Source: Nitrosopumilus sp. (GTDB lineage Archaea > Thermoproteota > Nitrososphaeria > Nitrososphaerales > Nitrosopumilaceae). From it: a stretch of DNA of 64,000 nucleotides. The notes beneath the pieces were generated by a model, which saw only the letters and a program-made list of their open reading frames with translations, did not search any database and was not told where the DNA came from. The translations under genes and the position numbers were made by a program. Location: contig OZ245040.1 of the NCBI GenBank assembly GCA_965224195.1, positions 1,632,001 through 1,696,000 on the forward strand. The letters run 5' to 3'. How positions within the stretch are numbered: position 1 is the first letter of the stretch; the number at the start of each line of letters is the position of its first letter. This document shows, one piece after another, positions 1 to 64,000 of the stretch.

Positions 1-395
1 CTTATCGCAGATTCTAAATTCTTGCTAAATACATCTTGAGTTAATGAAACAAAAATTTTTTTTGTGATATTTGCAGGGATAGAAAAGGTGTCTTTTCCTT
101 TATTTATTTTAACTATATTTAGGATCTCTTTATCTAATAATCGATTTATTCCTACTAAAGAACCTGAAAAATGATAAGGTCTGTCATAAGGATTGATTTG
201 ATTTTCAGAAGATAAAATGGAATGAATAAGCATTGCAGCATATGATTTTCCAGAATTATTAGGACCTACAAAAACGGTCAAGGGTTTTAATTGTATACTT
301 CCTTTTTTTATTGGACCAAAATTTTCTAAATCAACTTTCAAATCAATTTTTACAGAACTTTGAGTTCGTTTTCTACGACTCTCTCTAAAACTCAT
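1..395 (-). CDS. ABC-type/AAA ATPase (AAA_15/AAA_21-like), N-terminal part, runs off window edge
   Basis: Manual translation from ATG at 395: MSFRESRRK...LENFGPIKKGSIQLKPLTVFVGPNNSGKSYAA. The NFGPI motif plus Walker A is typical of defence-associated ABC ATPases. Not in ORF track. Confidence 0.75.
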   Translation of the reverse strand, partial: MSFRESRRKRTQSSVKIDLKVDLENFGPIKKGSIQLKPLTVFVGPNNSGKSYAAMLIHSILSSENQINPYDRPYHFSGSLVGINRLLDKEILNIVKINKGKDTFSIPANITKKIFVSLTQDVFSKNLESAI

Positions 396-536
396 ACTGG
401 CAAATGAATTCTTTCTTTGAAAAACATTTCCATTCTATACTTTGGTCAAAACTAGGCGAATTTCCAACTGATGGTACACTGTTCCAAACTCGGGTCATTT
501 GCCCCTAGTGTTCAATTAGGGACATAGAATATTAAA

Positions 537-758
537 TTAGGTGTTAGAAGGATTACAATACTTGCAATCTTCAAAGTCAAGATTACGATTAGAAGATAAT
601 AAACTTGCTATCAGTCTGGCATTTTGATATGTAGGAGCATAAAACCACTCATAATCATTTCTTTCGTGTTGTTTATCATAATTACATTCTTCTTTGTGTA
701 TTTTTATCTCTGTAGCGTCTACCACATCCGAACATATTGCAAATTTACATTCTACCAT
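537..758 (-). CDS. small Cys-containing hypothetical protein
   Basis: 73-aa ORF with C-terminal CKYC, co-oriented with neighbours. Confidence 0.4.
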   Translation of the reverse strand: MVECKFAICSDVVDATEIKIHKEECNYDKQHERNDYEWFYAPTYQNARLIASLLSSNRNLDFEDCKYCNPSNT

Positions 759-787
759 GAAATATGATTATCTAACTTGGTAAAAAA

Positions 788-1069
788 TTAAGAGTTCATC
801 CTCAACCAACAACTATCCTTGCCATTAGATAGCCATGCAAACTTGTGTAGTCTCAAAATATCATTAATTTCTCTCCAAATCTGTGTGTCAATCCATCCTC
901 TAGGGGAAACTTTGATTGAATCACCTTCATTGATTATTGTAACCTTCTTAATTCTCTTTCCAAGATTGTTTACAAAGTTTACTTTGATTCCAGACAGTTT
1001 TATCAAATTACGATACTTGTTATCTAAGATCAAGATTAATTCCTGCTGACTGAGCTGGTGTCTTGCCAT
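788..1069 (-). CDS. hypothetical protein
   Basis: 93-aa ATG ORF, co-oriented with neighbours. Confidence 0.5.
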   Translation of the reverse strand: MARHQLSQQELILILDNKYRNLIKLSGIKVNFVNNLGKRIKKVTIINEGDSIKVSPRGWIDTQIWREINDILRLHKFAWLSNGKDSCWLRMNS

Positions 1070-1296
1070 CTAACCCCTTATGTGGTTTTACAAAGTTATG
1101 ATTGATTTTAAACAACTCTTCAAATTTTTGATCAGAGGTGTATGGAGAAAATTAAATACACTGTCAATTCTTAGGGACATTTCATTTTCTTGATTTTGAG
1201 ATACAACAACAAAAATGTAATGCTTTTTCATCATTACTTGATTATGTGCCAGTGGTGAATAATTGGTAACCGCCAAAAACTATTACAAAAATTAAT

Positions 1297-2949
1297 TTAT
1301 TTTAACAAGTTTAATGTATCATCATATGCTCTTGGCAAAATTTTTTGGGTTTTGGATATCAAAAAATTGATTGCAGAATCAAGCACGTATGTTTCTGCAT
1401 GATCAGTTTCACTTCTTATTGAGCGGCCAAAACCTTGGAGTAATTTCATGAGAGTTTGTGAGTCATACCATAATGGGAATCTTTTCATTTTCTGTACTGT
1501 TCGTTTTTCTGTCAGTGGCAAGTAAGGAATTTTGGCAATTATCTGGAATCTGGATAATTCATCTTTCAAATCCACTCCCTCCCATAATGAAGAAGAAAGT
1601 AATACGCTGGCTTGATCATTTTCATGCTCTTTTAGTATCTGATTTTGGGTTTTTTGTCCAGGATTTTGAGCATGGCAAATTTTGACACGGTTACGATTTT
1701 TAGGGGGCAGGTGTTTCTTGATAAAAGTGCAGCTGGCTACAGACGATGTGAGTATCAGGCCTCTCTCTGTAGAATGCTTGGTTAGCAATTCGTCAATTTT
1801 TGTAACAATGCACATTTTGTCTTCAAAAGTAGAACGGCTGTTCATTTGTTTGATGTTTAAAAAATTCACTCTTCTGTTTTTTAATGGAAACGGCGATTTT
1901 GGGGTATCAATAAATGCAACCTTTGATTCATCAAAGCCCATTATTTCACAAAAACTTTTTCTGTCGATAGTTGCAGACATGAAGATCTGATGCTCAGTAT
2001 CAAAAAAATATTCAATGAAATTTGATATGTCTAGGGGTTTAATTTCAACATGATCAAAATTGCCATCAATGTCTTTTTGCGGTTCATTTATTACAAAATT
2101 CTCTTTATCTTTAGAGATATTTCCATGGGTTCTTGCTGCTTTTTCTAACTGATCTGTATATCTTGAGTATTTTTTATGGTCTTTATCATTTTCATCCTCC
2201 ATCCTACGTAATAATTCAGCATATGTTTTTCTCATACTGTCCAATAAATCCAAAATGGCCTCTATTTTTTGAATATCATACCTTGTTACATCAATTTTAC
2301 ATTCGTCTAATTGCTTTTTTGTGATTTTTGTCCCAATAAAATTAATAATTTGCTCTTCAATTTTATGAGATTCGTCAAAAATTGAAACACTTTTTCCAAT
2401 ATATTTTGCAAATGCTTTTTTGTTAAGCATTAGTTGAAAGAAAGAAGAATAATTCCACAAAGAGTGATCAGATGTTAATGCAACATATTTTTGTACGTAA
2501 TAATCACACATATTGGCAGGTTTTCCTTCAACCTCAATTTCTTCAATATTTGGCTTGTGTTCGCAGTGCTTTACGCCCGTTCCTGTTTTTCCCTCTTCAC
2601 ATTTTCCTTTTTCACAGGTAAGCTGCATAGTAGATGCCAAAATCGGATCTTCAATCTTTTTTTCATTCATTAGTTTAAGGCATGGAAAATTTGATTTTCC
2701 CTTTACTGGACATAGTATTGGATAGTCATCACTGTATTGATCCTGGAGATGTTTTGATGCAGTAACTATGAATGAATTTTTAAAATACTGTGCCAGTGTA
2801 ATCCCTATAGCCGATTTACCCGCTCCTGTAGGCGCTGAAACAATAATTTTTTTGTATCCGGAATTGATCTTTTCTTCTATTTCACTAATGATCTCTTCTT
2901 GAATTTTTCTTGGGACTAGTATTTGGGGGAAATATTTTAACATGGACAA
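1297..2949 (-). CDS. DinG/XPD-family (helicase C2) SF2 helicase
   Basis: APTGAGKS Walker A, KGKSNFPC plus Cys cluster (Fe-S), DESH box, SAT, WEGVD, QGFGRSIRS motifs. Confidence 0.9.
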   Translation of the reverse strand: MSMLKYFPQILVPRKIQEEIISEIEEKINSGYKKIIVSAPTGAGKSAIGITLAQYFKNSFIVTASKHLQDQYSDDYPILCPVKGKSNFPCLKLMNEKKIEDPILASTMQLTCEKGKCEEGKTGTGVKHCEHKPNIEEIEVEGKPANMCDYYVQKYVALTSDHSLWNYSSFFQLMLNKKAFAKYIGKSVSIFDESHKIEEQIINFIGTKITKKQLDECKIDVTRYDIQKIEAILDLLDSMRKTYAELLRRMEDENDKDHKKYSRYTDQLEKAARTHGNISKDKENFVINEPQKDIDGNFDHVEIKPLDISNFIEYFFDTEHQIFMSATIDRKSFCEIMGFDESKVAFIDTPKSPFPLKNRRVNFLNIKQMNSRSTFEDKMCIVTKIDELLTKHSTERGLILTSSVASCTFIKKHLPPKNRNRVKICHAQNPGQKTQNQILKEHENDQASVLLSSSLWEGVDLKDELSRFQIIAKIPYLPLTEKRTVQKMKRFPLWYDSQTLMKLLQGFGRSIRSETDHAETYVLDSAINFLISKTQKILPRAYDDTLNLLK

Positions 2950-3196
2950 GTATTGTTTTTGAGATTTGTAAATATTTTAGAGTTACTACAACGTTCTCAA
3001 TTGATTTAAGATCCACTGACTTTACTAAGATCATAGATTCTGATGTATTCTAGTGGACTGATTACTGTTTTGCACCAGAACTCAAGGAAAATTCAATTTG
3101 AAGAAGATCCGTATTTCAGGTCTTGATTACTTGACAGAGCCTAAAATTGTGGATCTTTTTTATCAATTCTACTGCTTTTTGAATATTTGCAATTTA

Positions 3197-4978
3197 TTAT
3201 TCATCTTCAAAATAGGAATCATTCATTTCTTCATTTGGTCTTAAATCGTTCCAAAGAACAAATATTCTATATAAATCACTTTTCTCTTTATCATTACATA
3301 GTATTTTGATTTTGTTTATTTCATCACATTGTGTTTGTGAGAGATAAAACTTATGTCTATCAAACCAATACATTATGTCATGATATTCTTCACTGTCAAG
3401 AATTTTTTCTTCAGATTGAATTCTTAATTTATTCAAATATTTCTCAATTTCATTTTTTTTAATTTTAGGTAATAATTCCGGATATAAATCGACCATGCCA
3501 TCTTCTGATATGATTACTGCTACACATTTTTTGTTATTCTTTTCAACATATTTGACTGCTGAATTATATCTTGCACCTCTTGCAGAATTCCCTTTATTTG
3601 TAGCAATACCATCTAATATTACCCCTATTGAATGACAAATACTATGTGTATCAAGTATCACTGCACCGTCAATTGAAGTCACATTTCTTACCAATGATTC
3701 ATTTAACATAGTTGATTCAATGTTTATTGATTGATTTGCTAATCTAACGGCTTCTTTTTCTGCTTCATTTGAAATAATCAATAACGCACCATGCTTTTGT
3801 ATCATCGCAGTATCTACTATTTTTCTTAAATTTTCAATATCTTTTATTGAAATATTTACAAATACACGTTTTAACAAATCTTCAAAAACTTCCTGTTTGA
3901 TTTTTACTTTCGGTATTCTGGGATTTGTGTGTTCTACTATTAACATAGTGTGATTTCCATGCTCCAGTTCCCATTTATGAGAACCGCTGAAATTGACTTT
4001 TGCAAGATCTTGATTCTTTTTATCATATTCTCCTTTCATCTTGCCTAGTCCCAAAATTTCTAATCCGTTACTACACAATGACAAATCTCTTGCTGCAATT
4101 TCTAACAATTTTCGAATTTTTCTGTATTCCGATAATTTGACAGGAATTGCTAATTTTATAGATAATTCTAGATTTGGATGTGTTTCTTTACAAACAATCA
4201 TCTTTCCTATACTTGAATCTCCTTCGTATTTTAACGAAGAAACATAATTGCATGTATTCAAAAATTGCCAAGGTTCCCTTGATTCACATACTGTAGATAT
4301 TACTGAACTGACAAAATTTGATGCTGCAATTCTCATTACTTCTTTTTTATCTGTCCTGATGAATTGTGGATCTGTAGCTGCTCTTGGCCTATACATTGTA
4401 TCTAATGACTCTTCTAAAAATGCCCGTATTAGAGAATCAAGCAATGATACATTCGAAAACCTATCTGTTTTCTTTAATCCGTAAAATGAATCGTAGATAT
4501 TTTCTTCAAATTGTAATATTATAAAAATTTCATAACCTTCAAGATGCACAGATTGAGATACAAATGATATTATTTTTTCTCTTTCAAAATTTTCATCTAT
4601 TAATTGCTGTACTGCACTTCGTACAGAGTCTCTTTTTATTTTGTTATGGTGATTTTCATGAATGTATGGCATTCCATGAAATATGTTTCGCCTTCCATCT
4701 TTCTCCCAAATTGAATTGGTCACATTATCTACATTATTAAATAATTCAATATTAACTCCACAATCTTCTGGTTGTATGCAAACAGGATATTGAATATGTT
4801 TTATCTCTTCTTTTTTATCTCGCAAAATCCCTAACAAAAATACTTTGGGTTTTAATTTTGATGAAATTTCTTGAAATAATTCATTGGCATATAATTGGAG
4901 TGAGCCTTGTGTTGAATGTTGATGTGCCCACATAAAATATTGTAAGGGAGTACCGTAATCTCTAATACCGTCAAACAT
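3197..4978 (-). CDS. diadenylate cyclase (DisA_N/DAC) domain protein with large N-terminal putative sensor region
   Basis: KHGALLII, TSIDGAVILD (DGA motif) and RGARYNSA (RHR-equivalent), followed by ISEDG, in the C-terminal third. Confidence 0.85.
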   Translation of the reverse strand: MFDGIRDYGTPLQYFMWAHQHSTQGSLQLYANELFQEISSKLKPKVFLLGILRDKKEEIKHIQYPVCIQPEDCGVNIELFNNVDNVTNSIWEKDGRRNIFHGMPYIHENHHNKIKRDSVRSAVQQLIDENFEREKIISFVSQSVHLEGYEIFIILQFEENIYDSFYGLKKTDRFSNVSLLDSLIRAFLEESLDTMYRPRAATDPQFIRTDKKEVMRIAASNFVSSVISTVCESREPWQFLNTCNYVSSLKYEGDSSIGKMIVCKETHPNLELSIKLAIPVKLSEYRKIRKLLEIAARDLSLCSNGLEILGLGKMKGEYDKKNQDLAKVNFSGSHKWELEHGNHTMLIVEHTNPRIPKVKIKQEVFEDLLKRVFVNISIKDIENLRKIVDTAMIQKHGALLIISNEAEKEAVRLANQSINIESTMLNESLVRNVTSIDGAVILDTHSICHSIGVILDGIATNKGNSARGARYNSAVKYVEKNNKKCVAVIISEDGMVDLYPELLPKIKKNEIEKYLNKLRIQSEEKILDSEEYHDIMYWFDRHKFYLSQTQCDEINKIKILCNDKEKSDLYRIFVLWNDLRPNEEMNDSYFEDE

Positions 4979-5034
4979 TCTCTTCTGATTTCTAAATTGA
5001 TCTTAATAATAATTTAATTTTCAGATTCCGTAAT

Positions 5035-5904
5035 TAACGAATCTTAAAACTAACCATTTAGACAGCTTTTGAAGATCATCGGGATTCATGAATAATACAA
5101 TTTACAATAATTTCATGCAATTTACAGAACTGACTGACAAGCAATGGAAAATGACAGACCGGCACATCTCAAAACCTGCTACTACAGGACATCCACAAAG
5201 CAATGACAGAATGGTTTTAAACGGAATCATCCATGTTTTGATTTCTGGATACAGGTGGAGTGAGATGCCAAAAAAATACGGCGATGATTCAACTGCCAAT
5301 CTGAGATTACACAAATGGTAGCAAAAGGGAATTTGGAAAAGGATTCTCAAATGTGTAATAAAATCTGCACATAAACAAAACAAGGTTAATCTGAAAAAAA
5401 TATCAGCTGGTTCATCATCAATTCCAAACAAAAAAGGGGCAGCATGATTAGGTATGACGGGTTCAAAAGAACGGCAGGCACAAAGATACATGTTGCAGCA
5501 GATGGTGGCGGTTTGCCAATTTCAATTAGAACCAGTTTTGCAAATATTCATGACAGTACGAAATTCATTGATGTGATGGAAAACATTTCAGAATGTTTGG
5601 ATGGATTCATGATGGAAGAAATTGTGGCAGCCTGTGCTGAGAAGGTATATGACAGTATGACAATCAAAAATTATCTGAGAGACAGAAGCATCATTCCATG
5701 TATTCCAAAAAGAAACTTCAAGAAAACCAATAAAAAAAAATACAGTTACAAAAACTACAAGATTTGTAGTTGAGGGATTCTTTGCTTGGCTCAAAAATGG
5801 ATTCCATAGAACAACAATCAGATATGAAAGAGTAGCAGAAAATTATCTGGCATTTGTTAACATTACATCATTTTTGATGTATTGCAGGGTTTTGAGATGA
5901 GTTG
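5035..5904 (+). mobile_element. IS5-family insertion sequence, decayed (copy 1 of family A)
   Basis: Transposase fragments 5088-5321 and 5444-5773 (LTDKQW..., W.EMPKKYG, GTKIHVA, ANIHD). Right TIR GTTTTGAGATGAGTTG 5889-5904, degenerate left TIR 5035-5050. Internal stops and frameshifts. Confidence 0.85.
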
Positions 5905-6101
5905 ATCTTACAGAAGAACTTGGGAGTGGCATTGACGATATCATCACAACTACTGATTGTTTTATTGCAACATTGGATTATTTGGAACGTGGGTAGAGGA
6001 ATACTCATGCCAATTAATGTGAATTTCAGATTAGTTGGATCTTTAGGCATAAACATCATTTTTCGAAAATTTATAAGGCATATGATGTATACTATACACA
6101 A

Positions 6102-6245
6102 ATGGCATTAAGAGAAATTCTACCATTGGAAGAAAAAGATTGGAATGCACTAATAAATGATTTAGAGCAAGGTCAAACCGAAGAACAATCTGATTTCTTA
6201 CAGGAGTCTCTTAAACATGCAAATAGCCTCAAGATTTCTAGATAA
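6102..6245 (+). CDS. 47-aa putative antitoxin resembling the C-terminal part of DUF1778/TacA-AtaR
   Basis: MALREILPLEEKDWNALINDLEQGQTEEQSDFLQESLKHANSLKISR; stops 3 bp before the GNAT start; below ORF-track cutoff. Confidence 0.6.
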   Translation: MALREILPLEEKDWNALINDLEQGQTEEQSDFLQESLKHANSLKISR

Positions 6246-6248
6246 TAA

Positions 6249-6776
6249 TTGTCTAAACCTGAAATTGATTTTGATAAAATAGTAGTCACACGTCTTAGTG
6301 AAACCACTGTTGGTATTGATAGCTTTAAGAATTCAAAACAAGAAATGGTAGATCATATTCAAAAGGAAGCACTTAGAGATCAACATCTAAAAATTGGAAC
6401 TACTTGGGTTTGGGTTTATGATAATAAAATTGCGCTGGGATATATTTCACTTGCAATGTATTCAATAGATAAAAAAGACATTCTACATAATCAAGATGAA
6501 TCAGCACAAAAATATCCATATGGGACTATTCCTTCTTTATTAATTGGTCAAATTGCAACTCATCATGATTATGAGTGTAATAAAATTGGACAATCTATGG
6601 TTTCTTGGGCAATTAAACAGGCATTTGAATATTCAAAAGAAGTTGGTTGTAGAACTGTTGCGCTTCATCCACATGAAGATGTAATTGAATGGTATAGTAA
6701 GAAATTAAAATTCAAACATATCAAAAGAGACAACAAACAAGATGTAATGTATTTCAACCTTCTAAAAAAATCTTAA
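6249..6776 (+). CDS. GNAT acetyltransferase, AtaT/TacT-like toxin
   Basis: LGYISL, IPSLLIGQIATHHDYECNKIGQSMV, VGCRTVAL..., WY...F pattern of GNAT TA toxins. Confidence 0.8.
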   Translation: MSKPEIDFDKIVVTRLSETTVGIDSFKNSKQEMVDHIQKEALRDQHLKIGTTWVWVYDNKIALGYISLAMYSIDKKDILHNQDESAQKYPYGTIPSLLIGQIATHHDYECNKIGQSMVSWAIKQAFEYSKEVGCRTVALHPHEDVIEWYSKKLKFKHIKRDNKQDVMYFNLLKKS

Positions 6777-7036
6777 TTTTTTTGTTACTCTTGTATATTT
6801 ACGTCACATTGCTAATTCACAATATTTTTTTTCCAAGTTTCGAAACTCAAATAAAATCCAGAGCCTTTTTTGAGCGTTTTTGGCCAACCCCATCTTCCAT
6901 TAGAGCAAGGATTTGAAACAGACCCAAGCTGGTCTTTGACACTTGGGCATACTCATCTAAAACAAAGCATAAACACATGAAGCAACAAATTACCATAGTT
7001 GAATCTTGCAGAGTTTGCAGGCAGGTGCCACATTAC

Positions 7037-7992
7037 CAACTCATCTCAAAACAGATCATTTAGTGAATAATTGATGATCTATGAACAACAATATCTCAAA
7101 TCAATTCATGAAATTCAAAGAATTGACAGGCAAACAGTGGGAAATGATGGAATCATGTGTTCCTCCACCTGCAAAAACTGGCAGGCCAAGAGATGCAGAC
7201 AGAAAAATCATCAACGGAATCATTTATGTTCTGACAACTGGATGCAGATGTGATGACATGCCAAAAAAATACGGCGATGACTCCACTGCAAACAGGAGAT
7301 TAAACTCTTGGCAGCAGAAAGGAATCTGGAAAAAGATTCTCAAATGTATAACTGCATCTGCAAACAAATCAGGCAAGCTAAACCTACAAAAGATATCAGT
7401 TGACTCATCATCAATTCCTGCCAAAAAAGGGAGAGATGTCATAGGATTTGACGGATTCAAGAAAATAACAGGCACAAAAATACATGTTGCAGCAAGTAAA
7501 AGAAAGAGCTAAAGAAAGACAAAAAATACAAGAAAATAACAGGCACAAAAATACATGTTGCAGCAGGGCAAAACGGCTTGCCAGTATCAATTGTGTGCAG
7601 TCCTGCAAATATTCATGACAGTACAAAATTCATTGACGTTATGGAACCTGTTTCAGATTTTGTAGATTGTAATTCCATCAGACAGATTGTATCTTGCTTT
7701 GCAGACAAGGGCTATGATGCAAAGTACATCAGAAATTACCTGAGAGACAGCGGCATTGATTATTGCATTCCATACAAAAAGAATTCAAGGATTATTTTAC
7801 AAGACAACATACAAAATAACGGTTGCAGCAATTACAACAAGACAAGATTTGTTGTAGTGAAGAGATTCCTTGCTTGGCTGAAGAATGGATCTCATAGGAC
7901 AGGAATCAGATACGAAAAGAGCTGTGAGAATTATTTATCATTTGTTTGCTTGGCATCAATTCTGATGTATTGGGGGGTATTGGGATGAGTTG
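7037..7992 (+). mobile_element. IS5-family insertion sequence (copy 2 of family A), transposase interrupted by 71-bp insertion
   Basis: TIRs CAACTCATCTCAAAAC (7037-7052) and GTATTGGGATGAGTTG (7977-7992), 14/16 match. Transposase pieces 7081-7512 and 7578-7988 (VDSS, ADKGYD). Confidence 0.9.
7458..7565. repeat. exact 37-bp direct repeat flanking a unique 34-bp insert
   Basis: CAAGAAAATAACAGGCACAAAAATACATGTTGCAGCA at 7458-7494 and 7529-7565; insert 7495-7528. Confidence 0.95.
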
Positions 7993-8780
7993 AATATCTG
8001 TCCAAATATGTTCCAGATGGCTCATACATCAAAATACAATATTGGATACTTTCTTCAAAATTATCATTTGCAGAAATAAAGAAATTGTCATTTGAGTCAG
8101 TATCAAAGTTACGATAATTAGTAAATGTGTTACCTAGGATTGATTCTAAAGTTACAACATTTTGAATTATTCCATTTTTGTCATATGTGGTAATTACGGG
8201 TTCAAAAACAGATAATGCTTGTATATGTCCAGAATCAATTACATTAATCCAAGATCGTACTCCAAACGAAGCAATAGGAGCATAATTTTCATCAAAAAAA
8301 AATACGGCATTAGTATCAGTAACATAAACAGTTCCATCAGAAGCAACCTCAACATCAAATGGATTTTGGATTTGAGGTGTAGTTATAGTTGTTACAAAAT
8401 CACCGTCAGAATTAAAAACTAAAGTTCTAACCCCAGAGATTCTGCAAGATAGATATTTCCCAAAGAATCAGCAGCAATTCCATTCAATCCAGAATGAAGG
8501 TTATCTCAGAATTTTGTCCATCGATAAATAATATAAGATTTTTGTCTAAATCAAAAACTTGAATTCCAGTAAAATGTTGAACAGTATACAATAATCCAGA
8601 ATCATCAAGATGCATATCTGTTGCTCGAACTATTTGATCATTTTGATTAATCAAATCAAAGGTATTCAATAGATTGAATTCCAACTCTTCAGCAAATGCT
8701 TCTGAAAAACCAATAATTCCTATAGATAAAATTCCAAATAAGACAGAAAGAATGGCCTTGTTTAACATGGATATATTCAT
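7993..8780 (-). pseudogene. secreted NHL/beta-propeller surface protein, frameshifted and truncated by the IS5
   Basis: Signal peptide (…FSEAFAE). After a frameshift near 8500 it reads GIAADSLGNIYLAE, PFDVEVASDGTVYVTD (NHL-like blades) up to the IS end. Confidence 0.7.
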
Positions 8781-9020
8781 GAAAGTATGAACTTCATTTA
8801 AGGATGTTCAATCACATTAGTCATAAAATAATCAAAAAAATATCAAGTTTTAAAATCTAAATTAAACAAATGATTACTCAAGAAAGAGAGTCCTTCAAAT
8901 ATCATAATCCCCTAGTTAGAATATGATAAAAAATAACCATGGATTTTGTAATGATGTTTCTTGCAAATGTGACTGCCATGAGGGATCAAGTTTTAGAAGA
9001 GGGAATAGGAAAAGACAGTA

Positions 9021-9257
9021 TTGTTAGAAAAACAATTCAATCCAGAGATGCTGTATAATAGAATAGTTCATTTCTATATAGATAAAAAAGGATTTTCAAA
9101 AGACAAGGCAAATGAAATTGCCCAAACAGTGGTACAAAAAGAAGCTATACGAAGAATTTGTAAAAATGAAAAATGTAAACACTTTTCCCATGATCATATT
9201 AGAAATGCAGAGACATGTCTAGTAGATAATTGTGAATGTAATGAATTTACTAAGTAA
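9021..9257 (+). CDS. small hypothetical protein with C-terminal Cys/His cluster
   Basis: 78-aa ORF, C..C.H...H...C...C.C..F, at start of core block. Confidence 0.7.
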   Translation: MLEKQFNPEMLYNRIVHFYIDKKGFSKDKANEIAQTVVQKEAIRRICKNEKCKHFSHDHIRNAETCLVDNCECNEFTK

Positions 9258-10278
9258 AATCATCTAACGAATTTTCAAGTAATGGCTGTGCACTAATTCC
9301 TCTTTTCCGCAAGTCTTCTGCAAACTCATCTACAAATCCATGTATTGTGTATACTTGTTCAGCCCCAGATTGTACAACCATATCAATTAACTCTGTGTAA
9401 TCACAATGATCACTCATTGGAAATGAATAATCAGTTCGCCTCCCAAAAGAATACTTCATTGATTGTGCCCATCCACTAAATCCAATTGTTACTGCACCAT
9501 ATTTTAATTTCATATCTTGAACAAATTTATTTTTACTGGACATCATTGGTGCAACCATAACCCAAGGCTTTTTTTCAAGTAAACCATTTTTTTCAGCCTC
9601 AGTATGTCCAATTCCATCATTTAGAGATACCCCAAATTTTTGATGTAATGTATTCATGTCTTTAACAGAATCATGAAGATATAATGGACCCCAGTGGCCA
9701 AAAAACTGTGTGATGGTTTGGGCTTTGCCTAATTGATAGCCCATTAAAATTACAGGGACACCCTTTCCATAAAGTTCAGAAATTAGTTCATTTACTTGTT
9801 TTAGAATATTCTCAAGTTTTGGAAAAACAAATTCAGGTAGACCAAATGTGCATTCAGTGATTAGAGTTTTACACTTTGGGATTTTAGCACCCTTTAGAAA
9901 TCCACGATCTCTAGTACAAACATCTCCAGTGTAAAAAATATCATCAAAAAGCAATCCTTTGGCACCTAAAATATGGCCACTATCAATTAGAGAGAAATCA
10001 TCAAGAGAATCAACGTGATTTTCCATCTTAAATCCTCGAATATTAGCTATTTCATTAGTCTCAATAGAGGATAGAATAGTTCCTCCATTTTTTGAAGGGA
10101 GATGATCAGAATGTGCATGAGATACAAAATTTATTCCATTTATATCACTATTTTTTGGATCTAAGAAAACTCGTTTATCATCAACCTCACACAGGATTCC
10201 ATTTTTTGTCATCCTGACTTTACTAGGCAATGAAAACAAAATTGGATAGATTTGATATAAATTGCAGGTTTGATCCAC
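9250..10278 (-). CDS. metallo-beta-lactamase-fold exonuclease (true start probably MTKNG near 10212)
   Basis: SHAHSDH, SGHILG, YTGD, TECTFG, SDHCD, TIHG motifs. Confidence 0.9.
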   Translation of the reverse strand: MDQTCNLYQIYPILFSLPSKVRMTKNGILCEVDDKRVFLDPKNSDINGINFVSHAHSDHLPSKNGGTILSSIETNEIANIRGFKMENHVDSLDDFSLIDSGHILGAKGLLFDDIFYTGDVCTRDRGFLKGAKIPKCKTLITECTFGLPEFVFPKLENILKQVNELISELYGKGVPVILMGYQLGKAQTITQFFGHWGPLYLHDSVKDMNTLHQKFGVSLNDGIGHTEAEKNGLLEKKPWVMVAPMMSSKNKFVQDMKLKYGAVTIGFSGWAQSMKYSFGRRTDYSFPMSDHCDYTELIDMVVQSGAEQVYTIHGFVDEFAEDLRKRGISAQPLLENSLDDFT

Positions 10279-10288
10279 TATTGACTAG

Positions 10289-10906
10289 TTGCTAAATCTA
10301 GGAATTCTAATCTCAGGTCGTGGGAGTAACATGGAATCCATCCTAAAGGCAATTAAGGAAAAAAAGATTCCAATCAATCCAGCAATAGTAATTTCTAACA
10401 AACATGATGCTAAAGGTCTAAAAACTGCAGAAAAATTGGGAGTAAAAATTGAAATTGTTGAAAGCAAAGGATTCAAAGGAACTAGAGCAAAATATGATAA
10501 AGAGATTATCGCCATCCTTACAAAATATGGAGTCACACAAAAAAATGGACTTGTATGTCTTGCAGGATTTATGAGAATTATCAGTCCAGAATTTGTAAAA
10601 AAATACAAAAATAGAATTATCAACATTCATCCAGCCTTACTTCCAGCATTTCCAGGATTAGATTCACAAAAACAAGCACTAGAATATGGAGCCAAAGTAT
10701 CCGGATGCTCAGTTCATTTTGTAGATTCAGGAATGGATACAGGCCCAGTAATTATTCAAGCAGTAGTTAAAATTAATGAAAAAGATACTGAAGAAACATT
10801 ATCAAAAAGAATTCTAAAAGAAGAACATAGAATCTATCCCGAAGCAGTTAATCTTTTTGCTAGAAAAAAGATCAAAATTTCAGGCAGAAGAACTATAATT
10901 AGTTAA
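10289..10906 (+). CDS. purN: phosphoribosylglycinamide formyltransferase
   Basis: ISGRGSN, LAGFMRI, INIHPALLP, HFVD.GMDTGP. Confidence 0.97.
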   Translation: MLNLGILISGRGSNMESILKAIKEKKIPINPAIVISNKHDAKGLKTAEKLGVKIEIVESKGFKGTRAKYDKEIIAILTKYGVTQKNGLVCLAGFMRIISPEFVKKYKNRIINIHPALLPAFPGLDSQKQALEYGAKVSGCSVHFVDSGMDTGPVIIQAVVKINEKDTEETLSKRILKEEHRIYPEAVNLFARKKIKISGRRTIIS

Positions 10907-11223
10907 GAATCAGGACCGCCAAAAAAATACAAAACCTTGAGTTCCTTTGTATTTCCATGAAAGCAATGCTCAACATCTTTGGCCACAAAAAATAATTTGT
11001 CCTTAGAGACCTTGTAATCCTTGTCTTTAATTTTTAGAAAGCCATTTCCTGAAATAACATAGTATACCTCATCACTATCATGTGGTGTTTGAGTGTCTTC
11101 TTCACCAGGTTTCAATACTAGAACTCCTGCGGCTAAACTATCTTTATTGATAAAAGTCTGAAAGTATGAAGTATTATTTTTTATTTTTTCTAGATACGTG
11201 TCTAAATCATACTCTAGTTTCAA
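10903..11223 (-). CDS. cupin domain protein
   Basis: QTPHDSDEVYYVISGNG ... VEHCFH cupin motifs. Confidence 0.9.
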   Translation of the reverse strand: MKLEYDLDTYLEKIKNNTSYFQTFINKDSLAAGVLVLKPGEEDTQTPHDSDEVYYVISGNGFLKIKDKDYKVSKDKLFFVAKDVEHCFHGNTKELKVLYFFGGPDS

Positions 11224-11225
11224 TT

Positions 11226-11510
11226 TTATTCAGCAGCTACTTCGTATGTTTTTCTCTGAGGATCAGCACTCATGAATGAATGCCCAGCAGGGTGAACTTT
11301 TTCATGTTCAGGGCTTTGATGCATTTTGATAAAAGTCTCTTTACTTTCATGCTCTACAAGAATCCTATAGGTGCCATCAGACGATTTTAAGAATTTTCTT
11401 GAGATAAATCCAGGAAAATTACATAATGCCTTGTTTGATTCGGCAAACCAACTTTTGAAATCATCTTCAGCGCCATCCTTGAGTTGAATATCTGCAATCA
11501 TTACAAACAT
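11226..11510 (-). CDS. antibiotic biosynthesis monooxygenase (ABM) family protein
   Basis: FPGFIS..., ESKETF..MHQSPEH pattern; start placed at MFVMIAD. Confidence 0.8.
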   Translation of the reverse strand: MFVMIADIQLKDGAEDDFKSWFAESNKALCNFPGFISRKFLKSSDGTYRILVEHESKETFIKMHQSPEHEKVHPAGHSFMSADPQRKTYEVAAE

Positions 11511-11603
11511 GGTATGACTAGGAAAATGACCATTTAATTTCTTTTCTAAGACTTTCATCTTGGAATTCTAAGGATTAAATATCTACAAATCAAAAAACTG
11601 TTC

Positions 11604-12464
11604 ATGGTAGGCATTAGAATAGACGGTAAAATCATTGCCCAATCAGTCAAGGATAGAGTCAAAAAAGCAGCTGAAGAGTTGAAAAATCAAGGTATTTCAC
11701 CTTGTTTAGCCACAGTCTTGATTGGAGATAGTCCAGCTTCTGCCACATACGTTAAAAACAAGCACATAGCATGTGAAGAAGTAGGAATTACTACAAAAGA
11801 TCATAAACTTGATGCCAACATTACTCAATCAGAATTAACCAAAATTATCGATGAATTAAATGCAGACAAATCAGTTCACGGCATTTTAGTTCAACTTCCA
11901 TTACCAAAACAACTAGATGAATTTGCAACAATGTCAAGAATTTCACCAATAAAAGATGTGGATGGATTAACACCACATAATTCAGGTTTGCTTGCTATGA
12001 AAAAAGCTGTACTAGTTGCATGCACACCATCAGGAGTAATGGAAATGTTTGATTATCACGGAATTGATTTAGAAGGAAAAAATGCTGTCTTGATCAATAG
12101 AAGTAATTTGGTAGGAAAGCCATTGTATCATTTGCTATTAGAAAAAAATGCCACAGTTTTGACATGTCACTCTAAAACTAAAAATTTAACAGAGTTGTGT
12201 CAAGCAGCAGATATCATCATTACGGCGGTGGGAGACAGAAACAAATTCACATTAACTTCAGATATGATTAAAGAAGGAGCAATAGTAATTGATGTTGCAA
12301 TATCAAGATTTCAAGAAAAATTAGTAGGAGATTCAGATTATGACGAAATAATTCAAAAAGCATCATTTGCAACGCCAGTTCCAGGAGGGGTTGGACCCAT
12401 GACAGTTGCAATGCTATTGAAAAACACAATCACATCAGCATCATTGAGTAGTCAAATTGGATAA
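11604..12464 (+). CDS. folD: bifunctional methylenetetrahydrofolate dehydrogenase/cyclohydrolase
   Basis: YVKNK, GILVQLPLP, KDVDG, CTP.G, PVPGGVGPMT. Confidence 0.97.
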   Translation: MVGIRIDGKIIAQSVKDRVKKAAEELKNQGISPCLATVLIGDSPASATYVKNKHIACEEVGITTKDHKLDANITQSELTKIIDELNADKSVHGILVQLPLPKQLDEFATMSRISPIKDVDGLTPHNSGLLAMKKAVLVACTPSGVMEMFDYHGIDLEGKNAVLINRSNLVGKPLYHLLLEKNATVLTCHSKTKNLTELCQAADIIITAVGDRNKFTLTSDMIKEGAIVIDVAISRFQEKLVGDSDYDEIIQKASFATPVPGGVGPMTVAMLLKNTITSASLSSQIG

Positions 12465-13019
12465 AAACTCAGAAAAAGAATCATTACGAAATCGTCTTTT
12501 GGAAACAAGAGACAATACATCTTTTGATTTATTAAAAATTGCAAGTGGAAATATTCAGAAAAAATTAAAAAAAATCTATGCCTTCAAAAATGCTCAGAAA
12601 ATTGGAGCATATTACCCAATAGGGAGCGAAATTTTTACTCAAAACATAATCCAAGAGTTGATCAGTCAAGGAAAAGAGGTGTTTTTGCCCAAAGTTATTG
12701 GAGAAACCATGGAATTTAGAAAAATAATTGATTTTTCAAGCCTAGAACAGGGCAGTTTTGACATTATGGAACCAAAGAAAATTGTCCAGTAGAGAACAAT
12801 CTAGATGTCATTTTAGTGCCAACAGTAGGAATAGATCTTAGTGGGGTTAGATTAGGCTATGGTTATGGATTTTATGACAAATATTTGGCAGAAAATAAAA
12901 CTATAACAATTTCTCTCACATTAGAAAAACAGATCATCAAAAAAATTCCAAAATCAGATCACGATATCTTAATTGATTGGATTCTTACTGAAGATCAAAT
13001 GATACAAACTCAAAGATAA
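12457..13019 (+). CDS. 5-formyltetrahydrofolate cyclo-ligase, split by a 1-bp frameshift (probably sequencing indel)
   Basis: N-part 12457-12792 and C-part with RLGYGYGFYD and HD..ID. One extra A in the A-run near 12780 joins them. Confidence 0.85.
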
Positions 13020-14276
13020 GAAAAACCTTTTTGACCAATATCCTTGCGGTTAAATTTCTGAGACCACGTAATCTTTTCAGTTGCAGCATATGCATTTTTA
13101 ATTGCAGATTCTAATGTATCACCTAATGCAGTTATTCCCAATACACGTCCACCATTTGAAAGAATCTTTTCTCCAGATTGTTTTGTTCCAGCATGAAAAA
13201 CAATTGCCCCTTTAGGGACAGAATCAAACCCAGTTATTTCATCATCTTTTGAACAATCCTCCGGATATCCCTTTGATACCAAAACAACACATACTGCAAA
13301 TTGTGATTTCCAAGTAGGAGAAGGTAAAGAGGACAGCATACCATCAACACTTGCTACAAAATAATCATACAAATCAAAATCCATCCTCATAGTAATTGGC
13401 TGGCATTCAGGATCACCCATTCGAACATTGTATTCTAAAACAAAAGGTTTACCATCTCGAATCATAATTCCCGCATACAAAAAGCCCTTGAACAAAATTC
13501 CTTCCTTTTTCATTGCATGGATGGTTTTTTCAATAACTTGTTCTTGAATTATTTTTGCCAAACTATCATCAACTATAGGAGTAGGAGAATACGCGCCCAT
13601 TCCGCCAGTATTTGGGCCCTCATCATTATCAAAAATTCTCTTATGATCTTGGCTTGAAGCCATAGGAATAGCAACATCCCCCATCAGAAAGGGCAATGTA
13701 TGAGGCTTCAATTCCATCAATTCTCTCCTCAATGATAATTCTATTTCCAGCATCACCAAATGTCTTATTTACCAAAATGGTCTGAATTGCAGAAATTGCC
13801 TCATCATTACTGTTACAGACAATTACACCTTTTCCTGCTGCCAAACCATCTGCCTTGACAACTACATTGTAATCAAGTGATTTCACATATTCTTGAGCCT
13901 GCTGAGCATCATCAAATATTTCAAATCTAGCAGTAGGTATTTCATTTCGTTTCATAAAGTCTTTGGCCCAAATCTTACTTGATTCAAGTTGAGCAGCTTG
14001 TTGGGATGGTCCAAATACTTTGAGACCTAGTTTGTTAAATTTATCAACAATTCCAGCAGCTAGAGGGTCTTCAGGACCAACTACGGTAAAACAATTATTT
14101 TTTTGAGCAAAATCTGCCAACCCATCTAAATCATCTACACTAATTGGAACATTATTTTCTGTTCCCCCATTTCCAGGAGCGATGAAAACAGTTTCAACTT
14201 TACTGCTTTGAGATAACCTCCAGGATAAGGAATGTTCTCGTCCACCAGAACCAATTACTAAGATATTTACCAACAA
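13010..14276 (-). CDS. purD: phosphoribosylamine-glycine ligase, split by a 1-bp frameshift (probably sequencing indel)
   Basis: GSGGREH, KADGLAAGKGV, QDHKR, GPNTGGMGAY, GGRVL. One extra G in the G5 run near 13680 splits the frame. Confidence 0.92.
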
Positions 14277-14359
14277 AAATTATCTGCTTCCCAATTATAT
14301 AATCCAATTCTCAACAAATCAATTTAGCTTTATAATGCCACAAACATTCCAAAATTTAG

Positions 14360-17300
14360 ATGGAACTTTCCCCAAAATTTGATGCCAAAGCAATAGAATC
14401 TGAAATTAGAAAGTACATCAAATCCATTGATTTAGAGAAACAGATTTTTGCATCAGACAAGCCTGAAAAAATCCGATTTATCGAGGGTCCACCCACTATG
14501 AATGGAATCCCACATGCAGGACATCTCAGAGGTAGAGTAATCAAGGATTTGTGGTATCGATTCAATACACTACAAGGGAAAAAGATTGAATTCAATGGCG
14601 GATGGGACACGCAAGGGCTTCCAGTTGAATTACAAGTTGAAAAAGAATTAGGAGTTACGGGAGGAAAAAGTGAGGCCATCAAAGAATTTGGAGTTGAAAG
14701 AATTGTTTCTGAATGTAAAAAAGTTGTAGAAAAATTCAACAAAACATGGGTTGATGTTGATGAGCAACTTGGAATGTCATTTAATCATGAAAAAGCATAT
14801 TGGACATTTAGAGATGAGTTTATCGAAAGAGAATGGCAGGTTCTCAAAAAAGCATATGAAAATAAAATTTTAGAAGAAGACTTTACTGTAATTGCGTATT
14901 GTCCAAGTTGTCAAACATCACTTAGCCATGCAGAAGTAAATCAAGGATATGAAGAAGTCAAAGACCCATCATTATACTACAAAGTCAAACTAGTAGATGA
15001 GGATGCATTTTTGATAGTATGGACTACAATGCCATTCACCCTTGTAACTGATGCCATGGTAGGATTACAACCTAAAGAAGACTATGCATATGTCAAAGTA
15101 GAAAATGAAACTTGGGTAGTTGGAAAAACAAGATTAAAAGAATTCATGGCAGAGGTAAAAATTGAAGAATATATAATTGAGAAAACTGCAAAAGGATCAG
15201 AATTTGAAGGAAAAAAATACATCCATCCACTATTAGATTTGATTCCAGAATTAAAAAAAATTTCAAAACTAGGTAACTATCATGTGGCAGTATCAGAATC
15301 ATTTGTAGATGCAAGTACTGGAAGCGGTCTGGTCCATTTGTCACCTGCAAATGGTGAGGAAGACATCAAGATTGCAAACAAACGCAAAGTCAAAATTTTC
15401 AGCCCCATTAATGATGAGGTAAAATTTACTGAAAAAGCAGGAAAATACCAAGGAATGTTTGTCAGAGATGCAGACAGACCAATTGTTGAGGATCTAAAAG
15501 AGTGCAATGCACTTGTAAAAATTGGTAAAATTAAACACAAGTATCCACTTTGCTGGAGATCACACCATCCAATTGTTTGGCTTGCCAGAAGAGGATGGTT
15601 TTACAAATTAGATAGATTAGATAACAAAGCAATTGATGCTGCAGAAAGTGTAGAGTATTTTTATGAGCAACCAAAAAACAGATTTCTTGGAATTATCAAA
15701 GAAAGACACCCTTGGTGTATCTCTCGAGAAAGGATTTGGGGTTGTCCTCTACCAGTTTGGAATTGTGAAGATTGTGGTGAGAAAAATTGGTTCTTCGCTA
15801 GAAAAGATATTGTAGATTCTGCAGACAAACTGCCAGACGGTCCTAACTTTGAATTGCACAGACCGTGGATTGACAACATTACAATAAAATGTAAAAAATG
15901 TAATGGTGTTAATACAAAAAGAGAAGAATATGTTTTAGACACTTGGCACAACAGTGGCTCTGCACCATATGCGTCACTAACTGATGAAGAATATGCTAAT
16001 GATATTCCTGCACCATTTTTCACAGAAGGTATTGACCAAACTAGGGGTTGGGCATACACACTACTAATTGAAAATGTAATTTTAAACAGTACGGCAACTC
16101 CACCTTACAAAGCATTCTTGTTTCAAGGACATGTGTTAGACGAGAAAGGAGGGAAGATGAGTAAAAGTAAAAGCAATGTTCTAGAAGGAGCAGAACTGCT
16201 TGAAAAATATCCAGTGGACTTGATTAGATTCTATTTCATGTGGAAAGCAAGTCCAATTGAGCCACTAAGTTTTAGCACAGATGAATTAATGTCAAGACCA
16301 TATCAGGTAATTAGCACATTATTCAATTTACACCTGTACTTTCAGCAAAATAGTCAATACGACAATTTTGACAAATCAAACTCTGTAGAATGGGCAAAGC
16401 AAAATGACTTGCTTACATCTCCAGATATCTGGCTATTATCTAAGCTCCAAAAGCTAATTCAGACTCTTACTGAGAAAAATGAATCATGTAAATTTCACGA
16501 AGGGGCAAAGGCAATTGATGATTTTATAATTAACAATCTTAGTCAAATTTACATCCCAATTACCAGAGGAGAGTTATGGGATGAGGCCGATGAAAAGAAA
16601 AATAGAAGATTGTCAATCTATGCAGTTCTAAGTGAAGTTCTTAAGACATTGGACATTCTGATTCATCCATTTTGTCCATTTACAAGTGAACATCTCTATC
16701 AATCAATATTTCCAGAAAAACAAAGCATTCTACTTGACAAATGGCCAACATATCAAGAAGGTTTAGTCAGTGAAGAAATTGAAGAATCATTTGATATTAT
16801 GAAAGATGTTGTATCAATTTCTTCAGCTGCCAGAATGAAAGGAAAGCTGAAAAGAAGATGGCCATTAAATGAGGCTCAGATTTGTGTAAAGAAAGGCCAG
16901 AAAAATAAACTTGAATCATTGTCTGAGCTGTTACAGTCTCAACTAAATGTTGAGAAATTTACAATTACTGAAACGGAAAAAGAATCAGGGCTGGAACAAA
17001 TTTTAGAGTTAAAACAATTGGGATTGCCAGTCAAAGGAGTAGTTGAATTAGAAAGAAAACGAATCGGACCTAAAGCAAAGCAACACATGGGAAAACTTGT
17101 CTCTACATTTAATGAAACAAATCCGGATGAAATAATTTCATCATTAGAGAAAAATTCAAAATATGACTTCAATATTGATGGGCAAACCGTCTCACTAGAC
17201 AATGAAGACTTTGTGATAGACTTTGATGCAAGTGAAAATTTTGCAGCTGCAAAAAGAAAAAACTATACTGTAATAATTTCTACATCCAGAAACAAAGAGT

Positions 17301-17557
17301 TGATGGCAAAGGGGTTGGCAAAAGACATTGCAAGAAGACTTCAAACACTTAGAAAAGAGAGGGGATACACGCCAACTGATGTTTTAGATGTCGCATCAAT
17401 TTTAGAGTTAGATGAGGAATCCCTTGAAATGATGAAAGAGAAAGCCGAAGAGCTAGCATTTTTAGTCAGAGTAAAAAAAGTCAACTTTACAGAATCTTGT
17501 AAGGAATACAAAGAAGATGACATTGATGGTCAAAAAATCAAAATTTCAGTAGAATAG
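14360..17557 (+). CDS. ileS: isoleucine-tRNA ligase (archaeal type)
   Basis: EGPP..NG.PHAGH, GWDTQGLP, WTT.P.TL, WCISRER.WG, EGIDQTRGW, KMSKS. Confidence 0.98.
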   Translation: MELSPKFDAKAIESEIRKYIKSIDLEKQIFASDKPEKIRFIEGPPTMNGIPHAGHLRGRVIKDLWYRFNTLQGKKIEFNGGWDTQGLPVELQVEKELGVTGGKSEAIKEFGVERIVSECKKVVEKFNKTWVDVDEQLGMSFNHEKAYWTFRDEFIEREWQVLKKAYENKILEEDFTVIAYCPSCQTSLSHAEVNQGYEEVKDPSLYYKVKLVDEDAFLIVWTTMPFTLVTDAMVGLQPKEDYAYVKVENETWVVGKTRLKEFMAEVKIEEYIIEKTAKGSEFEGKKYIHPLLDLIPELKKISKLGNYHVAVSESFVDASTGSGLVHLSPANGEEDIKIANKRKVKIFSPINDEVKFTEKAGKYQGMFVRDADRPIVEDLKECNALVKIGKIKHKYPLCWRSHHPIVWLARRGWFYKLDRLDNKAIDAAESVEYFYEQPKNRFLGIIKERHPWCISRERIWGCPLPVWNCEDCGEKNWFFARKDIVDSADKLPDGPNFELHRPWIDNITIKCKKCNGVNTKREEYVLDTWHNSGSAPYASLTDEEYANDIPAPFFTEGIDQTRGWAYTLLIENVILNSTATPPYKAFLFQGHVLDEKGGKMSKSKSNVLEGAELLEKYPVDLIRFYFMWKASPIEPLSFSTDELMSRPYQVISTLFNLHLYFQQNSQYDNFDKSNSVEWAKQNDLLTSPDIWLLSKLQKLIQTLTEKNESCKFHEGAKAIDDFIINNLSQIYIPITRGELWDEADEKKNRRLSIYAVLSEVLKTLDILIHPFCPFTSEHLYQSIFPEKQSILLDKWPTYQEGLVSEEIEESFDIMKDVVSISSAARMKGKLKRRWPLNEAQICVKKGQKNKLESLSELLQSQLNVEKFTITETEKESGLEQILELKQLGLPVKGVVELERKRIGPKAKQHMGKLVSTFNETNPDEIISSLEKNSKYDFNIDGQTVSLDNEDFVIDFDASENFAAAKRKNYTVIISTSRNKELMAKGLAKDIARRLQTLRKERGYTPTDVLDVASILELDEESLEMMKEKAEELAFLVRVKKVNFTESCKEYKEDDIDGQKIKISVE

Positions 17558-17609
17558 ATTTTGAAAATAAATGTAATATTTTTATTACATTCAGAAATTT
17601 TATAAGCAA

Positions 17610-18194
17610 ATGTCAGAATCAGCCCCAAACGTTGTTGGAATTAACGTTCTAAAACAAAACGGCCTAGATGTTGATGAATTGTTAAAGGAATTAATCAAAA
17701 ATGCAGCAGTAGAATTTACTGCATACTATTACTTTACCAATCTTAGAGCACATTGTACAGGCATGGAGGGAGAAGGATTGAAAGGAGTTATCGAAGATGC
17801 AAGATTAGAAGATCTTAGTCACTTTGAATCATGTCTTGAGAGAATCTATCAATTAGGTGGAACTCTTCCAAATGATGCAACAGAATTTATCAAAATTTCT
17901 GGCTGTGAATTCTTACAACTTCCAACAAATCCAACAGATCATAAAGCGATTCTAGAAAAATGTCTCAAAGCAGAACAGGGTGCAATAGTCAACTGGAATA
18001 AAATTTGCCAAATGACATTCGGGAAAGATCCTGTTACACACGATATTGCAAAAGATATCCTAGCTGAGGAGATCGAACATGAGTCTTGGTTCCTTGAGTT
18101 AATCTATGGACGACCATCAGGACACATGCGAAGAAAGTATGCAGGTGAGAGGCCACATACAAGAAAACATTCTAGAGCATTAGACATGGCCTAA
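17610..18194 (+). CDS. Dps-like (DpsL) ferritin-family protein
   Basis: EFTAYYYF, EDARLED..HFE, ILAEEIEHE ferroxidase motifs. Confidence 0.9.
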   Translation: MSESAPNVVGINVLKQNGLDVDELLKELIKNAAVEFTAYYYFTNLRAHCTGMEGEGLKGVIEDARLEDLSHFESCLERIYQLGGTLPNDATEFIKISGCEFLQLPTNPTDHKAILEKCLKAEQGAIVNWNKICQMTFGKDPVTHDIAKDILAEEIEHESWFLELIYGRPSGHMRRKYAGERPHTRKHSRALDMA

Positions 18195-18308
18195 GTGCCA
18201 AATCATTTTCTTTATTTTAAATTTAAAATTAAAGTGATTTTATACACGACAAGTTGTGAAGATGCGTTGTTTTATCACGGTTAAATAGAAAAATCACGCA
18301 TTATTAGC

Positions 18309-18647
18309 ATGGTAAAACAGATTAGCCTTGATGCCTGGCAAATTCAGCACTTGTCAGATCTGTTAGAAAAAGGCTCAAACATTGTTACAAAAACAAACAG
18401 ACCAATTGTTTTGTACAGACAAACTCTTGAAGAAGAAGAAGAATCTTATGAAGAAATTGTATGTACACTTACCAAAGGATATGTAGTTGAGCAGATGGTA
18501 ACATCTGGAGGAATTTTGGTTCCAAGTTTTCACCAACAATTTGTATTTACCATTGAAGAATATCCTCAAGAACTATTACGAAAAAGTAAAGATCGCTTTT
18601 TAGAAATGATTGATTTTCTAGACGAACAATTGAAAATAGTATCATAG
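18309..18647 (+). CDS. hypothetical protein
   Basis: 112-aa ATG ORF in core block. Confidence 0.75.
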   Translation: MVKQISLDAWQIQHLSDLLEKGSNIVTKTNRPIVLYRQTLEEEEESYEEIVCTLTKGYVVEQMVTSGGILVPSFHQQFVFTIEEYPQELLRKSKDRFLEMIDFLDEQLKIVS

Positions 18648-18679
18648 TTAATAAATACCGTAAATTTCATGAGCTTTGC

Positions 18680-19786
18680 ATGCAATTACTTGAATTTCAG
18701 GCCAAGGAATTATTTCGAGAATATGGAATTAACTTACTTGATGGCATCTCATCTACCAATATCGAAGATGGACGCAAACATGCAAAAGAAATAGGATATC
18801 CATTTGTGATTAAAATTCAAGTGCCTGTTGGAGGCAGAGGAAAAGCAGGAGGCATTCAAAAATGTCAAAACGATGATGAATTTGAGCTAAAATATCCACA
18901 AGTAATGGACTTGACAATAAAAGGTGAAAAGGCAAGAGCAATTTTGCTTGAAAAAATGGCAGATATCAAGAAAGAATTGTACCTTTCAATATTCTTGAAT
19001 CGTTCAAAGAGATGCTATACAATTATTGCATCGGCTGAAGGTGGAGTTGAAATTGAATCAGTCAAAAGTCAAATTATTAAAGAAGTTGGATTAGGAGATG
19101 TTTCAGACGAACTAGCAAGAGAAGTTGCAAAAGAAATGGAACTAAAAGGAAGTACAGCAGAACAATTTATTGACACTTTAAAAAAATTATCAAAATTAAC
19201 AATTGAAAAAGAAGCAGAACTTGTAGAAATTAATCCGTTAGCAATTATGCAAGATGATTCAATCATGGCACTAGATGGGAAATTTGTTACAGATGACAAT
19301 AGTAATTTCAGACATCCAGAGTTACAACAATATCAGGAAAAAACAGCCATTGAAGAACAGGCTGAAAAAAATGGATTCTCTTTAGTTGAACTTGATGGAG
19401 ATATCGCAGTTGTTGGTAATGGTGCAGGATTAGTAATGTCAACATTAGACATGCTATCAGATAACGGTGGAAAACCGGCATGTTTCCTGGATGTTGGTGG
19501 CGGTGCAACAACTGAATCCGTATACGAAGCATTAACCCTAATCAGCCAATTACCAAGAGTGAAAGGAATTCTTGTAAATCTTTACGGAGGAATTGTAAAG
19601 ACTACTGTAGTTGCTGAAGCATTTCTCAAGGCATATGAAAATAATCTAATTGATTTACCAGTATTCTCAAGACTAAGGGGAACAGAATCAGAAAAAGCAA
19701 AAGAGATGCTTCAAGGCTCTAGAACCAACATATTTGATTCTGTAGAAGATGCAATAAATGCAGCAGTAATGGGGATTAAAAAATGA
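18680..19786 (+). CDS. sucC: succinyl-CoA synthetase beta subunit
   Basis: GGRGKAGG, EINPL, GNGAGL, FLDVGGG. Confidence 0.95.
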   Translation: MQLLEFQAKELFREYGINLLDGISSTNIEDGRKHAKEIGYPFVIKIQVPVGGRGKAGGIQKCQNDDEFELKYPQVMDLTIKGEKARAILLEKMADIKKELYLSIFLNRSKRCYTIIASAEGGVEIESVKSQIIKEVGLGDVSDELAREVAKEMELKGSTAEQFIDTLKKLSKLTIEKEAELVEINPLAIMQDDSIMALDGKFVTDDNSNFRHPELQQYQEKTAIEEQAEKNGFSLVELDGDIAVVGNGAGLVMSTLDMLSDNGGKPACFLDVGGGATTESVYEALTLISQLPRVKGILVNLYGGIVKTTVVAEAFLKAYENNLIDLPVFSRLRGTESEKAKEMLQGSRTNIFDSVEDAINAAVMGIKK

Positions 19787-20700
19787 CAGACGTCTTTGAA
19801 CTGCTAAAGGGAAAAACAGAAGATTCAGATTATGAGAACAAAGGAGTCATTGTTCAGGGAATCACTGGGGCATATGGCTCACTACATGCAAAACAAATGA
19901 TAGCATACGGAACCAACGTAGTTGCAGGTGTTACCCCAGGCAAAGGAGGTCAAAAATTTGAGGATAAAATTCCAATTTACAACACAATGCAGGAAGCAGC
20001 AGATGCAACTGGTGCAAAAATCTCAATTATCTTTGTTCCAGCAAAGTTCTTCCTAGGTGCTGCCAAAGATGCATTAAATGCAGGAATCAAATTGCTAGTT
20101 GCAATTCCAGAACACGTTCCAATTAGAGATACTATGGAAACACTGGATTTAGCAAAACAAAAAGGAGCAATAGTCATCGGACCAAACACGCCAGGAATAA
20201 TGATTCCAGAACTAATCAAAATAGGAATCATGCCGCCAATGCCATTCAAAGCAGGAAAAATTGCAGTACTGTCAAAAAGTGGAACATTGCTTTATGAAAT
20301 TTCTGATGCCCTTACAAATTCAGGATTTGGTCAATCAATCACCATTGGAATTGGAGGGGACCCAGTTAACGGAACAAGATTAATTGACGCATTTGAAATG
20401 GTAAAAGATATTCCAGATATGGAAGGCTTGGTGATAGTTGGAGAAATAGGAGGAGACTCTGAAGAAATTTTAGCTCAAAGAATTATTGACAGTGGATTTA
20501 GCAAACCAGCTGTTGCATACATTGCAGGAAGAGCGGCACCTAAAGAAAAGAGAATGGGTCATGCAGGTGCAATAGTTATGGGAAATTATGGATCAGCTGA
20601 ATCCAAAGTATCTATGTTTAACAAAGCAAACATTCCAGTAGCAAAAAGACCTGCAGAAGTACCAGTATTATTAGCAGGAAAGATGGAAAAATCCGATTAG
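19783..20700 (+). CDS. sucD: succinyl-CoA synthetase alpha subunit
   Basis: VQGITG, GPNTPG, SKSGTL, GIGGD, RMGHAGA (phospho-His). Confidence 0.96.
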   Translation: MTDVFELLKGKTEDSDYENKGVIVQGITGAYGSLHAKQMIAYGTNVVAGVTPGKGGQKFEDKIPIYNTMQEAADATGAKISIIFVPAKFFLGAAKDALNAGIKLLVAIPEHVPIRDTMETLDLAKQKGAIVIGPNTPGIMIPELIKIGIMPPMPFKAGKIAVLSKSGTLLYEISDALTNSGFGQSITIGIGGDPVNGTRLIDAFEMVKDIPDMEGLVIVGEIGGDSEEILAQRIIDSGFSKPAVAYIAGRAAPKEKRMGHAGAIVMGNYGSAESKVSMFNKANIPVAKRPAEVPVLLAGKMEKSD

Positions 20701-20731
20701 AATAAAAGAGAGAGATAGAGGAGAAAATTAA

Positions 20732-20899
20732 ATGCCCATCACAGACCCAGAAAAGAAACGAATTGCACAACAGGCACGCCTTGTAATGAGAATTTGCTTC
20801 AAATGTGGTGCTAGAAACGACATTGCCGCTACACGATGTAGAAAATGTAGAAATCCATACTTGAGATTAAAGAACAGAAATCTCGGTGTAAAGAAATAG
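20732..20899 (+). CDS. rpl40e: 50S ribosomal protein L40e
   Basis: Manual translation MPITDPEKKRIAQQARLVMRICFKCGARNDIAATRCRKCRNPYLRLKNRNLGVKK. Confidence 0.93.
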   Translation: MPITDPEKKRIAQQARLVMRICFKCGARNDIAATRCRKCRNPYLRLKNRNLGVKK

Positions 20900-20901
20900 A
20901 A

Positions 20902-21150
20902 TTAAGAAATCATTAATCTTTGCCTATAATCTACAATTGCAGATTTTAATTCAACATTGTATTGTTTGACAAAGGATTTTGCCTCATCAGGATTGTCCAA
21001 TTCTTCAAAAGTCAGCTGTAAATCTTCAGGGAGTTGTTCATTCATTTGAAACAAAACTTTAGCAGCCTCTACATACTGCCCTAAATTATCAGCATATTCA
21101 AACGCTAATTTCATCCGGTCAATTAACACGTCAAATTCTTGTAAAGACAT
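20902..21150 (-). CDS. hypothetical protein
   Basis: 82-aa ATG ORF convergent with rpl40e. Confidence 0.7.
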   Translation of the reverse strand: MSLQEFDVLIDRMKLAFEYADNLGQYVEAAKVLFQMNEQLPEDLQLTFEELDNPDEAKSFVKQYNVELKSAIVDYRQRLMIS

Positions 21151-21244
21151 GAAAATTATTTTCAGAATTAGTAGAAAAGGTCAAGGTAATTGTGACATAA
21201 TCACATAGCAAAGACAAAAAAATAGCTTTTGAATTAATTTAGTT

Positions 21245-21340
21245 GGACCGGTCGTCTAGTTTGGTTTGGATGACGCACTCACACTGCGTAAGGAAATTAC
21301 TTTCCCGCAAAGGTCGTGGGTTCGAATCCCATCCGGTCTA
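21245..21340 (+). tRNA. tRNA-Val(CAC) with a 21-nt BHB intron at position 44/45 (21291-21311)
   Basis: Acceptor GGACCGG/CCGGTCT-A; anticodon arm ACGCA-CTCACAC-TGCGT; T arm GTGGG-TTCGAAT-CCCAT. BHB formed by TGCG-TAA-GGAAA...TTTCC-CGCA-AAG. Removing the intron restores AGGTC. Confidence 0.9.
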
Positions 21341-21706
21341 TGTCGGTCATGGGTTTATTTACTAGAATCTACTAGGGAGTGTAGAATACCAAATAAGCTA
21401 AAGACGGTACTAAAAAGACTGGACAAACTTCCAGAGAGCCAGACAGGTATTATCTACGAGTTTAAAGGATATAAAGAAGACGAGGAGTGCTCAGAGCGTA
21501 ATGTTGTAAACTTGTTGGTGGTGTTAGAATTATTTGCACGGCATCGTGATGGGAAGAGCTTGTGTGATGTTACAAAAGAGGACATTTTGGGATTTTTGGA
21601 TCCAAGAAAAAAGTCACACGAGATAGACCCTGATGAGAAATGGAAGACTATATGGAACTATTGCCGCAACCACCTGGCAATCCTTTTACCGATGGTATAC
21701 CAATAA
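21341..21706 (+). pseudogene. N-terminal fragment of a thaumarchaeal-type integrase/recombinase, truncated by IS
   Basis: SERNVVN..., TKEDILGFLD.RKK...DPDEKWKTIWN resembles integrase N-domains; directly downstream of tRNA; ends at the IS TIR. Confidence 0.55.
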
Positions 21707-22701
21707 GTACTTTGTCGAACAAATAACAATCTGATCAACTTTATTTCATAACAATAGCTTTGGATCTCACATTCTGACCATTCTCATGGTTAACTGGAAT
21801 CAATACAATGAAAAACTAGTCAGAAGAGGCGAGATCATAATGTCATTTGATGCTATTGATAACTGGCATAAGGAATTAGAGGTCATGAATCATAATAAAA
21901 GAGGCAGAAAGTCCAGGCTGTCCTGATTCATTCATGAAATTATTGGGTTATGCGAGAATCTATTTTGGACTGCCATTCAGACAAACAGAAGGAATGATAC
22001 GTGCATATTGTAATAGAATTCCAGCAGTTCCTGATTTCACATCAATCCACAAGAGAATAAACAAGCTTGACATCAAAACTGATGATTCCATTGGAGATAA
22101 TAATGAAATCATTTTGGCAATTGACAGCACAGGAATCAAGGTTGCAAACAGGGGCAAATGGATGAGACAGAAATGGCACATGAGGAGAGGATTTCTAAAA
22201 ATCCATGCTGGTGCCGATGTCAAATCAAAGAAAATAGTTTCACTCAAAATAACAGATGATTCATCCCATGATGCTGCACATCTGCCAGAACTGGTACAGC
22301 AGGCATCACAGAAAGGAAATGTAATCAAGGTTCTAGCTGATGGCGCATATGATTCAGAAAATAATTTCTCATATCTATACCACAACACAGATGCACTCCC
22401 TGCAATCAAAGTTAGAAAGACATCATCTCTCAAAACAAAATGTTATCCGAGAAAGAAATCAGTCTTGGCTCAAATGTATAATTTGGATTTGTGGAAGCGC
22501 AGCGTTAGCTATGGGGACAGGTGGATTGCAGAGTGTGTGTTTTCAACATTCAAAAGGATGTTTGGTGAGTATGTCATGGCTCACAAAAGAAAATACATGG
22601 CAAAGGAATTAAAATTAAAAGTCGGGCCGTACAATCTGTTTGCAGGTGCTTGAGGGAATGAAATCAAAAACTAGTTGGAAATGATTTGTTCGACAGAGTA
22701 G
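21707..22701 (+). mobile_element. IS5-family (IS903-like) element (copy 1 of family B)
   Basis: TIRs TACTTTGTCGAACAAAT (21708-21724) and ATTTGTTCGACAGAGTA (22684-22700). Transposase MVNWNQYNEKLVRRG, then a frameshift into 21934-22653 (IDSTG, ADGAYD, RW..E..FS..K). Confidence 0.92.
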
Positions 22702-23152
22702 GGGGCAACAAAAACAAAGCTTGTTGAGTTGTATTATCATCATATATGTTAACAGTAACCGTAAATGAACCGCTTCTATCAAACTGTATAGGAAATGATA
22801 CTTTGCCGTTTGTTATGTGTGTTTTTGGATGTGATAAATAGATTAACCCATCATGGTCTATCGTCATATCAAAGTCAATATTGAGATGCATTATGTAAGT
22901 ATTGGAATTGTAAAAAACTAAACTAACATCGTTGTGATTTTTGTTTGGATTTTTATATACATTTAATAAAATATCCACATTGTTGAGTTGCTTGAGTTGT
23001 TCGGTTTGAGGTACCATAAAATATGTTTTAGATACAATAGGATCATTTGTCTTAAATTCTTCTGCTGTAAGATAAACACTATACCCAAGCCCAACAACAA
23101 CAATGCCAGCAGGTATGATAAATATGAACAGTTTATTCAAGATTATGGCCAA
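22702..23152 (-). CDS. membrane-anchored Ig-like hypothetical protein, C-terminus cut by IS
   Basis: N-terminal TM; last codons of ORF 22664-23152 lie inside the IS end. Confidence 0.55.
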
Positions 23153-24015
23153 TTAAAATGATAGCTAGATCTGAGTTGTGCCATATAATTTGTATAGCGA
23201 CAAACTTCGTCAGTGTCTATGTAAAGTGCACATTCATTTTCATCAGTCATCGCAGTGCCGTTTGAATAAACCATAAGATACGGAAATCCATGATTGTCAG
23301 GAAAATCAGATTGCATGTAATCATTCATGGTAGTAAAACATTTACGTAAATTACTACCATCATTATAAAATATACAGTATGGTTTGCCTTCAATATCTAT
23401 TGTTATTGGTTTTAGCATTGTTATACGTTGACAGTCTTTTTCCACACCTTTAAAAAGTGCACATCCATTTTCATCAGTCATTGCAGTACCGTTTGAATAA
23501 ACCATAAGATACGGTCCATGGTCTATAAATGAAGATCCTTTGTATTGTTTTAATTCCTGAATATTCCTAAAACATGCATAAAGATCAGACCCATCAGGAT
23601 AAAAAATGCAATATGGCTCATATCTACGATCAAGTTTGTCAAGCGGTTCTGCTACTTTTATCAAGGACTTCATTGAAGTACCACTATCCAAATTTACATT
23701 TACACATGCATTAAGATTGGCAGGGCAGTAATTCATGTATGATTGATTTTCATTGTGTGGTGAAAATTGCATAACACCTTCTTTGTCTGTAAATTTAGGC
23801 TTTTCTTGCAGTTTCTCAGATACTATACCCCATCCACGCTCAATTAGTTTTATGGCAGTATTTTCCTTTACACATGCAAGCTTACCATCATTTGTTTTCT
23901 CAAGAATTGTAAAGTAGCATTTATTTTCTAATCCCATAGTTTCAGGAACTGTTGAAAATATCACAACAACTAAAGATATGGTTAGTAATAGTAAGATATG
24001 CAAGATCAATACCAA
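23143..24015 (-). CDS. secreted protein with ACV...KLIERGW motif and an internal duplicated Cys-rich domain
   Basis: Signal peptide; two copies of PYCIFY.DGS.L..CF...PYLMVYSNGTAMTDEN.CAL. Confidence 0.7.
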   Translation of the reverse strand: MVLILHILLLLTISLVVVIFSTVPETMGLENKCYFTILEKTNDGKLACVKENTAIKLIERGWGIVSEKLQEKPKFTDKEGVMQFSPHNENQSYMNYCPANLNACVNVNLDSGTSMKSLIKVAEPLDKLDRRYEPYCIFYPDGSDLYACFRNIQELKQYKGSSFIDHGPYLMVYSNGTAMTDENGCALFKGVEKDCQRITMLKPITIDIEGKPYCIFYNDGSNLRKCFTTMNDYMQSDFPDNHGFPYLMVYSNGTAMTDENECALYIDTDEVCRYTNYMAQLRSSYHFNWP

Positions 24016-24040
24016 AAATAGTAGTTATTAAACATTTGAT

Positions 24041-24418
24041 TTAATCCAGATCATAAAACTCCACAATATTTTCCCAAGGGCTAAAAATACTATAGTTCAT
24101 ACTTGAAGGACATTTGTCAAAGTTTTCTATTCCATTAATACCAACAGCAGCAAGTTCTTTATTATATGGCCTATGTGTATCAGTGCATAGTGTACCTTGA
24201 TGCATTCCAACAATATTTGCAGTTCCATCATCCATATGGATTATTGATCCTCCGCTATCCCCTAACATACTTGTATAATTTCCAATCATCATATCTTTAA
24301 AAACTATATTATGTTTTATAAATGTCAAATCAGTAAAATATAATATGCCATTTTTTATATTGTTTTCTTTTCCATACAAGTGTAATGAATCGCCATATTG
24401 TAATTTCGTGGAACCCAT
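24041..24418 (-). pseudogene. C-terminal fragment of trypsin-like (S1) serine protease
   Basis: GDSGGSII, IVGMH, FSPWENI; lacks N-terminal His/Asp region. Confidence 0.65.
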
Positions 24419-24587
24419 ACCTTGTAGGGAGACACTCCTCCATCACAGAAAAGATAGACATTTTACTTGACCACCAGCTAACATCATTTGCAGGCTGGAC
24501 AGTAAACACTAAAAGAAGGGCAATATTAATCCGAAGCTTTTCCCAATCATATTAAAACATCATAGGTAATTTATCACTCGCAAGATA

Positions 24588-24809
24588 TCATTGCGGTGGT
24601 AGTTTATTGCCCATACACAACAACACCTCTCTATCCCATCTTTCTGGAATACACACATCTACAAGTTGATCCGTTCTACAAGTATTCCAATCATGTATTT
24701 TAGTATACTCTATATGACATTGAAAAAGATATACAATGTAAGGCGAAAAAAACAAAAAAATTGCAACTAGGACAATCATATAAATAATCTTAGTTGATAT
24801 CCAACGCAT
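24588..24809 (-). CDS. small membrane protein
   Basis: 73 aa, N-terminal TM, Cys-rich; overlaps upstream ORF stop. Confidence 0.45.
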   Translation of the reverse strand: MRWISTKIIYMIVLVAIFLFFSPYIVYLFQCHIEYTKIHDWNTCRTDQLVDVCIPERWDREVLLCMGNKLPPQ

Positions 24810-25653
24810 CTACAACATTTTCCCAAGGACTAAATATTTTGAATCGCCTATCAGCGTTTTCACAATCACGCTCATTCAATAAATCATGTGTAGACATTTT
24901 TATGCCATTATCCAATGTAATAGTACATGTTGAACCAACATGCAAACCCAATAACTGTGCGGTATTATTAACGTATTTTACAAATATAGGAGAATCACTA
25001 TCACCTCCTTGCGAATCATAATTGGCAGCTCCTTGTTTTATCAAAGTGTAATAATTATTAAAAGAACTACCAGGTATTGTATATCCCATTGTGGCAGTTA
25101 CATTGTATTGTTCCATAGTTCCACCATCATCATTATTTCTTCCTGCTATGTAAACAGGAATGGTTTTATCAACGTATGTATAACCGCCAAAGCTTGTTAT
25201 GTTAAAAATACTGTCATTGTATCGTAATTCATTTACATTAACATCAATATCAGAATTTGTAACATTAACATAAGCAACATCAGCCAGAACATTTGTACCA
25301 GAAAGAAGTGTTTTGTTGCCAAGTATATCACCTATCATGGCCTCTTGAAAACGATCTTTAAATTGACTATAACCTCCATTTTGATCCATATCACTTCGGT
25401 ATAATCCAAAGGTTATTGGATTTCTAGAAGCTTGCGGTTGCTCATAACAGACAAATTCATATTCATTATTTTTAACTTCGATAAATGTAATGTTGATAAA
25501 ATTTTCATTCCAATCTTTAATTTTTTCAGATACAAAAATAGCCTTTCCACGTTCAAAGAAATAAGGACATAATAACAAACCTTCATCATCTTCTGCATAG
25601 GCCATCCCTTCAAAATCAGGATACCATAAACTTGCAAATTCATTATTGTCCAC
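24790..25653 (-). CDS. trypsin-like protease paralog, degenerate or truncated
   Basis: ADVAYV, GGDSDSPIF, LLGLH, FSPWENV; paralogous to 24041-24418. Confidence 0.6.
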   Translation of the reverse strand: MDNNEFASLWYPDFEGMAYAEDDEGLLLCPYFFERGKAIFVSEKIKDWNENFINITFIEVKNNEYEFVCYEQPQASRNPITFGLYRSDMDQNGGYSQFKDRFQEAMIGDILGNKTLLSGTNVLADVAYVNVTNSDIDVNVNELRYNDSIFNITSFGGYTYVDKTIPVYIAGRNNDDGGTMEQYNVTATMGYTIPGSSFNNYYTLIKQGAANYDSQGGDSDSPIFVKYVNNTAQLLGLHVGSTCTITLDNGIKMSTHDLLNERDCENADRRFKIFSPWENVVDALDIN

Positions 25654-25721
25654 AATTTAACAAACATTACATTCTATTTTAGTATGGAACTAATGTACTA
25701 AATCCATAGTTATAGTTACAA

Positions 25722-26306
25722 TCAAATTCTACTGAAAATATCATAATACAGTTTTGAGAACTTTATTGCTTTTTTAGCCCCTTTTTCGGCGCCACTTTCA
25801 AGAATCATCCCTTCTTCTACTTGATATATTTGGGAAATTTTACGCATTATAGAGTATTCAGAAGTTTTTGTAAAATCTCCATCATGTTTCTTATCTCGTT
25901 TTACATGAACCAAAGGATTACGCATTTTTCGTAATTTATGCAACTGAGTACTTTCCTTTATTGTGATGTATTTTTCATTTTTTGCCAAATCAATAATTTG
26001 ACTAAATCCACAAGAATTTACAAAATCTAGATTTTTCTTGTCTTCTCTTAAATCATAATATCCCCTAAACGAATGTTTCAAACCTTCTTCAAAGGTCATT
26101 TGCATCATGACGATAGTTGCAAAAAACAATCCTTCAAGCCAACAACGATGTGCTTCAAAAAAGTATTCTTGTGCAATCATTCCACCTCCTAAACGTCCCT
26201 CAAATTCAATATTCAGTGATTTCAAGAAATCATTTCTTTGTACTCTTCCTGCAAAAAGCATTTCATCGGCTTGCCTAACAATGTTTTCTGAATCAGTTTT
26301 CAACAA
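25722..26306 (-). CDS. HEPN/DUF4145-like protein
   Basis: EAHRCWLEGLFFATIVM...E..L and RNPLVH (RxxxxH) motif. Confidence 0.65.
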   Translation of the reverse strand: MLKTDSENIVRQADEMLFAGRVQRNDFLKSLNIEFEGRLGGGMIAQEYFFEAHRCWLEGLFFATIVMMQMTFEEGLKHSFRGYYDLREDKKNLDFVNSCGFSQIIDLAKNEKYITIKESTQLHKLRKMRNPLVHVKRDKKHDGDFTKTSEYSIMRKISQIYQVEEGMILESGAEKGAKKAIKFSKLYYDIFSRI

Positions 26307-26563
26307 AATATTTGCTATCTTGTTCTTTAAATCAGATATGTTTCAATTTTTAAAAAAGATTGCAATATTTTCATAATACAAAATCCTTATTACTAAATTT
26401 AACGTACTGTATGTATAATGGTAATTGAAGATTATGTAGAGTTTGGGATACCATTAGCTGATCTTGTTTTACAATATAGCGAACAACTTGTTGTGGGTTT
26501 GTCTGGAGCAGGAATTTTTGCACTTTTAAAAAATTAACTTAACTCGGCATGGTCATTGCTTTT

Positions 26564-26854
26564 TTAGGCACGGTCATTACGAGTTAAAAATTCAAGGCCC
26601 TTTTTTGTGAGTTGAATTTCATATACCATAAAAACAACAATGCCACCGATAGGTCTGTTTTTACGTCTCATGATAATTAATTGAGAATTGGACATAGCTC
26701 TTGTGACATCATACCATGAACTCATCGGTATGTCTAATTTAGCAGCGAATTCAGTAATCCAAGGATAACCATCACCAATTTTTATCAAAAAATTATTGTC
26801 AATCAAATACTCTATTAGAAATAATTTGTAATGATGATATTTCCCCTTTCGCAA
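26564..26854 (-). CDS. small winged-helix-like protein
   Basis: EFAAKLDIPMSSWY helix-turn-helix and IQLTKKGLEFL wing. Confidence 0.45.
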   Translation of the reverse strand: MRKGKYHHYKLFLIEYLIDNNFLIKIGDGYPWITEFAAKLDIPMSSWYDVTRAMSNSQLIIMRRKNRPIGGIVVFMVYEIQLTKKGLEFLTRNDRA

Positions 26855-26969
26855 GATAAATTTTATCTGAAATTTGAGCGTATTTAAGGAAAATTTGATA
26901 TTGTATATATAAAAATTATTTTATTATCAATATTTTCTAAATTTCGGGATTTATAGAATTTATGAATTT

Positions 26970-28118
26970 CTATATTTTTTCTATTTGTACTAATTGATCA
27001 TACAGATAAGCTTGTTCGGGTAACAAGTTTTTTATTAATTTCTCTTCGTCACTGTCTTTCCCATATTTAATTTTCAGTTCACTCATTATGCCTTTTTTTT
27101 CTTTCATTTCCAAGCCGAAAATTCTTTTTAATTCTATCAAGATAATAGTAATTTTTTTGGAAAGATCATCTAATTCAATTTTTTTTGCAAATTTTTTCAA
27201 AACTAACTTTACAAATACATTAATCAACAAAATGTCTATTATGTGAATATATGTTGGATAACGTGCTTTACCTAACATTTCAGTTGTAAATTTACCAAGA
27301 CGCCCTTCATAGGATTTGTTTAATTTTATATGAGTATCAATTTCTAATAATCCGCTTGAAAATATACCCAAATCTGCAAGTATGACATCAAATGATGGCG
27401 GATCATTTTTAAAAAAAGATATTTCATCATTGGATATTTTTTCAAAAGCATCTATGATTTCTGGAATTAATAGTTTCTCCGAACTAGATTTTATCAATGC
27501 GGCAATATCGTAAATTTGCTTTGGCACATCAAGTCCTCCTTCAGGATCAATTCCTATTGTGTTAAATGGAAGTGTTGTTAATTTATCACCAATTAAAGAG
27601 CCATGATCATAAACAGATAAAGGGAAATTTATCGGAAGTCCTATAATTTCAATGCCATTTTTTATTTTCTTTGATTGAATATTCATGTTATTTCCATAAA
27701 AAATCTCGATTTTTAGATCTGCTTCTTCATTGATTACTGATTTATACCCACAAAAATAGGTCAACAAAGGTAATTCCTTATTACTTACTTTTTTTGGAAC
27801 GTGTGGGTCGCCAATGTCTACTATTCCTTTGAGTTTTTCTGAAACTTTTTTCATTGCCTCAATTACTTCTTCTCTAGAATTTCCAGTTACAATGTCAATA
27901 TCAACACTAAGTCGTCGTAAAGTTTTATCATGTAGATGGAAAGGAACTGCCATTCCTCCTTTAACAACACAATCTGGAATTACCTCTTGAATGTGAGTTA
28001 ATACTTCAAAATCCATGATGAATTGTTCTAATGGTAATGAATCTCTAAACCCATGAGATTCCCTAATAGTGTCAATGCCTTCTTTATTCAAAATATCTTT
28101 GAAGTGTAGTTCTACCAC
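26970..28118 (-). CDS. AbiEii/AbiGii-family nucleotidyltransferase toxin
   Basis: VVKGGMA, RRLSVDIDIV, LKIEI, LIGDKL, KQIYDI motifs. Confidence 0.85.
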   Translation of the reverse strand: MVELHFKDILNKEGIDTIRESHGFRDSLPLEQFIMDFEVLTHIQEVIPDCVVKGGMAVPFHLHDKTLRRLSVDIDIVTGNSREEVIEAMKKVSEKLKGIVDIGDPHVPKKVSNKELPLLTYFCGYKSVINEEADLKIEIFYGNNMNIQSKKIKNGIEIIGLPINFPLSVYDHGSLIGDKLTTLPFNTIGIDPEGGLDVPKQIYDIAALIKSSSEKLLIPEIIDAFEKISNDEISFFKNDPPSFDVILADLGIFSSGLLEIDTHIKLNKSYEGRLGKFTTEMLGKARYPTYIHIIDILLINVFVKLVLKKFAKKIELDDLSKKITIILIELKRIFGLEMKEKKGIMSELKIKYGKDSDEEKLIKNLLPEQAYLYDQLVQIEKI

Positions 28119-30034
28119 TAAAATTCAGATCCCAAAATTTTTTTAACTAATTCTGATTTTTTGATAAAATTTGCATAAGTTTGCAAATTTTCATAATTAA
28201 TCAAAGTAGATCTTTTCATTGTTGCAAATATTCGTCTCAACTCTGAATTATCGAGTGGACCATTATGACTATGCGTTTCATTTACTAAATCAAGAAATGC
28301 TTTTTCAGGAGCAGCAATAGTAGACCCTCTAATTACGGCGTATTCTCTTATTGAAATAATTCTTTCAGTGGCAGGCATTTTTAGAAACACGTCTAACGCT
28401 TTTTTATCTGGCGCATATATAATAGTAAATTTTTCGTGGAATTTTTCTGCTAATAGCTCTGAAAGATATTCTCCTTTCTCAGGTTCGGTGTAAAGTGTAT
28501 AGATTATTTTCCCACGTGAGTTATGCAAATAGGGTGTAAGAGTAGATAACGCGGTAAATTGAAATTTGAATCCAAAGTTTTCTTTAAGATAGTCATGGAC
28601 TTCAACTAATTCATCGGTTAATTTGTAATTCGGAATATTTGGGATTTTTACTTCCCTCTCCCTAAAAATTTCTTTTTTATTGCTTTTTTCTGACCATGTG
28701 TTTAAAAATTCTTTGATATCATAATTTCTCTTTTCTATTAATTTTTCAAAGTTTGGATTTTCTCCAATCAATTTTATTTCTGAAGCAATTATTCCAATTA
28801 GGAATAAAGGATTTTTTACAAATCCAAATGCTTCATCGTCTTTATTTATTGTTACTTTGATCTTCGAATTTTGTTTTTCTATAATGTATAATGGCTCATT
28901 TTTGAGGGATTTTATGCCTATTTTCATCAAACTATTTCCTACTTTTGTCTCAAAAGGTTCAGTATTATCCAATAATTCTTGTGAAGTTTTTGAACGTACA
29001 CTACGCTCAAGATATTGTGCAGAAGATTTCTTAGTAAAATAATCAAATACAGATTCAACAGATACAGTGTTTTCACTTTTAGATTTTGATGATTGTATTA
29101 TTTGTTTGAATTCAAGAGAGGATCTGAAAACATTAACTGCTTTTTCATATTCTTGACTTTCTTCAATGAATGCACTTTTGTTAAAGTTTACAGGGACATG
29201 ATCTAAATTTAATTCTCCAATTATCTTTGCATTTTCAGGATGTGGAGGAAATCCAAATTTTTCATATGCTTTTATCAGTCTTCCATTTCTAAATAAATGA
29301 AGTCCATAGTGTCCCTTTATAGAACGTTTTTTTAGTAATGCAACATAACCGTTAATTTTTTTTCCAAAATCTAATTCAATCTGTATATTTTTTTTAGTTC
29401 CGTCTACAATGTTAGGTTTTGAAGGTTTGCAAAAAACCGTATTAATTTGAATTGAAATTTGTTCTGTATTCAAATAAGGAAAATATCGTATACCAAAACT
29501 TTCTTTGAATTTTGAAACTTGGTTGGGATATAATGGTACATTTAATTCAGAAATTATAATTCTCGTCCCATGCCAATTTTCTTCATCCGTTAAAGTTTTT
29601 TCAGTGACAACAAAATTTTTCCAGTTTTGTGTGTCATCAGATAACCAATTTTTTTCATCATACTCTGCAGAATATTCTTTATTAGAATTAATTTTAGATG
29701 TAATAATAATAAATTTTTTTCCCAATGCAGAACATGCACTTTTCATTCCAATCCCAAATTGTCCTAATTCACCATCAATTTTTGTTCCCTTTGCAATAGT
29801 CATTGCATTTGTAAGGTCTTGTTTATCCATACCAGAACCATCATCTCTTATTCCGATCCATTTTTTTTGAAAATCTAAATGAATATCGATTATTTCTTTT
29901 TCATCAGAAATTCTTGCATCAATAGAATTATCTAGCAATTCAGCAACTGCTTGTTCTGTCCGATACCCAACAAGACCTAGTTTTTGGATAAGGGACTTGT
30001 CTGGAGTGATATCTACATGAAAATTATTATCCAT
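28118..30034 (-). CDS. GHKL (MORC-like HATPase_c_3) ATPase fused to a C-terminal AbiEi-like domain
   Basis: AELLDNSIDA, DDGSGMD, GQFGIGMKSA, HGTRI and RNGRLI (S5-like). C-terminal STIAAPEKAFLDL resembles the AbiEi CTD. Stop overlaps the AbiEii start. Confidence 0.8.
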   Translation of the reverse strand: MDNNFHVDITPDKSLIQKLGLVGYRTEQAVAELLDNSIDARISDEKEIIDIHLDFQKKWIGIRDDGSGMDKQDLTNAMTIAKGTKIDGELGQFGIGMKSACSALGKKFIIITSKINSNKEYSAEYDEKNWLSDDTQNWKNFVVTEKTLTDEENWHGTRIIISELNVPLYPNQVSKFKESFGIRYFPYLNTEQISIQINTVFCKPSKPNIVDGTKKNIQIELDFGKKINGYVALLKKRSIKGHYGLHLFRNGRLIKAYEKFGFPPHPENAKIIGELNLDHVPVNFNKSAFIEESQEYEKAVNVFRSSLEFKQIIQSSKSKSENTVSVESVFDYFTKKSSAQYLERSVRSKTSQELLDNTEPFETKVGNSLMKIGIKSLKNEPLYIIEKQNSKIKVTINKDDEAFGFVKNPLFLIGIIASEIKLIGENPNFEKLIEKRNYDIKEFLNTWSEKSNKKEIFREREVKIPNIPNYKLTDELVEVHDYLKENFGFKFQFTALSTLTPYLHNSRGKIIYTLYTEPEKGEYLSELLAEKFHEKFTIIYAPDKKALDVFLKMPATERIISIREYAVIRGSTIAAPEKAFLDLVNETHSHNGPLDNSELRRIFATMKRSTLINYENLQTYANFIKKSELVKKILGSEF

Positions 30035-30096
30035 ATGAAAAGAACTTAAATCTAGAATTTAAGACTTTTTCTCGTTTTATGCTCATTTGAGCCTGC

Positions 30097-30161
30097 ATAT
30101 ACAGTATATACAATTTGTATATACTGTATATATCTAGAAAATATTGGTTTTTCTAGATATA
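30097..30161. promoter_or_regulatory. two abutting perfect inverted repeats upstream of the GHKL-AbiE operon
   Basis: ATATACAGTATATACAA-T-TTGTATATACTGTATAT (17-bp arms, 30097-30131) and TATATCTAGAAAA-N7-TTTTCTAGATATA (13-bp arms, 30129-30161). Confidence 0.6.
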
Positions 30162-30259
30162 AGTTCATTATTTAAATACTATTTTTTTCAAAGTTGTATT
30201 TAAACAAAGCGTAAGATCATTGACAGAAATTTATTCAATACATTATGAAATTATCAAAT

Positions 30260-30415
30260 TTATTCATCATAATCTTCTTCATCTAATTCACTTTCGGAAA
30301 TCATACGTCCATAATCATCACAATCAAAATTAGCACATTCATAAAAGTCAAAAGGACTTTTATTCATTGGCTTTCCACATGATTCACAAATTGCCAATAT
30401 AACCCAAGGAGACAT
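30260..30415 (-). CDS. 51-aa Zn-finger microprotein with acidic tail
   Basis: MSPWVILAICESCGKPM...YECANFDC...EEDYDE; not in ORF track. Confidence 0.55.
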   Translation of the reverse strand: MSPWVILAICESCGKPMNKSPFDFYECANFDCDDYGRMISESELDEEDYDE

Positions 30416-30579
30416 TTTTAGTCCATCTCAAATATCACTTTACGTGGTTTGATTCCTTTATTTGAAATTTCTATAAATTTTTTTTGGTATTGAACATGTT
30501 ACATGACCACGATTATCCATTTTGCAATTTGATAATTTTATATCATCTGTCATTGACAAAATAAAAACAAACAGGTACT

Positions 30580-30891
30580 TTAACTTTCCAGAGAATATGA
30601 AACATTAGTTTTTTTATTTACATCATTTCCAAAGGATAAAGAAACTTGTTTTAGTGGAACAGCAACAAGCAATTTTTGTTCAACATTACTTTCAATTCGT
30701 TTAGTTTTTTTATATTCATTAATCAAATGTAAAACTACATCACCGTAACTAATATTGATTGTTGATTTTGTTCCTAAATTAATTATAATTTTTAATTCAT
30801 CAAGTTGTCGTTTGATTTTTTTATTAATCATTGCTTGTGAAAATCTTTTACGTGAAAATCTTTTCATATGTATCGATACACATAGTTTCAT
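30580..30891 (-). CDS. hypothetical protein, possibly RHH-like
   Basis: KIKRQLDELK...ISYGDVVLHLI. Confidence 0.45.
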   Translation of the reverse strand: MKLCVSIHMKRFSRKRFSQAMINKKIKRQLDELKIIINLGTKSTINISYGDVVLHLINEYKKTKRIESNVEQKLLVAVPLKQVSLSFGNDVNKKTNVSYSLES

Positions 30892-30981
30892 TTAAGATTA
30901 AATTATCTTAGAAAAAAATGTCAACAGGTTTATAATGACTTTTTTTTCTTTATATAATTTTATTTAAGTAAAAAATATCGT

Positions 30982-31713
30982 TTATAATCCTTGTAATGAT
31001 TTTTTGAGTTTAACAATTTCTTCTTTTAACATTTCTTTATTTTCTGTAAAATGATTTGGTGTAACTTTTGCGATATCATCAAGATGTTGTTGATATCCCA
31101 TAATTTTGAGTACTGAAGTTGCGCGTTCCAAAGTATCATTTGCTTTTGCAAGTTTTTCTTCATAATTTTCCATCATTTTTTTAGTGTCCTCTATTTTTTC
31201 ATCAAATTCTGTTGCGGATTGAATTCCTAACGGCTTTCCACATTTAGAACAAATTTTAGCATCTGGAGCATTTGGTACCTCACAGATATGACAGATTTGA
31301 GGCGTTTCAACCAAATTTCCTGTTTCTTTACGCTTGATTCCATAGTGATTCAATATGACATTTTCAACATCAGCATTAATCATGTGAACATATCTGGCAG
31401 GCATTTTTGACGAGTTAGACCAACCATGTCGTTTACGAAGTTGAGCTTCAGTCATAAAATTAGCAGATTCAGTAGCTTCTGAATGTCTAAATAATTTCAT
31501 GTTGATTTTCTTTGGCAATCCTGCAATGGTACATCTACGTGCAAGCATTTGTCGCGATGCACTGCAGGATAATGGTTCTCTAAACTTTTTCGGACTAGTA
31601 TTAATCCACAAAGGGGAATCAGGATTATCCCTCATAGGATGAGTGTTAATCCAAGAAGACAGATTAGATACTGAACGAATTAATCGAATAGGTCTAGGAC
31701 CTGTTTTTCCATC
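30982..31713 (-). pseudogene. tyrosine recombinase/integrase, C-terminal half with Zn ribbon; 5' part missing
   Basis: DGKTGPR upstream in frame, LFRHSEAT, HGW, ARYVH, CHIC...CSKCGKP. Confidence 0.85.
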
Positions 31714-32563
31714 AGGTTCAGTTAATTAACAAGTTGGGGTGATGATGTTAGATAATAATCCACATTGTTAAAACAAGGATTGAAACTATTAGATGAATTA
31801 TGTGTATCCAACAAAATAAGGATCTTACATCAATAAATTCTCAGGTATATCTTTCATTTTTTTACCCATATGCTTTTTTAGCCTTATATGCTTGTAGCAA
31901 AGCTTGCTTCCAGCACATTTAAGACACGCAGATTTGCGATCCTTAAACTTTGTAGCAGTAAGTATTAGTCCTCTCGTATGCTGGCTCATTTTGATCATTA
32001 CATTATACAGCTAAATAAACATGCATGTGACAATATAGTAATAAGATAATTCAACTCTCACTGTAGTACGCAATGGTTTTTTTGACATATAATGTAACAA
32101 TATAATGAATGTACAAAGGGCACAAAAAATAATCAAATATGCAACTGCCCACTGCACAAAGGCTGCATACGGCATTAAAGATCTAATAAAGGATTGGAAT
32201 TATATAGAAAATGATGTAGGTTCTAATCCACAGAAACTGGGGGGGAGGCAATGACAAGAATGCTGCAAGACAATATCAAGGTAGTGCAGTTAATACAGCA
32301 AGACATTACCCCAAAATGTCGCCACCCAAAAAAGGACAGAGGCAAAGGATGGCGTATCATATTGCATGAATTGTAATACCGCCCTCTAATTTTTTTTCTT
32401 CAATACCATATACAATCAAAATTAAACCACATTATAAAGACGTGTGACTTGGAAATTTCTTCAATATCACTAGATACGCAAGCCCCCATCTTCACCTAAA
32501 CATAAAGGAAGCAGTAAATGAATTACATTAATTCAAAATACTAGTAAAAATAATATTATGTTA

Positions 32564-32827
32564 TCAGCGTCTTAGAACTTTTCTTGCGATTAATTTTTTG
32601 TGTGGATTTGTTTTCACTTTATATGACACGATATATTTAGTATTATGTACTTTATTCCTCATAGTCATATTATGTACCGTTATACCTGCTTTTTCTAATC
32701 TTTCTAATTCTTTTACAGTTGCTTTGATATTTTGTGCCACTTTTTTATAATCAACAGTCTCACCAAGCTCTTGGATTTGAGCCATATGTTCATTATAAAG
32801 TTTGGAGAGGGAAATTTTGAATATCAA
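32564..32827 (-). CDS. hypothetical protein
   Basis: 87-aa ORF in a cluster of short ORFs. Confidence 0.4.
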   Translation of the reverse strand: MIFKISLSKLYNEHMAQIQELGETVDYKKVAQNIKATVKELERLEKAGITVHNMTMRNKVHNTKYIVSYKVKTNPHKKLIARKVLRR

Positions 32828-33167
32828 CTAGAGTCGTTTTAGAAGTGCTTCTACTGCCTTATCAGCATTGGGATATGTGCATGTGATTTTATCTTCCCCT
32901 TTTTGCGTTCTTCCAATACCGTTTGTTACTTTAGCGATTTCCATATTTGGTCGATTTTTTTTTTGATTTATAATTGTTTAAGCCTTTCTATTCCAGGATT
33001 TCATTACTCCTTTTTTCTATAAAAGCGCAATTCCGTATTATCACCAGTGATTATAATTTGATCATACATCATCAAAATTTTCCTAAATACTCATGAATCT
33101 TTAAGAACCGTCATTTCCACTCCAGACATACTTGGATACTCAGGTATGCCCATAGGATGGACACCAC

Positions 33168-33398
33168 ATGGTACGCAAAAAGCACGTATTTTTGAACAAA
33201 CAGTACGCCAGATACCAGTCAATAGCATATCTGGACAACTTTGCAGGAGCAAAAGACTTGACAGCTCATTATTTCCCAGAGAATGACAGGGCTGTAGTTG
33301 ATGAGTACATTGCAGTGAACCATCCAGACTCTGAAAGAATAGACATGTCAGAAATTGAGGATATTGCTGCAAGGTTTCTGAAAAGATATCAGTCTTGA
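33168..33398 (+). CDS. hypothetical protein, possibly a fragment
   Basis: 76-aa ATG ORF. Confidence 0.4.
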   Translation: MVRKKHVFLNKQYARYQSIAYLDNFAGAKDLTAHYFPENDRAVVDEYIAVNHPDSERIDMSEIEDIAARFLKRYQS

Positions 33399-33529
33399 GG
33401 GCAGCAAATTATAGAGGCTGAAAAACACACATGCCGTGATAAAGCCTGCGGCCAGGTGTTTTCGTTTTTTTTACATCTTTATAAATTCAAAAAACTTACA
33501 ACGTGTCTGCTGTAAATCAAACTTTAGAA

Positions 33530-36500
33530 CTATTTCTTTTTCATTATTTCAAAATAATAAACAATGACAGCAAACACAACGACAAAAAATATTATGGAAA
33601 TTATTAGTAATTCACTCATCGATAGTTTAGGTGCAACAGGTTCAGGTGTTGGTTCAGGTGTGTATACAGGTTCAGGTGTGTATACAGGTTCAGGTGTTGG
33701 TTCAGGTGTGTATACAGGTTCAGGTGTTGGTTCAGGTGTATATACAGGTTCAGGTGTTGGTTCAGGTGTTGGTTCAGGTGTTGGTTCAGGTGTTGGTTCA
33801 GGTGTGTATACAGGTTCTGGTGTTAGCTCTGGTGTTGGTTCCGGTGTTGGCTCTGGTGCTCTGACAGATGATGGCCTGTTGTCCCTGCCGACAATGTCCT
33901 TTAACAGTTCATCCAAATTCATATTATCATAATGTACTATGCCAGGCAGTTCCTTCAGTATGATGTGGCCATCACAGTATGCCGCAGCAGATTCTACCTG
34001 TGCCTGTTTTTGTGATTTGTCGTAACTTTTTATCGACATTACATTTTCAGAAAGCATCTCTAAACCCTCAAAGCTAAACGCATATAGAGAGATTGGCACA
34101 TGCACGGACTTGAAAAGATCTTTCATGCTGGCCTGGGATGTCACATCAATGCCAACATTGGATGGATGCCCGTCTAAGACAATGGAGGCGCCAAGGTTGT
34201 CCCCATATGTACCTGCAACTAATACCACATCATTTTCCAGTCCGCACTGGTTGTACAGCAGTAGTATTGGACTCATTGTAAAACCTACAGAGCCGCTGCT
34301 GCTGCCACGGTCAGCAGGCTGTGGTGTAGTAGGTTTTGGTGTGATGGGTTTTGGTGTGATGGGTTTTGGTGGCAAGGCATCCTCTGGTATTTCTTTAGGA
34401 GTGCTGTCAATTACTGCAGTATCTAGTTCAACACTGACTGCATCTTCAATGACAATAGGATCCCTTACGGCAAGTACTAGGCTGTCATCCTTCTTCACCA
34501 CATCTGCACCATCTGATGTTGGAATGTCATCAGCTAGTGACTTGGTGTGCTGCACTGCCGTGCTATCAGGTGTCAAGCTGGTATTCTTTGTCACATCCAC
34601 GCCGTCTGATGTTGGAATATTGTCAGCCAGTGATTTGACATATTGTTTGGTTACAGAGATATCATCTGATGTTGGGATAGTATCAGCTGGTGACTTGGTG
34701 TGCTGTTCTATTACAGCGCCAGGTGTCAAGTTGGTATTCTTTGTTACAGAGATACCATCTGATGTTGGGATAGTATCAGCTAGTGATTTGACATATTGTT
34801 TGGTTACAGAGATATCATCTGATGTTGGGATAGTATCAGCTAGTGACTTGGTGTGCTGTTCTATTACAGCGCCAGGTGTCAAGTTGGTATTCTTTGTTAC
34901 AGAGATACCATCTGATGTTGGGATAGTATCAGCTAGTGATTTGACATATTGTTTGGTTACAGAGATATCATCTGATGTTGGGATAGTATCAGATGGAGAT
35001 ATGGCATACAGTTTCACTACATCTGCATTGTCCCTTGTTGGGATGTCATCAGCTGGAGATATTGCATATAGTTTCACCACATCTGCACCATCTGATGTTG
35101 GGATGTCATCAGATATGGATTTGACATATTGTTTGGTTACAGAGATACCATCAGATGTTGGGATGGTGTCAGCTGCTGAGCTGGCATATAGTTTCACTAC
35201 ATCTGCACCATCTGATGTTGGGATGTCATCAGATATGGATTTGACATATTGTTTGGTTACAGAGATACCATCTGATGTTGGGATGGTGTCAGATGGAGAT
35301 ATGGCATATAGTTTCACCACATCTGCACCATCTGATGTTGGGATGGTGTCAGATATAGATCTAGAGTACCGCTTTACCACATCCGCATCATCTGATGTTG
35401 GGACGATGTCAGATGGAGATATGGCATATAGTTTCACCACATCTGCACCATCTGATGTTGGGATGGTGTCAGCTGCAGATATTGCGTACCGCTTTACCAC
35501 ATCTGCACCATCTGATGTTGGGATGTCATCAGCTGGAGATATTGCATATAGTTTCACCACATCTGCATTGTCCCTTGTTGGGATGTTATCAGATATGGAT
35601 CTAGAGTACCGCTTTACCACATCTGCACCATCTGATGTTGGGATGTCATCAGCTGGAGATATTGCATATAGTTTCACCACATCTGCATTGTCCTTTGTTG
35701 GGATGTCATCAGATATGGATTTGACATATTGTTTGGTTACAGAGATACCATCAGATGTTGGGATGGTGTCAGCTGCTGAGCTGGCATATAGTTTCACTAC
35801 ATCTGCACCATCTGATGTTGGGATGTCATCAGATATGGATTTGACATATTGTTTGGTTACAGAGATACCATCTGATGTTGGGATGGTGTCAGCTGCTGAG
35901 CTGGCATATAGTTTCACTACATCTGCACCATCTGATGTTGGGATGGTGTCAGATATAGATCTAGAGTACCGCTTTACCACATCCGCATCATCTGATGTTG
36001 GAGCTTCGTCAGATGGAGATATGGCATATAGTTTCACCACATCTGCATTGTCCCTTGTTGGGATGTTATCAGATATGGATCTAGAGTACCGCTTTACCAC
36101 ATCTGCACCATCTGATGTTGGAGCTTCGTCAGCTGGAGATATTGCATATAGTTTCACCACATCTGCACCATCTGATGTTGGGATGGTGTCAGCTGCAGAT
36201 ATTGCGTACCGCTTTACCACATCCGCATCATCTGATGTTGGGATGGTGTCAGATGGAGATATGGCATATAGTTTCACCACATCTGCATTGTCCTTTGTTG
36301 GGATGTTATCAGATATGGATTTGACATATTGTTTGGTTACAGAGATACCATCTGATGTTGGGATGGTGTCAGCTGCTGAGCTGGCATATAGTTTCACTAC
36401 ATCTGCACCATCTGATGTTGGGATGTCATCAGATATGGATTTGACATATTGTTTGGTTACAGAGATATCATCAGATGTTGGAGCTTCATCAGCTGGAGAT

Positions 36501-39500
36501 ATGACATATAGTTTCACTACATCTGCATTGTCCCTTGTTGGGATGTCATCAGATATGGATCTAGAGTACCGCTTTACCACATCAACATCATCTGATGTTG
36601 GAGCTTCATCAGCTGGAGATATGGCATATAGTTTCACTACATCTGCATTGTCCCTTGTTGGGATGTTATCAGATATGGATCTAGAGTACCGCTTTACCAC
36701 ATCTGCACCATCTGATGTTGGGATGTCATCAGCTGGAGATATTGCATATAGTTTCACCACATCTGCATTGTCCCTTGTTGGGATGTTATCAGATATGGAT
36801 CTAGAGTACCGCTTTACCACATCTGCACCATCTGATGTTGGGATGTCATCAGCTGGAGATATTGCATATAGTTTCACCACATCTGCATTGTCCCTTGTTG
36901 GGATGTTATCAGATATGGATCTAGAGTACCGCTTTACCACATCTGCACCATCTGATGTTGGGATGTCATCAGCTGGAGATATTGCATATAGTTTCACCAC
37001 ATCTGCACCATCTGATGTTGGGATGTCATCAGCTAGTGATTTGACATATTGTTTGGTTACAGAGATATCATCAGATGTTGGGATGGTGTCAGCTGCTGAG
37101 CTGGCATATAGTTTCACTACATCTGCACCATCTGATGTTGGGATGTCATCAGATATGGATTTGACATATTGTTTGGTTACAGAGATACCATCTGATGTTG
37201 GGATGGTGTCAGATGGAGATATGGCATATAGTTTCACTACATCTGCACCATCTGATGTTGGGATGTCATCAGATATGGATCTAGAGTACCGCTTTACCAC
37301 ATCCGCATCATCTGATGTTGGAGCTTCGTCAGATGGAGATATGGCATATAGTTTCACTACATCTGCATTGTCCCTTGTTGGGATGTTATCAGATATGGAT
37401 CTAGAGTACCGCTTTACCACATCTGCACCATCTGATGTTGGAGCTTCGTCAGCTGGAGATATTGCATATAGTTTCACCACATCTGCATTGTCCCTTGTTG
37501 GGATGTTATCAGATATGGATCTAGAGTACCGCTTTACCACATCTGCACCATCTGATGTTGGGATGTCATCAGCTGGAGATATTGCATATAGTTTCACCAC
37601 ATCTGCATTGTCCTTTGTTGGGATGTTATCAGATATGGATTTGACATATTGTTTGGTTACAGAGATATCATCAGATGTTGGGATGGTGTCAGCTGCTGAG
37701 CTGGCATATAGTTTCACTACATCTGCACCATCTGATGTTGGGATGTCATCAGATATGGATTTGACATATTGTTTGGTTACAGAGATACCATCTGATGTTG
37801 GGATGGTGTCAGCTGCTGAGCTGGCATATAGTTTCACCACATCTGCACCATCTGATGTTGGGATGTCATCAGATATGGATCTAGAGTACCGCTTTACCAC
37901 ATCTGCACCATCTGATGTTGGAGCTTCGTCAGATGGAGATATGGCATATAGTTTCACCACATCTGCATTGTCCCTTGTTGGGATGTTATCAGATATGGAT
38001 CTAGAGTACCGCTTTACCACATCTGCACCATCTGATGTTGGAGCTTCGTCAGCTGGAGATATGGCATATAGTTTCACCACATCTGCACCATCTGATGTTG
38101 GGATGGTGTCAGCTGCAGATATTGCGTACCGCTTTACCACATCCGCATCATCTGATGTTGGGATGGTGTCAGATGGAGATATGGCATATAGTTTCACCAC
38201 ATCTGCATTGTCCTTTGTTGGGATGTTATCAGATATGGATTTGACATATTGTTTGGTTACAGAGATACCATCTGATGTTGGGATGGTGTCAGCTGCTGAG
38301 CTGGCATATAGTTTCACTACATCTGCACCATCTGATGTTGGGATGTCATCAGATATGGATTTGACATATTGTTTGGTTACAGAGATATCATCAGATGTTG
38401 GAGCTTCGTCAGATGGAGATATGGCATATAGTTTCACTACATCTGCATTGTCCCTTGTTGGGATGTTATCAGATATGGATCTAGAGTACCGCTTTACCAC
38501 ATCAACATCATCTGATGTTGGAGCTTCATCAGCTGGAGATATGACATATAGTTTCACTACATCTGCATTGTCCCTTGTTGGGATGTCATCAGATATGGAT
38601 CTAGAGTACCGCTTTACCACATCAACATCATCTGATGTTGGAGCTTCGTCAGATGGAGATATGGCATATAGTTTCACCACATCTGCATTGTCCCTTGTTG
38701 GGATGTTATCAGATATGGATCTAGAGTACCGCTTTACCACATCTGCACCATCTGATGTTGGGATGTCATCAGCTGGAGATATTGCATATAGTTTCACCAC
38801 ATCTGCATTGTCCCTTGTTGGGATGTTATCAGATATGGATCTAGAGTACCGCTTTACCACATCTGCACCATCTGATGTTGGGATGTCATCAGCTGGAGAT
38901 ATTGCATATAGTTTCACCACATCTGCACTGTCCCTTGTTGGGATGTCATCAGATATGGATTTGACATATTGTTTGGTTACAGAGATATCATCAGATGTTG
39001 GGATGGTGTCAGCTGCTGAGCTGGCATATAGTTTCACTACATCTGCACCATCTGATGTTGGGATGTCATCAGATATGGATTTGACATATTGTTTGGTTAC
39101 AGAGATACCATCTGATGTTGGGATGGTGTCAGCTGCTGAGCTGGCATATAGTTTCACTACATCTGCACCATCTGATGTTGGGATGTCATCAGATATGGAT
39201 CTAGAGTACCGCTTTACCACATCTGCACCATCTGATGTTGGAGCTTCGTCAGATGGAGATATGGCATATAGTTTCACTACATCTGCATTGTCCCTTGTTG
39301 GGATGTTATCAGATATGGATCTAGAGTACCGCTTTACCACATCTGCACCATCTGATGTTGGAGCTTCGTCAGCTGGAGATATTGCATATAGTTTCACCAC
39401 ATCTGCATTGTCCCTTGTTGGGATGTCATCAGATATGGATCTAGAGTACCGCTTTACCACATCTGCACCATCTGATGTTGGGATGTCATCAGATATGGAT

Positions 39501-42207
39501 CTAGAGTACCGCTTTACCACATCTGCACCATCTGATGTTGGGATGTCATCAGCTGGAGATATTGCATATAGTTTCACCACATCTGCACTGTCCCTTGTTG
39601 GGATGTCATCAGATATGGATTTGACATATTGTTTGGTTACAGAGATATCATCAGATGTTGGGATGGTGTCAGCTGCTGAGCTGGCATATAGTTTCACTAC
39701 ATCTGCACCATCTGATGTTGGGATGTCATCAGATATGGATTTGACATATTGTTTGGTTACAGAGATACCATCTGATGTTGGGATGGTGTCAGATGGAGAT
39801 ATGGCATATAGTTTCACCACATCTGCACCATCTGATGTTGGGATGTCATCAGATGGAGATATTGCATATAGTTTCACCACATCTGCATTGTCCCTTGTTG
39901 GGATGTTATCAGATATGGATCTAGAGTACCGCTTTACCACATTGACTGCGTCCTTTGATGGAGCTGCATCAGATGGAGATATTGCATATAGTTTCACTAC
40001 ATCTGCACCATCTGATGTTGGGATGGTGTCAGCTGCAGATATTGCGTACCGCTTTACCACATTGACTGCGTCCTTTGATGGAGCTGCATCAGATACCCAT
40101 TGAAGAAGCTCAAAAGGTTGCAGGATCTCCACATCAACTGCGTCCTTTGATGGAGCTGCATCAGATACCCATTGAAGAAGCTCAAAAGGTTGCAGGACCT
40201 CCACATCAACTGCGTCCTTTGATGGAGCTGCATCAGATACCCATTGAAGAAGCTCAAAAGGTTGCAGGACCTCCACATCAACTGCGTCCTTTGATGAAAC
40301 TGCATCAGATACCCATTGAAGAAGCTCAAAAGGTTGCAGGACCTCCACATCAACTGCGTCCTTTGATGGAGCTGCATCAGATACCGAGCTGGTATATAGT
40401 TTTACCACATCCGCATCATCTGATGTTGGAGCTGTATCAGATGGAGATATTGCATGCCGCTTTACCACATCCGCATCATCTGATGTTGGAGCTGTATCAG
40501 ATGGAGATATTGCATACCGCTTTACCACATCCGCATCATCTGATGTTGGAGCTGTATCAGATGTAGACATGGCATGATCACCACTTCGATACAAAACAAC
40601 CAGAGTAGTAGATTCATCATTTAAATTTCCGCTTAGGTCACTAACAGCTCCTGGTGACATGAAAAGATACCTTAAATCATGTAAAATTAATTCAAGTAGT
40701 TGCTTCTTTTTTATTGTGATTGATAAATCCGTACCATTACCAACTTTATTTATCTTAGCCTTGGAAAGTACAACGTCATTACCTTTCCCATCACCCAAAA
40801 ACATTTTTGACAAATCTGTCTTGTCAATATGTATCGGCTCATCAAATTTGATTCCAAGAGTCCTAGTTGTTTTATCTAATTTTACAGGGTATGGCAACTT
40901 GTGAACATCAATTATATATACATCAGTATCAGAATCAGATGATGTAACTATCGCATAAATTTTATCACCAATTTCAAATGTACTGGCTTTTGCCTGATTA
41001 GGAATTGTTGTTACAACACTTACAAGTAATGGTTCATATGGATTACTCACATCAAATGTTGACACAGCATCAGATGCAGTAACTATCGCATAAATTTTAT
41101 CACCAATTTCAGATATATTGACTCCACTTAGATGATTAAAAGAAAGATAATATTCATTATATATCGCGTCTACATGTTTAGGTTTTTTCGGGTTACTCAC
41201 ATCAATTATTGACGCAGCATCATCATCAGATGCAGTAACTATCGCATAAATTTTATCACCAATTTCAAATGTTGCAACTCCGCTTGCACCACCAGTTGCA
41301 GGCGTATAACTGGTTATCTCACGTACTAGTTTAGGTTTTTTCGGGTTACTCACATCAATTATTGACGCAGCATCATCATCAGATGCAGTAACTATCGCAT
41401 AAATTTTATCACCAATTTCAAATGTTGCAACTCCACTTGCGCCACCAAGGCTGTTAAACTTTTTTGGATTAGCAACAAAACTAGCAGGAGGGTTTACTGG
41501 TGTTCGTTCATCTATTGCAGATCCTATATGCTGCAAATCTTTGGGATTAGAAACATCAAATAAATAAATACCGCTTTCACGACCCTCATAACATTGTTTA
41601 GTAATTTGATTACAAGTCCTACTAGGGATACCCTCGTCGTGAACTGAAAATATTGCATACTGTTTAGATTTGATTTTAAAAATATTGACATCAGTGAATT
41701 GTGGGTAAGGGTATACGCCATAATCTATTTCATGCTGCTTGATAATAGTTGGCTTTTTCAGGTTTGTTATATCCACTGTAAATATATTATCTTCATCATT
41801 CAAGCCCGCTAACGCATAGATGTTATTTTCAATATAATAGACTGCAACTACCCCCCCCCCCAAATCACTGTTGTTATTGCCAGGAAACATCATCGTACTA
41901 ACAAACAAAGGGTTCAGAGGATCACTGACATCATAAAAAATCAAAGATTTGCGATTGGTATCTTCTACACCAATATTTGCAGTTAACAAAAGGGCATATG
42001 TTTTCTTGTTTATGTCATCAGTAACTATTGCAACATCATTTACATGCAAAACATTGTGTGATAAAATAATTTCACTAACAAAATCCTCATGCGTTATTAT
42101 GGATGGCTTTTTTATGTCAGTAGAGACTTGGGCGTTTACATCAATTACACCATAACTTAATACGACGACGACGGTAATAAAAAACAGAATTTAATTCTAG
42201 AAAACAT
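33530..42207 (-). CDS. giant cell-surface protein: signal peptide, LVIVD-type beta-propeller, ~100 tandem 20-24-aa repeats, Pro-rich linkers, C-terminal TM anchor
   Basis: ORF 33530-42049 is open upstream to about 42190. One added base joins it to ATG 42207 (MFSRIK..FFITVVVVLSYGVIDVNAQ). IIDVSNP repeats; EPTP linker; TM plus KKK at the C-terminus. Confidence 0.88.
33637..33860. repeat. 12/18-bp tandem repeats encoding the EPTP/EPVYTP linker
   Basis: (GGTTCAGGTGTT)n interspersed with GGTTCAGGTGTGTATACA. Confidence 0.9.
34490..40565. repeat. coding tandem array: about 86 consecutive 60-bp units plus longer variant units at both ends
   Basis: 60-nt lines align in register from about 34920 to 40080; four 69-bp units at about 40090-40380; conserved core CATCTGATGTTGG. 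Confidence 0.97.
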
Positions 42208-42218
42208 AACCATGAGGA

Positions 42219-42851
42219 CTAGCTAACAGGCAATATATCAAAAGTATAAGTGATAGAAATACTTTCACCGGCATTTACAGTCACGTCATCAATCTCAATC
42301 TGGGCAAAAAGAATCTTTGAATTAGAAGCACAGTCAGTAAAATCATTAGCATCAGCAGATACGTTTGAACATACACCAACTGAAGAGATTGTCGTAGCAT
42401 CAGGAAAATTAACATCATTAGCAAGAAACGTAAGAGGACCGATGGTGGCAATTTGACCACTTGTTGTCACATCACTATCCTGCTTGCAATTGCTGCCAGT
42501 TAGTGTGTTGTCACCATCAAAATCACTTGCAGTCTCAGCTTCACTTGAAGTAATATCGGAAGTAGAAACACATAGAGAGCCAATTTGGGCGTTATTTACA
42601 ACATCAGTGGCAGAAGTTTGGAATATTTGATTCAAAATATAATCTCCTCCTACGGCCAATAGCATGTTATTTTTTGTCTGCTCATAAACTGGAGACCCTG
42701 ATGGATCATATTTTACTATAGATATTGTACCCTTTGCATTTATGGCATCGTGATTATTTGGTGCAGAATCTGTATCATAAGACAGGCCAGATGAGATTAT
42801 GAATGCCCCTCCCCCCGCTACAACAATGGCCAAGAGGAGAAGATATTTCAT
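42219..42851 (-). CDS. secreted 210-aa beta-rich protein, likely partner of the giant repeat protein
   Basis: Signal peptide; KNNMLLAVGGDYIL ... TISSVGV ... LFAQ ... VNAGESISITYTF; stop 11 bp before the giant gene ATG. Confidence 0.8.
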   Translation of the reverse strand: MKYLLLLAIVVAGGGAFIISSGLSYDTDSAPNNHDAINAKGTISIVKYDPSGSPVYEQTKNNMLLAVGGDYILNQIFQTSATDVVNNAQIGSLCVSTSDITSSEAETASDFDGDNTLTGSNCKQDSDVTTSGQIATIGPLTFLANDVNFPDATTISSVGVCSNVSADANDFTDCASNSKILFAQIEIDDVTVNAGESISITYTFDILPVS

Positions 42852-43278
42852 AATTATTGGCTATATTGATTGTATATAATATTTTTGTACGATCTAAAAA
42901 TTACATCATTAAAATAATAATCGCATAAACATTATAAAAAATAGCGTATATTTTTTTATTTTTTACATTTATTTCGGATTATAGTCAATAGGAATTCCCT
43001 AATTATATGGTAAATATGGATTCCCTAACTATTTTTTGTGAAAAAGAGACAAGGTAAAAAGAGGGTCCATCATAAGTGTCGTCGCTGTAATTATGAGTGG
43101 TTCGGAAAAATAAATCCATGTGCATGTCCCAATGCCAGATGTTGCTCAATTTATTGGGATAAAGAATACACGTTGCACAAAAATAGAAAGAAAAATAGAT
43201 ACAGATACCAGGACTAATTTGCCAGTATCAGCATGCAATATATCAGTGATTGACTTTTATGTTTTTTTACAATGTCCG

Positions 43279-43941
43279 TTACATATCATAATACTTTGAT
43301 ATTATATGATTTAATGGCTCCATATAGCATGCAATATTTTTTACAAAGACATCACAGGCTCTATTCTCTGAGGATATTATGATTGCTAGCTGCGATATGC
43401 CTTGCCCTATATGCTCTGCCCGCATCACGCCATGTGCAGTTGCCTGCAGAAAATAGTCTTGTACAGTATCATCCCACTCTTCATACTTTTGTGTGCGTGA
43501 TGTCTTAGGGTTAACTATAGATGGTACGCCGTCATACTCTGCAATACAGTCAGATGTGCCAGATATCTCTAGCATGTCAGAGTACAAGGGCACCTCAAGG
43601 CCACGTATGCCTGCTTATTTTGTGCAACTCTTCTTTGAGGTTCTCAAAGCGGACCCAGGAGAGCCAGAGGTGTAAGACATTCAGTATCACTGTTGTCTAG
43701 ATAATTTTGTACAAGCTTGCGTGTCTCTGGGTTCCTGCAAGCTTTGCAGTCTCTGTGATGCAACCAGCTGGTGCCTCTCCTTTTTCTTTGCGCCATTTTT
43801 TGATACCTGATTTATCTGATGCTTTGCTGAGGATGGCAGTAATTGATGGGTACTGTAATCCGTTTGGCAGTTTGTACTTTCTGCCATATGCAGTCTTATC
43901 TGCAATATTTTTGGCGTATCAGTTGGGATGTGTGTGAACAA
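43279..43941 (-). pseudogene. phage-type PD-(D/E)xK exonuclease (Cas4/MGME1-like), frameshifted
   Basis: Joined frames read GRKYKLPNGLQYPSITAILS...WRKEKGE...GT..H and EVPLYSD..ISGTSDCIAEYDG.PSIVNPKTS...DYFLQATA. Confidence 0.75.
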
Positions 43942-44022
43942 TAATTATGCTGATTTTTATAGCACTCAGGTTTTTTGGTGGGATTTGGCTTGTAACAAGT
44001 AGGGCCTAAATATTATCATTTT

Positions 44023-44298
44023 ATGCGCATTGATTGTTGTAGAAACTGTGGCACAAAACTTGCCATACTGGAGTGCTGTGAGGCGTGTAAACGGCCAGTA
44101 AAACTGCGATGTGTAAAATGTGAGCACTTTGCTGATGGCCCAATGCATTTAGCCTGCCGGCTATTGAACAGCCATATCGCGCCAATAAACAAAGCAATGT
44201 GCGTAAAGATGCTTTTGTCAAGATGCCCAGATGGCAAGAACTGGTTTAAAATTTTTGTAAAAGGGCAGGCAGACTGCTCAAATCCTAAATTTTTGTAG
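44023..44298 (+). CDS. Cys-rich Zn-finger protein
   Basis: CRNCG...CEAC..P....CVKC...H. Confidence 0.5.
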   Translation: MRIDCCRNCGTKLAILECCEACKRPVKLRCVKCEHFADGPMHLACRLLNSHIAPINKAMCVKMLLSRCPDGKNWFKIFVKGQADCSNPKFL

Positions 44299-44415
44299 AA
44301 TTTATGGGATTCTACTCTCCAGTTTGCATCAGTTACTGGCTCTGGGTTCTGTTTCCTTGTCGGTGGTTTTATTCGTGTTACTTTTCGGTTGCTGAAATCG
44401 TTCAATAATAAAAGA

Positions 44416-45225
44416 TCAAAGCATTCCGCCAGCCATTTTGAAAATATCTCTAGGATGATCACATATTATCCCAAATCTTTTGTAAATTTCTTCTGTAACT
44501 GTATCTGATTTTCCACCGTAGTAATGGTAAGGTGAAAAAAAGCCCGTATCTGATGATGCTAGTAGTATAGGAGAATCAGATTCACCTAGACTATTTTTAA
44601 AAGTAATTGCCTGTGCAAGGACTCTTTCATCAGGCTCGTTAGTTTTACGCATGAATCGTTCTAATTGTTTTGCTTCCCGTACAATCTGTCCCCCATGAGT
44701 TTGAACTACCTCATCTTTCTGTTCTTTATTCCATTTGGGTTCATTTAAGATTGGTTTTGATCTAATTTTAGATTCTTTCTTTCGTTCATATTTTTTCTTA
44801 TATCTTTGATTATACAATTGACGTAGATCATGTGACATATTTTCCACATCTTTTAGATTTTTTTGTACTTGGCTATTCTCCAATCTTACTCTTTTTAATT
44901 TAGATAGTAGACGTCGCATTTTATGTTCTGAAGAACTAATGATACCAACTGCATCATTGTAAAACCTCTCTTTGACTGCATTATTTGTAAATTTTTTAGG
45001 AACAAACGCATCTTTTACGGCTCTAGATAGAACTCCATAACATTCTGCTTTAACTTGAGGTAGTGCATAACCATCTATAGATTTAGGAGGATGAAATATA
45101 CTGAATAATTGAATTGATTGATCATAGAAAGGATGCTTTACTACTATATCCAACTCATGGATATTTTCCATTATACTTGCTGCCACAATTATATTTGTGT
45201 CTGGAATTATTTTAACATCAGACAT
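44416..45225 (-). CDS. PIN-domain protein (putative RNase toxin)
   Basis: IIPDTNII at N-terminus, PDERVLAQA, LASSDTGF. Confidence 0.7.
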   Translation of the reverse strand: MSDVKIIPDTNIIVAASIMENIHELDIVVKHPFYDQSIQLFSIFHPPKSIDGYALPQVKAECYGVLSRAVKDAFVPKKFTNNAVKERFYNDAVGIISSSEHKMRRLLSKLKRVRLENSQVQKNLKDVENMSHDLRQLYNQRYKKKYERKKESKIRSKPILNEPKWNKEQKDEVVQTHGGQIVREAKQLERFMRKTNEPDERVLAQAITFKNSLGESDSPILLASSDTGFFSPYHYYGGKSDTVTEEIYKRFGIICDHPRDIFKMAGGML

Positions 45226-45241
45226 ATCTTAAAAAAAAATT

Positions 45242-46145
45242 GGCGATTATGCATCTATTGCCCCTAGCATATACTTCAACAATAGATCAAACAATTTACA
45301 ATCTCTATTGTTGTATCTCCATTCCATTTCTTTGATGTACAACAAAAACTTTCTTGGACTTGCTCCGTGATGCTTTGCCATATTCTCTTTTGCAAAACTC
45401 CAAAACCCCTCAATGCCGTTGATGTATACGTTACCTTTTCCAAACATCTTGCTGTGATCTATTGCGAGATGTTTGTAGCCGTTGAATACAAGTGAGTCAT
45501 ATCTCTTCCACTTGTCAGTATACACGATGCTGCCTTTCTTGACTTTTCTAATCGTACTTTTCAGAAGAGTTTTGGCTTTGACGTTATTTACAATCTCAAC
45601 ATGTACCTTGCCATTTCTCTCTAAAATTCCAAATACAATTGTCTTGTTTTTGGCACCTCTGCCACGATTTCCCTTTCTTCTGCCTCCAAAATACGCCTCA
45701 TCAGCCTCAATTTTTCCTTTCAGAACCTTGTCTGTCTTTGCCAGTTCCTCAAGTATTGAATACCTGATTGTATCAAATGCTTTCAAGGTGGTCTTGTAGC
45801 TTGGACGTACCTGTTCTGATGCAGTCTTTGCAGAAACTGACAGCTCAAAGAGCTTGATTAGTGAGAGCCATGTGGAATATGGAATTCTAATCAAAGAGAA
45901 CTTTGATGCAGAAAACGGTTTGAAATCTTTCTGACATTTTGTGCATCTCATTCTGTCTCTGCTTTTCATGGTGTAGAGAGTTTTGTTTTTGCAGAAAGGA
46001 CAGGGAATATTCTTAGTGTATTTTGATTCTAGGGATTGTATTGGCAATGATTCATCAGAGATTATTTTTGCAAATGATACAAAGTCCATCCAACATTGTT
46101 GAAAATTATTCCATAATAATTAGGGGCAGTAGATATCCAATCACC
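45242..46145 (-). mobile_element. IS1595-family element, apparently intact
   Basis: 25-bp imperfect TIRs (GGCGATTATGCATCTATTGCCCCTA and TAGGGGCAGTAGATATCCAATCACC); 8-bp TSD AAAAAATT on both sides. Confidence 0.93.
45247..46089 (-). CDS. IS1595-family transposase
   Basis: CPFC...CTKC Zn finger, EADEAYFGG, YTD, INGIEGFWS, KEMEWRYN. Confidence 0.95.
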   Translation of the reverse strand: MDFVSFAKIISDESLPIQSLESKYTKNIPCPFCKNKTLYTMKSRDRMRCTKCQKDFKPFSASKFSLIRIPYSTWLSLIKLFELSVSAKTASEQVRPSYKTTLKAFDTIRYSILEELAKTDKVLKGKIEADEAYFGGRRKGNRGRGAKNKTIVFGILERNGKVHVEIVNNVKAKTLLKSTIRKVKKGSIVYTDKWKRYDSLVFNGYKHLAIDHSKMFGKGNVYINGIEGFWSFAKENMAKHHGASPRKFLLYIKEMEWRYNNRDCKLFDLLLKYMLGAIDA

Positions 46146-46151
46146 AAAAAA

Positions 46152-46637
46152 TTAAGCATCTAATTTTTGCATCAATGCTGAAAACTGTAATCTTAAATTA
46201 TCTTTATCTAAAGATTCTCTACTTATTTCTAATGATTCGATAAGATTTGTACTTGCAGCTTTATTTCTTAATGAATGTGTTTTAATTAATACATCATCAA
46301 TAGATTGTTTATTGATTTTAAATGATTGAGTTGCATCTAAAATACTGTCAATATTAGGCAATAGCAATAATGAATCCTCTGCAATTTTTGGATTGTCATT
46401 AGCCTTTTGTGAATTTTTAAAACGATATTCCATTTTACCTAATATTAATTCCACATTACGAGCTGCTTGATAAAAATAAAATCCATCTGAATTTTCTACA
46501 TCCAACCATTTACTTTTAATTACTTTTAGAAAATTACGTAAAGTTGTAAGATTATCTAATATGGCAAGATCGACTTTTCCAGTTTCTTCCATTTTATCAA
46601 GTGATTTCTTAATTTCCACTAAAATCTGATTTTTCAT
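46152..46637 (-). CDS. helical hypothetical protein, original upstream partner of the PIN gene
   Basis: 161-aa ATG ORF whose stop overlaps the IS1595 TSD. Confidence 0.65.
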   Translation of the reverse strand: MKNQILVEIKKSLDKMEETGKVDLAILDNLTTLRNFLKVIKSKWLDVENSDGFYFYQAARNVELILGKMEYRFKNSQKANDNPKIAEDSLLLLPNIDSILDATQSFKINKQSIDDVLIKTHSLRNKAASTNLIESLEISRESLDKDNLRLQFSALMQKLDA

Positions 46638-46871
46638 ACTTATTCAAACACCTTTTCCACCATTATAATACCATACCGTACGGTTAAACTTTGAGGGGAA
46701 ATTATCAGTAATGATAGCCATGAATTGAACATAATCTTATTTCCTACTAAAATGTATCAATTAATTTATTATTTTATGGTGTGTCATTTCATAAACTAAC
46801 ATAGTACAAACATCAAACTAGAAAATCTACCACTAGCCAAGCACATTTCATGCCCAGTTTAGCGACTTTTC

Positions 46872-47590
46872 TTAATTTTTGCTTGCGTTTTGAATCAATG
46901 TTTTCCATTTATTCACTCCCTGTATAGTAATCCCGCAGGCTTCGGCAGGAGTCTTATTTTCTAAACTCATGTGGGGTCTAACGTAATTGTGGTACAGTTG
47001 ATAACCGTCAATCAATGGAGAATCCATTTTCTTCAATCCCCTAGTGACTTTTTCTCTATCTCGAAATTCACCATTCAATCTCTCCATGGTATTATTGTTC
47101 ATATCTCCAGTAAGGTGAATATGGCGAATGTGGGTGGTTCTCTGCTCCCTTGATCTTGCCCAAAATTCTTTCTTGTATGCGATAGAGTAAGATGGTAAAC
47201 CGTCAGTGATGAAAACTTTGGGAGTGGTCTTTGTTACTTCCTTTGCTTTTTGTAGTAATCCTCTAGCATTGTGACCTTGTTTTCTATTTGCTACTTCTTG
47301 GGCTATCCAGAATTTAGTCTGGTCATCCATTAATGAGAATACATATTTCAATTCTCCACGAATTTTCACATAAACCTCATCTGCTCTCCAAGTGTCACCG
47401 ACTTGTGGGGTTATCTTGTCAAGGTATGCTTTCATTAGTTTTGTATATTTTACAACCCAACAGTAGATGGTCTTGTGAGATACATCAACCCCTTGAAGTT
47501 TGAGGAATTTCTGAACATTTCGTAAGGATTCTCCTGTAAAGTAGAGTTGTAATGATTGAGTGATTATTTCAGGACTTGACTTCATCTTTT
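46872..47590 (-). pseudogene. IS6-family transposase, N-terminus missing
   Basis: SLRNVQ, WRADE.YVK, ITDGLPSY, NNTMERLNG, HNYVRPH, TPAE; homology appears to stop near 47590. Confidence 0.85.
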
Positions 47591-48233
47591 CAAAAATCTT
47601 AGGATGGCGTATACGGGGTAGATTACAAGGTATTTTAATTGGTGTGGATCTTGAGAGTGAAAATACCAAATTAAAAGATGAAAATATACGAATGAAACTT
47701 CAAAATGAAGAATATAAAAAAAATACCATTATAGCACTTACCGAACTCAAAGACAAGAACAGTTTAGTTGAACAATATGAAAAGGCATTAGGAATTAAAC
47801 ACTCTTGAATATTATTCGTTGTCCCAAATGCAAATATGATTTAATTTCAGAAGAATACAATACTCATATTTGTAAAGAGATCTCGGATTATAAAATAGAG
47901 AAAGGATTGGTTTTTTTCTATGATGGAGAATTATGGTATCCCTCTTTTTTCCTAAAACAACCGAAAAGTAACACGGAGAAAACTACTGACAAGGAAACAG
48001 AGCCCTTGGGCTCCAGTCGTGGTGTTGCAACTAGTTGTTACTGTGATGGTGTGTTTGATACTTTATCACTGATGGTCTTTAGCATGCCTTGGGCAGCCTT
48101 TTCTTTTTGGTCCTCAGAGGCTGCTGCAGGCCTCAGTGCCCAGTCAATTGCAGGTTTTTCTGGTTCTGCGAATTTTTCTTCCGTGATAATACTATGCCAT
48201 AAAGTATTAAAGTATGTGTACCATACCACACAC

Positions 48234-48374
48234 ATGTCAAAACGTATAACCATCATGATGGATGACGAAAACGACACAAAACTGCGCAAATTACAAGCCC
48301 AGCAAATTCAAAAGACAAACAGCAGCGTTAGCTATTCAAAAATGCTAAACACTGTACTAGAAAAGGCATTATAG
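48234..48374 (+). CDS. ribbon-helix-helix-like small regulator
   Basis: MSKRITIMMDDENDTKLRKLQAQQI...SVSYSKMLN. Confidence 0.7.
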   Translation: MSKRITIMMDDENDTKLRKLQAQQIQKTNSSVSYSKMLNTVLEKAL

Positions 48375-48394
48375 TTTTGTACAAAAATTATTTT

Positions 48395-48679
48395 TTATGT
48401 ATGGTGCAATCCATACACTTTTTGTAAAATATCCGGGATAGGATTGGCTCGTCCAGCCCTGTCAGGCATTGCTTTTGCAGCCTCTGCTACAGCAAAGATC
48501 CATATTTTTTTATGTATTCTTGGGTATTGCGGGATATCTGCAGGCTCTTTTATGGATTGCAGGCACAGTTGATTTTTACACCGGTGCTCATTTACTTTAT
48601 GGACTGTATCGCCTTTTTTTATCTCAATACCGCAATGCTTACATTTACTGTCAAACTTTGACTGCATTGTATTTGGCAT
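48395..48679 (-). CDS. Zn-finger hypothetical protein, virus/plasmid-like
   Basis: SKFDSKCKHCGIEIKKGD...H.C...C. Confidence 0.45.
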   Translation of the reverse strand: MPNTMQSKFDSKCKHCGIEIKKGDTVHKVNEHRCKNQLCLQSIKEPADIPQYPRIHKKIWIFAVAEAAKAMPDRAGRANPIPDILQKVYGLHHT

Positions 48680-49024
48680 GAATATAATAATAAAGTATGA
48701 TTATTAAGTGATGCCGCAAGTATGAAAAACGGTTCTGTGTAGTTGACAGTTGGCATTGTTTGCTACCTGCTTTGGCAGAAGTTTTTCCCTTCAAGCCCGT
48801 ATAACATCTGTAAATGTGTATAAATAATTAATATTTGCTCACAATACGATCATAATGCGGGTAAACTGTAAAAGAAACCTTTTGCATCCCATGTAGATAC
48901 AAGTATCAAAAGAAACTTGGCGGGAGGTGCGCCCTATCTGCAACAAGCTTGCAGGGACAAAAAGGCGTTTTGTGAAAAACCGCATATATGATGTGAATGT
49001 ATTGTAAAAAATTAGTGTAAAAAA

Positions 49025-49441
49025 TTAATGCAATATTTTAGGCAACTTTTTAACCACATAAACCAAAGACATACGGCCTGGACCTGCAATCATAATTATC
49101 AGACTGGCTGCCAATAATATCAAGTCAAACTCAACTCCCCCCTTGCCTGTAATGGTTCCAGCTCCCTTTACTGCAAATATTGCACCCATCATAATTACAG
49201 AAAGCATTGCAGATGATATCTTGCTTAGTATGCCGATGATTAACAGCACACCTGGAATAATTTCAGCCAGTGCAATTGGTATTTGCATTTCTGGCGGGAG
49301 CCCCATATGTGGTAGGTTCTCTGCAAAGCCTGGTGCAAATTTTGAGATGCCATGTAAGATAAAGATTACACCAATGGTACTGCGTAGTCCCATAAATGTG
49401 GCATCATTAAAAATTGATTGTTTAAGATCGGGTAATGCCAA
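49025..49441 (-). CDS. DoxX-family membrane protein
   Basis: LR..IG..FILHGISK, AE...G..L..G, GVEFDL, GPGRMSL. Confidence 0.92.
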   Translation of the reverse strand: MALPDLKQSIFNDATFMGLRSTIGVIFILHGISKFAPGFAENLPHMGLPPEMQIPIALAEIIPGVLLIIGILSKISSAMLSVIMMGAIFAVKGAGTITGKGGVEFDLILLAASLIIMIAGPGRMSLVYVVKKLPKILH

Positions 49442-49744
49442 TGATATAATTACTGATTATTTAGCATATAATAATTTCGGTGCAAGACACTATTATGCTG
49501 TAATAAAAAATTACGTTCCGCACCATATGAGATTAACAATAGAGCAATCATTTTGATTTTCTGCGTATTTTTTAACGGCAAGATGTTCGCAATACCTTCT
49601 TGCAACAAGGACATCGGTTGCCATCATAGTCAAGTATAACAACACAAAACGTACAACGCCTCTTTCCCTTTGTATATATGCCTCGCACCCCTTGGGACAT
49701 TGACTGAAATTTTTTGCATAGCCCTGGGCATTTTTGTGGCATTT

Positions 49745-49761
49745 AAAAAAAAGAAAGGGGG
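49745..49761 (-). terminator. oligo(T) terminator after S-layer fragment
   Basis: CCCCCTTTCTTTTTTTT on minus strand, 17 bp after the stop. Confidence 0.55.
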
Positions 49762-49777
49762 AAATTTGAACTAGTTT

Positions 49778-51142
49778 CTAACTCACAGTTATCGTTATAT
49801 CGACTGGAGGACTTAGCGCAGTTGGTTTATCAACTGACTCCCATGCAAATGCAGTAACAGAAAAGCTACCACTTTGTGGTGGAATCCATGATAGTGCCGG
49901 TGCAAATGATTGACCAGGATTCAATGAACCTTTAAGCCATGCCAATGAAACGGTTACCCCGGTTTCATCTTGAATCTGTACCAAGTATGCAAATGCTTGC
50001 TCTCTGTCCTGACCATTACTCAAATCAGCTGTTATCTCCACCTGTTGATCAACGGAGACAGCATCCAAGCTGTTTCCAAATGCATCAACTGTTCTCAAGT
50101 TAGTAATTGGTACTCTCTCAAGAGGTGGTACTACAGTACCGATTAGGGTAGTGGCAGTGACATCAAGCTCGTCTGCAGTTGTGAACGGATTTGGAAGTGT
50201 ATTGTCCCCATATTCTGCGGTGACAGTGTCACCTTCTGCGACTCTGAGTCTGTGGCCGGATGATCCGTCGGTAATTGTGAAGAACACAGTACCTTCGAAT
50301 ATTCCAGTTGCCTCATTAGTCTCAGTTACAGTAAGGGCAATACCTCCAGAATCCGAATCAGAGTACACGTCAACTTTAAAGTTGTCGACTGATTCTGGAT
50401 TTAAGTTCATGTCTGGGTCAATAATTCGCAAAACACCTGTTCCGCTAGCTGGATAGCTTGCCTCAAGCCATTGTACCTCACCAATATTCCATCTAATTAA
50501 TGATGAACCGATTACTGTTTCATCCTCTGAGTATTCAAAGGATACGGACAGTCCGTCATCATCAGCAGCAGGCAAGTATCCACTTGTTGGACCTGCTCCT
50601 CTAGCTTGGTTGGATATCACATCATTACCTGATGCATCACCAGTTGTACTGTCACCATCAGCATTGTGTGGAAATCCTGTTAGGATTACTTCACCTGTAA
50701 ATATGCCTGTGTCAGCACCAGTCTCGACTAGCTTGTATTTGTCAAGATTAGATCCTCTGGTAGAGACCTTTATGGGGTCTGCATCAGTATTTCCAATCTC
50801 ATCAATCAAGTCGCCATCGAAGTTATGGTCTGGAGCTACTATGGTAATGTAGACTTTGTCAGTCCATGTGTAGACTTTTTGGTCAAGTTCTATCGTTGCG
50901 CCAAAGTTGGATGTGAAGAGTTTGACATTTACGTCCTCATCCTCATGTCCTACATAATTGGCACCACTTGGACCCCAGTCAGTATACTCGAGTTCGATCT
51001 CTTCGCCTCGTTCAAGGTTAGTACCGCCTATAGATTCTGGAATCTCAATTACAATCTGGAAGATGCCTGTAGCATCACCTGTTTCTCTTAGATTAGATGG
51101 CTCAGGATCAAAGGCTGCAGCATCATCACCATCGTTACCCAT
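49778..51142 (-). pseudogene. C-terminal fragment of the Nitrosopumilus-type S-layer protein
   Basis: Repeated (L)xETxxxTGIF motifs, LDQKVYTWTD, AFAYLVQIQD, PTALSP. No signal peptide; abrupt 5' end. Confidence 0.85.
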
Positions 51143-51144
51143 GA

Positions 51145-51276
51145 GTATCTCCTGAAGATATTATTTGTGATGATGAAAAAGTTGTAATCGTAAGAAATTC
51201 TTCAGGTCTAGCAACATGTGTTTCAGACAGTACAGCTGCCATTTTGATAGATAGAGGTATAGCTTTATACCCATAA
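51145..51276 (+). pseudogene. C-terminal remnant of a gene with the C...CV...TA..L..RG motif
   Basis: VSPEDIICDDEKVVIVRNSSGLATCVSDSTAAILIDRGIALYP*; same motif family as in 23143-24015. Confidence 0.6.
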
Positions 51277-51321
51277 TTTTTTTTATTTTTTAGTTTCAAA
51301 AATTATTAGATATTGTCAAGG

Positions 51322-51756
51322 TTATAGTTTAGATTTAACATAATCATGATCATAGCACGTAAGTTCTAACTTGTTTCCATCAGGATCATCAAAATAAATT
51401 GAATACGACGCATCATGATCTATCATCATTTTTTCTTTAGTAACTCTGTTGCCTAGTAAAAACAACTCCACATTATTTAGATGATTTAGAAAATCAATAA
51501 ATTTCTCTCCAGAAGTACTAAATGCCATTCGGTTAATAGAACCATCTGTATCTTTTGTACCATTAATCAATGCAAGTTTGACTGTTCTGTCTTTGTTTCC
51601 AATGAACAGTGGTCCAATTTTTTCCCACATACTCAGTTCGTCAATTGGATTTAAACCAAAAATTTCACCATACCATTTTGCAGCATTATCTCTATCTTTT
51701 ACAAAAACTTCAATGTGATCAATATCATCTATGGTAAAATTAGACATACTATTCAA
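51322..51756 (-). CDS. VOC/glyoxalase-family protein
   Basis: IDHIEVFVKD, WY..IFG, SIYFDDPDGNKLEL. Confidence 0.92.
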   Translation of the reverse strand: MNSMSNFTIDDIDHIEVFVKDRDNAAKWYGEIFGLNPIDELSMWEKIGPLFIGNKDRTVKLALINGTKDTDGSINRMAFSTSGEKFIDFLNHLNNVELFLLGNRVTKEKMMIDHDASYSIYFDDPDGNKLELTCYDHDYVKSKL

Positions 51757-51844
51757 TTATAATTTTGTATATTAGTAATTTTTGAATTTAATTTCAATTA
51801 GACTAAAGCTAAATTAGAGTGGATATAACAATTGAGCCCATTAT

Positions 51845-52914
51845 TAGATGAGTTGTGCAATTAGTCCAATTTGAGTATAATCTCAACATTTTCTAATCAT
51901 AAGATCCAAAGCTAAGGCTGAATTATTTTCAATTCATGTTTAATTGCACAAAACTGGCAAAAAAACCAAAGCAATTCCTGTCAATAGCAGGACTAACTGT
52001 TCCACAATTTGATTCCCTATACAAGGAAATAAAGAAAAATTGCAAAACTGCAGAACAAAAGGGACTGTCCAAAAATAGAGAAAGAGACATTGGTGCAGGA
52101 CACAAGTTTGACTTGTCCTTCAAAGACAGAATTCTAATGTTTTTCATGTACTACAGAATGTACACAACATATGACATGCCAGGGATGATGTTTGATTTGG
52201 ACAAACCAAACGTAATGAGAAACATCGGATGTTTGGAGCCTGCAGTGAAGCAGTCCATATAATTGCTGCCAAAAAATATGCAGACTCAAAAAAGATTAAC
52301 GGCATGCAGGAATTGCAGGAATTCTTTCCGGAATTAGTTGCAATCACTGATGGCACAGAACAGCCCATCCCAAGACCAAAAAACAAAAAGAAAAGAAAGA
52401 CACACCATTCAGGCAAAAAGAAAAAACATGCAGTACAAAATCAAATCGCCATAAATCTTGATGGGATAACAATCCACAAATCTGCACATTCGCCTGGCAG
52501 CCATCATGATTACAGAATTTACAAATCAAAGCATCCAACATTGTCTGAAGGGTTGTCGCAGTCTTATGATCTTGGATATTTGGGGATGGAAAAAGACTTT
52601 CCAGAACAGGCAAGTGTTTTGCCATACAAGAAAAAGAAAGGAAAAAAATTGACTGTTACTCAAAAGGAGTGGAACAAGATGCAGTCAAAAATTAGAATAA
52701 AAGTTGAACATGCTATTGCACAAGTCAGGCAATTTCGGATAAATCGCGATGTGTTTAGAAACAAATTATGCAGATATGATGTGACAAGTGAAATTGTTTG
52801 TGGGACTGTCAATTTCAAGATTAAATGGAAAGAAGAATTCATTACAATTCCATAAAATTAAAAATTAAATGATAGAAAAGTTAGATTTTTGTTTGCAATT
52901 ACGCAACTCATCTA
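51845..52914 (+). mobile_element. IS5-family (ISL2/DDE_Tnp_4-like) element (copy 1 of family C), frameshifted
   Basis: TIRs TAGATGAGTTGTGCAATT and AATTACGCAACTCATCTA; ORFs 51936-52262 and 52229-52855 (TDGTEQPI.RP, GSHHD, DLGYLG, RIKVEH). Confidence 0.92.
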
Positions 52915-53207
52915 GAAGATTCAACAAAACCTCCCCAAAATTTTCAATAGTAATCTAAGAATTATAATAGTTCTAGGCACAATTTAGAGAATTATAATAG
53001 AATTAAAGCTAAGAAAATTACAAGCAATTTTCACGAGCAACCAATTTCTAATGACTAGAATCGGATCTTCATACAAAATTTTGAAAATTTCTGTAGAAAA
53101 TCAATCATAATTCACTTAGATAAATTTCATATTTTATTCAAAGTATCTAATATTTAGTCTTAAATTAGTGCAAAACTATATAAATTAAAGCATTGTAATA
53201 ATACTAA

Positions 53208-55334
53208 ATGGATATCACTTCAATAAAGCTTCTCAAATCATTAGTTGAAGGACAAAAAGAAACAAACGAATTGATGAGTCTGCTAGGAATAAAGGAAAGA
53301 CGGTTAGCATACATAACAAAAAATCTTGTGGAAGAAGATTACATAGAAAAAGAAAATACAGTAATCAGATTAAAAGAAACACCAAAAGCTATACTGTTTA
53401 GAGATATTACACAGGTTGTAGATGTTGAGAAATTACTTCGTGATTCAAATGAAATAATACTTTCCAACATAGATGTAAACATTACAGTAGATCAATTAAT
53501 AAAAAAATCAGGATTATCAAAGACAACAACCTATAGATCTATTTCAGATTTACAATCCATTGGGTCTGTCCTAAAAAATGAAGATGTGATAAACATTGAT
53601 GAATCAAAAGAACAACTAGTTTTATTTACAAAATTATTAAAAACTGAAAGAGAGAGAAAATATGAAGATGGAAACACCGAAATTATTTATAATAATAACT
53701 CAACAATATTACGAAAAACCCCAAGTGGAAAAGTTGCAAAAGGTGCAACAACAGGATTTACACTATTTTCAGATTATGATATAGAATATCAAACTACGCA
53801 TGATTATTTTTGTGAACAAAAAAATGATTTAGAAATACAAGATGTGTTATTACATGCAGTTTATTCTGCAAATTATTCAAAAAATAAAATGGAATTATTA
53901 ATTGCAATTGTTTTTTATGTAAAACACAAGGACAATATGGATATTCTACAATTACGAAAAAATGCAACAGGGTTAGGAATATCAGAAATTTGGTTAGATA
54001 TTGAAGCTTACATACGTAGAAAACAATTGAAAAATACACATTTATTTTTGCCATGGGATGAATTTCTATCCAAAGCAAAATTATATGATATACCAATTGA
54101 AAAATACACATTACCAAAACCAAGTAATTTATTGTTTAGAGAAATTAGTGATGAGCTAAAAGAATCAAAAACAATATATCTATTTGGTGGAGAAAATATG
54201 AGAATAAAATCATTAAAGGATAGTACAAAAGACTGTGACATAGTAGTAGAAAACAAGGATGATTTTGAACATTTAGCTGAAATTCTTACTAAGATGGAAT
54301 ATGAAAGAAGATTAGAAACAAAGTATTCTGATGAAGATAGAAGAATAAAACCAGATGATATTTTTGAACATGATAAAAAAAGCAGGATTGATCTATTCAC
54401 ATCTACAATAATGCAAGATCTATCGCTATCCTCAACTATGAAAGAAAGAGCAGACATTAGAGATTATGGAAAATTAAAGGTAGGATTACTAAGAAATGAG
54501 GATGTATTTTTACTCAAAGCAATAGCAAATAGAGAAGGAGACATACAAGATATGGCTGCATTAGTCACAGGTAGTCCAAATACACCTCATGAATTACAAC
54601 ATGGCTCTTTTGATTGGGAATTGGTTTGGGAGGAAATTCTAAGACAAGAACACATTAACCACACAAAAGATCTTACAGCAACTATTTTTGATCAAATATC
54701 ATACCTTGCAAAACAAACAGGTATTGTTGCCCCATTTCTAGAAAAACTAAGGAGACATGTCATAGATGTAATGATCAAAAGATTAGTACGTGGTGGCAGT
54801 ATACCAATAAAAGAAATTGTTGAATTGTTGAATGGGGGAGATATTACCGAACCAATGATTCGAAATAGAACTGATGCATTAGAAAAAAGTGAAACAATTC
54901 AGAAATATTCTGTTGGAAGAATAACATATATCAAACTATTAAAAAATAATGAATATTCTGAAAAAGAATTAGAGATTAATACTCATCGTTTTAAAACCTA
55001 TCTTGATTGGCGTTTCGCTATTAGACAAAAACAATCAGATCAAAATATTCAAGAATTTGTAGAAGAACTACAAGATCTAGGATTTCAAACAATTGGAGAA
55101 ATTGATAAAATAATTAGGAATTCTACTGAAATATTAAAGCAATATGAAAATGAGCAGTTTTCAAAACGCCATTTTGATGCAGTTGGTGCAACAAGAATTT
55201 GTGTTGGATTAAACTATTCAGATCTTGGCAAGAAACGTTCATCAGAATATTTCATAAGCCAATTTGAAAAATATAATCATATAGCAAGAGGTAAGTTTAT
55301 TCCTGAATATCCAGTTAAAATGGTGAGAATATGA
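53208..55334 (+). CDS. tandem wHTH regulator fused to a DUF6036/AbiEii-like nucleotidyltransferase
   Basis: N-terminal HTHs (GLSKTTTYRSI..L), central TGFTLF.DY.I region, NTase IYLFGGENM...STKDCDIVV, RIDLF, LLKAIANREGDIQD. Confidence 0.8.
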   Translation: MDITSIKLLKSLVEGQKETNELMSLLGIKERRLAYITKNLVEEDYIEKENTVIRLKETPKAILFRDITQVVDVEKLLRDSNEIILSNIDVNITVDQLIKKSGLSKTTTYRSISDLQSIGSVLKNEDVINIDESKEQLVLFTKLLKTERERKYEDGNTEIIYNNNSTILRKTPSGKVAKGATTGFTLFSDYDIEYQTTHDYFCEQKNDLEIQDVLLHAVYSANYSKNKMELLIAIVFYVKHKDNMDILQLRKNATGLGISEIWLDIEAYIRRKQLKNTHLFLPWDEFLSKAKLYDIPIEKYTLPKPSNLLFREISDELKESKTIYLFGGENMRIKSLKDSTKDCDIVVENKDDFEHLAEILTKMEYERRLETKYSDEDRRIKPDDIFEHDKKSRIDLFTSTIMQDLSLSSTMKERADIRDYGKLKVGLLRNEDVFLLKAIANREGDIQDMAALVTGSPNTPHELQHGSFDWELVWEEILRQEHINHTKDLTATIFDQISYLAKQTGIVAPFLEKLRRHVIDVMIKRLVRGGSIPIKEIVELLNGGDITEPMIRNRTDALEKSETIQKYSVGRITYIKLLKNNEYSEKELEINTHRFKTYLDWRFAIRQKQSDQNIQEFVEELQDLGFQTIGEIDKIIRNSTEILKQYENEQFSKRHFDAVGATRICVGLNYSDLGKKRSSEYFISQFEKYNHIARGKFIPEYPVKMVRI

Positions 55335-56218
55335 GTGAAGAAAACGAAATAGATGTTGTAGATGGTGAAAATCCTCTCCTAACAAGAGTAAAAGAGGATT
55401 TAGATGGTGAAAATATTGTAGCATTCTTAGGCCCTCCAAATAGTGGAAAAACTGTTATTGCAACATTACTAAATGATTCAATTTTTACACATTTTCTTGA
55501 AAAATATGAGGAAGAATATGAAGCAAATATGGTAAACGGTTATGAGTTTTTGAAAACTACAAGAAATGTAATGTTAGATGGAAAATTCCCAAGTACAACA
55601 TTACCAGATAATCAAGGTGAAGTCATTTTTGAAATTGTGAGAAAAGGTCCACTTGGTAAGGGAATGCAACTTAGAATTAAAGATATTTCAGGTGAAGATT
55701 ATGAGTCGTTACTAATATCAGGTGATTTAGATGCTGAAAAACGAGTAGAAAGTGTTCTACGACGACATAAAACTAGATCCATGCGTTATGGTCCACTTAG
55801 TTTTATCACAGTTGCCAAGATGTATGTGATAATGATTGATTGTTCTTTATATCAAAAATGGAAACACCTGGACCTTGATTATGCACATCTTGTAAATTCA
55901 TTATTAGATTTTCAAAAAATAGTTAGAGGTAATAGTGAAAAAATAGAAGCGGCAATTGCAATAATTCTAACAAAGACAGATCGTATACCAGATGATGTGA
56001 ATGATTCTGCAAAAGATCTTTTAGCAAAACAAATGCCACAATTTCATAAAACACTGAATATGTTGCATTCAGGTTCTAAAGAATATTTTAAATTAAGTAT
56101 AGACACCAATAGAACAACATCAAATGAGCAAGATCAGACAGGAGTAAAAGTGCCTTGGTCATACAGTAGTGATGAATATAGTCGACTCATAGTTTGGATT
56201 TTAAACAATATTTTATGA
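55331..56218 (+). CDS. TRAFAC-class GTPase (DO-GTPase-like)
   Basis: G1 GPPNSGKT, G2 FPSTT, G3 DISGE, G4 TKTD; ATGA overlap with upstream gene. Confidence 0.85.
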   Translation: MSEENEIDVVDGENPLLTRVKEDLDGENIVAFLGPPNSGKTVIATLLNDSIFTHFLEKYEEEYEANMVNGYEFLKTTRNVMLDGKFPSTTLPDNQGEVIFEIVRKGPLGKGMQLRIKDISGEDYESLLISGDLDAEKRVESVLRRHKTRSMRYGPLSFITVAKMYVIMIDCSLYQKWKHLDLDYAHLVNSLLDFQKIVRGNSEKIEAAIAIILTKTDRIPDDVNDSAKDLLAKQMPQFHKTLNMLHSGSKEYFKLSIDTNRTTSNEQDQTGVKVPWSYSSDEYSRLIVWILNNIL

Positions 56219-56224
56219 TAGAAT

Positions 56225-57523
56225 ATGCCAACTTGCGAACATTTTGTATACACTACAGCTAAAACCGATACAAAAACAGGGTATCAAATTGTAGCAAAAA
56301 GTAGTGGTATAAACGATCGAATCTTAAACAATATGATTAGTTATTTCTTTCCACTTGGTGTTGATGCAATGGAATTTACAGAATCAAAATCACTTTTACC
56401 TATAGGAAAGGAGCACATAGCATATTCAATAATAAAAAACATAGGAATTGGGTATGATGGTAGAGATGGAACATTATACAACCATACAATAATTATGAAA
56501 AAAGATGATTTTGCAAAAATTGAATACGATACAAGAATTCTTGACAAATATTTTATTGAAGAATATTCCATAAGAGGAGATCTAGATCAATTATACATAC
56601 AACCAGAAAAAATAGAGATAGATTTTGAATATCTAAAAAAATTAAATGTAGATTTTTTAAGTACGCTTTTATTTTATTTATTTAAAAAAAATAAAGTAGC
56701 TATTCTAAAAATAGTAGATGGGAAACTAATACAAAATATTCTATCAGTTATTCCTCCACAAATTAGATTTATGGCATTTTCTACATTAGTTTTAGAACCA
56801 ACTCGTCAAACAAAATATCAACTAATTCAGATACCAAGTAAAGTACAATCAAAACTTCAAACAAATTATACGAGTATAAATCCTGATGCATTACCAACTT
56901 CAAAAATCAAAATGGCCAAAGACATAGGCATCCAAAACATAATAGAAATGATTAATCAAAATAACCAAAAAGAACTACTTAGACTTCATAAAGATTTTGA
57001 AAAAATTATAACACAAGTATCAAAAAGTAAAAGAATTAAAATTAAAGATATTTTCAACATAGAAGAATTTGAAAATTTAGCTGAAAATAAAAGATTCCAT
57101 ATATTATTAAAAAATGTAAAAAATCTTTATTCCAGTCCTGCTTTTAATCAAGCATCTCCGAGAACCATTCTGACAATTACAAAAAAAATTGGAAAAATTA
57201 TTAAAAAATCTTTAAAATCACATGAAAAGAATAATCTCGATCAATCTGATTTTGAAAAACTGATGTCGGTTTCCAAAATTTTATTGGATTGCTTGAATTA
57301 CATTAATCAACTAAGTGAAAAGAAAATGGGAAACACAATACAACTAGAAATTGAAAATGAAATTGAAAATATAGAACACATATTGAAACAATATCCACAA
57401 ATGGAATCAATGATGCAAGAATATGAATTCAATCCATATAATTATTTCAAAGTCATATGGGAGAATGTTTTGTATTCAGCATACTCTATGGCATTGTTTT
57501 TTCTAGGCCGTAAATGGTGGTAA
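56225..57523 (+). CDS. GAP1-N2-like (GTPase-associated protein 1) domain protein
   Basis: HFVYT...GYQIVAKSSG, G.DGR.G..YNHTII, ILSVIPP..R..AFST; hydrophobic C-terminal tail; 6 bp after the GTPase. Confidence 0.7.
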   Translation: MPTCEHFVYTTAKTDTKTGYQIVAKSSGINDRILNNMISYFFPLGVDAMEFTESKSLLPIGKEHIAYSIIKNIGIGYDGRDGTLYNHTIIMKKDDFAKIEYDTRILDKYFIEEYSIRGDLDQLYIQPEKIEIDFEYLKKLNVDFLSTLLFYLFKKNKVAILKIVDGKLIQNILSVIPPQIRFMAFSTLVLEPTRQTKYQLIQIPSKVQSKLQTNYTSINPDALPTSKIKMAKDIGIQNIIEMINQNNQKELLRLHKDFEKIITQVSKSKRIKIKDIFNIEEFENLAENKRFHILLKNVKNLYSSPAFNQASPRTILTITKKIGKIIKKSLKSHEKNNLDQSDFEKLMSVSKILLDCLNYINQLSEKKMGNTIQLEIENEIENIEHILKQYPQMESMMQEYEFNPYNYFKVIWENVLYSAYSMALFFLGRKWW

Positions 57524-57650
57524 GAAAAAATAATTGTAGTGTATGAATAATAGATTTTTGAGAATGTCTAAAAAAACTGAACCATAAATTGCAGAATTTA
57601 TAGAATGGATAAATAGATTAGATGATCCCTACAAAATTTTTGTATTTACA

Positions 57651-57932
57651 TTGTTTAATGTGATCTCTTTGTATGCAATGACTACAGTTGGGATTGGTAT
57701 AGATACAAACTCCATAAATGAATTCGTTGCAGGAACTATTATTGAGACACACGGAGATGAAACTCTTAATTTCGTTTGGTCTACTCTGATACAACCAGTA
57801 TTGTTAGTTATTGGAATAATTCAATTAGGTATTTCACTTTATGCAATATGGAAATTTAGGTGGTTAGGTGTTATTATTTCAATTACGGGATTTGTCGGAT
57901 GGGTTTTTGTTATATTTAGACTAAGGGAATAA
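57651..57932 (+). CDS. small multi-pass membrane protein (real start probably upstream near 57565, frameshifted)
   Basis: Three hydrophobic segments; frame open upstream (IAEFIEWINRLDDPYKIFVFT). Confidence 0.6.
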   Translation: MFNVISLYAMTTVGIGIDTNSINEFVAGTIIETHGDETLNFVWSTLIQPVLLVIGIIQLGISLYAIWKFRWLGVIISITGFVGWVFVIFRLRE

Positions 57933-57948
57933 TTGGCCTGAAGAAGTA

Positions 57949-58446
57949 TTATAGATAGGGGTTCTGTGGCGTCTTAGGTGAAAACAGCTGATTTTGTAGA
58001 TGTTGACTATCGGTGGAAAGTCTGTCAAGAACTGTGACATTGAATTTATCTAATATTTGAATCCCTTTTGAATTGGATATACAAAAACTCCGAATCTCTT
58101 TCAAGAATGTATATAATATTCCACCTATGCTCAAACCATCTCTCCAATGATTTTTTGCAAAAAATCCCATTTTTATTAAATTTAATCTTAAGAGGCTTGT
58201 TGTAGGTTCAGGAGTTAATGAGTAAAAGTTCTCTGCTTTTAATGTAAATGTTCTGTCAGGAAATTTAAAACGAAGTAAACCTATGTCTTTCTCTACATTA
58301 TAAACAAATTTGTTTGATGATCTTCCTAGATCAACAGTATTGTTTGCATTTTGATACTTTACACGACCATTAATCAAACCGTATATGTCGCCATAATTAC
58401 TTCGTTTTATTTCCAAGATTTTTAATTTAGTTATCTGACTTACCAT
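57949..58446 (-). CDS. hypothetical protein running into an IS6-like end
   Basis: 165-aa ATG ORF; its 3' end overlaps GGTTCTGT at about 57960. Confidence 0.5.
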   Translation of the reverse strand: MVSQITKLKILEIKRSNYGDIYGLINGRVKYQNANNTVDLGRSSNKFVYNVEKDIGLLRFKFPDRTFTLKAENFYSLTPEPTTSLLRLNLIKMGFFAKNHWRDGLSIGGILYTFLKEIRSFCISNSKGIQILDKFNVTVLDRLSTDSQHLQNQLFSPKTPQNPYL

Positions 58447-58448
58447 CT

Positions 58449-58760
58449 TTATTCAAAACTACTTTCGGCTGAATCTCCTATCTCTGAATTGCTTTCACCT
58501 GCAGTATTTTCTACTTCTAATTCCCCATATTCATAATCTTCAAGCTTGATGTCCATGTATTTTTTTAGCTTTTCCCATTCTTTTTTCAAATTTCCTTTTG
58601 GTAATGCTACTTGGTATTTGTCAAAGGAAAGTACCTCCACGTCATTTGATGGCACTAACTGTTGCGACATTGATTTAGTTTGAGATGAACTTGATCTTAT
58701 AGATTTCGATGTTGAATCTTTATCATCATATAATGGATTTTCTAATACTGGTCTTGTCAA
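58449..58760 (-). CDS. hypothetical acidic protein
   Basis: 103-aa ORF stopping 2 bp before next ATG. Confidence 0.5.
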   Translation of the reverse strand: MTRPVLENPLYDDKDSTSKSIRSSSSQTKSMSQQLVPSNDVEVLSFDKYQVALPKGNLKKEWEKLKKYMDIKLEDYEYGELEVENTAGESNSEIGDSAESSFE

Positions 58761-58821
58761 GTTAACGAGGCTCTAACGAGTCATTTTGTATTGTAAAGTG
58801 TCGAGACCTAAATGATATTCT

Positions 58822-59064
58822 TTAGATTTGACTTGCATCATATAGATCAAATGTAATATCCTGACTTCCCAAGACAACTTGAAACACAACCCTGTCAGAG
58901 ATAGCTATTTGCATTACTCTATCGGATGGAAAACTACCTTCCATACCAAGTACTGCCAAATTAATTTGTCTAAAATGAATAACAATATCATTAATGTTGT
59001 TTTGTATAACTGGGTGTAAAGGAGGAAAAATAGTTGTATACCTCTCCGTAAATTTATCTACCAT
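58822..59064 (-). CDS. hypothetical protein, possibly 3' part of a gene starting at 59193
   Basis: 80-aa ORF; in-frame upstream ATG separated by one TAG. Confidence 0.4.
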   Translation of the reverse strand: MVDKFTERYTTIFPPLHPVIQNNINDIVIHFRQINLAVLGMEGSFPSDRVMQIAISDRVVFQVVLGSQDITFDLYDASQI

Positions 59065-59361
59065 TACTTGTCTCTAACTGTATATTTTCTTTAGATATTC
59101 TTGATGGTTTGAAAATTGTACGGTTTTGATACTGCCGTCTGCCAACCCATTTAGCAAACTGCTTTTTGCTTGGGCTAATTGTTCTATTGTCATGTAATTA
59201 ATGAGGCAAAAGGTATGTTATATAAATTACTGTTTTGTAGTATTTTCCAAAAGGGTCAGTACTTTACACTAGAAAACAACTCGTTAAGCCCGCCTCGTTA
59301 ACTTGCCAGAACCACACATAGATAAGCTTAAATCCACATTACATGACATGACAGCTGTAAT

Positions 59362-59664
59362 ATGTCTACAATTCACAAAACAACAGACGCTCGTATTATT
59401 CAATTTCCAATTATGAAGGAAATTGATGCAGATATCAACAAGATTGCTTTTACACTTTCTACAGATATTGAAACACAATACGTAGTGCTATTAGAACAAG
59501 ATGAATCTGGCAGAATCATTGCTACTTGTCCTAAATTACAAGGAGTGGTAGCAGATGGTGCTGATGAAAAAGAAGCTATAGAAAATGTCAGAGATGCAAT
59601 TGACGTGATATTAGAAGATATGGATAATGAAAAAGAGTTTAACATAGTCAGTTATTATCTCTAA
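59362..59664 (+). CDS. hicB: HicB-like antitoxin (no C-terminal DNA-binding domain)
   Basis: EQDESG...ATCPKLQGVVADG....EAIENVRDAI. Confidence 0.88.
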   Translation: MSTIHKTTDARIIQFPIMKEIDADINKIAFTLSTDIETQYVVLLEQDESGRIIATCPKLQGVVADGADEKEAIENVRDAIDVILEDMDNEKEFNIVSYYL

Positions 59665-59667
59665 AAT

Positions 59668-59916
59668 GTGTCTGATAAGCTTCCAGTTTTAAAATCCTCA
59701 CAATTAATAAAATATTTACAATCGAAAGGATTTGAACTGCAACCTAGGAAAAAGAAAGGAAGAGGAAGTCACATTGTTTTTAGAAATGCAGAAGGAAGAA
59801 GAACTGTAGTTCCTTCTCATGGTGGGAATAATGAAATTGGAGTAGGGTTACTACGGAGTATTTTATTTCAAGCTGGAATAGGAATAGAAGAATTTAAACG
59901 GGATTGGAATGGGTAA
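59668..59916 (+). CDS. hicA: HicA mRNA interferase toxin
   Basis: LIKYL..KGF, GSHIVF, RTVVPSH, GLLRSIL.QAGI. Confidence 0.92.
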   Translation: MSDKLPVLKSSQLIKYLQSKGFELQPRKKKGRGSHIVFRNAEGRRTVVPSHGGNNEIGVGLLRSILFQAGIGIEEFKRDWNG

Positions 59917-59927
59917 AAGTAAGAAAT

Positions 59928-60389
59928 ATGATTCCTGAGGAAGAAATCCATGCAAATGTCAAAGAAATGGGATATGTTACTGCAAAACCACTAAAAGTTG
60001 AACCAAGTTATTATAAAATTATAGATGGAACTATAATCAAAGCAATAGTAAACATTCATTACCTTTTACCGGATTCAAAATCCCCACAAGGATATTCCAT
60101 CAATTCAAGTGATACAATTAGTGCATACGTTCCGATGGAAAAAAGAAACCCTATGAGATTCCAACCATATGATCCAGCACAATTAAGAGATGGGGTTATT
60201 GAGGAAGATATTGAGACAGAAACACTAAGAGAAAACTTCAGTGTTTATGAATTAAGTAATGATATGATTCTTAGCGTAAAAACCGTAGTTGGTCAAATCA
60301 ATAAAACAAAATTTTTTACGCAGGAAGGGGAACCAGTTTACATAGTTAATACAAATCCAATAATTAAAGTCAAAAAAAGAAATTCTTAA
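59928..60389 (+). CDS. hypothetical protein with two internal homologous halves
   Basis: E.SYYKIIDGTIIKA versus E.FSVYELSNDMILSV; co-transcribed after hicA. Confidence 0.7.
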   Translation: MIPEEEIHANVKEMGYVTAKPLKVEPSYYKIIDGTIIKAIVNIHYLLPDSKSPQGYSINSSDTISAYVPMEKRNPMRFQPYDPAQLRDGVIEEDIETETLRENFSVYELSNDMILSVKTVVGQINKTKFFTQEGEPVYIVNTNPIIKVKKRNS

Positions 60390-60443
60390 ACTGTTAACAT
60401 CTTTCATGTACCGACAAAAAACAGACACAAGATGTCTCACAGG

Positions 60444-61515
60444 CTACTCTGTCGAACAAATCATTTCCAACTAATGATTAATTTCATTTCCCTCAAACAC
60501 TTGCAAACAGATTGTACAGCTCGACTTTTAATTCCAATTCCTTTACCATGTATTTTCTTTTGTGAGCCATGACATACTCACCAGACATCCTTTTGAATGT
60601 TGAAAACACACACTCTACAATCCACCTGTCCCCATAGCTAACGCTGCGCTTCCACAAATCCAAATTATACATTTGAGCCAAAACTGATTTCTTTCGGAGA
60701 TAACATTTTGTTTTGAGAGATGATGTCTTTCTAACTTTGATTGCAGGCAGTGCATTTGTGTTGTGGTACAGATATGAAAAGTTGTTTTCTGAATCATATG
60801 CGCCATCAGCTAGAGCCTTGGTTACATTTCCTTTGTACAATGCTTGTTGTACTAGTTCTGGCAGATGTGCCAGGCATCATGGAATGAATCATCAATTATT
60901 TTCAGTGAAACTATTTTCTTTGATTTCACATCTGCACCAACATGGATTTTCAAGAATCCTCTTCTCATGTGCCATTTCTGTCGCATCCATTCACCTCTGT
61001 CTGCAACTGGTAAATAGACCTTCACCACATAGTGTTTCTAATTGCCATTTCTGTCGCATCCATTCACCTCTGTCTGCAACCTTGATTCCAGTGCTGTCAA
61101 TTGCTAAAATGATTTCATTGTTATCTCCAATGGAATTATCAATTTTGATGTCAAGCTTGTTTATTCTCTTGTGAATTGATGTGAAATCAGGAACTGCTGG
61201 AATTCTATTACAGTATGCACGAATCATTCCTTCTGTTTGTCTGAATGGCAGTCCAAAATATGCTCTGGCATAACCCAATAATTTCATAAACGATTCAGGA
61301 TAGCCTGGACTTTCTACCTCTTTTGTTGTGATTCATGACCTCCAGTTCTTTATGCCAGTTCTCAATGACATCAAATGACATGATGTTCTTCACCCCTTCT
61401 GACTAGTTTTTCATTGTATTGACTCCATTGTACCATGAAAATAATCAGAATGTGAGATCCAAATCTATTGTGGTGTAATGATATTGATCAGATTGTTGTT
61501 TGTTAGACAAAGTAC
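60444..61515 (-). mobile_element. IS5-family (IS903-like) element (copy 2 of family B), broken by a 73-bp insertion and frameshifts
   Basis: Same ends as 21707-22701; ORFs 60991-61287 and 60493-60840 nearly identical to 21934-22653. Confidence 0.92.
60970..61080. repeat. exact 38-bp direct repeat flanking a unique 35-bp insert
   Basis: TGCCATTTCTGTCGCATCCATTCACCTCTGTCTGCAAC at 60970-61007 and 61043-61080; insert 61008-61042. Confidence 0.95.
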
Positions 61516-61885
61516 CAAAAATAACAATCAAGGTGATTGTAAACCTACCACCACCAAACTAATTTCATATAATTATTGAGAAAGACAATCAAGTTATCCA
61601 AAATAATCCATGACAAATCAGCAACCCTTGGAATTCTTGTGTAAATAATTCAAACAGGCATGAAAACGATTCAGAACAAGATTTACAGTTCAGGTCTTGA
61701 CAAGCTTGCAGAACCATTTTGCGTCCACTGCTTTGCATCTTGGATCCTTTTGAGTAATCTTCCCCCATTTCAAACTAGTGTTGCATTAGGTTTTGGTTAA
61801 TCGTTACGCTAGCGTGCTGAATTATCTAGTCCAGATGAATGATACTCCAAGATTTATAAATTGTATTTTTTGGAATAATTTCACT

Positions 61886-62101
61886 ATGGCCTGCAAGGGA
61901 ACCTGTACTCAACATAAGGCAAAAAGAGTTCATGGTATTAATCGCTACATCCAAGGACAAAAGATGTGCTCCATATGCGAGGTTTTCATGTACTGGAATG
62001 GCAAGCACTGTCCATGCTGTAATTTTGTGCTAAGGACAAGGCCGCGCAACACGAAAAACAGAAGACAGCTGCAGACGGTTCAAGTTGTAAGGAGAATCTA
62101 G
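61886..62101 (+). CDS. small thaumarchaeal-type Zn-finger protein
   Basis: MACKGTC...Y..GQKMCSICEVF.....CPCC...LRTRPR. Confidence 0.8.
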   Translation: MACKGTCTQHKAKRVHGINRYIQGQKMCSICEVFMYWNGKHCPCCNFVLRTRPRNTKNRRQLQTVQVVRRI

Positions 62102-62232
62102 CAATACTTGATCAAGAGTTGACTTTATGCAGGTTAATTTATTTTTAATGCATCAATGGAGCTGCAATCGGGAGTGGAACATGAAAACACAAAACACAAA
62201 ATTGTATGATTACGACCCATGAGTTTGGTTAA

Positions 62233-63302
62233 TAGATGAGTTGTGCAACTAGTCCAATTTGAGTATAATCTCAACATTTTCTAATCATAAGATCCAAAGC
62301 TAAGACTGAATTATTTTCAATTCATGTTTAATTGCACAAACTGGCAAAAAAACCAAAGCAATTCCTGTCAATAGCAGGACTAACTGTTCCACAGTTTGAT
62401 TCCCTATACAAAGAAATAAAGAAAAATTGCAAAACTGCAGAACAAAAGAGACTATCCAAAAATAGAGAAAGAGACATTGGTGCAGGACACAAGTTTGACT
62501 TGTCCTTCAAAGACAGAATTCTAATGTTTTTCATGTACTACAGAATGTACACAACATATGACATGCCAGGGATGACATTTGATTTGGACAGACCAAACGT
62601 AATGAGAAACATCAGATGTTTGGAGCCTGCAGTGAGGCAGTCCATTGTAATTGCTGCCAAAAAATATGCAGACTCAAAAGAGATTAACGGCATGCAGAAA
62701 TTGCAAGAATTCTTTCCGGAATTAGTTGCAATCACTGATGGCACAGAACAGCCCATCCCAAGACCAAAAAACAAAAAGAAAAGAAAGACACACCATTCAG
62801 GCAAAAAGAAAAAACATGCAGTACAAAATCAAATCGCCATAAATCTTGATGGGATAATAATCCACAAATCTGCACATTCGCCTGGCAGTCATCATGATTA
62901 CAGAATTTACAAATCAAGGCATCCAACATTGTCTGAAGGGTTGCTGCAGTCTTATGATCCTGGATGTTTGGGGATGGAAAAGGACTTTCCAGAACAGGCA
63001 AGTGTTTTGCCATGCAAGAAAAAGAAAGGAAAAAAATTGACTGTTGCTCAAAAGAAGTGGAACAGGATGCAGTCAAAAATTAGAATAAAAGTTGAGCATG
63101 TCATTGCACAAGTCAGGCAATTTCGGATAAATCGCGATGTGTTTAGAAACAAATTATGCAGATATGATGTGACAAGTGAAATTGTTTGTGGGACTGTCAA
63201 TTTCAAGATTAAATGGAAAGAAGAATTCATTACAATTCCATAAAATTAAGAATTAAATGACAGAAAAGTTAGATTTTTGCTTGTAATTACGCAACTCATC
63301 TA
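62233..63302 (+). mobile_element. IS5-family (ISL2-like) element (copy 2 of family C)
   Basis: Same TIRs as 51845-52914, flanked by TTAA on both sides; transposase 62332-63243 nearly full length. Confidence 0.93.
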
Positions 63303-63467
63303 TTAAAAAACCCTAAATAGTTATATTGCGTAGAAAAATGTGAAGTCTCATGACAATTGATTATACGACGATAACAGCAAAGGAATTGATTGAAAAAATC
63401 AAAAGTAAAGAAATTGATTCATGTACATATAGTACAATGAAAGAGTTCTATGAGGGATTGAGACAGC

Positions 63468-63740
63468 ATGCAACTAATTCTAGTTAATGGGTTCTGGCCC
63501 GAGTTTTTTAAATTTGATCCAAATAATGGTGACCGAGATCTAATTACTACATCTCTTTCAAGTATGCAAAATTTAGCAGCAACTCTTTCACTTTTAGAAG
63601 TAAAACATGAGTATTCTTACATTCAATTTCCAATAAAAAATAATAAAATACTACAGTTTGTGTTAGATGTCGATTCTGTTGTTGCTATGATTTATGACGG
63701 TACTAAAGCCGAATACAAAGAAAACCACTCTCAACGTTAA
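63468..63740 (+). CDS. hypothetical protein, possibly 3' part of a frameshifted gene
   Basis: 90-aa ATG ORF. Confidence 0.35.
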   Translation: MQLILVNGFWPEFFKFDPNNGDRDLITTSLSSMQNLAATLSLLEVKHEYSYIQFPIKNNKILQFVLDVDSVVAMIYDGTKAEYKENHSQR

Positions 63741-64000
63741 TTTCATAAATTACTCTTTTGATATAGATTGTATCTTACCTGCCAAAAAATAATCAGCTAC
63801 TTTGTGTGCTTTATTTATTTGAGGAGACTCCAGCACAAGCTCGAATACGAGAGATTTTTAATCCTGACTCTTAAATAATTTTATTCCAAGTCTTAATTAT
63901 GTAAATATATTTGGACAGTTAAACTAGGATCAAAGATGTATAAAAAAATGGTAATTCTGCATGCCAAACAAAAAATGACTATCAACAGCTACAAAGTTTT

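Follow-up and report, generated by a model that had tools for sequence, protein, structure and literature searches.

A 34-nt spacer-like insert between exact 37-nt duplications in an IS5-type transposase gene of Nitrosopumilus sp., very probably an ectopic Cas1-Cas2 integration and one of a genome-wide class of such events

An IS5-type transposase gene of Nitrosopumilus sp. is split by a unique 34-nt insert that stands between two identical 37-nt copies of the gene's own coding sequence, and the same geometry is shared by 33 sites of the genome, this one included. The window, i.e. the whole stretch of 64,000 nt analysed here, corresponds to C1:1632001-1696000 of a genome of 2.07 Mb with 33.6% G+C. 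Judging from sequence, we regard it as very probable that the insert was placed by an ectopic Cas1-Cas2 integration, aided by Cas4, in which a prespacer of about 34-35 bp entered the transposase gene and not the leader end of a CRISPR array. We infer the agency of Cas1-Cas2 from the geometry of the event, its co-occurrence with cas1 and the nature of the inserts. An earlier note on this DNA had proposed an ectopic spacer integration that inactivated the transposase; the proposal is supported by the geometry, the resident cas modules, the class of similar events, the self-derived inserts within that class and the empty sites in related sequences.

Sequence reading and repeat search place the 37-nt target sequence CAAGAAAATAACAGGCACAAAAATACATGTTGCAGCA at 7458-7494 (repeat 1; window coordinates, plus strand) and a second, identical copy at 7529-7565 (repeat 2, plus strand), with a start-to-start spacing of 71 nt. 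The 34 nt between the two copies (7495-7528, plus strand) are unique and read AGTAAAAGAAAGAGCTAAAGAAAGACAAAAAATA. The bases that adjoin the two copies on their outer sides are unlike (T/A before, A/G after), so that the exact duplication is 37 nt long. An exact 37-nt repeat at a distance of 71 nt cannot arise by chance. The earlier description of a 37-bp exact duplication around a unique 34-bp insert was thus confirmed in every detail by sequence and repeat search.

The element that carries the duplication is bounded by IS5-type terminal inverted repeats of 16 nt at 7037-7052 (left) and 7977-7992 (right), both listed on the plus strand and found by inverted-repeat search, whose arms are 88% complementary. 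The N-terminal transposase fragment (ORF 7081-7512, plus strand, 143 aa; Pfam DUF4096, IS4/5-family transposase, E 7.7e-22) reads ...GFDGFKKITGTKIHVAASKRKS and then runs into a TAA within the 34-nt insert. The C-terminal part continues in another frame as a 136-aa ORF at 7578-7988 (plus strand; Pfam DDE_Tnp_1, E 9.9e-12), and its frame is already open at the second repeat copy. As had been noted before, the gain of 71 bp adds both a stop and a frameshift, since the TAA lies in the insert and 71 is not a multiple of 3. Deletion of the 71 nt in silico yields a single open frame of 279 aa, compared with 144 + 162 aa when the insert is present (lengths as computed from the sequence). With 71 bp, a TAA stop and a frameshift added, this IS copy has therefore lost its transposase. 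A target-site duplication of the IS itself was considered as the origin of the two copies and rejected: the 34-nt insert has no inverted ends and no gene, and the inverted repeats of the IS lie far outside the duplication.

The window holds no cas1 or cas2 match, in line with the earlier note's statement that it has no cas genes; the cas1/cas2 matches of the genome lie at C1:714k, 947k and 1455k. A genome search showed that all three cas1 and all three cas2 genes are open frames and that every pair adjoins an array, and Cas4 occurs in all three modules. The first array (C1 707.2-713.7 kb) has a 36-nt repeat and 89 spacers of 34-42 nt, and is accompanied by proteins of type I-G according to NCBIfam (Cas4g/Cas1g fusion, Cas3g, Csb2, Csb1/Cas7g); the Cas4g/Cas1g fusion scores 714.7 bits against a cut-off of 560. 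The second (C1 942.1-946.5 kb) has a 30-nt repeat, 67 spacers of 32-39 nt, and Cas4, Cas1 and Cas2. The third (C1 1457.2-1466.8 kb) has a 37-nt repeat and 131 spacers of 32-48 nt, and stands beside an I-B-like set of Cas7, Cas5, Cas3, Cas6b, Cas1, Cas2 and Cas4. When the lengths were compared as the earlier note had advised, the 37-nt duplication was in line with the resident repeats, which measure 36, 37 and 30 nt, and 34 nt, the length of the insert, lay within the array spacer lengths (34-42, 32-39 and 32-48 nt). Because three Cas1-Cas2(-Cas4) modules with fitting arrays are present, the objection that this lineage might lack a Cas1-Cas2 of matching repeat and spacer lengths falls away.

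Cas1-Cas2 carries out two transesterifications on opposite strands, at a distance set by a ruler, followed by gap repair. No other machine is known to insert a fragment of 32-40 bp with a fixed duplication of 30-37 bp. In the transposase gene, the two 3'-OH ends of the prespacer would have attacked opposite strands 36-37 bp apart, a spacing that would reflect the repeat-length ruler, and gap filling would then have left the insert with a copy of the 37-bp target at either end. This would yield a repeat-spacer-repeat unit without a leader, which lengthens the gene by 71 bp and brings a TAA stop and a frameshift. As to the module that may have been responsible, we have a weak preference for the I-B-like one with the 37-nt repeat, in whose array 12 of the 131 spacers are 34 nt long; the alternative is the type I-G module with its 36-nt repeat plus one flanking base that matches by chance, and there 3 of the 89 spacers measure 35 nt.

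The earlier note had called for a genome scan for repeats of this kind outside arrays, and such a scan revealed a class of events. The 2.06-Mb contig contains 55 isolated exact direct repeats of at least 25 nt with periods of 20-300, and 28 of the 55 have a period of 71-75 nt. For a second scan, mismatches were allowed, 13 short-period tandem repeats were removed and one candidate inside a repetitive gene (C1:146508) was added by hand. This left 45 non-tandem repeat-insert-repeat candidates, 33 of which combine a duplication of 34-40 nt with a period of 68-78 nt. Among these 33 events the duplication spans 34-39 nt and is most often 36-37 nt long (36 nt in 10, 37 nt in 10), the inserts measure 34-40 nt and differ from site to site, and the two copies are identical in 23 events, differ at one position in 8 and at two in 2. 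Two additional events have a 30-nt duplication with inserts of 36 and 39 nt and match the 30-nt repeat system. The remaining 10 candidates were left uncounted for their odd geometry, e.g. duplications of 43-57 nt or insert ends that resemble the flanks. A second event in the window lies at 60970-61080, in another IS transposase gene. With respect to the arrays, 12 of 35 events lie within 60 kb of one, compared with 6.4 expected (p 0.02, a post hoc test), and the median distance does not reach significance (p 0.11).

The inserts of this class look like captured prespacers. Six of the 33 are full-length matches to distant chromosomal loci (35/35, 38/38, 36/37, 36/37, 35/36 and 33/36), with the homology ending exactly at the insert ends, and two further inserts match in part. 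Three genes within C1:195.9-234.9 kb are among the sources, namely the orc1/cdc6, GINS51 and DUF7482 genes, so that 3 of the 7 placed self sources fall within 39 kb in the orc1/cdc6 region; GC skew was uninformative for placing the origin. The other self sources are a type I restriction specificity gene (inverted pair) and a repeated PD-(D/E)XK gene. Among the spacers of the three arrays, 287 in all, not one matches the genome elsewhere over 25 nt or more, and neither the genome nor the 7.4-kb second contig contains a target for any of them. The difference between 6/33 inserts and 0/287 array spacers is significant (Fisher p = 7.8e-7). Such a contrast would be expected from selection against autoimmunity, provided that no crRNA is made from the ectopic units.

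For the 34-nt insert in the transposase gene, the search for a source and a PAM that the earlier note had recommended gave neither. The insert has no source match in its own genome, and its exact 34-mer had no match in viral, metagenome and genome contig collections, a search from which sources with a single mismatch escape. Short similarities were rejected as sources, namely 18-nt matches in a related species (G014) and, at C1:218k, a 19-nt match with one mismatch, since they proved to be low-complexity chance matches (25/34). Nor is the insert a templated copy: ungapped identity to non-self loci peaks at 26/34, several loci reach 24-26, and such values are expected by chance. Among the self-derived protospacers of the class, no common flanking motif that could be a PAM was found in either orientation.

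The state before insertion can be read from related sequences. All 10 aligned IS paralogues in the genome have a single copy of the target and no insert, and the closest one (C1:1227218-1227365, minus strand) carries the identical 37-mer once. The earlier remark that a neighbouring related IS has one copy and no insert also held good, since a diverged IS with an ORF at 5444-5773 (...DGFKRTAGTKIHVAADGGG...) shows both. The 2.6 kb around the site was searched against 30 relatives, and IS copies were found in five of them (G004, G007, G009, G014 and G015). None of the alignments to these copies crosses the insert; all end at or before query position 1302 or begin at or after 1327. The flanks of the hit IS copy have no DNA-level match in the 30 relatives, so these offer no syntenic empty site. 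Such sites exist for another event, C1:886994, which is in frame: all six orthologues from related species have one 37-nt target copy and a clean gap of 72 nt. For the gene at the event C1:911485, no orthologue was found in 40 relatives.

The same scan was applied to 800 kb from each of two related genomes. In the related species G014, which has a Cas4-Cas1 fusion, two more cas1 genes of the same sizes and an array with a 36-nt repeat, it detected 10 isolated events, all with a period of 72-74 nt and nine with the core geometry. One of the 10 inserts has a self match (37/37) within the sampled 800 kb. Two of the events lie at the same target in two IS copies and have unlike inserts, which points to a preferred site. 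A search for cas1 in G007 gave no match, and the 800 kb scanned there contain no such event, the only units detected being members of a 75-nt protein-repeat family. The link between events and cas1 is a correlation: both genomes with cas1 have them, and the 800 kb from the genome that lacks it has none. Of 60 relatives sampled, 23 have cas1.

We next consider what the targets have in common. Over their full length, nearly all of the 45 candidates resemble the three CRISPR repeats at chance level only, and the 37-nt target in hand has 11/36, 11/30 and 16/37 identities to them (p > 0.3). When the junctions are read from outside inward, C occupies position -2 in 26 of 66 views (p 1e-5) and G or C position +1 in 42 of 66 (p 6e-7). 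The three repeats share a leader-distal end, GYTTCAAT, which we take to be the complement of the crRNA 5' handle, the orientation being assumed from the handle ATTGAAA(C/G). At the transposase gene, the 3' end of the second copy, read on the minus strand (TGCTGCAAC...), agrees with 6 of the 8 positions. At least 6/8 agreement near one end occurs in 14 of the 33 events vs 4.46 expected (p 4e-5, in a test framed post hoc); this enrichment was not replicated in G014 (2/10 vs 1.24 expected, p 0.36), and we treat the end motif as a lead only. A Gibbs search for a motif at a fixed position, with orientation as the only freedom, reached 3.4 bits over 12 positions and gave no crisp logo. The k-mers enriched at the ends are CTG words (GCTG 9 vs 1.7 expected, ACTG 11 vs 2.8), which mirror the junction bias and not a long motif.

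Among the other explanations, the one that survives best is still very improbable: an unknown integrase, transposase or repair pathway that makes staggered breaks of about 37 bp and fills them with captured DNA, Cas1-Cas2 not being involved. It draws on the facts that the role of Cas1 is deduced from sequence, that the targets are unlike whole CRISPR repeats and that no PAM was seen. Against it, the two duplication classes (34-39 nt and 30 nt) equal the resident repeat lengths and the inserts (34-40 nt) equal the resident spacer lengths, the events occur in two cas1-bearing genomes and are absent from 800 kb of the cas1-less relative, and the only cas1 matches are the three beside cas2 and arrays, with no casposase-like extra copy. 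Target-site duplications are about 2-14 bp for IS elements and about 14-15 bp for casposons. The present event shares with such insertions a direct target duplication around inserted DNA, from staggered strand transfer, and differs from them in its far longer duplication of 37 bp and in a 34-bp unique insert that has neither terminal repeats nor genes.

A functional mini CRISPR array, deliberate and expressed and no accident, is a further reading, which we hold to be very improbable here. Archaeal viruses and proviruses carry mini-arrays with a single spacer, whose repeats equal or closely resemble the CRISPR repeats of the host, according to the accessible part of one article (PMC8616872). 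The unit in hand is like them in having one spacer between two repeats, and it runs in the same direction as the transposase gene, so that it could be transcribed. Unlike the repeats described in that part of the article, the duplicated copies do not resemble the host repeats, and recognition by Cas6 is therefore not expected. The "repeats" are transposase coding sequence, found once in each of 10 paralogues; no leader-like flank was recognised; and a third repeat copy, the mark of a growing neo-array, is present in none of the 45 candidates.

A 71-nt tandem duplication with later divergence of its middle, or replication slippage, would account for the short period and the direct copies, and a few candidates (e.g. 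C1:778950, d78) do have insert ends that resemble the flanks. For the transposase gene this origin is hardly credible: the 34-nt insert is unlike the flanking sequence and any IS paralogue while the 37-nt copies are identical, and divergence could not erase 34 nt yet spare 74. Moreover, other events have inserts copied exactly from loci that lie hundreds of kb off.

The earlier note had also named an assembly artefact as a danger and had asked for spanning reads. Three public runs, which belong to two studies, have Logan contigs in which the insert with repeat sequence on either side is present with 0 differences. In the first run (X1) the contig covers 7465-7558 at a depth of 447 (neighbouring pieces 407-669), in the second (X2) 7465-7558 at a depth of 99 (neighbouring pieces 97-175), and in the third (X3) 7465-7565 at a depth of 22 (neighbouring pieces 8-24). 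X1 and X2 may derive from the very sample behind the assembly. In X3, one contig departs from the stretch at 7457 into unrelated sequence. These contigs are unitigs of 31-nt words that break at the 37-nt repeat, and no single piece covers the whole stretch; to the left of the insert, the pieces that bear it include 30 nt of repeat, 1 nt less than the bridging criterion demands. Since no word would be peculiar to an empty allele, a minority of unmodified cells would stay hidden in the contigs. A chimeric join or sequencing artefact, which the broken unitigs would allow, has a negligible likelihood in view of the agreement among three runs at flank-like depths, of some 33 sites with one precise geometry, and of the same class in the assembly of another species.

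Off-target ("non-canonical") spacer integration that leads to neo-CRISPR loci was reportedly described by Nivala, Shipman & Church in 2018 (Nat Microbiol), and Shmakov et al. in 2020 (CRISPR J) are said to have attributed isolated or orphan arrays to off-target spacer acquisition. The accessible part of a preprint that cites this kind of work (bioRxiv 10.1101/148544) sums it up as demonstrated in E. coli with artificially up-regulated acquisition genes, with circumstantial evidence in two other species, and calls the commonness of off-target integration in nature "unclear". The Nitrosopumilus events are like neo-CRISPR loci in that a spacer-length fragment lies outside an array, a target of repeat length is duplicated and the product is a repeat-spacer-repeat unit. 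They differ from the E. coli work, as far as that part of the preprint describes it, in being natural and archaeal, in the type I-G and I-B-like modules at hand, in their number (about 33 in 2.06 Mb), in being all single-spacer and in the many self-derived inserts. Off-target acquisition is one proposed origin of isolated arrays, a view that an article available in excerpt (PMC13142298) credits to Shmakov et al. 2020. The present units resemble such arrays, as the excerpt presents them, in lying far from cas and being ascribed to off-target acquisition; a difference is that their "repeats" belong to the ordinary coding sequence of host genes and of IS elements. Cas1-Cas2 of Pyrococcus furiosus alone, in vitro, places spacers into non-CRISPR plasmid sites with repeat-like sequence features and integrates them at a fixed spacing, according to the portion available of a further study (PMC6698737). 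In contrast to that plasmid case, so far as that portion goes, the events here are fixed in vivo and share features weakly (C at -2, G/C at +1, partial GYTTCAAT). Our literature search, in which the 2018 and 2020 studies are known by citation, found no report of such events in ammonia-oxidising archaea. The phenomenon itself is already known as off-target integration and neo-CRISPR formation, and its natural density appears unusual.

The natural series of about 33 events, repeated in a sister species, is a more interesting result than the single event in the transposase gene. Its events are dated by mismatches, paralogues and orthologues show the empty sites, a sister species has events of the same kind, and a cas-less relative serves as negative control. 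CRISPR adaptation would carry a measurable mutagenic cost, visible in truncated transposases and other genes and in 24-aa segments added to proteins. Self-derived spacers tolerated outside arrays (6/33) and not inside them (0/287) would be a footprint of selection against autoimmunity. Insertions of 71-76 bp can explain puzzling frameshifts in annotation and should not be labelled CRISPR arrays. For organisms that are hard to manipulate, genome sequences could reveal which targets and donors the type I-G and I-B-like integrases prefer.

Tentatively, and with slightly more doubt than belief, we suggest that the adaptation modules of the genus (type I-G and/or I-B-like) are intrinsically promiscuous, and that leaderless full-site integration is a regular mutational process, and no rare accident, whose fixed events in two species would number about 11-16 per Mb. 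This process would break genes and IS elements, add in-frame segments of 24 aa, survive preferentially with self-derived inserts, and may sample the chromosome near orc1/cdc6. On this reading, self-derived spacers that survive ectopically would be lethal in real arrays. If it is true, the events would amount to a natural map, filtered by selection, of the targets that the integrase chooses in archaea and of naive self-acquisition there.

Besides the main event, the window holds a second isolated repeat-insert-repeat unit that we read as off-target Cas1-Cas2 spacer integration. At 60970-61080, an exact 38-nt duplication (60970-61007 and 61043-61080) encloses an insert of 35 nt. This unit is situated inside a transposase ORF on the minus strand (60991-61287, Pfam DDE_Tnp_1_5), and the IS that holds it is a different element from the IS5-type copy hit by the main event. 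Elsewhere in the genome under study, events with a length divisible by three keep the reading frame (C1:886994, 911485, 1326527, 146508, 1698884, and 898236) and lengthen the predicted proteins by ~24 residues, 12 duplicated plus ~12 new; in one example, a conserved 331-aa protein, the orthologues are without the added segment.

When the self-derived inserts were placed on the chromosome, three out of seven were found to originate from one 39-kb stretch outside the window (C1:195937-234901), which holds an orc1/cdc6 gene and a GINS51 gene and may be an origin-proximal hot spot of acquisition. Analysis of GC skew failed to place the origin of replication in this genome, and a second orc1/cdc6 paralogue is found at C1:1112-1114 kb. 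The 400-kb stretch C1:200000-600000 is free of all 35 events (33 core events and two with a 30-nt duplication; P about 5e-4 under uniform placement, a post hoc value). Within 60 kb of arrays there are 12 events vs 6.4 expected, a mild enrichment that is likewise post hoc.

At C1:1626100-1626400, some 5.7 kb ahead of the window, two to three repeats resembling those of A1, the type I-G array, form a degenerate mini-array. Its repeat loop is closer to the repeat of the related species G014 than to the A1 repeat of the genome itself, and the mini-array may be the remnant of an orphan array. Within the I-B-like operon (locus L018), an IS240/rve-type transposase ORF lies on the opposite strand (L018 9966-11090, C1:1447965-1449089), flanked by a 449-aa ORF without assignment and by an ORF of 111 aa that immediately precedes cas7. 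Since no Cas8b was recognised in this operon, its large subunit gene may be disrupted.

At the main event, a 235-nt contig of X3, a public run of the second study, matches the window as far as 7457, the base immediately 5' of the duplication, and then continues for a further 104 nt of unrelated sequence; it may derive from a variant strain, from a further copy of the IS, or from a different insertion at that position. The neighbouring IS5-type copy (5088-5800), with an aa identity of 58% over the N-terminal part, is itself split into short ORFs of 77 aa (DUF4096) and 109 aa (DDE_Tnp_1). It contains no repeat-insert-repeat unit and is decayed by means other than spacer integration. Adjoining both IS copies is a minus-strand gene (3197-4978) for a protein of 593 aa that combines DACNG and DACNH sensor domains with a diadenylate cyclase (DAC) domain of the DisA type.

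In G014, two IS5-type copies carry independent integrations at one target (G014:C1:124523 and G014:C1:772618), the sequences being reverse complements of each other and the inserts different, and a third event (G014:C1:377456) has struck this IS family in its DDE region. Because of these three events, IS copies look like recurrent or well-tolerated integration targets.

Follow-up and report, generated by a model that had tools for sequence, protein, structure and literature searches.

In a window of 64,000 nucleotides from contig OZ245040.1 of a Nitrosopumilus sp., two adjacent reverse-strand genes pair a MORC-type ATPase with a nucleotidyltransferase of the AbiEii toxin type, an arrangement which raises the question of whether this is an ordinary AbiE module, a variant of AbiE or a separate defence system, and of what the ATPase contributes to control of the predicted toxin. 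The AbiE systems of S. agalactiae and Lactococcus act as type IV toxin-antitoxin (TA) and abortive infection systems, for which reclassification as type VII has been proposed. An earlier note on this DNA had suggested that the ATPase takes the place of the winged helix of the AbiEi antitoxin and gates the toxin, possibly as an undescribed archaeal defence system.

The bicistronic locus and its predicted toxin

The first gene of the pair (28118..30034, reverse strand, ATG start) encodes a MORC-AbiEi fusion protein of 638 amino acids (aa) and occupies the antitoxin position, and the second (26970..28118, reverse strand, GTG start) encodes a 382-aa AbiEii (DUF1814) nucleotidyltransferase. Both open reading frames (ORFs) lie where the earlier note had placed them, and the stop codon of the fusion gene overlaps the AbiEii start codon within the sequence TAGTG (28116..28120, reverse strand), one base being common to both (...TTT TAG TG G...). 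This bicistronic order, with the antitoxin gene directly 5′ of the toxin gene, is as in AbiE, and the motifs previously quoted from the translations, namely AELLDNSIDA, GSTIAAPEKAFLDL and SVDIDIV, are all found in them.

Two adjacent perfect palindromes (30097..30161, unstranded) lie upstream of the operon, with arms of 17 bp (30097-30131) and 13 bp (30129-30161), and together with TCTAGA boxes they are situated 60 to 130 nt 5′ of the start codon of the fusion gene. The TCTAGA boxes and a TATAC..GTATA core are retained upstream of the gene in seven close loci, and the palindromes represent a candidate operator. A promoter scan returned 28 matches where 27 were expected, the consensus being that of sigma-70 and the host an archaeon, and the scan for terminators returned none. 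The neighbourhood of the pair is low in GC and includes a transposase gene and an integrase fragment. An att-flanked integrated element extending from tRNA-Val (21.2 kb) to the integrase fragment (31 kb) was considered and rejected, as no convincing att-like direct repeat was found. Also rejected as members of the system were a 96-aa YjcQ-like protein, a 194-aa protein and the other flanking ORFs, none of which recurs in 78 loci, thus placing the flanking ORFs outside the conserved unit.

The 382-aa protein matches the Pfam AbiEii family (E value, 1.1e-11; 45.6 bits against a cut-off of 22.5) and the PADLOC AbiEii model PDLC02299 (E value, 5.6e-22). Residues G54, G55, R69, S71, D73, D75, K179, K200 and D204 are invariant among 34 AbiEii partners and correspond to motifs I to IV, the last of which, KQIYD in this protein, presents only the lysine and the second aspartate of the +DxxD pattern. 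Mutations in motifs I to IV abolished toxicity in the AbiEii protein of the system studied (PMC3985639). The Pfam and PADLOC matches and the invariant catalytic residues bear out the earlier assignment of the second gene to the AbiEii-type nucleotidyltransferases, and its product is a predicted active AbiEii toxin. AbiEii and MenT toxins are described as being switched off by phosphorylation, with T65 as the phospho-acceptor (10.64898/2026.01.19.700257), and the spacing of S71 to R69, D73 and D75 in the present protein equals that of T65 to R63, D67 and D69. Because it is located where Thr65 is in the studied toxin, Ser71 is the proposed phospho-acceptor.

Domain composition of the predicted antitoxin

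From its sequence, the 638-aa protein is predicted to consist of a MORC-type GHKL and S5 ATPase module, a conserved linker of approximately 150 residues and an AbiEi domain. The GHKL ATP-binding core spans residues 24 to 126 (29657..29965, reverse strand; Pfam HATPase_c_3, E value 4.7e-21) and is followed by an S5-fold domain at residues 227 to 301 (29132..29356, reverse strand; Pfam Morc6_S5, E value 7.5e-5), the latter match scoring 23.3 bits, which is under the cut-off of 26.2 that several relatives exceed. Across 114 homologues, the ATP-motif residues D35, N36, D64, G68, G91, G94, G96 and G156 are invariant, and E32, G66 and T157, also within the ATP motifs, are at least 90% conserved, as is K286 of the S5 domain (NFNKS). 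When the family profile was searched against the PDB, the eukaryotic proteins MORC4, MORC3 and MORC2 ranked at the top (E values of 1e-18 to 1e-8); both the GHKL and the S5 stretches are aligned, with positions 237 to 306 falling on the S5 region of MORC4, and phmmer and profile matches reach the S5 regions of both MORC3 and MORC4. The solved relatives which come after the MORC ATPases are Hsp90 and MutL, and not kinases. The GHKL motifs and S5-like region described in the earlier note are thus upheld, and the N-terminal module is, by homology, a MORC-type GHKL and S5 ATPase; the domain matches of both proteins are far beyond chance.

The middle region (residues ~302 to 454; 28673..29131, reverse strand) corresponds to no known family, a Pfam scan of it at E values of ≤1 giving a single chance-level match and nothing meaningful, and it carries the conserved motifs Y383, F403, N408-P409, E419 and R436-N437. 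Pfam scans of the 638-aa protein identified no AbiEi_4, other helix-turn-helix or DNA-binding domain.

The C-terminal domain (residues 455 to 638; 28121..28672, reverse strand) is assigned to the AbiEi type, being DUF6577-like and without a winged helix, on the basis of Pfam, PADLOC, hhalign and AF2 outputs. DUF6577 (PF20217) matches residues 471 to 634 when the whole 638-aa protein is scanned (E value, 0.0015; 18.7 bits) and profile positions 34 to 198 of 204 when the domain is scanned alone (E value, 1.9e-5; 24.9 bits), the cut-off being 27.8 bits in both cases. At E values of ≤1, DUF6577 is detected in 29 of 51 homologous C-terminal domains (best, 1.5e-7), and some full-length homologues bear a precomputed PF20217 assignment. 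The PADLOC AbiEi model PDLC02235 aligns with the domain over profile positions 70 to 235 of 240 (E value, 1.7e-5) and matches 26 of the 51 fused C-terminal domains and all 36 stand-alone proteins. Such per-sequence matches to DUF6577 and PADLOC AbiEi are modest, and the full-length 638-aa protein yields no PADLOC AbiEi match, with the AbiEii half alone being recognised in the pair.

Comparison of the fused domain with 36 stand-alone AbiEi_4+DUF6577 proteins by hhalign returned a probability of 99.9% (E value, 4e-35), with fused positions 14 to 182 aligning to stand-alone positions 87 to 253, which comprise all that lies beyond the winged helix of the latter. A search of 1.84 billion representatives with the C-terminal profile produced 212 matches, the best 150 of which include 26 fused forms (619 to 676 aa) and many stand-alone proteins (230 to 310 aa); a word-indexed search with the same profile found seven proteins, which appear to be pieces of fused proteins. 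In the stand-alone proteins, DUF6577 begins at approximately profile position 1 in 47 of 51 cases, and an AbiEi_4 winged helix is found at the N terminus of 22 of the 51 (nine above cut-off). At all four plasmid loci, a stand-alone DUF6577 gene lies directly 5′ of an annotated AbiEii/AbiGii toxin gene. Structural comparison points in the same direction at lower strength: with an AF2 model of the domain (pLDDT of 88), the Foldseek matches of highest probability and TM score were AbiEi (6y8q; E value 0.11, TM 0.43) and Rv2827c (1zel; E value 0.29, TM 0.42), both weak, there being no match at E values of ≤0.001, and an HMM search of PDB sequences with the C-terminal profile gave chance-level matches only, without an AbiEi chain.

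The hhalign and PDLC02235 results support the earlier claim of an AbiEi-like C terminus, and the final ~170 residues are predicted to form an antitoxin domain of the AbiEi family (DUF6577 subtype). Because the homology begins after the winged helix and the stand-alone relatives pair with AbiEii, the MORC module does take the place of that helix, as had been suggested. The C-terminal domain of AbiEi was sufficient for neutralisation in the system studied (PMC3985639).

Conservation and decay of the pair

The architecture of the 638-aa protein recurs in at least 120 protein clusters with a query coverage of 71 to 100% and an identity of 43 to 99%, and among the clusters listed, 118 cover 96 to 100% of the query. 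AbiEii is located directly 3′ of the fused gene in 45 of 54 genomic loci, mostly with an overlapping or nearly abutting stop/start junction, and in most of 44 related loci a possible AbiEii start lies between -8 and +7 nt from the end of the stop codon of the first gene; the pairing, whose conservation the earlier note had named as a check, is thus a conserved one. Hosts of the fused-gene loci are mostly Nitrosopumilaceae and include one member of the Dehalococcoidia, in which AbiEii is likewise downstream, and one homologue cluster is named Acidoferrales. Many genomes, among Nitrosopumilus and Cenarchaeum, harbour two copies. At a length coverage of at least 80%, the fused protein was absent from the plasmid (0 of 19 records) and phage (0 of 3 records) matches, and a tblastn search of plasmids with AbiEii gave no match.

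Pairwise identities of the C-terminal domain correlate with those of AbiEii (r = 0.86 over 33 pairs; 0 of 2,000 permutations reach this value), a correlation which is indicative of co-inheritance and not of physical co-evolution. Decay is unevenly distributed between the two genes: in 8 of 44 loci examined, a complete fused gene is followed by an AbiEii gene that is truncated or interrupted, two of the eight being split by insertions of ~1.4 kb, and at six further loci the fused gene persists although AbiEii is missing from the surrounding 5 kb. The reverse, an intact toxin gene with a broken fused gene, was encountered once, the lesion being one frameshift located 49 codons before the gene ends. 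This pattern fits toxin and antitoxin roles for the respective products, and the 14 loci which hold a fused gene and no intact toxin imply that the MORC protein may also have an additional function of its own.

Relation to known systems and proposed mode of action

The pair shares with AbiE a bicistronic, antitoxin-first organisation, a DUF1814 toxin with motifs I to IV and with a hydroxyl-bearing residue where the phospho-acceptor lies, and an antitoxin whose C-terminal domain is matched by PADLOC AbiEi and has the AbiEi fold among its highest-probability Foldseek matches. It differs from AbiE in that the antitoxin is devoid of a winged helix and carries instead ~450 residues of MORC ATPase and linker, in the DUF6577 subtype of its C-terminal domain, in its mainly nitrosopumilaceal hosts and in that the full-length fusion protein escapes the PADLOC AbiEi models. 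The stand-alone AbiEi_4+DUF6577 antitoxins, such as those on Hymenobacter, Bernardetia and Chondrinema plasmids, are homologous to the C-terminal domain over its whole length, and their plasmid loci display the same gene order, with a stop/start overlap with AbiEii in three of four; unlike the fusion, they are proteins of 230 to 310 aa with an N-terminal winged helix and no ATPase. [quoted passage not shown] The available portions of Iyer, Abhiman and Aravind 2008 (PMC2292703) do not contain the terms "nucleotidyltransferase," "toxin," "COG2253" or "COG5340." MzaB (of MZA) and Tiamat (a GHL ATPase plus nuclease) are GHKL/GHL ATPases acting in phage defence, as may be the case here, but their partners and C-terminal domains differ and the match is confined to the ATP-binding core. 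Membership of MZA was accordingly rejected, since the core alone matches (NCBIfam MzaB, 45.4 bits against a cut-off of 850, residues 16 to 119; PADLOC MzaB, residues 15 to 114). Literature searching brought up no paper in which MORC or GHKL is connected with AbiE and, PADLOC seeing only AbiEii in the full-length pair, the proposal of an undescribed system holds insofar as no named system is matched; its archaeal restriction does not, given the Dehalococcoidia locus and the Acidoferrales cluster, and MORC-AbiEi/AbiEii is best described as an AbiE variant, not a wholly new system.

An AbiE-type TA or abortive infection module with a rebuilt, ATPase-switched antitoxin is, on balance, the probable explanation of a pair whose domain homologies, operon structure, conservation, co-inheritance and intact catalytic residues in both enzymes were established by computation. 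By analogy with AbiEi-AbiEii of S. agalactiae and with MenA-MenT, the C-terminal domain would, in the resting cell, bind AbiEii and hold the toxin inactive, probably through induced auto-phosphorylation of Ser71. The MORC module would serve as an ATP-driven switch, as MORC relatives dimerise on ATP and act on DNA, and the infection cue to which it responds could be foreign DNA, a phage protein or a nucleotide state. The switch would then withdraw or disable the antitoxin domain, and the freed AbiEii would block translation in the infected cell and arrest its growth. That MORC is itself the infection sensor, with cue-driven ATP dimerisation either pulling the AbiEi domain off AbiEii or ending Ser71 phosphorylation so as to free the toxin, is put forward more tentatively, as a reading which we hold to be possible and somewhat doubtful.

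An ordinary addiction-type AbiE, in which MORC is just a DNA-binding autorepressor at the palindromes, ATP supports DNA clamping and no infection is sensed, would account for the upstream palindromes, both of them perfect, with the conserved TCTAGA boxes and for the low-GC setting with its transposase and integrase fragment, in which stabilising modules are common; moreover, the winged helix that has been lost serves in AbiE for autorepression at inverted repeats (PMC3985639). We nevertheless regard this as unlikely, as a ~450-residue ATPase with catalytic residues invariant in 114 homologues would be a costly exchange for a winged helix of 60 residues, and no DNA-binding domain was identified by Pfam in the 638-aa protein. 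The MORC-AbiEi protein could instead act mainly alone or together with partners encoded elsewhere, perhaps surveying DNA as an ATPase in the manner of its restriction-linked relatives, with AbiEii as a dispensable accessory effector, a suggestion favoured by the six loci without a nearby AbiEii and the eight with a broken one, by the two copies found in many genomes and by the 32 to 41% identity of the N-terminal ~320 residues to the ~500- to 550-aa MORCs, which adjoin Eco57I or type ISP methylases, GmrSD, SduA or AIPR genes. Against it, partnering AbiEii is the sole role known for the C-terminal domain, which is conserved and has AbiEii next to it in 45 of the 54 loci, no nuclease, helicase or methylase is consistently linked, and the flanking genes are not conserved in other loci; we consider it improbable.

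The GHKL superfamily includes protein kinases, and GHKL-fold serine kinases phosphorylate their targets. The module might thus be a kinase, tethered by the AbiEi domain, which phosphorylates Ser71 of AbiEii directly and is not merely an inducer of auto-phosphorylation; S71 is invariant in the 34 partners, and phosphorylation at this position turns AbiEii and MenT off (10.64898/2026.01.19.700257). However, the module belongs to the MORC type and includes the S5 domain with the lysine conserved there, and among solved structures it is closest to MORC proteins, followed by Hsp90 and MutL. In the system studied, the toxin auto-phosphorylates, and its antitoxin does not bind nucleotide (10.64898/2026.01.19.700257). 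There is accordingly little probability in our estimation that a kinase is at work.

AbiE and MenAT are among the most widespread TA and abortive infection modules, and the preferred reading, that of an ATPase-switched AbiE antitoxin, would place on the neutralising domain an intact ATPase, offering a concrete and mutable switch for infection sensing and toxin release. Prokaryotic MORC proteins have so far been proposed, from gene context alone, to act in restriction-like systems; here, the only partner of the MORC module is a well-understood one, so that its output could be followed through the arrest of growth or the phosphorylation of the toxin. The fused family is common in ammonia-oxidising archaea and, as a full-length PADLOC scan would not call a complete AbiE, inventories of archaeal defence probably undercount the pair. 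If the sensor reading is true, a MORC-family ATPase would here be wired for the first time to an effector other than a nuclease, the pair would amount to a type VII TA system gated by an ATPase, and its two proteins would serve as a simple model for the way in which the conformational cycles of MORC are turned into an output.

Domain composition of the gene pair

The gene encoding the 638-aa MORC-AbiEi fusion protein (28118..30034, minus strand) and that encoding its 382-aa AbiEii partner (26970..28118, minus strand, GTG start), both delimited by ORF translation, are arranged head to tail, and the stop/start overlap described for them in an earlier note on this DNA consists of one base common to both (TAGTG). 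The strings AELLDNSIDA, GSTIAAPEKAFLDL, and SVDIDIV, quoted in the same note, were all found in the translation.

On sequence comparison, the N-terminal two-fifths of the 638-aa protein is assigned as a MORC ATPase. The proposed GHKL/MORC identity, including the S5 region, was borne out by Pfam, by PDB-wide matches, and by conserved ATP residues. Pfam detected HATPase_c_3 at residues 24 to 126 (E = 4.7e-21) and, slightly under the cut-off, Morc6_S5 at residues 227 to 301 (E = 7.5e-5). A single-sequence search of all solved structures ranked MORC4, MORC3, and MORC2 first, as did a profile of 114 full-length homologues (E = 1e-18 to 1e-8), whose alignment to the MORC structures takes in the S5 region as well as the ATP-binding core, with Hsp90, MutL, and topoisomerase chains ranking after the MORCs. 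Residues D35, N36, D64, G68, G91, G94, G96, and G156 are invariant in these 114 homologues, while conservation is at least 90% at E32, G66, T157, and K286 (the S5 lysine); because the ATP-motif residues are so conserved, the module should bind and hydrolyse ATP. An identity as MzaB was rejected, as the MzaB models cover the ATP-binding core only, scoring 45 bits where the cut-off is 850.

The last ~170 residues represent, by profile comparison, an AbiEi-type antitoxin domain minus its winged helix. When the whole protein was scanned with Pfam, DUF6577 was matched below threshold only; residues 455 to 638 alone (the fused domain) matched it with an E value of 1.9e-5 over profile positions 34 to 198 of 204. 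Among 51 homologous domains, 29 matched DUF6577 at E ≤ 1, and none matched the AbiEi_1, _2, or _3 models. A profile of these 51 domains retrieved 212 matches at E ≤ 0.001 from 1.84 billion representative proteins; among the 150 of these matches that were listed, 26 were fused forms (619 to 676 aa), and many were stand-alone proteins of 230 to 310 aa carrying the domain at the C terminus. In 47 of 51 stand-alone proteins DUF6577 was matched from profile position ~1, and in 22 of the 51 an AbiEi_4 winged helix was detected at the N terminus (above the cut-off in 9).

Profile-profile comparison of the hhalign type, set against 36 stand-alone proteins, returned a 99.9% probability (E = 4e-35) and, together with a PADLOC AbiEi match, upheld the claim of an AbiEi-like C-terminal domain. 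Fused positions 14 to 182 align to stand-alone positions 87 to 253, i.e., everything past the winged helix, in agreement with the view that the ATPase stands in place of the winged helix-turn-helix (wHTH) domain. The previously quoted TIAAPEKAFLDL is the counterpart of the stand-alone ASxERAxVDLYFE block, the aspartate of which is invariant in both the fused and stand-alone alignments. The PADLOC AbiEi model PDLC02235 recognized all 36 stand-alone proteins (best E = 2e-48) and 26 of the 51 fused domains, matching that of the 638-aa protein over profile positions 70 to 235 of 240 (E = 1.7e-5). A confident AF2 model of the fused domain (pLDDT 88, pTM 0.85) had no Foldseek match in the PDB at E ≤ 0.001; the top matches by probability and TM score were Streptococcus agalactiae AbiEi (6y8q; probability 0.77, TM 0.43, E = 0.11) and Mycobacterium tuberculosis Rv2827c (1zel; TM 0.42, E = 0.29), and the sequence profile of the domain matched none of the AbiEi chains in the PDB. 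In light of these profile, PADLOC, and Foldseek results, the fused domain is considered firmly homologous to AbiEi antitoxins of the DUF6577 branch, whereas its modelled likeness to 6y8q and 1zel, the two solved AbiEi structures, is no more than suggestive.

AbiEii is the partner of DUF6577 proteins; in all four plasmid loci found by tblastn with one stand-alone member, the gene immediately after the one annotated as "DUF6577 family protein" bears the annotation "nucleotidyl transferase AbiEii/AbiGii toxin family protein," with a 4-nt gene overlap in three. The AbiEii-type nucleotidyltransferase identity suggested for the 382-aa protein was likewise supported by Pfam (AbiEii, E = 1.1e-11) and PADLOC (AbiEii, E = 5.6e-22). 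Across 34 aligned AbiEii partners, G54, G55, R69, S71, D73, D75, K179, K200, and D204 are invariant and occupy the positions of motifs I to IV, mutation of which in S. agalactiae AbiEii is reported to abolish toxicity and GTP binding (PMC3985639). R69, S71, D73, and D75 correspond to R63, T65, D67, and D69 of the studied toxin (preprint 10.64898/2026.01.19.700257), S71 thus taking the place of the phospho-acceptor T65. The 382-aa protein is, therefore, predicted to be a competent AbiEii.

Distribution and decay of the pair

A scan for relatives of the fused gene, restricted to one genome per species, yielded 78 loci (numbered with the prefix L), in 54 of which the C-terminal domain was present by tblastn. 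These 54 derive from Nitrosopumilus, Cenarchaeum, other Nitrosopumilaceae, one Nitrososphaera, and one Dehalococcoidia, the closest relatives being in Nitrosopumilus genomes (identity up to 87%), which makes an ammonia-oxidising archaeon of this group the most likely source of the window. The anticipated two-gene pairing is conserved, with AbiEii directly downstream in 45 of the 54 loci; at most of 44 junctions (L048 being left out of this count) a possible start codon lies between -8 and +7 nt relative to the end of the upstream stop codon. Among the nine other fused-domain loci, L015 ends at a contig end and L032 is truncated, while at L042 (Cenarchaeum) the fused gene is preceded, ~640 nt away and in the same orientation, by a gene for a 484-aa AbiEii-domain protein (2728-4182) and is followed by a convergent NUDIX gene. 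No AbiEii was detected by tblastn or Pfam within 5 kb of the intact fused gene at L005, L021, L031, L035, L036, and L073. Five further loci (L037, L041, L071, L077, and L078) are contig-end cuts or remnants.

In 19 of the 78 loci, from candidate-phyla bacteria, DPANN (Woesearchaeota and Micrarchaeota), Actinomycetota, and others, the match is confined to the first ~320 residues (32 to 41% identity). The 16 of these with ORFs called encode MORCs of ~500 to 550 aa, several of which adjoin Eco57I/type ISP methylase, PC4-like, DnaA_C plus sigma-r4, GmrSD, SduA, or AIPR genes, a neighbourhood of the restriction-like kind already reported for prokaryotic MORCs (PMC2292703).

The window's flanking ORFs recurred beside relatives in no locus scanned, and the conserved unit thus comprises two genes only. 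In a comparison of 33 pairs, identity between C-terminal domains was correlated with identity between the corresponding AbiEii proteins (Pearson 0.86; reached in 0 of 2,000 permutations), which shows, at the sequence level, that the fused gene and AbiEii travel together, such a correlation being no proof of contact. By identity to the window's gene, the loci fall into two rough sets (>50% and ~35 to 45%). Twelve genomes carry two diverged fused-gene copies (L002/L022, L003/L023, L011/L031, L010/L025, L029/L034, L036/L039, L044/L045, L046/L048, L013/L042, L067/L073, L018/L050, and L016/L020), ten of the pairs being on one chromosome or contig and L016/L020 being spread over two contigs of the same assembly.

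AbiEii is truncated or interrupted beside a whole upstream gene in 8 of the 44 cases (L006, L010, L018, L026, L027, L028, L040, and L069), including insertions of ~1.4 to 1.5 kb which split AbiEii in two Nitrosopumilaceae loci (L010, ~7417-8794; L027, ~7236-8744) and leave the fused gene intact. Together with the six orphans, this amounts to 14 loci in which the fused gene is kept without a working toxin. The reverse case occurs once, at L050, where a single frameshift interrupts the fused gene 49 codons short of its end; the remaining codons are readable in a different frame as far as the start of AbiEii, and the frameshift may be an assembly error.

Surroundings of the pair in the window

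The pair lies within a low-GC stretch (0.29 to 0.32 at 24-32 kb versus 0.34 to 0.37 at 18-24 kb), flanked on one side by a tRNA-Val gene (21244-21341), likely to carry an intron given its length of 98 nt, and a DDE_Tnp_1 IS-type transposase gene (21934-22653), and on the other by a C-terminal integrase fragment that includes a zinc ribbon (30982-31635). A search of the interval from the tRNA-Val to the integrase fragment gave no att-like direct repeat. An IS1595-type transposase gene is located at 45247-46089.

Just downstream of AbiEii, two minus-strand genes (25722-26306 and 26564-26854) encode, respectively, a 194-aa protein that contains RNPLVH (an Rx4H string), is weakly matched by PADLOC CARF_HEPN (E = 0.014), and may represent a separate HEPN-type defence or toxin-antitoxin gene, and a YjcQ-like winged-helix protein of 96 aa (E = 4e-5 in Pfam); at the other loci neither gene accompanies the pair. 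A small minus-strand ORF of ~50 codons (~30262-30415), situated between the operon and the genes on the integrase side, contains cysteines spaced as CxxC and C..C, reminiscent of a zinc ribbon. The neighbouring minus-strand ORFs 24041-24418 and 24790-25653 share a C-terminal FSPWEN..D block and a GDSGG/GDSDSP serine-protease-like motif (direct repeat D3); they matched no Pfam family above the cut-off and may encode divergent secreted chymotrypsin-like proteases. A giant minus-strand ORF (33530-42049; 2839 aa; GC 0.43, above its surroundings), composed largely of ~17-residue tandem repeats (..SDDIPTSDGADVVKLYA..) with a stalk rich in PEPT and a hydrophobic anchor at the C terminus, probably encodes a surface protein.

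Proposed gating of the toxin and its precedents

For the systems studied, the C-terminal domain of AbiEi is reported to be enough for neutralisation and the winged helix to serve autorepression (PMC3985639). Binding of AbiEi to AbiEii induces auto-phosphorylation of the latter, which abolishes its nucleotidyltransferase activity (10.64898/2026.01.19.700257). Based on these systems, we infer that residues 455 to 638 would keep AbiEii inactive, probably via phosphorylation of S71, and that the MORC module would act as an ATP-driven switch setting when this inhibition ends. Alternatively, AbiEii may be phosphorylated by the MORC module itself, or the MORC protein may act mostly apart from the toxin. 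The asymmetry of decay fits what is expected of a toxin and its antitoxin; it is also compatible with the MORC protein having a role apart from the toxin.

A further alternative is that the MORC module merely substitutes for the DNA-binding function. Two adjacent perfect palindromes, at 30097-30131 (17-bp arms, ATATACAGTATATACAA/TTGTATATACTGTATAT) and 30129-30161 (13-bp arms, TATATCTAGAAAA/TTTTCTAGATATA), lie 60 to 130 nt upstream of the fused gene, in a region of interest that also takes in 30037-30071; they look like a candidate operator and, together with repeated TCTAGA boxes, are kept in seven close loci. In view of this conservation the operon is probably still under the control of some protein, although no recognisable DNA-binding domain was found in the 638-aa antitoxin protein.

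The literature searched contained no description of this architecture and no paper linking MORC or GHKL with AbiE, mention in supplements or subscription papers being possible. The main text of the 2008 MORC survey (PMC2292703), in its available part, mentions no nucleotidyltransferase or toxin partner; the 2026 Tiamat preprint, in its accessible text, still presents prokaryotic MORCs as proposed factors of a restriction-like kind, with no occurrence of "AbiE"; the terms AbiE, MORC, and GHKL are absent from a 2026 domain-centric screen; and a sponge-Thaumarchaeota paper notes an AbiE-family Pfam match and nothing more. AbiE itself being known, and this architecture being one for which no description was found, we rate the pair as an AbiE module with a putatively MORC-gated antitoxin.

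Follow-up and report, generated by a model that had tools for sequence, protein, structure and literature searches.

A DO-GTPase/GAP1-N2 gene pair coupled to a MenT-like nucleotidyltransferase in a Nitrosopumilus-like archaeon: a probable conflict system

Introduction

The 64,000-nucleotide stretch of DNA analyzed here (the window) carries an operon of three large genes, A, B and C, which are conserved and translationally coupled and whose host is a Nitrosopumilus-like archaeon. This operon is probably an accessory, IS-bracketed archaeal three-component conflict (defense) system of the DO-GTPase/GAP1 kind, in which the B–C pair would act as a switch licensing the nucleotidyltransferase A. Ammonia-oxidizing archaea are abundant organisms whose antiviral defenses are poorly known. 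GTPase-centric ternary conflict systems, built on a DO-GTPase and a GAP1 protein, have been described by Kaur, Burroughs, Iyer and Aravind (eLife 2020; PMC7159879). They are known from one computational survey only, and no experiments on any DO-GTPase/GAP1 system were found in the literature searched, the family being a computational prediction. The archaeal clade is a minimal version, with one GTPase, one GAP1 protein and one enzymatic output, and its mechanism is therefore testable.

Organization of the Locus

The features of the locus, all on the + strand, are as follows.

Left IS copy: 51845..52914, +, HTH_Tnp_4 and DDE_Tnp_4 transposase broken by two 1-bp indels, leaving ORFs of 108 aa and 208 aa; inverted ends TAGATGAGTTGTGCAA / TTACGCAACTCATCTA
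Candidate archaeal TATA box TATATAAA: 53177..53184, +, centered about 27 nt 5' of the A ATG
Gene A: 53208..55334, +, 708 aa (wHTH-wHTH, conserved middle domain, MenT/AbiEii-like nucleotidyltransferase, wHTH, Acterm)
A residues 1-130: 53208..53597, +, two winged helix-turn-helix (wHTH) domains, from Pfam and fold matches
A residues 303-504: 54114..54719, +, nucleotidyltransferase domain, from the MenT1 fold match and invariant residues
A residues 513-582: 54744..54953, +, third winged helix, matching SqrR, MecI and BlaI (Z 10.1-10.7)
A residues 575-701: 54930..55310, +, Acterm, a previously unnamed helical domain
Gene B: 55331..56218, +, 295 aa, single DO-GTPase without zinc ribbon
B motifs: G1 55430-55453, DxxGE 55682-55696, TKxD 55970-55981, +
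Gene C: 56225..57523, +, 432 aa, GAP1-N2 family protein ending ...LGRKWW; predicted longin (1-130), DENN-core (131-266) and helical dDENN-like (267-432) domains
D remnant: 57564..57932, +, once the gene of a 160-aa multi-TM protein; TAA at codon 8 (57585-57587), 3' frameshift, 3' part lost
Right IS copy: 62233..63302, +, 303-aa transposase intact (62332-63243)

Direct reading of the sequence bore out the ORF coordinates and the tight coupling proposed in the original prediction, the start of B overlapping the stop of A by ATGA and a 6-bp spacer separating B from C. Since database relatives were retrieved for each (163 for A, 29 for B and 74 for C at E<=1e-3), the three are real genes and not chance ORFs. 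Upstream of A, TATATAAA is a candidate TATA box for what would be a leaderless operon transcript. The mobile-element ends noted on either side proved to belong to one IS, present twice in direct orientation; the copies are 96% identical and enclose 9.3 kb with the operon inside. The island that they bracket has a GC content of 0.25-0.31, against 0.35-0.44 in the flanks, and also harbors a HicAB toxin–antitoxin pair. Elsewhere in the window (26970-28118) lies a bona fide AbiEii gene.

The fourth gene, which had been taken for a small TM protein gene, is a decayed remnant in the window. Its ORF as read spans 57651-57932 (93 aa, TTG start), whereas its homologue at L070:4747-5229 is intact and encodes 160 aa with about four hydrophobic segments. 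The homologue's ATG is kept at 57564 and followed by the stop at codon 8; a 1-bp insertion lies near the 3' end and homology is gone past about 57965. Among all fetched loci, D-like sequence was found 3' of C in only two others (L070 and L069). Because D is pseudogenized and not conserved, and the Trp-ended tail of C is only mildly hydrophobic, the suggestion that the system acts at the membrane is weakly founded.

Gene B, a DO-GTPase

In line with the original prediction, B exceeds the Pfam gathering cut-off, 27 bits for either model, of both DO-GTPase1 (35.3 bits) and DO-GTPase2 (27.5 bits), the two models being Pfam PF19975 / PF19993. It is the sole DO-GTPase copy of its genome (six-frame search, 31.6 bits). 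The GTPase motifs, likewise announced as intact, are conserved across 37 aligned sequences: G34, G39, K40 and T41 of GxxxxGKT, D118, G121 and E122 of DxxGE (each in at least 90%), and the invariant K215 and D217 of TKxD, a specificity motif of the NKxD type. The glutamate of DxxGE, conserved in the B family, is the Walker-B glutamate typical of DO-GTPases, a mark of the family according to Kaur et al. (PMC7159879). Among the traits that this survey reports as frequent and non-universal are two paralogous GTPases (38% of systems) and N-terminal zinc ribbons (60%); B has neither a second paralogous GTPase, the whole genome having been searched, nor an N-terminal zinc ribbon, its P-loop beginning at residue 34 and the protein containing a single Cys.

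Gene C and its Predicted Fold

The motifs noted in C (YT...GYQIVA.S.G and R.G...H) are conserved in a 35-sequence alignment, in which T10, G19-Y20-Q21, S26 and G28 are kept at at least 90% and N72, G74, G76, D78, R80 and H87 are invariant. The window protein itself scores 21.5 bits on GAP1-N2 (Pfam PF20013; E 2.5e-4), below the 24-bit cut-off, whereas two long-form relatives reach 31.8 and 30.0 bits and 31 of the 35 relatives match at E<=0.01 (best 1.5e-7). The GAP1 similarity foreseen for the third protein thus holds at the family level and is borderline for the window copy alone. The model is divided into three domains; of the other two GAP1 profiles, however, GAP1-M matched one of the 35 relatives (E 0.0083) and GAP1-C matched none of them. 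In the ESM-Atlas, the clusters closest to C are those of bacterial GAP1-N2/N1/M proteins, which is no more than a weak lead.

The AlphaFold model of C (pLDDT 85.6) also bears out the proposed DENN similarity. Foldseek ranks DENND1B and DENND1A in the first four places (E 6.5e-5 to 4.8e-4), followed by FLCN-FNIP2, C9orf72-SMCR8, DENND10 and TagF. The best of these, 3tw8_C (E 6.5e-5, prob 1.00), superposes with VIA-align at Z 10.5 and rmsd 5.4 (267 residues aligned over residues 1-432). In a Foldseek-independent comparison with 48,161 chains, the only matches to the whole model (1-432) among those listed were DENND1A (272 residues aligned, Z 10.2) and DENND10 (273 residues aligned, Z 9.3). With VIA-align, Lst4 and a Lokiarchaeal Roadblock-Longin protein matched the longin domain alone (Z 8.3 each). 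Pfam uDENN, DENN, dDENN and longin models matched neither C (E<=0.1) nor its 35 relatives (E<=0.01), so the link between C and DENN is one of fold only. C is thus predicted to carry the whole longin-DENN-dDENN module, the similarity of its modeled structure to known DENN structures being moderate (Z about 10). A DENN-like fold of GAP1 was not found in the literature searched, and this predicted fold is, in our opinion, the most interesting point of the analysis.

Gene A, a Winged-Helix Nucleotidyltransferase

The N-terminus of the A family matches Pfam TrmB in 30 of 34 members and HTH_24 in 25, and residues 1-130 fold like MarR/ArsR-type wHTH proteins (Z about 10-11). The nucleotidyltransferase domain superposes on MenT1 (8an5_A; Z 12.4, rmsd 3.9, 179/194 residues aligned; Foldseek E 6.9e-4, prob 1.00) and A also matches MenT4 (Z 10.3), its best structural relatives being toxins and small-molecule adenylyltransferases (MenT1, MenT4, LnuA and ANT(2'')). 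Across 34 sequences, G327, G328, E329, N330, M331, K334, K337, T340, D342, D344, K437, R442 and D448 are invariant, including the catalytic GG...DxD (G327, G328, D342 and D344), and D395 is kept in at least 90%. As MenT1 is described as DUF1814 (AbiEii family), the fold agrees with the AbiEii-like enzyme originally proposed. At the profile level, Pfam AbiEii (PF08843) matched neither A at E<=0.1 nor appeared among the 25 commonest families of the 34 members, and the suggested DUF6036 gave a weak match in only 5/34, next to similarly weak matches to DUF2204 (5/34) and NTP_transf_5 (4/34). No separate small antitoxin gene was found beside A among the window ORFs. In soil relatives of A, a TFIIB cyclin repeat replaces Acterm (4/34, best E 1.6e-13).

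Acterm itself is without any Pfam or PDB match. It is common to A and to RelA/SpoT proteins that precede B–C in sister loci, the first gene there encoding either a RelA/SpoT-Acterm protein or a pentapeptide-repeat protein instead of A. One such RelA/SpoT-Acterm protein, P0231, is nearest in sequence to the small alarmone synthetases YwaC and YjbM (E 1e-10 to 1e-14). Acterm is also the C-terminus of single-gene RelA/SpoT proteins from bacterial plasmids, and of 113 scanned proteins with an Acterm, 68 carry it in that position. No GTPase or GAP1 gene was found near the Bacillus and Streptomyces plasmid genes, so Acterm is not a dedicated B–C adaptor.

Linkage, Distribution and Decay

B lies directly 5' of C in all 30 loci with upstream sequence, and the order A-B-C is kept in 13/13 short-form loci with upstream sequence. 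Among the 24 loci with a full Acterm, a full B stands directly downstream in 10 and a B remnant in 8; since 18 of the 24 therefore precede B or its remnant, the trio was ancestral in the clade. In these 8 genomes B–C is reduced to remnants and A is intact, every A frame ahead of a B remnant being open (8/8, 708-720 aa). Linkage of the nucleotidyltransferase to the GTPase pair in other genomes, on which the original prediction depended, is thus found in the 13 short-form loci and, as an intact A before a B remnant, in 8 more. Of the two outcomes named beforehand as contrary to it, an absence of this linkage from other genomes and a third protein devoid of GAP1/DENN similarity, neither was borne out.

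The system is patchily distributed, C occurring in 5/251 genomes of the order and 3/24 other genomes of the genus, and a pseudogenized copy was seen in one genome (G202). Strong matches to the A family (E<=1e-100) were found in 16/251 genomes, against 5/251 for C; A-family genes often lack B–C and Acterm, and in 13 of the 18 stretches fetched they occur by themselves, so A may have a function of its own. As A also occurs without B–C, and B–C with other partners, the A-B-C linkage is particular to one sub-clade. No relative was found in the viral contigs searched.

Proposed Mechanism and Alternatives

We propose that B and C form a GTP-dependent sensor and switch whose output is A, a putative DNA-binding protein with a MenT/AbiEii-like nucleotidyltransferase domain in which the catalytic residues are intact. 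C would bind B and is likely its direct regulator (GAP, GEF or nucleotide-state reader), because it is predicted to fold as a complete longin-DENN-dDENN module. Alone, A is predicted to be self-restrained; once licensed by B–C, it would transfer nucleotides to RNA, tRNA 3' ends being the likeliest target, and translation would stop. MenT toxins are known to extend tRNA acceptor stems (PMC10435456, PMC7450476). That Acterm is common to MenT-like and RelA/SpoT-like enzymes, and that B–C repeatedly decays while A is kept, suggests a toxin that restrains itself and is licensed by an external switch. Since loss of B–C is tolerated with A intact, the pair can be argued to be an activator or sensor of A and not its antitoxin. 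The hallmarks of conflict systems are present, namely a patchily distributed C, a variable first gene and an IS-bracketed low-GC island with HicAB, and the operon most likely works as a defense switch.

Instead of poisoning the cell directly, A (or the RelA/SpoT protein), once activated by B–C, could make a nucleotide second messenger for a separate effector, encoded by D or elsewhere. In related ternary systems, nucleotide-generating domains, RelA-type ones among them, have been proposed to set a second threshold (PMC7159879). Both enzymes that alternate as the first gene use nucleotides and have a polymerase-beta fold or are RelA-type, P0231 being close to small alarmone synthetases; in the two closest relatives, C is also followed by a multi-TM gene. 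Such a signal generator is nevertheless unlikely: the best structural relatives of A are toxins and small-molecule adenylyltransferases, and a CD-NTase comes only 49th in the Foldseek ranking (E 0.097); the loci share no conserved receptor or effector gene, D-like sequence being confined to two others and decayed here; and the third first-gene variant, the pentapeptide-repeat protein, is non-enzymatic. An improbable alternative is that A is a self-contained, fused toxin-regulator, for which CapRel-like logic is the model. Its wHTH domains and Acterm would sense the trigger and restrain the nucleotidyltransferase, B–C being dispensable and gained by one clade. The intact A next to B remnants, the solitary A-family genes and the plasmid RelA/SpoT-Acterm proteins without GTPase or GAP1 all fit this reading, which overlaps the B–C-licensed toxin rather than excluding it. 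However, A is kept with every short-form C that has upstream sequence, the three genes are translationally coupled in the window and in relatives, and B or its remnant directly follows 18/24 full-Acterm genes.

It is very unlikely that the operon is a housekeeping-type regulatory module for cell polarity, membrane or stress physiology, with A as a transcription factor controlled by a GTPase and a longin/DENN partner (compare MglA/MglB and Rab/DENN). While A has three wHTH domains and some soil relatives the TFIIB cyclin repeat, and Longin/Roadblock-GTPase pairs serve polarity and trafficking (PMC3521125), the genes are patchy even within the genus and pseudogenized in G202, the island is IS-bracketed and contains HicAB, the first gene is swapped, and the catalytic residues of a toxin-like nucleotidyltransferase are conserved. 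The licensed toxin is our preferred and probable reading, in which control of A by the B–C pair is an inference.

Comparison With Known Systems

The view of the locus as a compact archaeal version of the GTPase–GAP1 conflict systems is supported by the DO-GTPase B, the GAP1-N2 family membership of C and their conserved linkage. As in the systems of Kaur et al. (PMC7159879), a TRAFAC GTPase carrying the Walker-B glutamate stands directly 5' of a GAP1 protein, here one with three predicted domains, and the constant pair is joined by variable, mobile and patchily spread partner genes. In contrast, there is one GTPase here, without zinc ribbons or TM segments, and the DO-GTPase1 score of B exceeds its DO-GTPase2 score, although C matches GAP1-N2. 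Unlike in the GAP1-N2 systems of that survey, there is no FNIII-repeat, tubulin or vWA partner, and no fn3/FNIII-repeat gene was found among the neighbors scanned in the window or related loci. The wHTH-MenT-like nucleotidyltransferase, RelA/SpoT-Acterm and pentapeptide-repeat partners are not named for GTPase-centric systems in the excerpts of PMC7159879. The host is a thaumarchaeon, whereas the archaea named in the main text of the survey are Methanosarcina mazei and Cuniculiplasma divulgatum only, the string 'thaumarchae' being absent from it. Regarding MenT/AbiEii (DUF1814) toxins, A shares their fold over nearly the whole MenT1 chain and the conserved GG..DxD, but its enzyme domain is one part of a 708-aa protein that also contains three wHTH domains, and there is neither a separate antitoxin gene nor a Pfam AbiEii match.

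The predicted longin, alpha/beta DENN core and helical lobe of C resemble the DENN modules of DENND1A/B-Rab35, FLCN-FNIP, C9orf72-SMCR8 and DENND10, and the C gene adjoins a small GTPase gene, as in eukaryotic and Asgard modules. According to the study of Asgard archaea, in which an operon combines Roadblock, a Rab-like GTPase and DENN, no DENN outside eukaryotes had been identified until then (bioRxiv 10.1101/2020.10.19.343400). C differs in having no detectable sequence similarity to Pfam DENN/longin models, in its partner, a DO-GTPase and not Rab, Rag or Arf, and in its setting, a mobile conflict island of a non-Asgard archaeon. The predicted fold leads to the concrete hypothesis that GAP1 acts on the DO-GTPase as a GAP or GEF, and it bears on the origin of eukaryotic GTPase regulators. 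We tentatively raise the possibility, itself rather doubtful, that GAP1 proteins are true DENN-module homologues and that the GTPase–DENN partnership predates Asgard archaea and eukaryotes, coming from mobile bacterial and non-Asgard archaeal defense and here gating tRNA-targeting toxins via Acterm. If so, the partnership that drives membrane traffic in eukaryotes, as Rab/DENN, Rag/FLCN and Arf/C9orf72, would be older than both groups.

Bacterial TagF of type VI secretion (PDB 9t0n, 6iz8) likewise matches the longin and DENN-core of the C model. To our knowledge, TagF has no GTPase partner in the type VI secretion context, and a link between TagF and the term 'DENN domain' was not found in the literature searched. 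The match (Foldseek E 3.9e-3; VIA Z 8.1, rmsd 5.0, 233 residues aligned over residues 1-266) is weaker than that to DENND1A/B.

Organization of the operon

Three closely packed genes are followed by the remnant of a fourth, at the window positions listed below.

Genes of the operon
53208-55334, gene A, wHTH-nucleotidyltransferase, 708 aa
55331-56218, gene B, DO-GTPase, 295 aa
56225-57523, gene C, GAP1-N2-family protein, 432 aa
57651-57932, ORF D, 93 aa

As read from the sequence, the stop codon of A overlaps the start codon of B (aatATGAgtg) and 6 bases separate B from C. Centred about 27 nt 5' of the ATG of A, TATATAAA (53177-53184) fits a candidate archaeal promoter element giving a leaderless transcript. 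The G+C content of the operon is 0.25-0.31, versus 0.35-0.44 in the DNA on its left. A 13-nt direct repeat, AGAATTATAATAG, is present in two copies 30 nt apart (52958-52970 and 52988-53000), about 210-250 nt upstream of A, and is a possible operator for the winged helices of A.

The locus had been predicted to be a four-gene operon acting at the membrane. All four ORFs were recovered at the expected positions, and D proved to be a decayed, non-core gene. In the two closest loci (L070 and L069), the gene just 3' of C encodes a protein of 160 aa that has some four hydrophobic segments. In the window, the start codon of this gene is kept (57564), but codon 8 is a TAA, one extra base pair is inserted near the end and the 3' part is lost; D-like sequence is absent from all other fetched loci. 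This decay and near-absence elsewhere set D outside the core of the system and leave the membrane role thinly founded.

A DO-GTPase paired with a GAP1-family protein of DENN-like predicted fold

B matches the Pfam families DO-GTPase1 (35.3 bits) and DO-GTPase2 (27.5 bits; cut-off of 27 for both) and is the sole DO-GTPase gene of the genome, no paralogue being found in a search of 2.07 Mb (2 contigs). Among 37 aligned relatives, P-loop residues G34, G39, K40 and T41, the Walker B motif D118-x-x-G121-E122, and K215 and D217 of the TKxD motif are conserved. The Walker-B glutamate has been described as a mark of the family (Kaur et al., PMC7159879). B has no zinc ribbon and a single Cys. The short-form B (partner of a C of ~430 aa) scores higher with DO-GTPase1 than with DO-GTPase2, despite its partner C matching GAP1-N2, and DO-GTPase2 is favoured by two B proteins of the long form.

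The likeness of C to GAP1 and DENN proteins, as suggested by the original prediction, was borne out by two kinds of evidence. At the sequence level, C falls just under the 24-bit cut-off of Pfam GAP1-N2 (21.5 bits, E 2.5e-4), 31 of its 35 relatives match this family (E<=0.01), and two long-form relatives, with 31.8 and 30.0 bits, score above the cut-off. In the ESM Atlas, C falls closest to bacterial GAP1-N2/N1/M clusters (0.93, a score of low recognition value taken as a lead only). At the fold level, the AlphaFold model (pLDDT 85.6, pTM 0.72) shows a beta-beta-alpha-beta-beta-beta-alpha arrangement (residues 3-98), followed by an alpha/beta domain (~131-266) and a helical lobe. All four Foldseek matches at E<=0.001 are DENND1B or DENND1A bound to Rab35, the next ones being FLCN-FNIP2, C9orf72-SMCR8, DENND10 and TagF. 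Using VIA-align, the model was superposed on DENND1B over residues 1-432 (Z 10.5, rmsd 5.4, 267 aligned), on the DENN half of folliculin (Z 8.9-9.3) and on the longin domains of Lst4 and of a Lokiarchaeal Roadblock-Longin protein (Z 8.3). In a Foldseek-independent search of 48,161 chains, only DENND1A (Z 10.2) and DENND10 (Z 9.3) spanned the whole model among the matches listed; the folliculin DENN half aligned to residues 131/132-432, and the other matches listed involved generic C-terminal helices only. Collectively, the GAP1-N2 and DENN matches support that C is a GAP1-family protein with a predicted DENN-module fold, a statement made at the fold level only since no Pfam DENN or longin model matches C.

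Residues N72, G74, G76, D78, R80 and H87, invariant in the C family, are located in the loop between strands 4 and 5 of the longin-like domain. In longin-type GAPs, the arginine finger is located in the longin domain. C terminates with a mildly hydrophobic helix (Kyte-Doolittle 1.21 over 19 residues) and Trp residues. Aromatic, Trp-rich tails are found in both short and long forms of the family (…GRKWW, …QWFWW, …VWWPW, …LWHLW) and could serve as a membrane-interface anchor or docking peptide. A predicted complex of B, C and Acterm, the helical C-terminal domain of A, gave a median of 0.62 versus 0.59 when an unrelated protein replaced C, a score which is hence not specific.

A MenT-like nucleotidyltransferase

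The predicted structure of A (pLDDT 88.8) comprises five parts.

Parts of protein A
Residues 1-57 and ~75-130, winged helices (model)
Residues 135-300, conserved middle domain
Residues 303-504, nucleotidyltransferase (model)
Residues 513-582, third winged helix (model)
Residues 575-701, Acterm, helical C-terminal domain (model)

The nucleotidyltransferase domain superposes on nearly the whole of MenT1 (Z 12.4, rmsd 3.9, 179/194 residues, 19% identity; Foldseek E 6.9e-4), ahead of MenT4, LnuA, TM1012 and ANT(2'')-Ia (Z 10.2-10.5). Residues G327, G328, D342, D344, K437, R442 and D448 are invariant among the 34 sequences of the A family, in which weak Pfam matches to NTP_transf_5 (4/34), DUF6036 (5/34) and DUF2204 (5/34) were obtained. 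When A (E<=0.1) and its family members (25 most frequent families) were scanned with Pfam, neither AbiEii nor, for the middle domain, an AbiEi family was among the matches listed. PADLOC, run on six proteins, returned no real match, only wHTH-type noise from Csa3/CARF models, and an NCBIfam scan gave no meaningful match.

A TFIIB cyclin repeat (PF00382) is found at the C-terminus of four of the 34 family members (best E 1.6e-13), and it replaces Acterm in relatives P0177, P0185, P0187, P0191 and others of soil Nitrososphaera type. This exchange suggests reuse of the wHTH-nucleotidyltransferase core in combination with various output or docking domains.

Conservation of the B-C pair and exchange of the first gene

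Thirty-five loci around C relatives were fetched and analysed with custom HMMs. B lies directly upstream of C in all 30 loci with upstream sequence, and C occurs in three forms: short (~430 aa, as in the window), long (572-608 aa) and ~370 aa. In each of the 13 short-form loci whose upstream sequence is long enough (a further four lack it and are outside this count), B is preceded by A or, where the contig breaks off, by the Acterm end of A, so that the predicted linkage of the nucleotidyltransferase with the GTPase pair extends to other genomes.

With the other forms of C, the first gene differs from A. It is a RelA_SpoT gene (329-351 aa, E 1e-20 to 1e-22) ending with Acterm in L051/L109, L062, L079, L080 and L110, and a pentapeptide-repeat gene of ~480 aa on the same strand in L063, L065/L050, L066, L082, L085 and L087; in L052, the pentapeptide-repeat gene is divergent. 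The long-form loci of this pentapeptide-repeat group encode a B with a long insert (365-413 aa). L061, L064, L083 and L084 have other first genes, without family assignment.

Distribution and loss of the B-C pair

Named relatives of A and C belong to Nitrosopumilus, Nitrosotalea and 'Thaumarchaeota' MAGs, pointing to a Nitrosopumilus-like ammonia oxidiser as the host; none was found in the viral contigs searched. Within the order, C is present in 5 of 251 genomes, once as a pseudogene, and strong A matches (E<=1e-100) in 16 of 251. Of 18 stretches retrieved around matches to A and C, 13 have A without any B or C ORF of at least 50 aa.

Among 401 genomes of the class, 30 Acterm loci were examined in six frames, 24 with full and 6 with partial Acterm. 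A full B was present in 10 of the 24 (8 A-type, 2 RelA/SpoT-type), always followed by the start of C, which in L104 is cut to the first 27 model positions. In 8 of the 24, A is intact, its frame being open over 708-720 aa, and only a B remnant directly follows it. No trace of B was found in any frame in 6 of the 24, and no B in the 6 partial loci. These remnants indicate that A-B-C is ancestral in this clade and that B-C has often been lost and A kept. Such losses would be lethal if B-C neutralised A, which argues for B-C licensing rather than restraining A; we thus infer that A restrains itself and is licensed by B-C.

One genome (G202) contains three copies of A (loci L041 at G202:C1:488000-506000, L037 and L039). 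One copy belongs to a decayed A-B-C operon, with stops in A and C split in two; of the others, one is accompanied by a B remnant of 163 aa and one by a B remnant of 35 positions.

Acterm, a widespread C-terminal module

An Acterm profile built from 18 sequences matched 349 cluster representatives among 1.84 billion proteins (E<=1e-3). RelA_SpoT was found in 68 of the 113 Acterm proteins scanned with Pfam, and CAP12/Pycsar TIR, T5orf172, TPR repeats and TrmB winged helix occurred as single cases. Acterm itself matched neither Pfam nor PDB sequences (best E 0.06, HSF2 DNA-binding domain), and the ESM Atlas provided 0.76-level leads only.

Two adaptor roles were considered for this domain. Acterm as a homotypic EAD-like adaptor was rejected, with hhalign probabilities of 0.9% against the C family and 0.2% against the B family. 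A dedicated DO-GTPase/GAP1 adaptor is weakened by two plasmid-borne, single-gene RelA/SpoT proteins which carry an Acterm-like domain at the C-terminus: L120 (Bacillus mycoides plasmid pBM482; 5986-7011, Acterm E 8e-20) and L121 (Streptomyces avidinii plasmid; 5881-6945, Acterm E 3e-5). Genes of mobile or defence-like character (DUF4435, DUF3800, P-loop NTPase, integrase) surround them, and no GTPase (B) or GAP1 (C) is nearby. Acterm is thus a C-terminal module found widely on toxin-like enzymes that use nucleotides, and not a dedicated DO-GTPase adaptor; in the A-B-C clade, B-C may act on it as on a regulatory or autoinhibitory domain.

Putative mechanism and relation to known systems

In the best-supported reading, which we favour as a putative mechanism and consider rather probable, the GTPase/DENN-like pair B-C would form a switch licensing the self-restrained A. 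Once licensed, A would act as a MenT-like RNA nucleotidyltransferase, the whole system probably functioning in defence.

Like the GTPase-centric conflict systems (DO-GTPase/GAP1) described computationally by Kaur et al., the locus combines a constant pair with variable partners. Unlike them, it has no FNIII-repeat protein, zinc ribbons or second GTPase, and its partner genes and host are different. The main text of that study mentions GTPase-centric systems in 'a few archaea', naming Methanosarcina mazei and Cuniculiplasma divulgatum (PMC7159879); the terms 'thaumarchae', 'DENN', 'longin' and 'TagF' are absent from this main text, and its source data may list such loci.

The more novel implication is that, judging from the predicted model, GAP1 would be a DENN-fold protein. 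In the parts of the literature covered by our searches, no link of GAP1 to DENN or longin was found; TagF was not found together with a DENN domain, and no bacterial, prokaryotic or 'DENN-like' DENN was mentioned among the matches listed. In the sections consulted, Zhang et al. (2012) describe the DENN module as eukaryotic and the longin domain as derived from MglB-like Roadblock proteins (PMC3521125), and a 2026 preprint refers to unpublished observations of profilin-longin-like domains alongside GTPases in anti-selfish-element systems.

Genomic neighbourhood

The operon is bracketed by two IS copies in direct orientation, 96% identical and 9.3 kb apart.

IS copies flanking the operon
51845-52914, left IS copy, frameshifted
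62233-63302, right IS copy, intact

Besides the operon, the bracketed segment encodes a HicB/HicA pair and three orphan genes and contains fragments of another IS. The toxin-antitoxin pair (59362-59916, + strand) consists of a HicB-like gene (E 1e-3) and HicA (E 9e-15) and is followed by an overlapping orphan ORF of 161 aa. Within DDE_Tnp_1 transposase fragments, a 38-nt perfect direct repeat occurs at 60970-61007 and 61043-61080, 73 nt apart.

In 21244-63302, a tRNA-Val of 98 nt, possibly intron-bearing (21244-21341), is followed by a long, IS-rich variable region. This region contains six or more IS-type transposase genes or fragments (21934, 45247, 46872, 51936, 60493-61287 and 62332) and many ORFs without Pfam match. 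Within 26970-30034 (- strand), a gene for a 638-aa HATPase_c_3 (GHKL/MORC-like) ATPase is directly followed by a bona fide AbiEii-family nucleotidyltransferase gene (PF08843, E 1.1e-11, 382 aa), one base being common to the two ORFs at 28118; this pair is a second toxin-like nucleotidyltransferase module of the variable region. A 2839-aa ORF (33530-42049, - strand), with weak local Pfam matches only (Pullulanase_N2, Bflower_3), is possibly a surface protein. At 1297-4978 (- strand), a 593-aa DisA-type diadenylate cyclase with DACNG and DACNH sensor domains adjoins a DEAD_2/Helicase_C_2 helicase.

Follow-up and report, generated by a model that had tools for sequence, protein, structure and literature searches.

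Analysis of a 64,000-nt window (the whole stretch of DNA examined here) from the chromosome of a Nitrosopumilus species identified, at positions 60970-61080, a repeat-insert-repeat structure that we interpret, with a probability of about 0.9, as a scar left by a single ectopic (off-target) integration of a CRISPR spacer. It belongs to a genome-wide set of isolated units whose period and component lengths are those of the resident CRISPR arrays. The features of the structure and of its surroundings are as follows (window coordinates).

60970..61007, no strand: duplicated target segment (pseudo-repeat), copy 1; 38 nt, exact direct repeat
61008..61042, no strand: unique 35-nt insert (putative ectopic spacer), occurring once in the window
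61043..61080, no strand: duplicated target segment, copy 2; 38 nt, 100% identity with copy 1
60445..61514, minus strand: IS5-family insertion sequence hosting the scar, with its transposase gene on the minus strand
21934..22653, plus strand: intact paralogous transposase ORF of 239 aa with an empty site (ORF list and alignment)

The two 38-nt copies are separated by 73 nt from start to start and, because the bases adjoining them differ, 38 nt is the full length of the exact repeat. The initial annotation, made from the sequence alone, had described an exact duplication of 37-38 bp around a unique insert of 35-36 bp, which agrees with the measured 38 nt and 35 nt. Within the window the 38-mer occurs at these two places only, even with three mismatches permitted, and a match of any kind appeared in 0/100 shuffles. 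No further occurrence of the 35-nt insert was found in the window, and blastn-short (E ≤ 0.01) returned zero matches in the rest of the genome. Comparison with canonical spacers gave nothing beyond 9-nt chance words, and an exact 35-mer search of viral_contigs for a protospacer likewise gave zero matches. In length the insert falls among the canonical spacers, which measure 32-48 nt with modes of 35-37.

The hosting element is of the IS5/IS903 type, with a DDE transposase (its ORF pieces match Pfam DDE_Tnp_1_5 at 52.1 bits and DDE_Tnp_1 at 27.4 bits), terminal inverted repeats at 60445 and 61514, and multiple copies in the genome. Two lesions break its transposase gene, the 73-nt scar and, near 60870, a small indel distinct from it, and the peptide VADRGEWMRQKW is found in both minus-strand ORF pieces. 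A total of 18 IS copies in the genome cover the scar site; one of them is scarred, and the 17 others contain the 38-mer once, without the insert. Alignment of the paralog at 21934-22653 across the site shows a precise 73-nt gap in an intact 239-aa ORF, confirming the scar-free copy that had been placed at about 22140-22180.

Besides this structure, the window contains a scar of the same kind in a different IS (with DUF4096 and DDE_Tnp_1 matches):

7458..7494, no strand: first scar, duplicated segment copy 1; 37 nt
7495..7528, no strand: first scar, insert; 34 nt
7529..7565, no strand: first scar, duplicated segment copy 2; 37 nt

This earlier scar had been reported to be of similar length, and it is indeed an exact 37-nt repeat around a 34-nt insert, with a period of 71 (vs 73 at the target). 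Its insert has zero matches in the rest of the genome, and the duplicated segment is present once in a paralog at C1:1227265-1227312. GTTGCAG occurs in both duplications, as had been noticed: the first has it on the plus strand, the second on the minus strand. In the second it stands at the very end of the segment, and the minus strand of the 38-mer starts with GTTGCAG, the end motif that the CRISPR repeats show on their spacer side.

Public sequencing runs were used to examine read support for the target scar. A contig of run X4, which comes from another study, crosses the junction between repeat 1 and the insert (60889-61039) with 0 differences, a contig of run X5 extends just 16 nt into the insert, and depth in the insert bin is present in 4/4 runs; the contigs that cover this multi-copy IS are short, and the runs in which the window is best represented may come from the very sample used for its assembly. 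The second junction is bridged by none of the contigs listed. An assembly or polishing artefact as the origin of the scar has a negligible probability. Although the IS is multi-copy, the public contigs are fragmented and none of those listed spans the whole 901-nt stretch, an artefact does not account for the error-free contig from a different study and the depth over the insert in four runs. Nor does it account for 33 sites that obey a common ruler, for eight inserts copied from distant loci, or for the same pattern in an independently assembled species (see below).

A whole-genome scan identified at least 33 isolated repeat-insert-repeat units (approximately 16 fixed scars per Mb), in which all duplicated segments and all inserts are mutually different in sequence. 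The duplications are 35-39 nt long in 28 of the 33 (full range 30-43 nt), the inserts 32-39 nt, and the periods 69-76. Isolated direct repeats at short range (periods of 30-200) number 54, and 33 of these have a period of 70-76, that is, 7 of 171 possible periods (p = 3.5e-32). This genome-wide concentration, at the period of the host arrays, strongly supports the earlier proposal of a ruler-type integrase acting outside an array. The 30-43 nt spread of the duplications is looser than a strict 36- or 37-nt ruler would give, and some units combine longer duplications (42-57 nt) with short inserts. Pfam named 10 of the 27 ORF fragments at the scars, four of these ten coming from the two IS elements described above. 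We also observed that the locus C1:1090832-1091014 has apparently been hit twice, the second time in a shifted register. For the nested unit at C1:1090832 and the pair at C1:912527/912673, no paralog was found, and no orthologous sequence was found in five relatives.

Empty sites were also recovered for other members of the set. At 1639458, 1892823, 1973078 and 1541050, paralog coordinates imply a single copy of the segment. Two scars in conserved genes were compared with relatives: the one in a short-chain dehydrogenase gene is lacking in those aligned (G015, G017 and G003), where the alignment shows a precise gap of 73 nt, and the one in a DsbA-like gene is missing from 5/5 relatives. In a third comparison with relatives, at site 739057, conservation was lacking on the right side of the scar.

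The host carries three Cas1 genes, each adjoining a Cas2 gene and an array. Array A1 has 90 repeats of 36 nt (spacer mode 36-37) and is of type I-G, array A3 has 132 repeats of 37 nt (spacer mode 35-36), and the periods of the 36-nt and 37-nt arrays are 72-74. The type I-G locus contains a Cas4/Cas1 fusion (Cas4g/Cas1g; NF049935, 714.7 bits, cut-off 560) with Cas2, Cas3g and Csb2, and further profiles matched there are TIGR02621 (698.2 bits, cut-off 400) and TIGR02165 (253.5 bits, cut-off 45). The scars could not be divided between the 36-nt and the 37-nt array, because these have equal periods and the scar borders are blurred by chance extension. Among the modules, the likeliest source of the scars is the type I-G Cas4/Cas1 fusion, an attribution made with moderate confidence, since a relative with that module alone carries the same scars.

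Motif discovery with free orientation and offset over-fits, and an a priori comparison with the actual repeats was used instead. One scar border resembles the first 10 nt of the repeats more than 5000 random sites do (Mann-Whitney U, p = 6e-4 for A1 and 2e-3 for A3), and the other border is not more similar to the CRISPR repeats than random, nor are the segments over their full length (p = 0.07-0.58). A border motif defined post hoc, G-Y-T-N-C-A-R, is found at 10 of the 33 sites vs 2.3% of random sites (at the target with offset 0), and it resembles the spacer-side end of the host repeats (ATTGAAGC / ATTGAAAC). It seems that this short motif assists site choice. The locus apparently hit twice in a shifted register tentatively suggests that the border motif, and not a leader, may anchor the integrase. 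A functional CRISPR array was considered for the target structure and rejected: full-length identity to the three resident repeats is no higher than random, and there are two copies with one insert.

The scar inserts behave like spacers in their lengths, sharp-bordered self sources and GC content. Eight of the 33 match elsewhere in the same chromosome, seven near full length and one over 28/34 nt, and the near-full-length matches stop at the insert borders. A self match of more than 24 nt was found for 0/288 canonical spacers (Fisher p = 5e-9 against 8/33). The GC content is 40.2% for the inserts, 40.4-42.3% for canonical spacers and 33.6% for the genome. The flanks of the eight sources, in either orientation, contain no common trinucleotide that could serve as a PAM. 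Mapping of inserts to protospacers, which the initial annotation had proposed, gave these eight chromosomal sources, and for the target insert no source in the genome or in the exact search of viral_contigs.

These observations are best explained by the following mechanism. In this Nitrosopumilus-like archaeon, a Cas1-Cas2 adaptation complex carrying a prespacer of approximately 35 nt would carry out two strand-transfer attacks on opposite strands, some 36-38 bp apart, which would land in the IS transposase gene and not at the CRISPR repeat next to the leader. Repair of the two single-stranded gaps would then duplicate the intervening 38 bp and give the order target copy, spacer, target copy, in parallel with the repeat duplication of normal acquisition. 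For the target scar, we infer both that Cas1-Cas2 was the agent and which module acted.

A non-CRISPR origin, whether by a tiny mobile element whose target-site duplication is very long, by templated break-repair insertion or by replication slippage, appears very improbable. The target insert has neither a PAM nor a protospacer in the searches run, and the units with 42-57 nt duplications and short inserts would fit such an origin. However, the 33 inserts are all different and share no common ends, and so they are not one mobile element, and those of known source are sharp-bordered 35-39 nt cut-outs, not local templated copies. The match of period and component lengths to the resident arrays and the insert GC content, the same as that of canonical spacers, also speak against it. 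Every Cas1 homologue found in the genome is located in a CRISPR-cas locus; casposon-type Cas1 makes much shorter duplications.

Other genomes bear on the same question. A second species (G051) has one Cas1, the I-G Cas4/Cas1 fusion, and a 36-nt array; in 1.2 Mb scanned, 13/31 singletons have a period of 72-74, corresponding to nine distinct events. In 1.2 Mb of another genome (G010), with no Cas1 and no array seen, 0/13 singletons have a period of 71-76, and this genome is streamlined (1.1% multi-copy DNA), so the absence of scars may reflect selection and not the missing Cas1. A third genome (G007) gave no Cas1 hit and yet has three diverged candidate scars in 400 kb, which would favour a non-CRISPR origin; nevertheless, a CRISPR array is present in it. 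Its use as a Cas1-free control was rejected on account of that array. Ectopic spacer integration remains our preferred reading.

With respect to what the scars do, the initial annotation had weighed neutral off-target adaptation tolerated in dispensable DNA against a route in which the spacer-integration machinery disables IS elements or seeds new arrays. Only 14 of the 33 scars lie inside an open frame of ≥150 aa, compared with 73.5% of random sites (p = 1.6e-4). This depletion from long ORFs strongly supports persistence mainly in dispensable DNA, in accordance with the first alternative. The second is highly unlikely. Both scars of the window sit in transposase genes, 9 of the 33 touch dispersed multi-copy DNA vs 14.8% of the chromosome (p = 0.045), and multi-copy DNA is the source of three of the eight self-derived inserts. 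The mild enrichment is, however, abolished when both flanks must lie in multi-copy DNA (6/33, p = 0.36), and survivorship in dispensable DNA predicts such a mild enrichment. As many as 24 of the 33 scars are in single-copy DNA, ordinary genes included: the short-chain dehydrogenase gene, the DsbA-like gene, a weak MFS-like match and further single-copy genes. The earlier statement that core genes are free of scars accordingly holds within the window and fails genome-wide. Just one of the 18 copies of the target IS has been hit, and that copy has a further frameshift. As for seeds of functional arrays, the locus that was apparently hit twice is the one case in favour, but it was re-used out of register, and a regular array has grown from none of the scars. 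The pseudo-repeats are unlike each other and unlike the CRISPR repeats, and therefore Cas-mediated processing of crRNA from the scars is not expected. In this view, the scars persist as mutational by-products at places where they do little harm, and are not a defence aimed at IS elements.

Off-target integration is already known, and natural examples at such a scale are unusual. It has mostly been seen in vitro or in Escherichia coli over-producing Cas1-Cas2, and Nivala, Shipman and Church reportedly described in 2018 off-target (non-canonical) spacer integration that yields 'neo-CRISPR' units (cited in bioRxiv 10.1101/148544 and PMC6698737). According to the available part of the preprint, the acquisition genes had to be up-regulated artificially for the E. 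coli events to occur, and the natural evidence, in two other species, was 'circumstantial' (bioRxiv 10.1101/148544). The scars share with such units a spacer-sized insert between non-CRISPR duplications of resident-repeat length, in a cell with active Cas1-Cas2. Unlike the E. coli units, as far as these are described there, they arose naturally, and a single archaeal genome has at least 33 of them. Empty sites are available, approximately one quarter of the inserts are self-derived, and the module is of type I-G and/or I-B-like, with Cas4.

Cas1-Cas2 of Pyrococcus furiosus integrates off-target in vitro, with G1, T2, T3 and A6 enriched (PMC6698737). As in that work, paired integrations one repeat-length apart occur here at non-CRISPR sites that share a few positions with the repeat. 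The P. furiosus events were obtained on plasmids in vitro with a 30-bp ruler, whereas ours are scars fixed in the chromosome, the ruler being 36-38 bp, and the motif here matches the spacer-side repeat end, not the leader-repeat junction (PMC6698737). Type I-G Cas4/Cas1 carries out PAM-end processing and directional integration at the array (PMC10504553). Our host has such a Cas4g/Cas1g fusion, and its 36-nt repeat ends in ATTGAAGC, as does the spacer-side repeat end there; the accessible sections of that report do not mention off-target events, and no PAM was recognised here. Shmakov et al. 2020 proposed off-target acquisition as one of the ways in which arrays distant from cas genes arise (cited in PMC13142298). 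In contrast to the isolated or mini arrays of that proposal, as it is cited there, the pseudo-repeats here are unrelated to the CRISPR repeat and enclose one spacer, making them scars, not arrays.

It is tentatively suggested that adaptation modules of Nitrosopumilus-like archaea, most likely those of type I-G, may be promiscuous in nature, which would lead to recurrent gene disruption and make the ectopic spacers an unselected sample of what the integrase takes up. Ectopic spacers, from which no crRNA is expected, would therefore escape the autoimmunity filter and preserve an unselected sample of captured DNA. If true, about one quarter of the captured sample in the scars is host DNA, compared with none among the 288 array spacers. 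The 33 or more dated and mapped scars of this near-complete genome form a natural data set on leader-less target choice by Cas1-Cas2. It informs the frequency of host-DNA capture before selection purges self-targeting spacers (8/33 vs 0/288), as well as the mutational damage done by an adaptive immune system to its own genome. In practice, such scars may be mistaken for tiny CRISPR arrays or IS-specific events. If this interpretation is correct, natural genomes would record the specificity of the integrase, the choice between self and non-self at acquisition, and the mutational cost of CRISPR.

The target scar lies in one copy of an IS5-family element and, as the initial annotation had described, consists of a segment duplicated exactly around a unique insert, with a period of 73 nt from start to start. 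The identity between the copies ends at 38 nt, since the neighbouring bases on either side are not the same. We read this unit and a second one in the window as ectopic (off-target) Cas1-Cas2 spacer integrations. Their parts and the scar-free IS copies aligned with the target are as follows (window coordinates; C1 is the host contig):

60970-61007: target scar, duplicated segment, copy 1 (38 nt, exact direct repeat)
61008-61042: target scar, 35-nt insert enclosed by the two identical 38-mers
61043-61080: target scar, duplicated segment, copy 2 (38 nt, identical to copy 1)
60445-61514: IS5-family element hosting the target scar, transposase gene on the minus strand (from Pfam and inverted ends)
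7458-7494 and 7529-7565: first scar, exact 37-mers with a 34-nt insert between them
21934-22653: intact IS copy with a 239-aa ORF, clean 73-nt gap at the scar
C1:920200-921250: second aligned IS copy, clean 73-nt gap at the scar

ORF pieces of the target element matched DDE_Tnp_1_5 and DDE_Tnp_1, and its inverted ends were read directly from the sequence. The target 38-mer occurs only twice in the window (up to three mismatches allowed; 0 of 100 shuffles gave a match) and the insert once. The other scar, reported in an unrelated IS, was also confirmed, its host being a different element with DUF4096 and DDE_Tnp_1. No further short-range repeats of this kind were found in the window, where the other repeat families are tandem coding repeats. 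A very long tandem-repeat region at window 33600-41200 (a 60-nt period in about 93 copies, together with periods of 12/18 and 72 nt), with GC raised to about 40-43%, is probably a giant repetitive surface-protein gene.

A scar-free query across the target site matched 17 other IS copies in the genome contiguously (74-96% identity), and among these copies the site is interrupted only in the target. The scar-free copy previously placed at about 22140-22180 is the intact one listed here. Both duplicated segments carry a C where the paralogs have a T; the substitution is therefore older than the duplication. Alignment with the paralogs also revealed two extra bases near 60870, so that the scar is not the only lesion disrupting the target transposase gene. 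Elsewhere in the genome, the scar in a dehydrogenase gene (C1:173581) is absent from relatives at 76-93% identity, in which the 36-mer is present in one copy, with an exact 73-nt gap in three related genomes (G015, G017 and G003; a fourth aligned sequence was uninformative). For the DsbA-like scar (C1:886994), the site is empty in all five relatives compared. At a further scar, site 739057, relatives do not conserve the sequence on its right-hand side.

At its first junction, the target scar is also supported by public sequencing data. Five public sequencing runs contain part of the target stretch, all as short contigs, and four were compared. The insert bin (61003-61033) had depth in all four; in runs X1 and X2 this was only part of the depth of the flanks, as expected if one of many IS copies carries the insert. 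A 151-nt contig of run X4, from another study, covers 60889-61039 with no differences and crosses the first junction, extending 32 nt into the insert; a contig of run X5 stops 16 nt past that junction and was not counted as bridging. Contigs starting at 61043 with different upstream sequence represent empty paralogs. The runs that cover the stretch best may come from the sample behind the assembly.

In the host genome (G000; 2.07 Mb, GC 33.6%), C1 was scanned for direct repeats whose period lies between 30 and 200, mismatches tolerated and the three CRISPR arrays removed, keeping only repeats without another repeat within 600 bp. Of the 54 singletons retained, 33 have periods of 70-76 (70:2, 71:4, 72:7, 73:10, 74:7, 75:2, 76:1), and the remaining 21 are scattered across 33-192; the chance of such a concentration in 7 of 171 periods is 3.5e-32. 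The final set comprises the 34 singletons with periods 69-76 minus C1:1626225, which was dropped because its 22-nt repeat (period 74) is a degenerate copy of the 36-nt type I-G CRISPR repeat, a two-copy remnant far from the array. In these 33 scars, duplications measure 30, 32, 34, 35 (x2), 36 (x8), 37 (x9), 38 (x6), 39 (x3), 42 and 43 nt and inserts 32-39 nt; 22 duplicated pairs are identical and 11 have 1-2 mismatches, and every duplicated segment and every insert is distinct in sequence.

The isolation filter left out further units of scar geometry at 146508, 912527, 1090869 and 1326527, as well as 912673 and an apparently nested unit at 1090832-1091014. In strain-specific DNA at C1:912527-912768, only 35 bp separate two scars, one with a 36-nt duplication (period 76) and the other (912673) with a 30-nt duplication and 36-nt insert (period 66), the geometry of the 30-nt array. 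The nested unit, A(37) B(38) insert(35) B'(38) A'(37), has the appearance of an ectopic unit that was hit again in shifted register, so that its own 38-nt spacer became duplicated, which suggests that the enzyme was anchored by the border and not by a leader. Four isolated units (C1:1326359, 923061, 1129510 and 778950), in which the duplications are longer (46-57 nt) and the inserts measure 21-35 nt, may be mis-measured integrations, or unrelated.

The host carries three CRISPR arrays, each with one cas1-cas2 module:

C1:707205-713740: array A1, 90 repeats of 36 nt, spacer mode 36-37 nt
C1:941990-946529: array A2, 69 repeats of 30 nt, spacer mode 36-37 nt
C1:1457181-1466783: array A3, 132 repeats of 37 nt, spacer mode 35-36 nt

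The A1 and A3 periods of 72-74 equal those of the scars. The A1 module is type I-G, with a Cas4g/Cas1g fusion (714.7 bits, cut-off 560), Cas2, Cas3g and Csb2; the A2 module has Cas4, Cas1b (436.5 bits, cut-off 304.1) and Cas2; and the A3 module has Cas7, Cas5, Cas3, Cas1, Cas2 and Cas4, with I-B-like matches below subtype cut-offs. Most relatives of the fusion protein in genome_contigs come from Nitrosopumilus or Nitrosopumilaceae, with best-segment identity from 65% down to 39% in the most distant, a bacterial record; this agrees with the size and GC of the host genome.

The inserts resemble spacers, with a GC content of 40.2% (array spacers 40.4-42.3%, genome 33.6%). Eight of the 33 match another place in the same chromosome, seven over almost their full length (35/35 nt at 886994, 38/38 at 911485, 36/37 at 173581 and at 1892823, 38/39 at 690211, 35/36 at 898236 and 34/36 at 907258) and one partially (28 of 34 nt at 1277616). 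In the near-full-length cases similarity ends at the insert borders, and the inserts are therefore discrete 35-39 nt cut-outs pasted elsewhere. Three of the eight sources lie in multi-copy DNA, and no common PAM was seen in the flanks of the eight. By contrast, the 288 spacers of the three arrays gave no match above 24 nt elsewhere than in the arrays, and 23 have only chance matches of 16-24 nt (8/33 vs 0/288, Fisher p=5e-9). This contrast is expected if the integrase sometimes captures host DNA: self spacers would be purged from real arrays by self-targeting, and would be harmless at ectopic sites, where the flanking pseudo-repeats could not give crRNA.

Of the two borders of the duplicated segments, one is similar to the initial 10 nt of the repeats when these are written GCTTCAATGG (A1) and GTTTCAATCC (A3, reverse complement), more so than are 5000 random sites (MWU p=6e-4 and 2e-3). 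This is the spacer-side repeat end, ATTGAAGC / ATTGAAAC. Against the same random sites, the other border and the full segments showed no similarity to CRISPR repeats. A motif defined after inspection, G-Y-T-N-C-A-R, lies within 2 nt of a border in 10/33 scars (2.3% of random sites); both window scars carry it, which explains the GTTGCAG noted near one end of each. The orientation of A1 is supported by the I-G repeat of Methanosarcina barkeri, whose spacer-side end is also ATTGAAGC (PMC10504553), and by cas1 adjoining the opposite end of the array. For Pyrococcus furiosus Cas1-Cas2 in vitro, enrichment of G1, T2, T3 and A6 at off-target sites is described (PMC6698737).

The initial annotation had offered two alternatives, neutral off-target adaptation kept in dispensable DNA and a route that inactivates IS elements. 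The latter is not supported: dispersed multi-copy DNA makes up 14.8% of C1, and 9/33 scars touch it (p=0.045), 6/33 with both flanks (p=0.36). Ordinary genes are hit too, ORF fragments at scars including a short-chain dehydrogenase (adh_short, 186.5 bits) and a DsbA/thioredoxin-like protein in which the 72-nt unit keeps the frame; among 27 fragments, 17 had no Pfam match, MFS_1 and SHOCT fell below cut-off, and TatA_B_E and fn3 were barely above. The former alternative agrees with the data. After in-silico excision, open frames of 150 aa or more include 14/33 scar sites, vs 73.5% of 20000 random sites (p=1.6e-4; median frame 128 vs 295.5 aa), and multiples of three are not favoured among the periods (13, 10, 10). 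Scars therefore persist where their cost is low.

Cas1 was present in 24 of 61 sampled genomes of the genus, and three related genomes were scanned:

G051: sole Cas1 an I-G fusion, 36-nt array almost the same as A1; 1.2 of 2.39 Mb scanned; 13/31 singletons at 72-74
G010: no Cas1, no array seen; 1.2 of 1.36 Mb scanned; 0/13 singletons at 71-76, one at 70
G007: no Cas1 match, real CRISPR array; 0.4 Mb scanned; 4/7 singletons at 71-75

The 13 in G051 represent nine distinct events, since a single unit, carried within a repeated element, accounts for five of them (C1:307648, 457651, 481088, 562505 and 677192; 39-nt duplication, 33-nt insert, period 72, in frame), either a scar spread by later transposition or a natural coding repeat. 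The G010 comparison is confounded by selection in a streamlined genome, as its multi-copy DNA is only 1.1%. Dispersed-repeat load is unusually high for this kind of archaeon in the host and in G051 (36% in an 800-kb sample). G007 is no clean Cas1-free control because of its real array (885155-885511); one of its four singletons is a mini-array of a genuine CRISPR repeat, and three are diverged candidate scars (93-97% identity). This genome may record past activity. Its region C1:883264-885540 contains the array (period 71-72) together with a unit of two repeats; as the Cas1 search gave no match in G007, this may be an orphan array, and the diverged candidate scars lie in its vicinity. Cas1 matches in 409-442-aa open frames of G044, G067, G006 and G060 score below CRISPR-linked ones and may be casposon-type.

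The geometry and uniqueness of the scars, their empty sites, their match to resident arrays, the spacer-like character of the inserts and the presence of the enzymes were observed. Very probably, Cas1-Cas2 loaded with a prespacer attacked one phosphodiester bond on each strand, the two bonds lying about 36-38 bp apart and the site having a border like a repeat end; gap repair would then have duplicated the segment between the attacks. We lean slightly towards the type I-G module as the acting one, because in G051, where the fusion is the only Cas1, this module alone seems sufficient. The A3 module possibly contributes, whereas A2-type events seem to be rare, 912673 being the single candidate.

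Off-target integration itself is already known. It makes repeat-length duplications in E. coli with induced Cas1-Cas2, and a citing paper mentions 'circumstantial evidence' in two other species (bioRxiv 10.1101/148544); in vitro integration is described for P. furiosus (PMC6698737) and Thermotoga profunda, and off-target acquisition as one proposed origin of isolated arrays (PMC13142298). Keyword searches of a single literature library turned up no account of scars like these from Nitrosopumilus or from type I-G systems. Unlike the E. coli events, which followed induction, those of this archaeon arose in a natural setting; it is this setting, the number of events and the self-derived inserts that stand out here.
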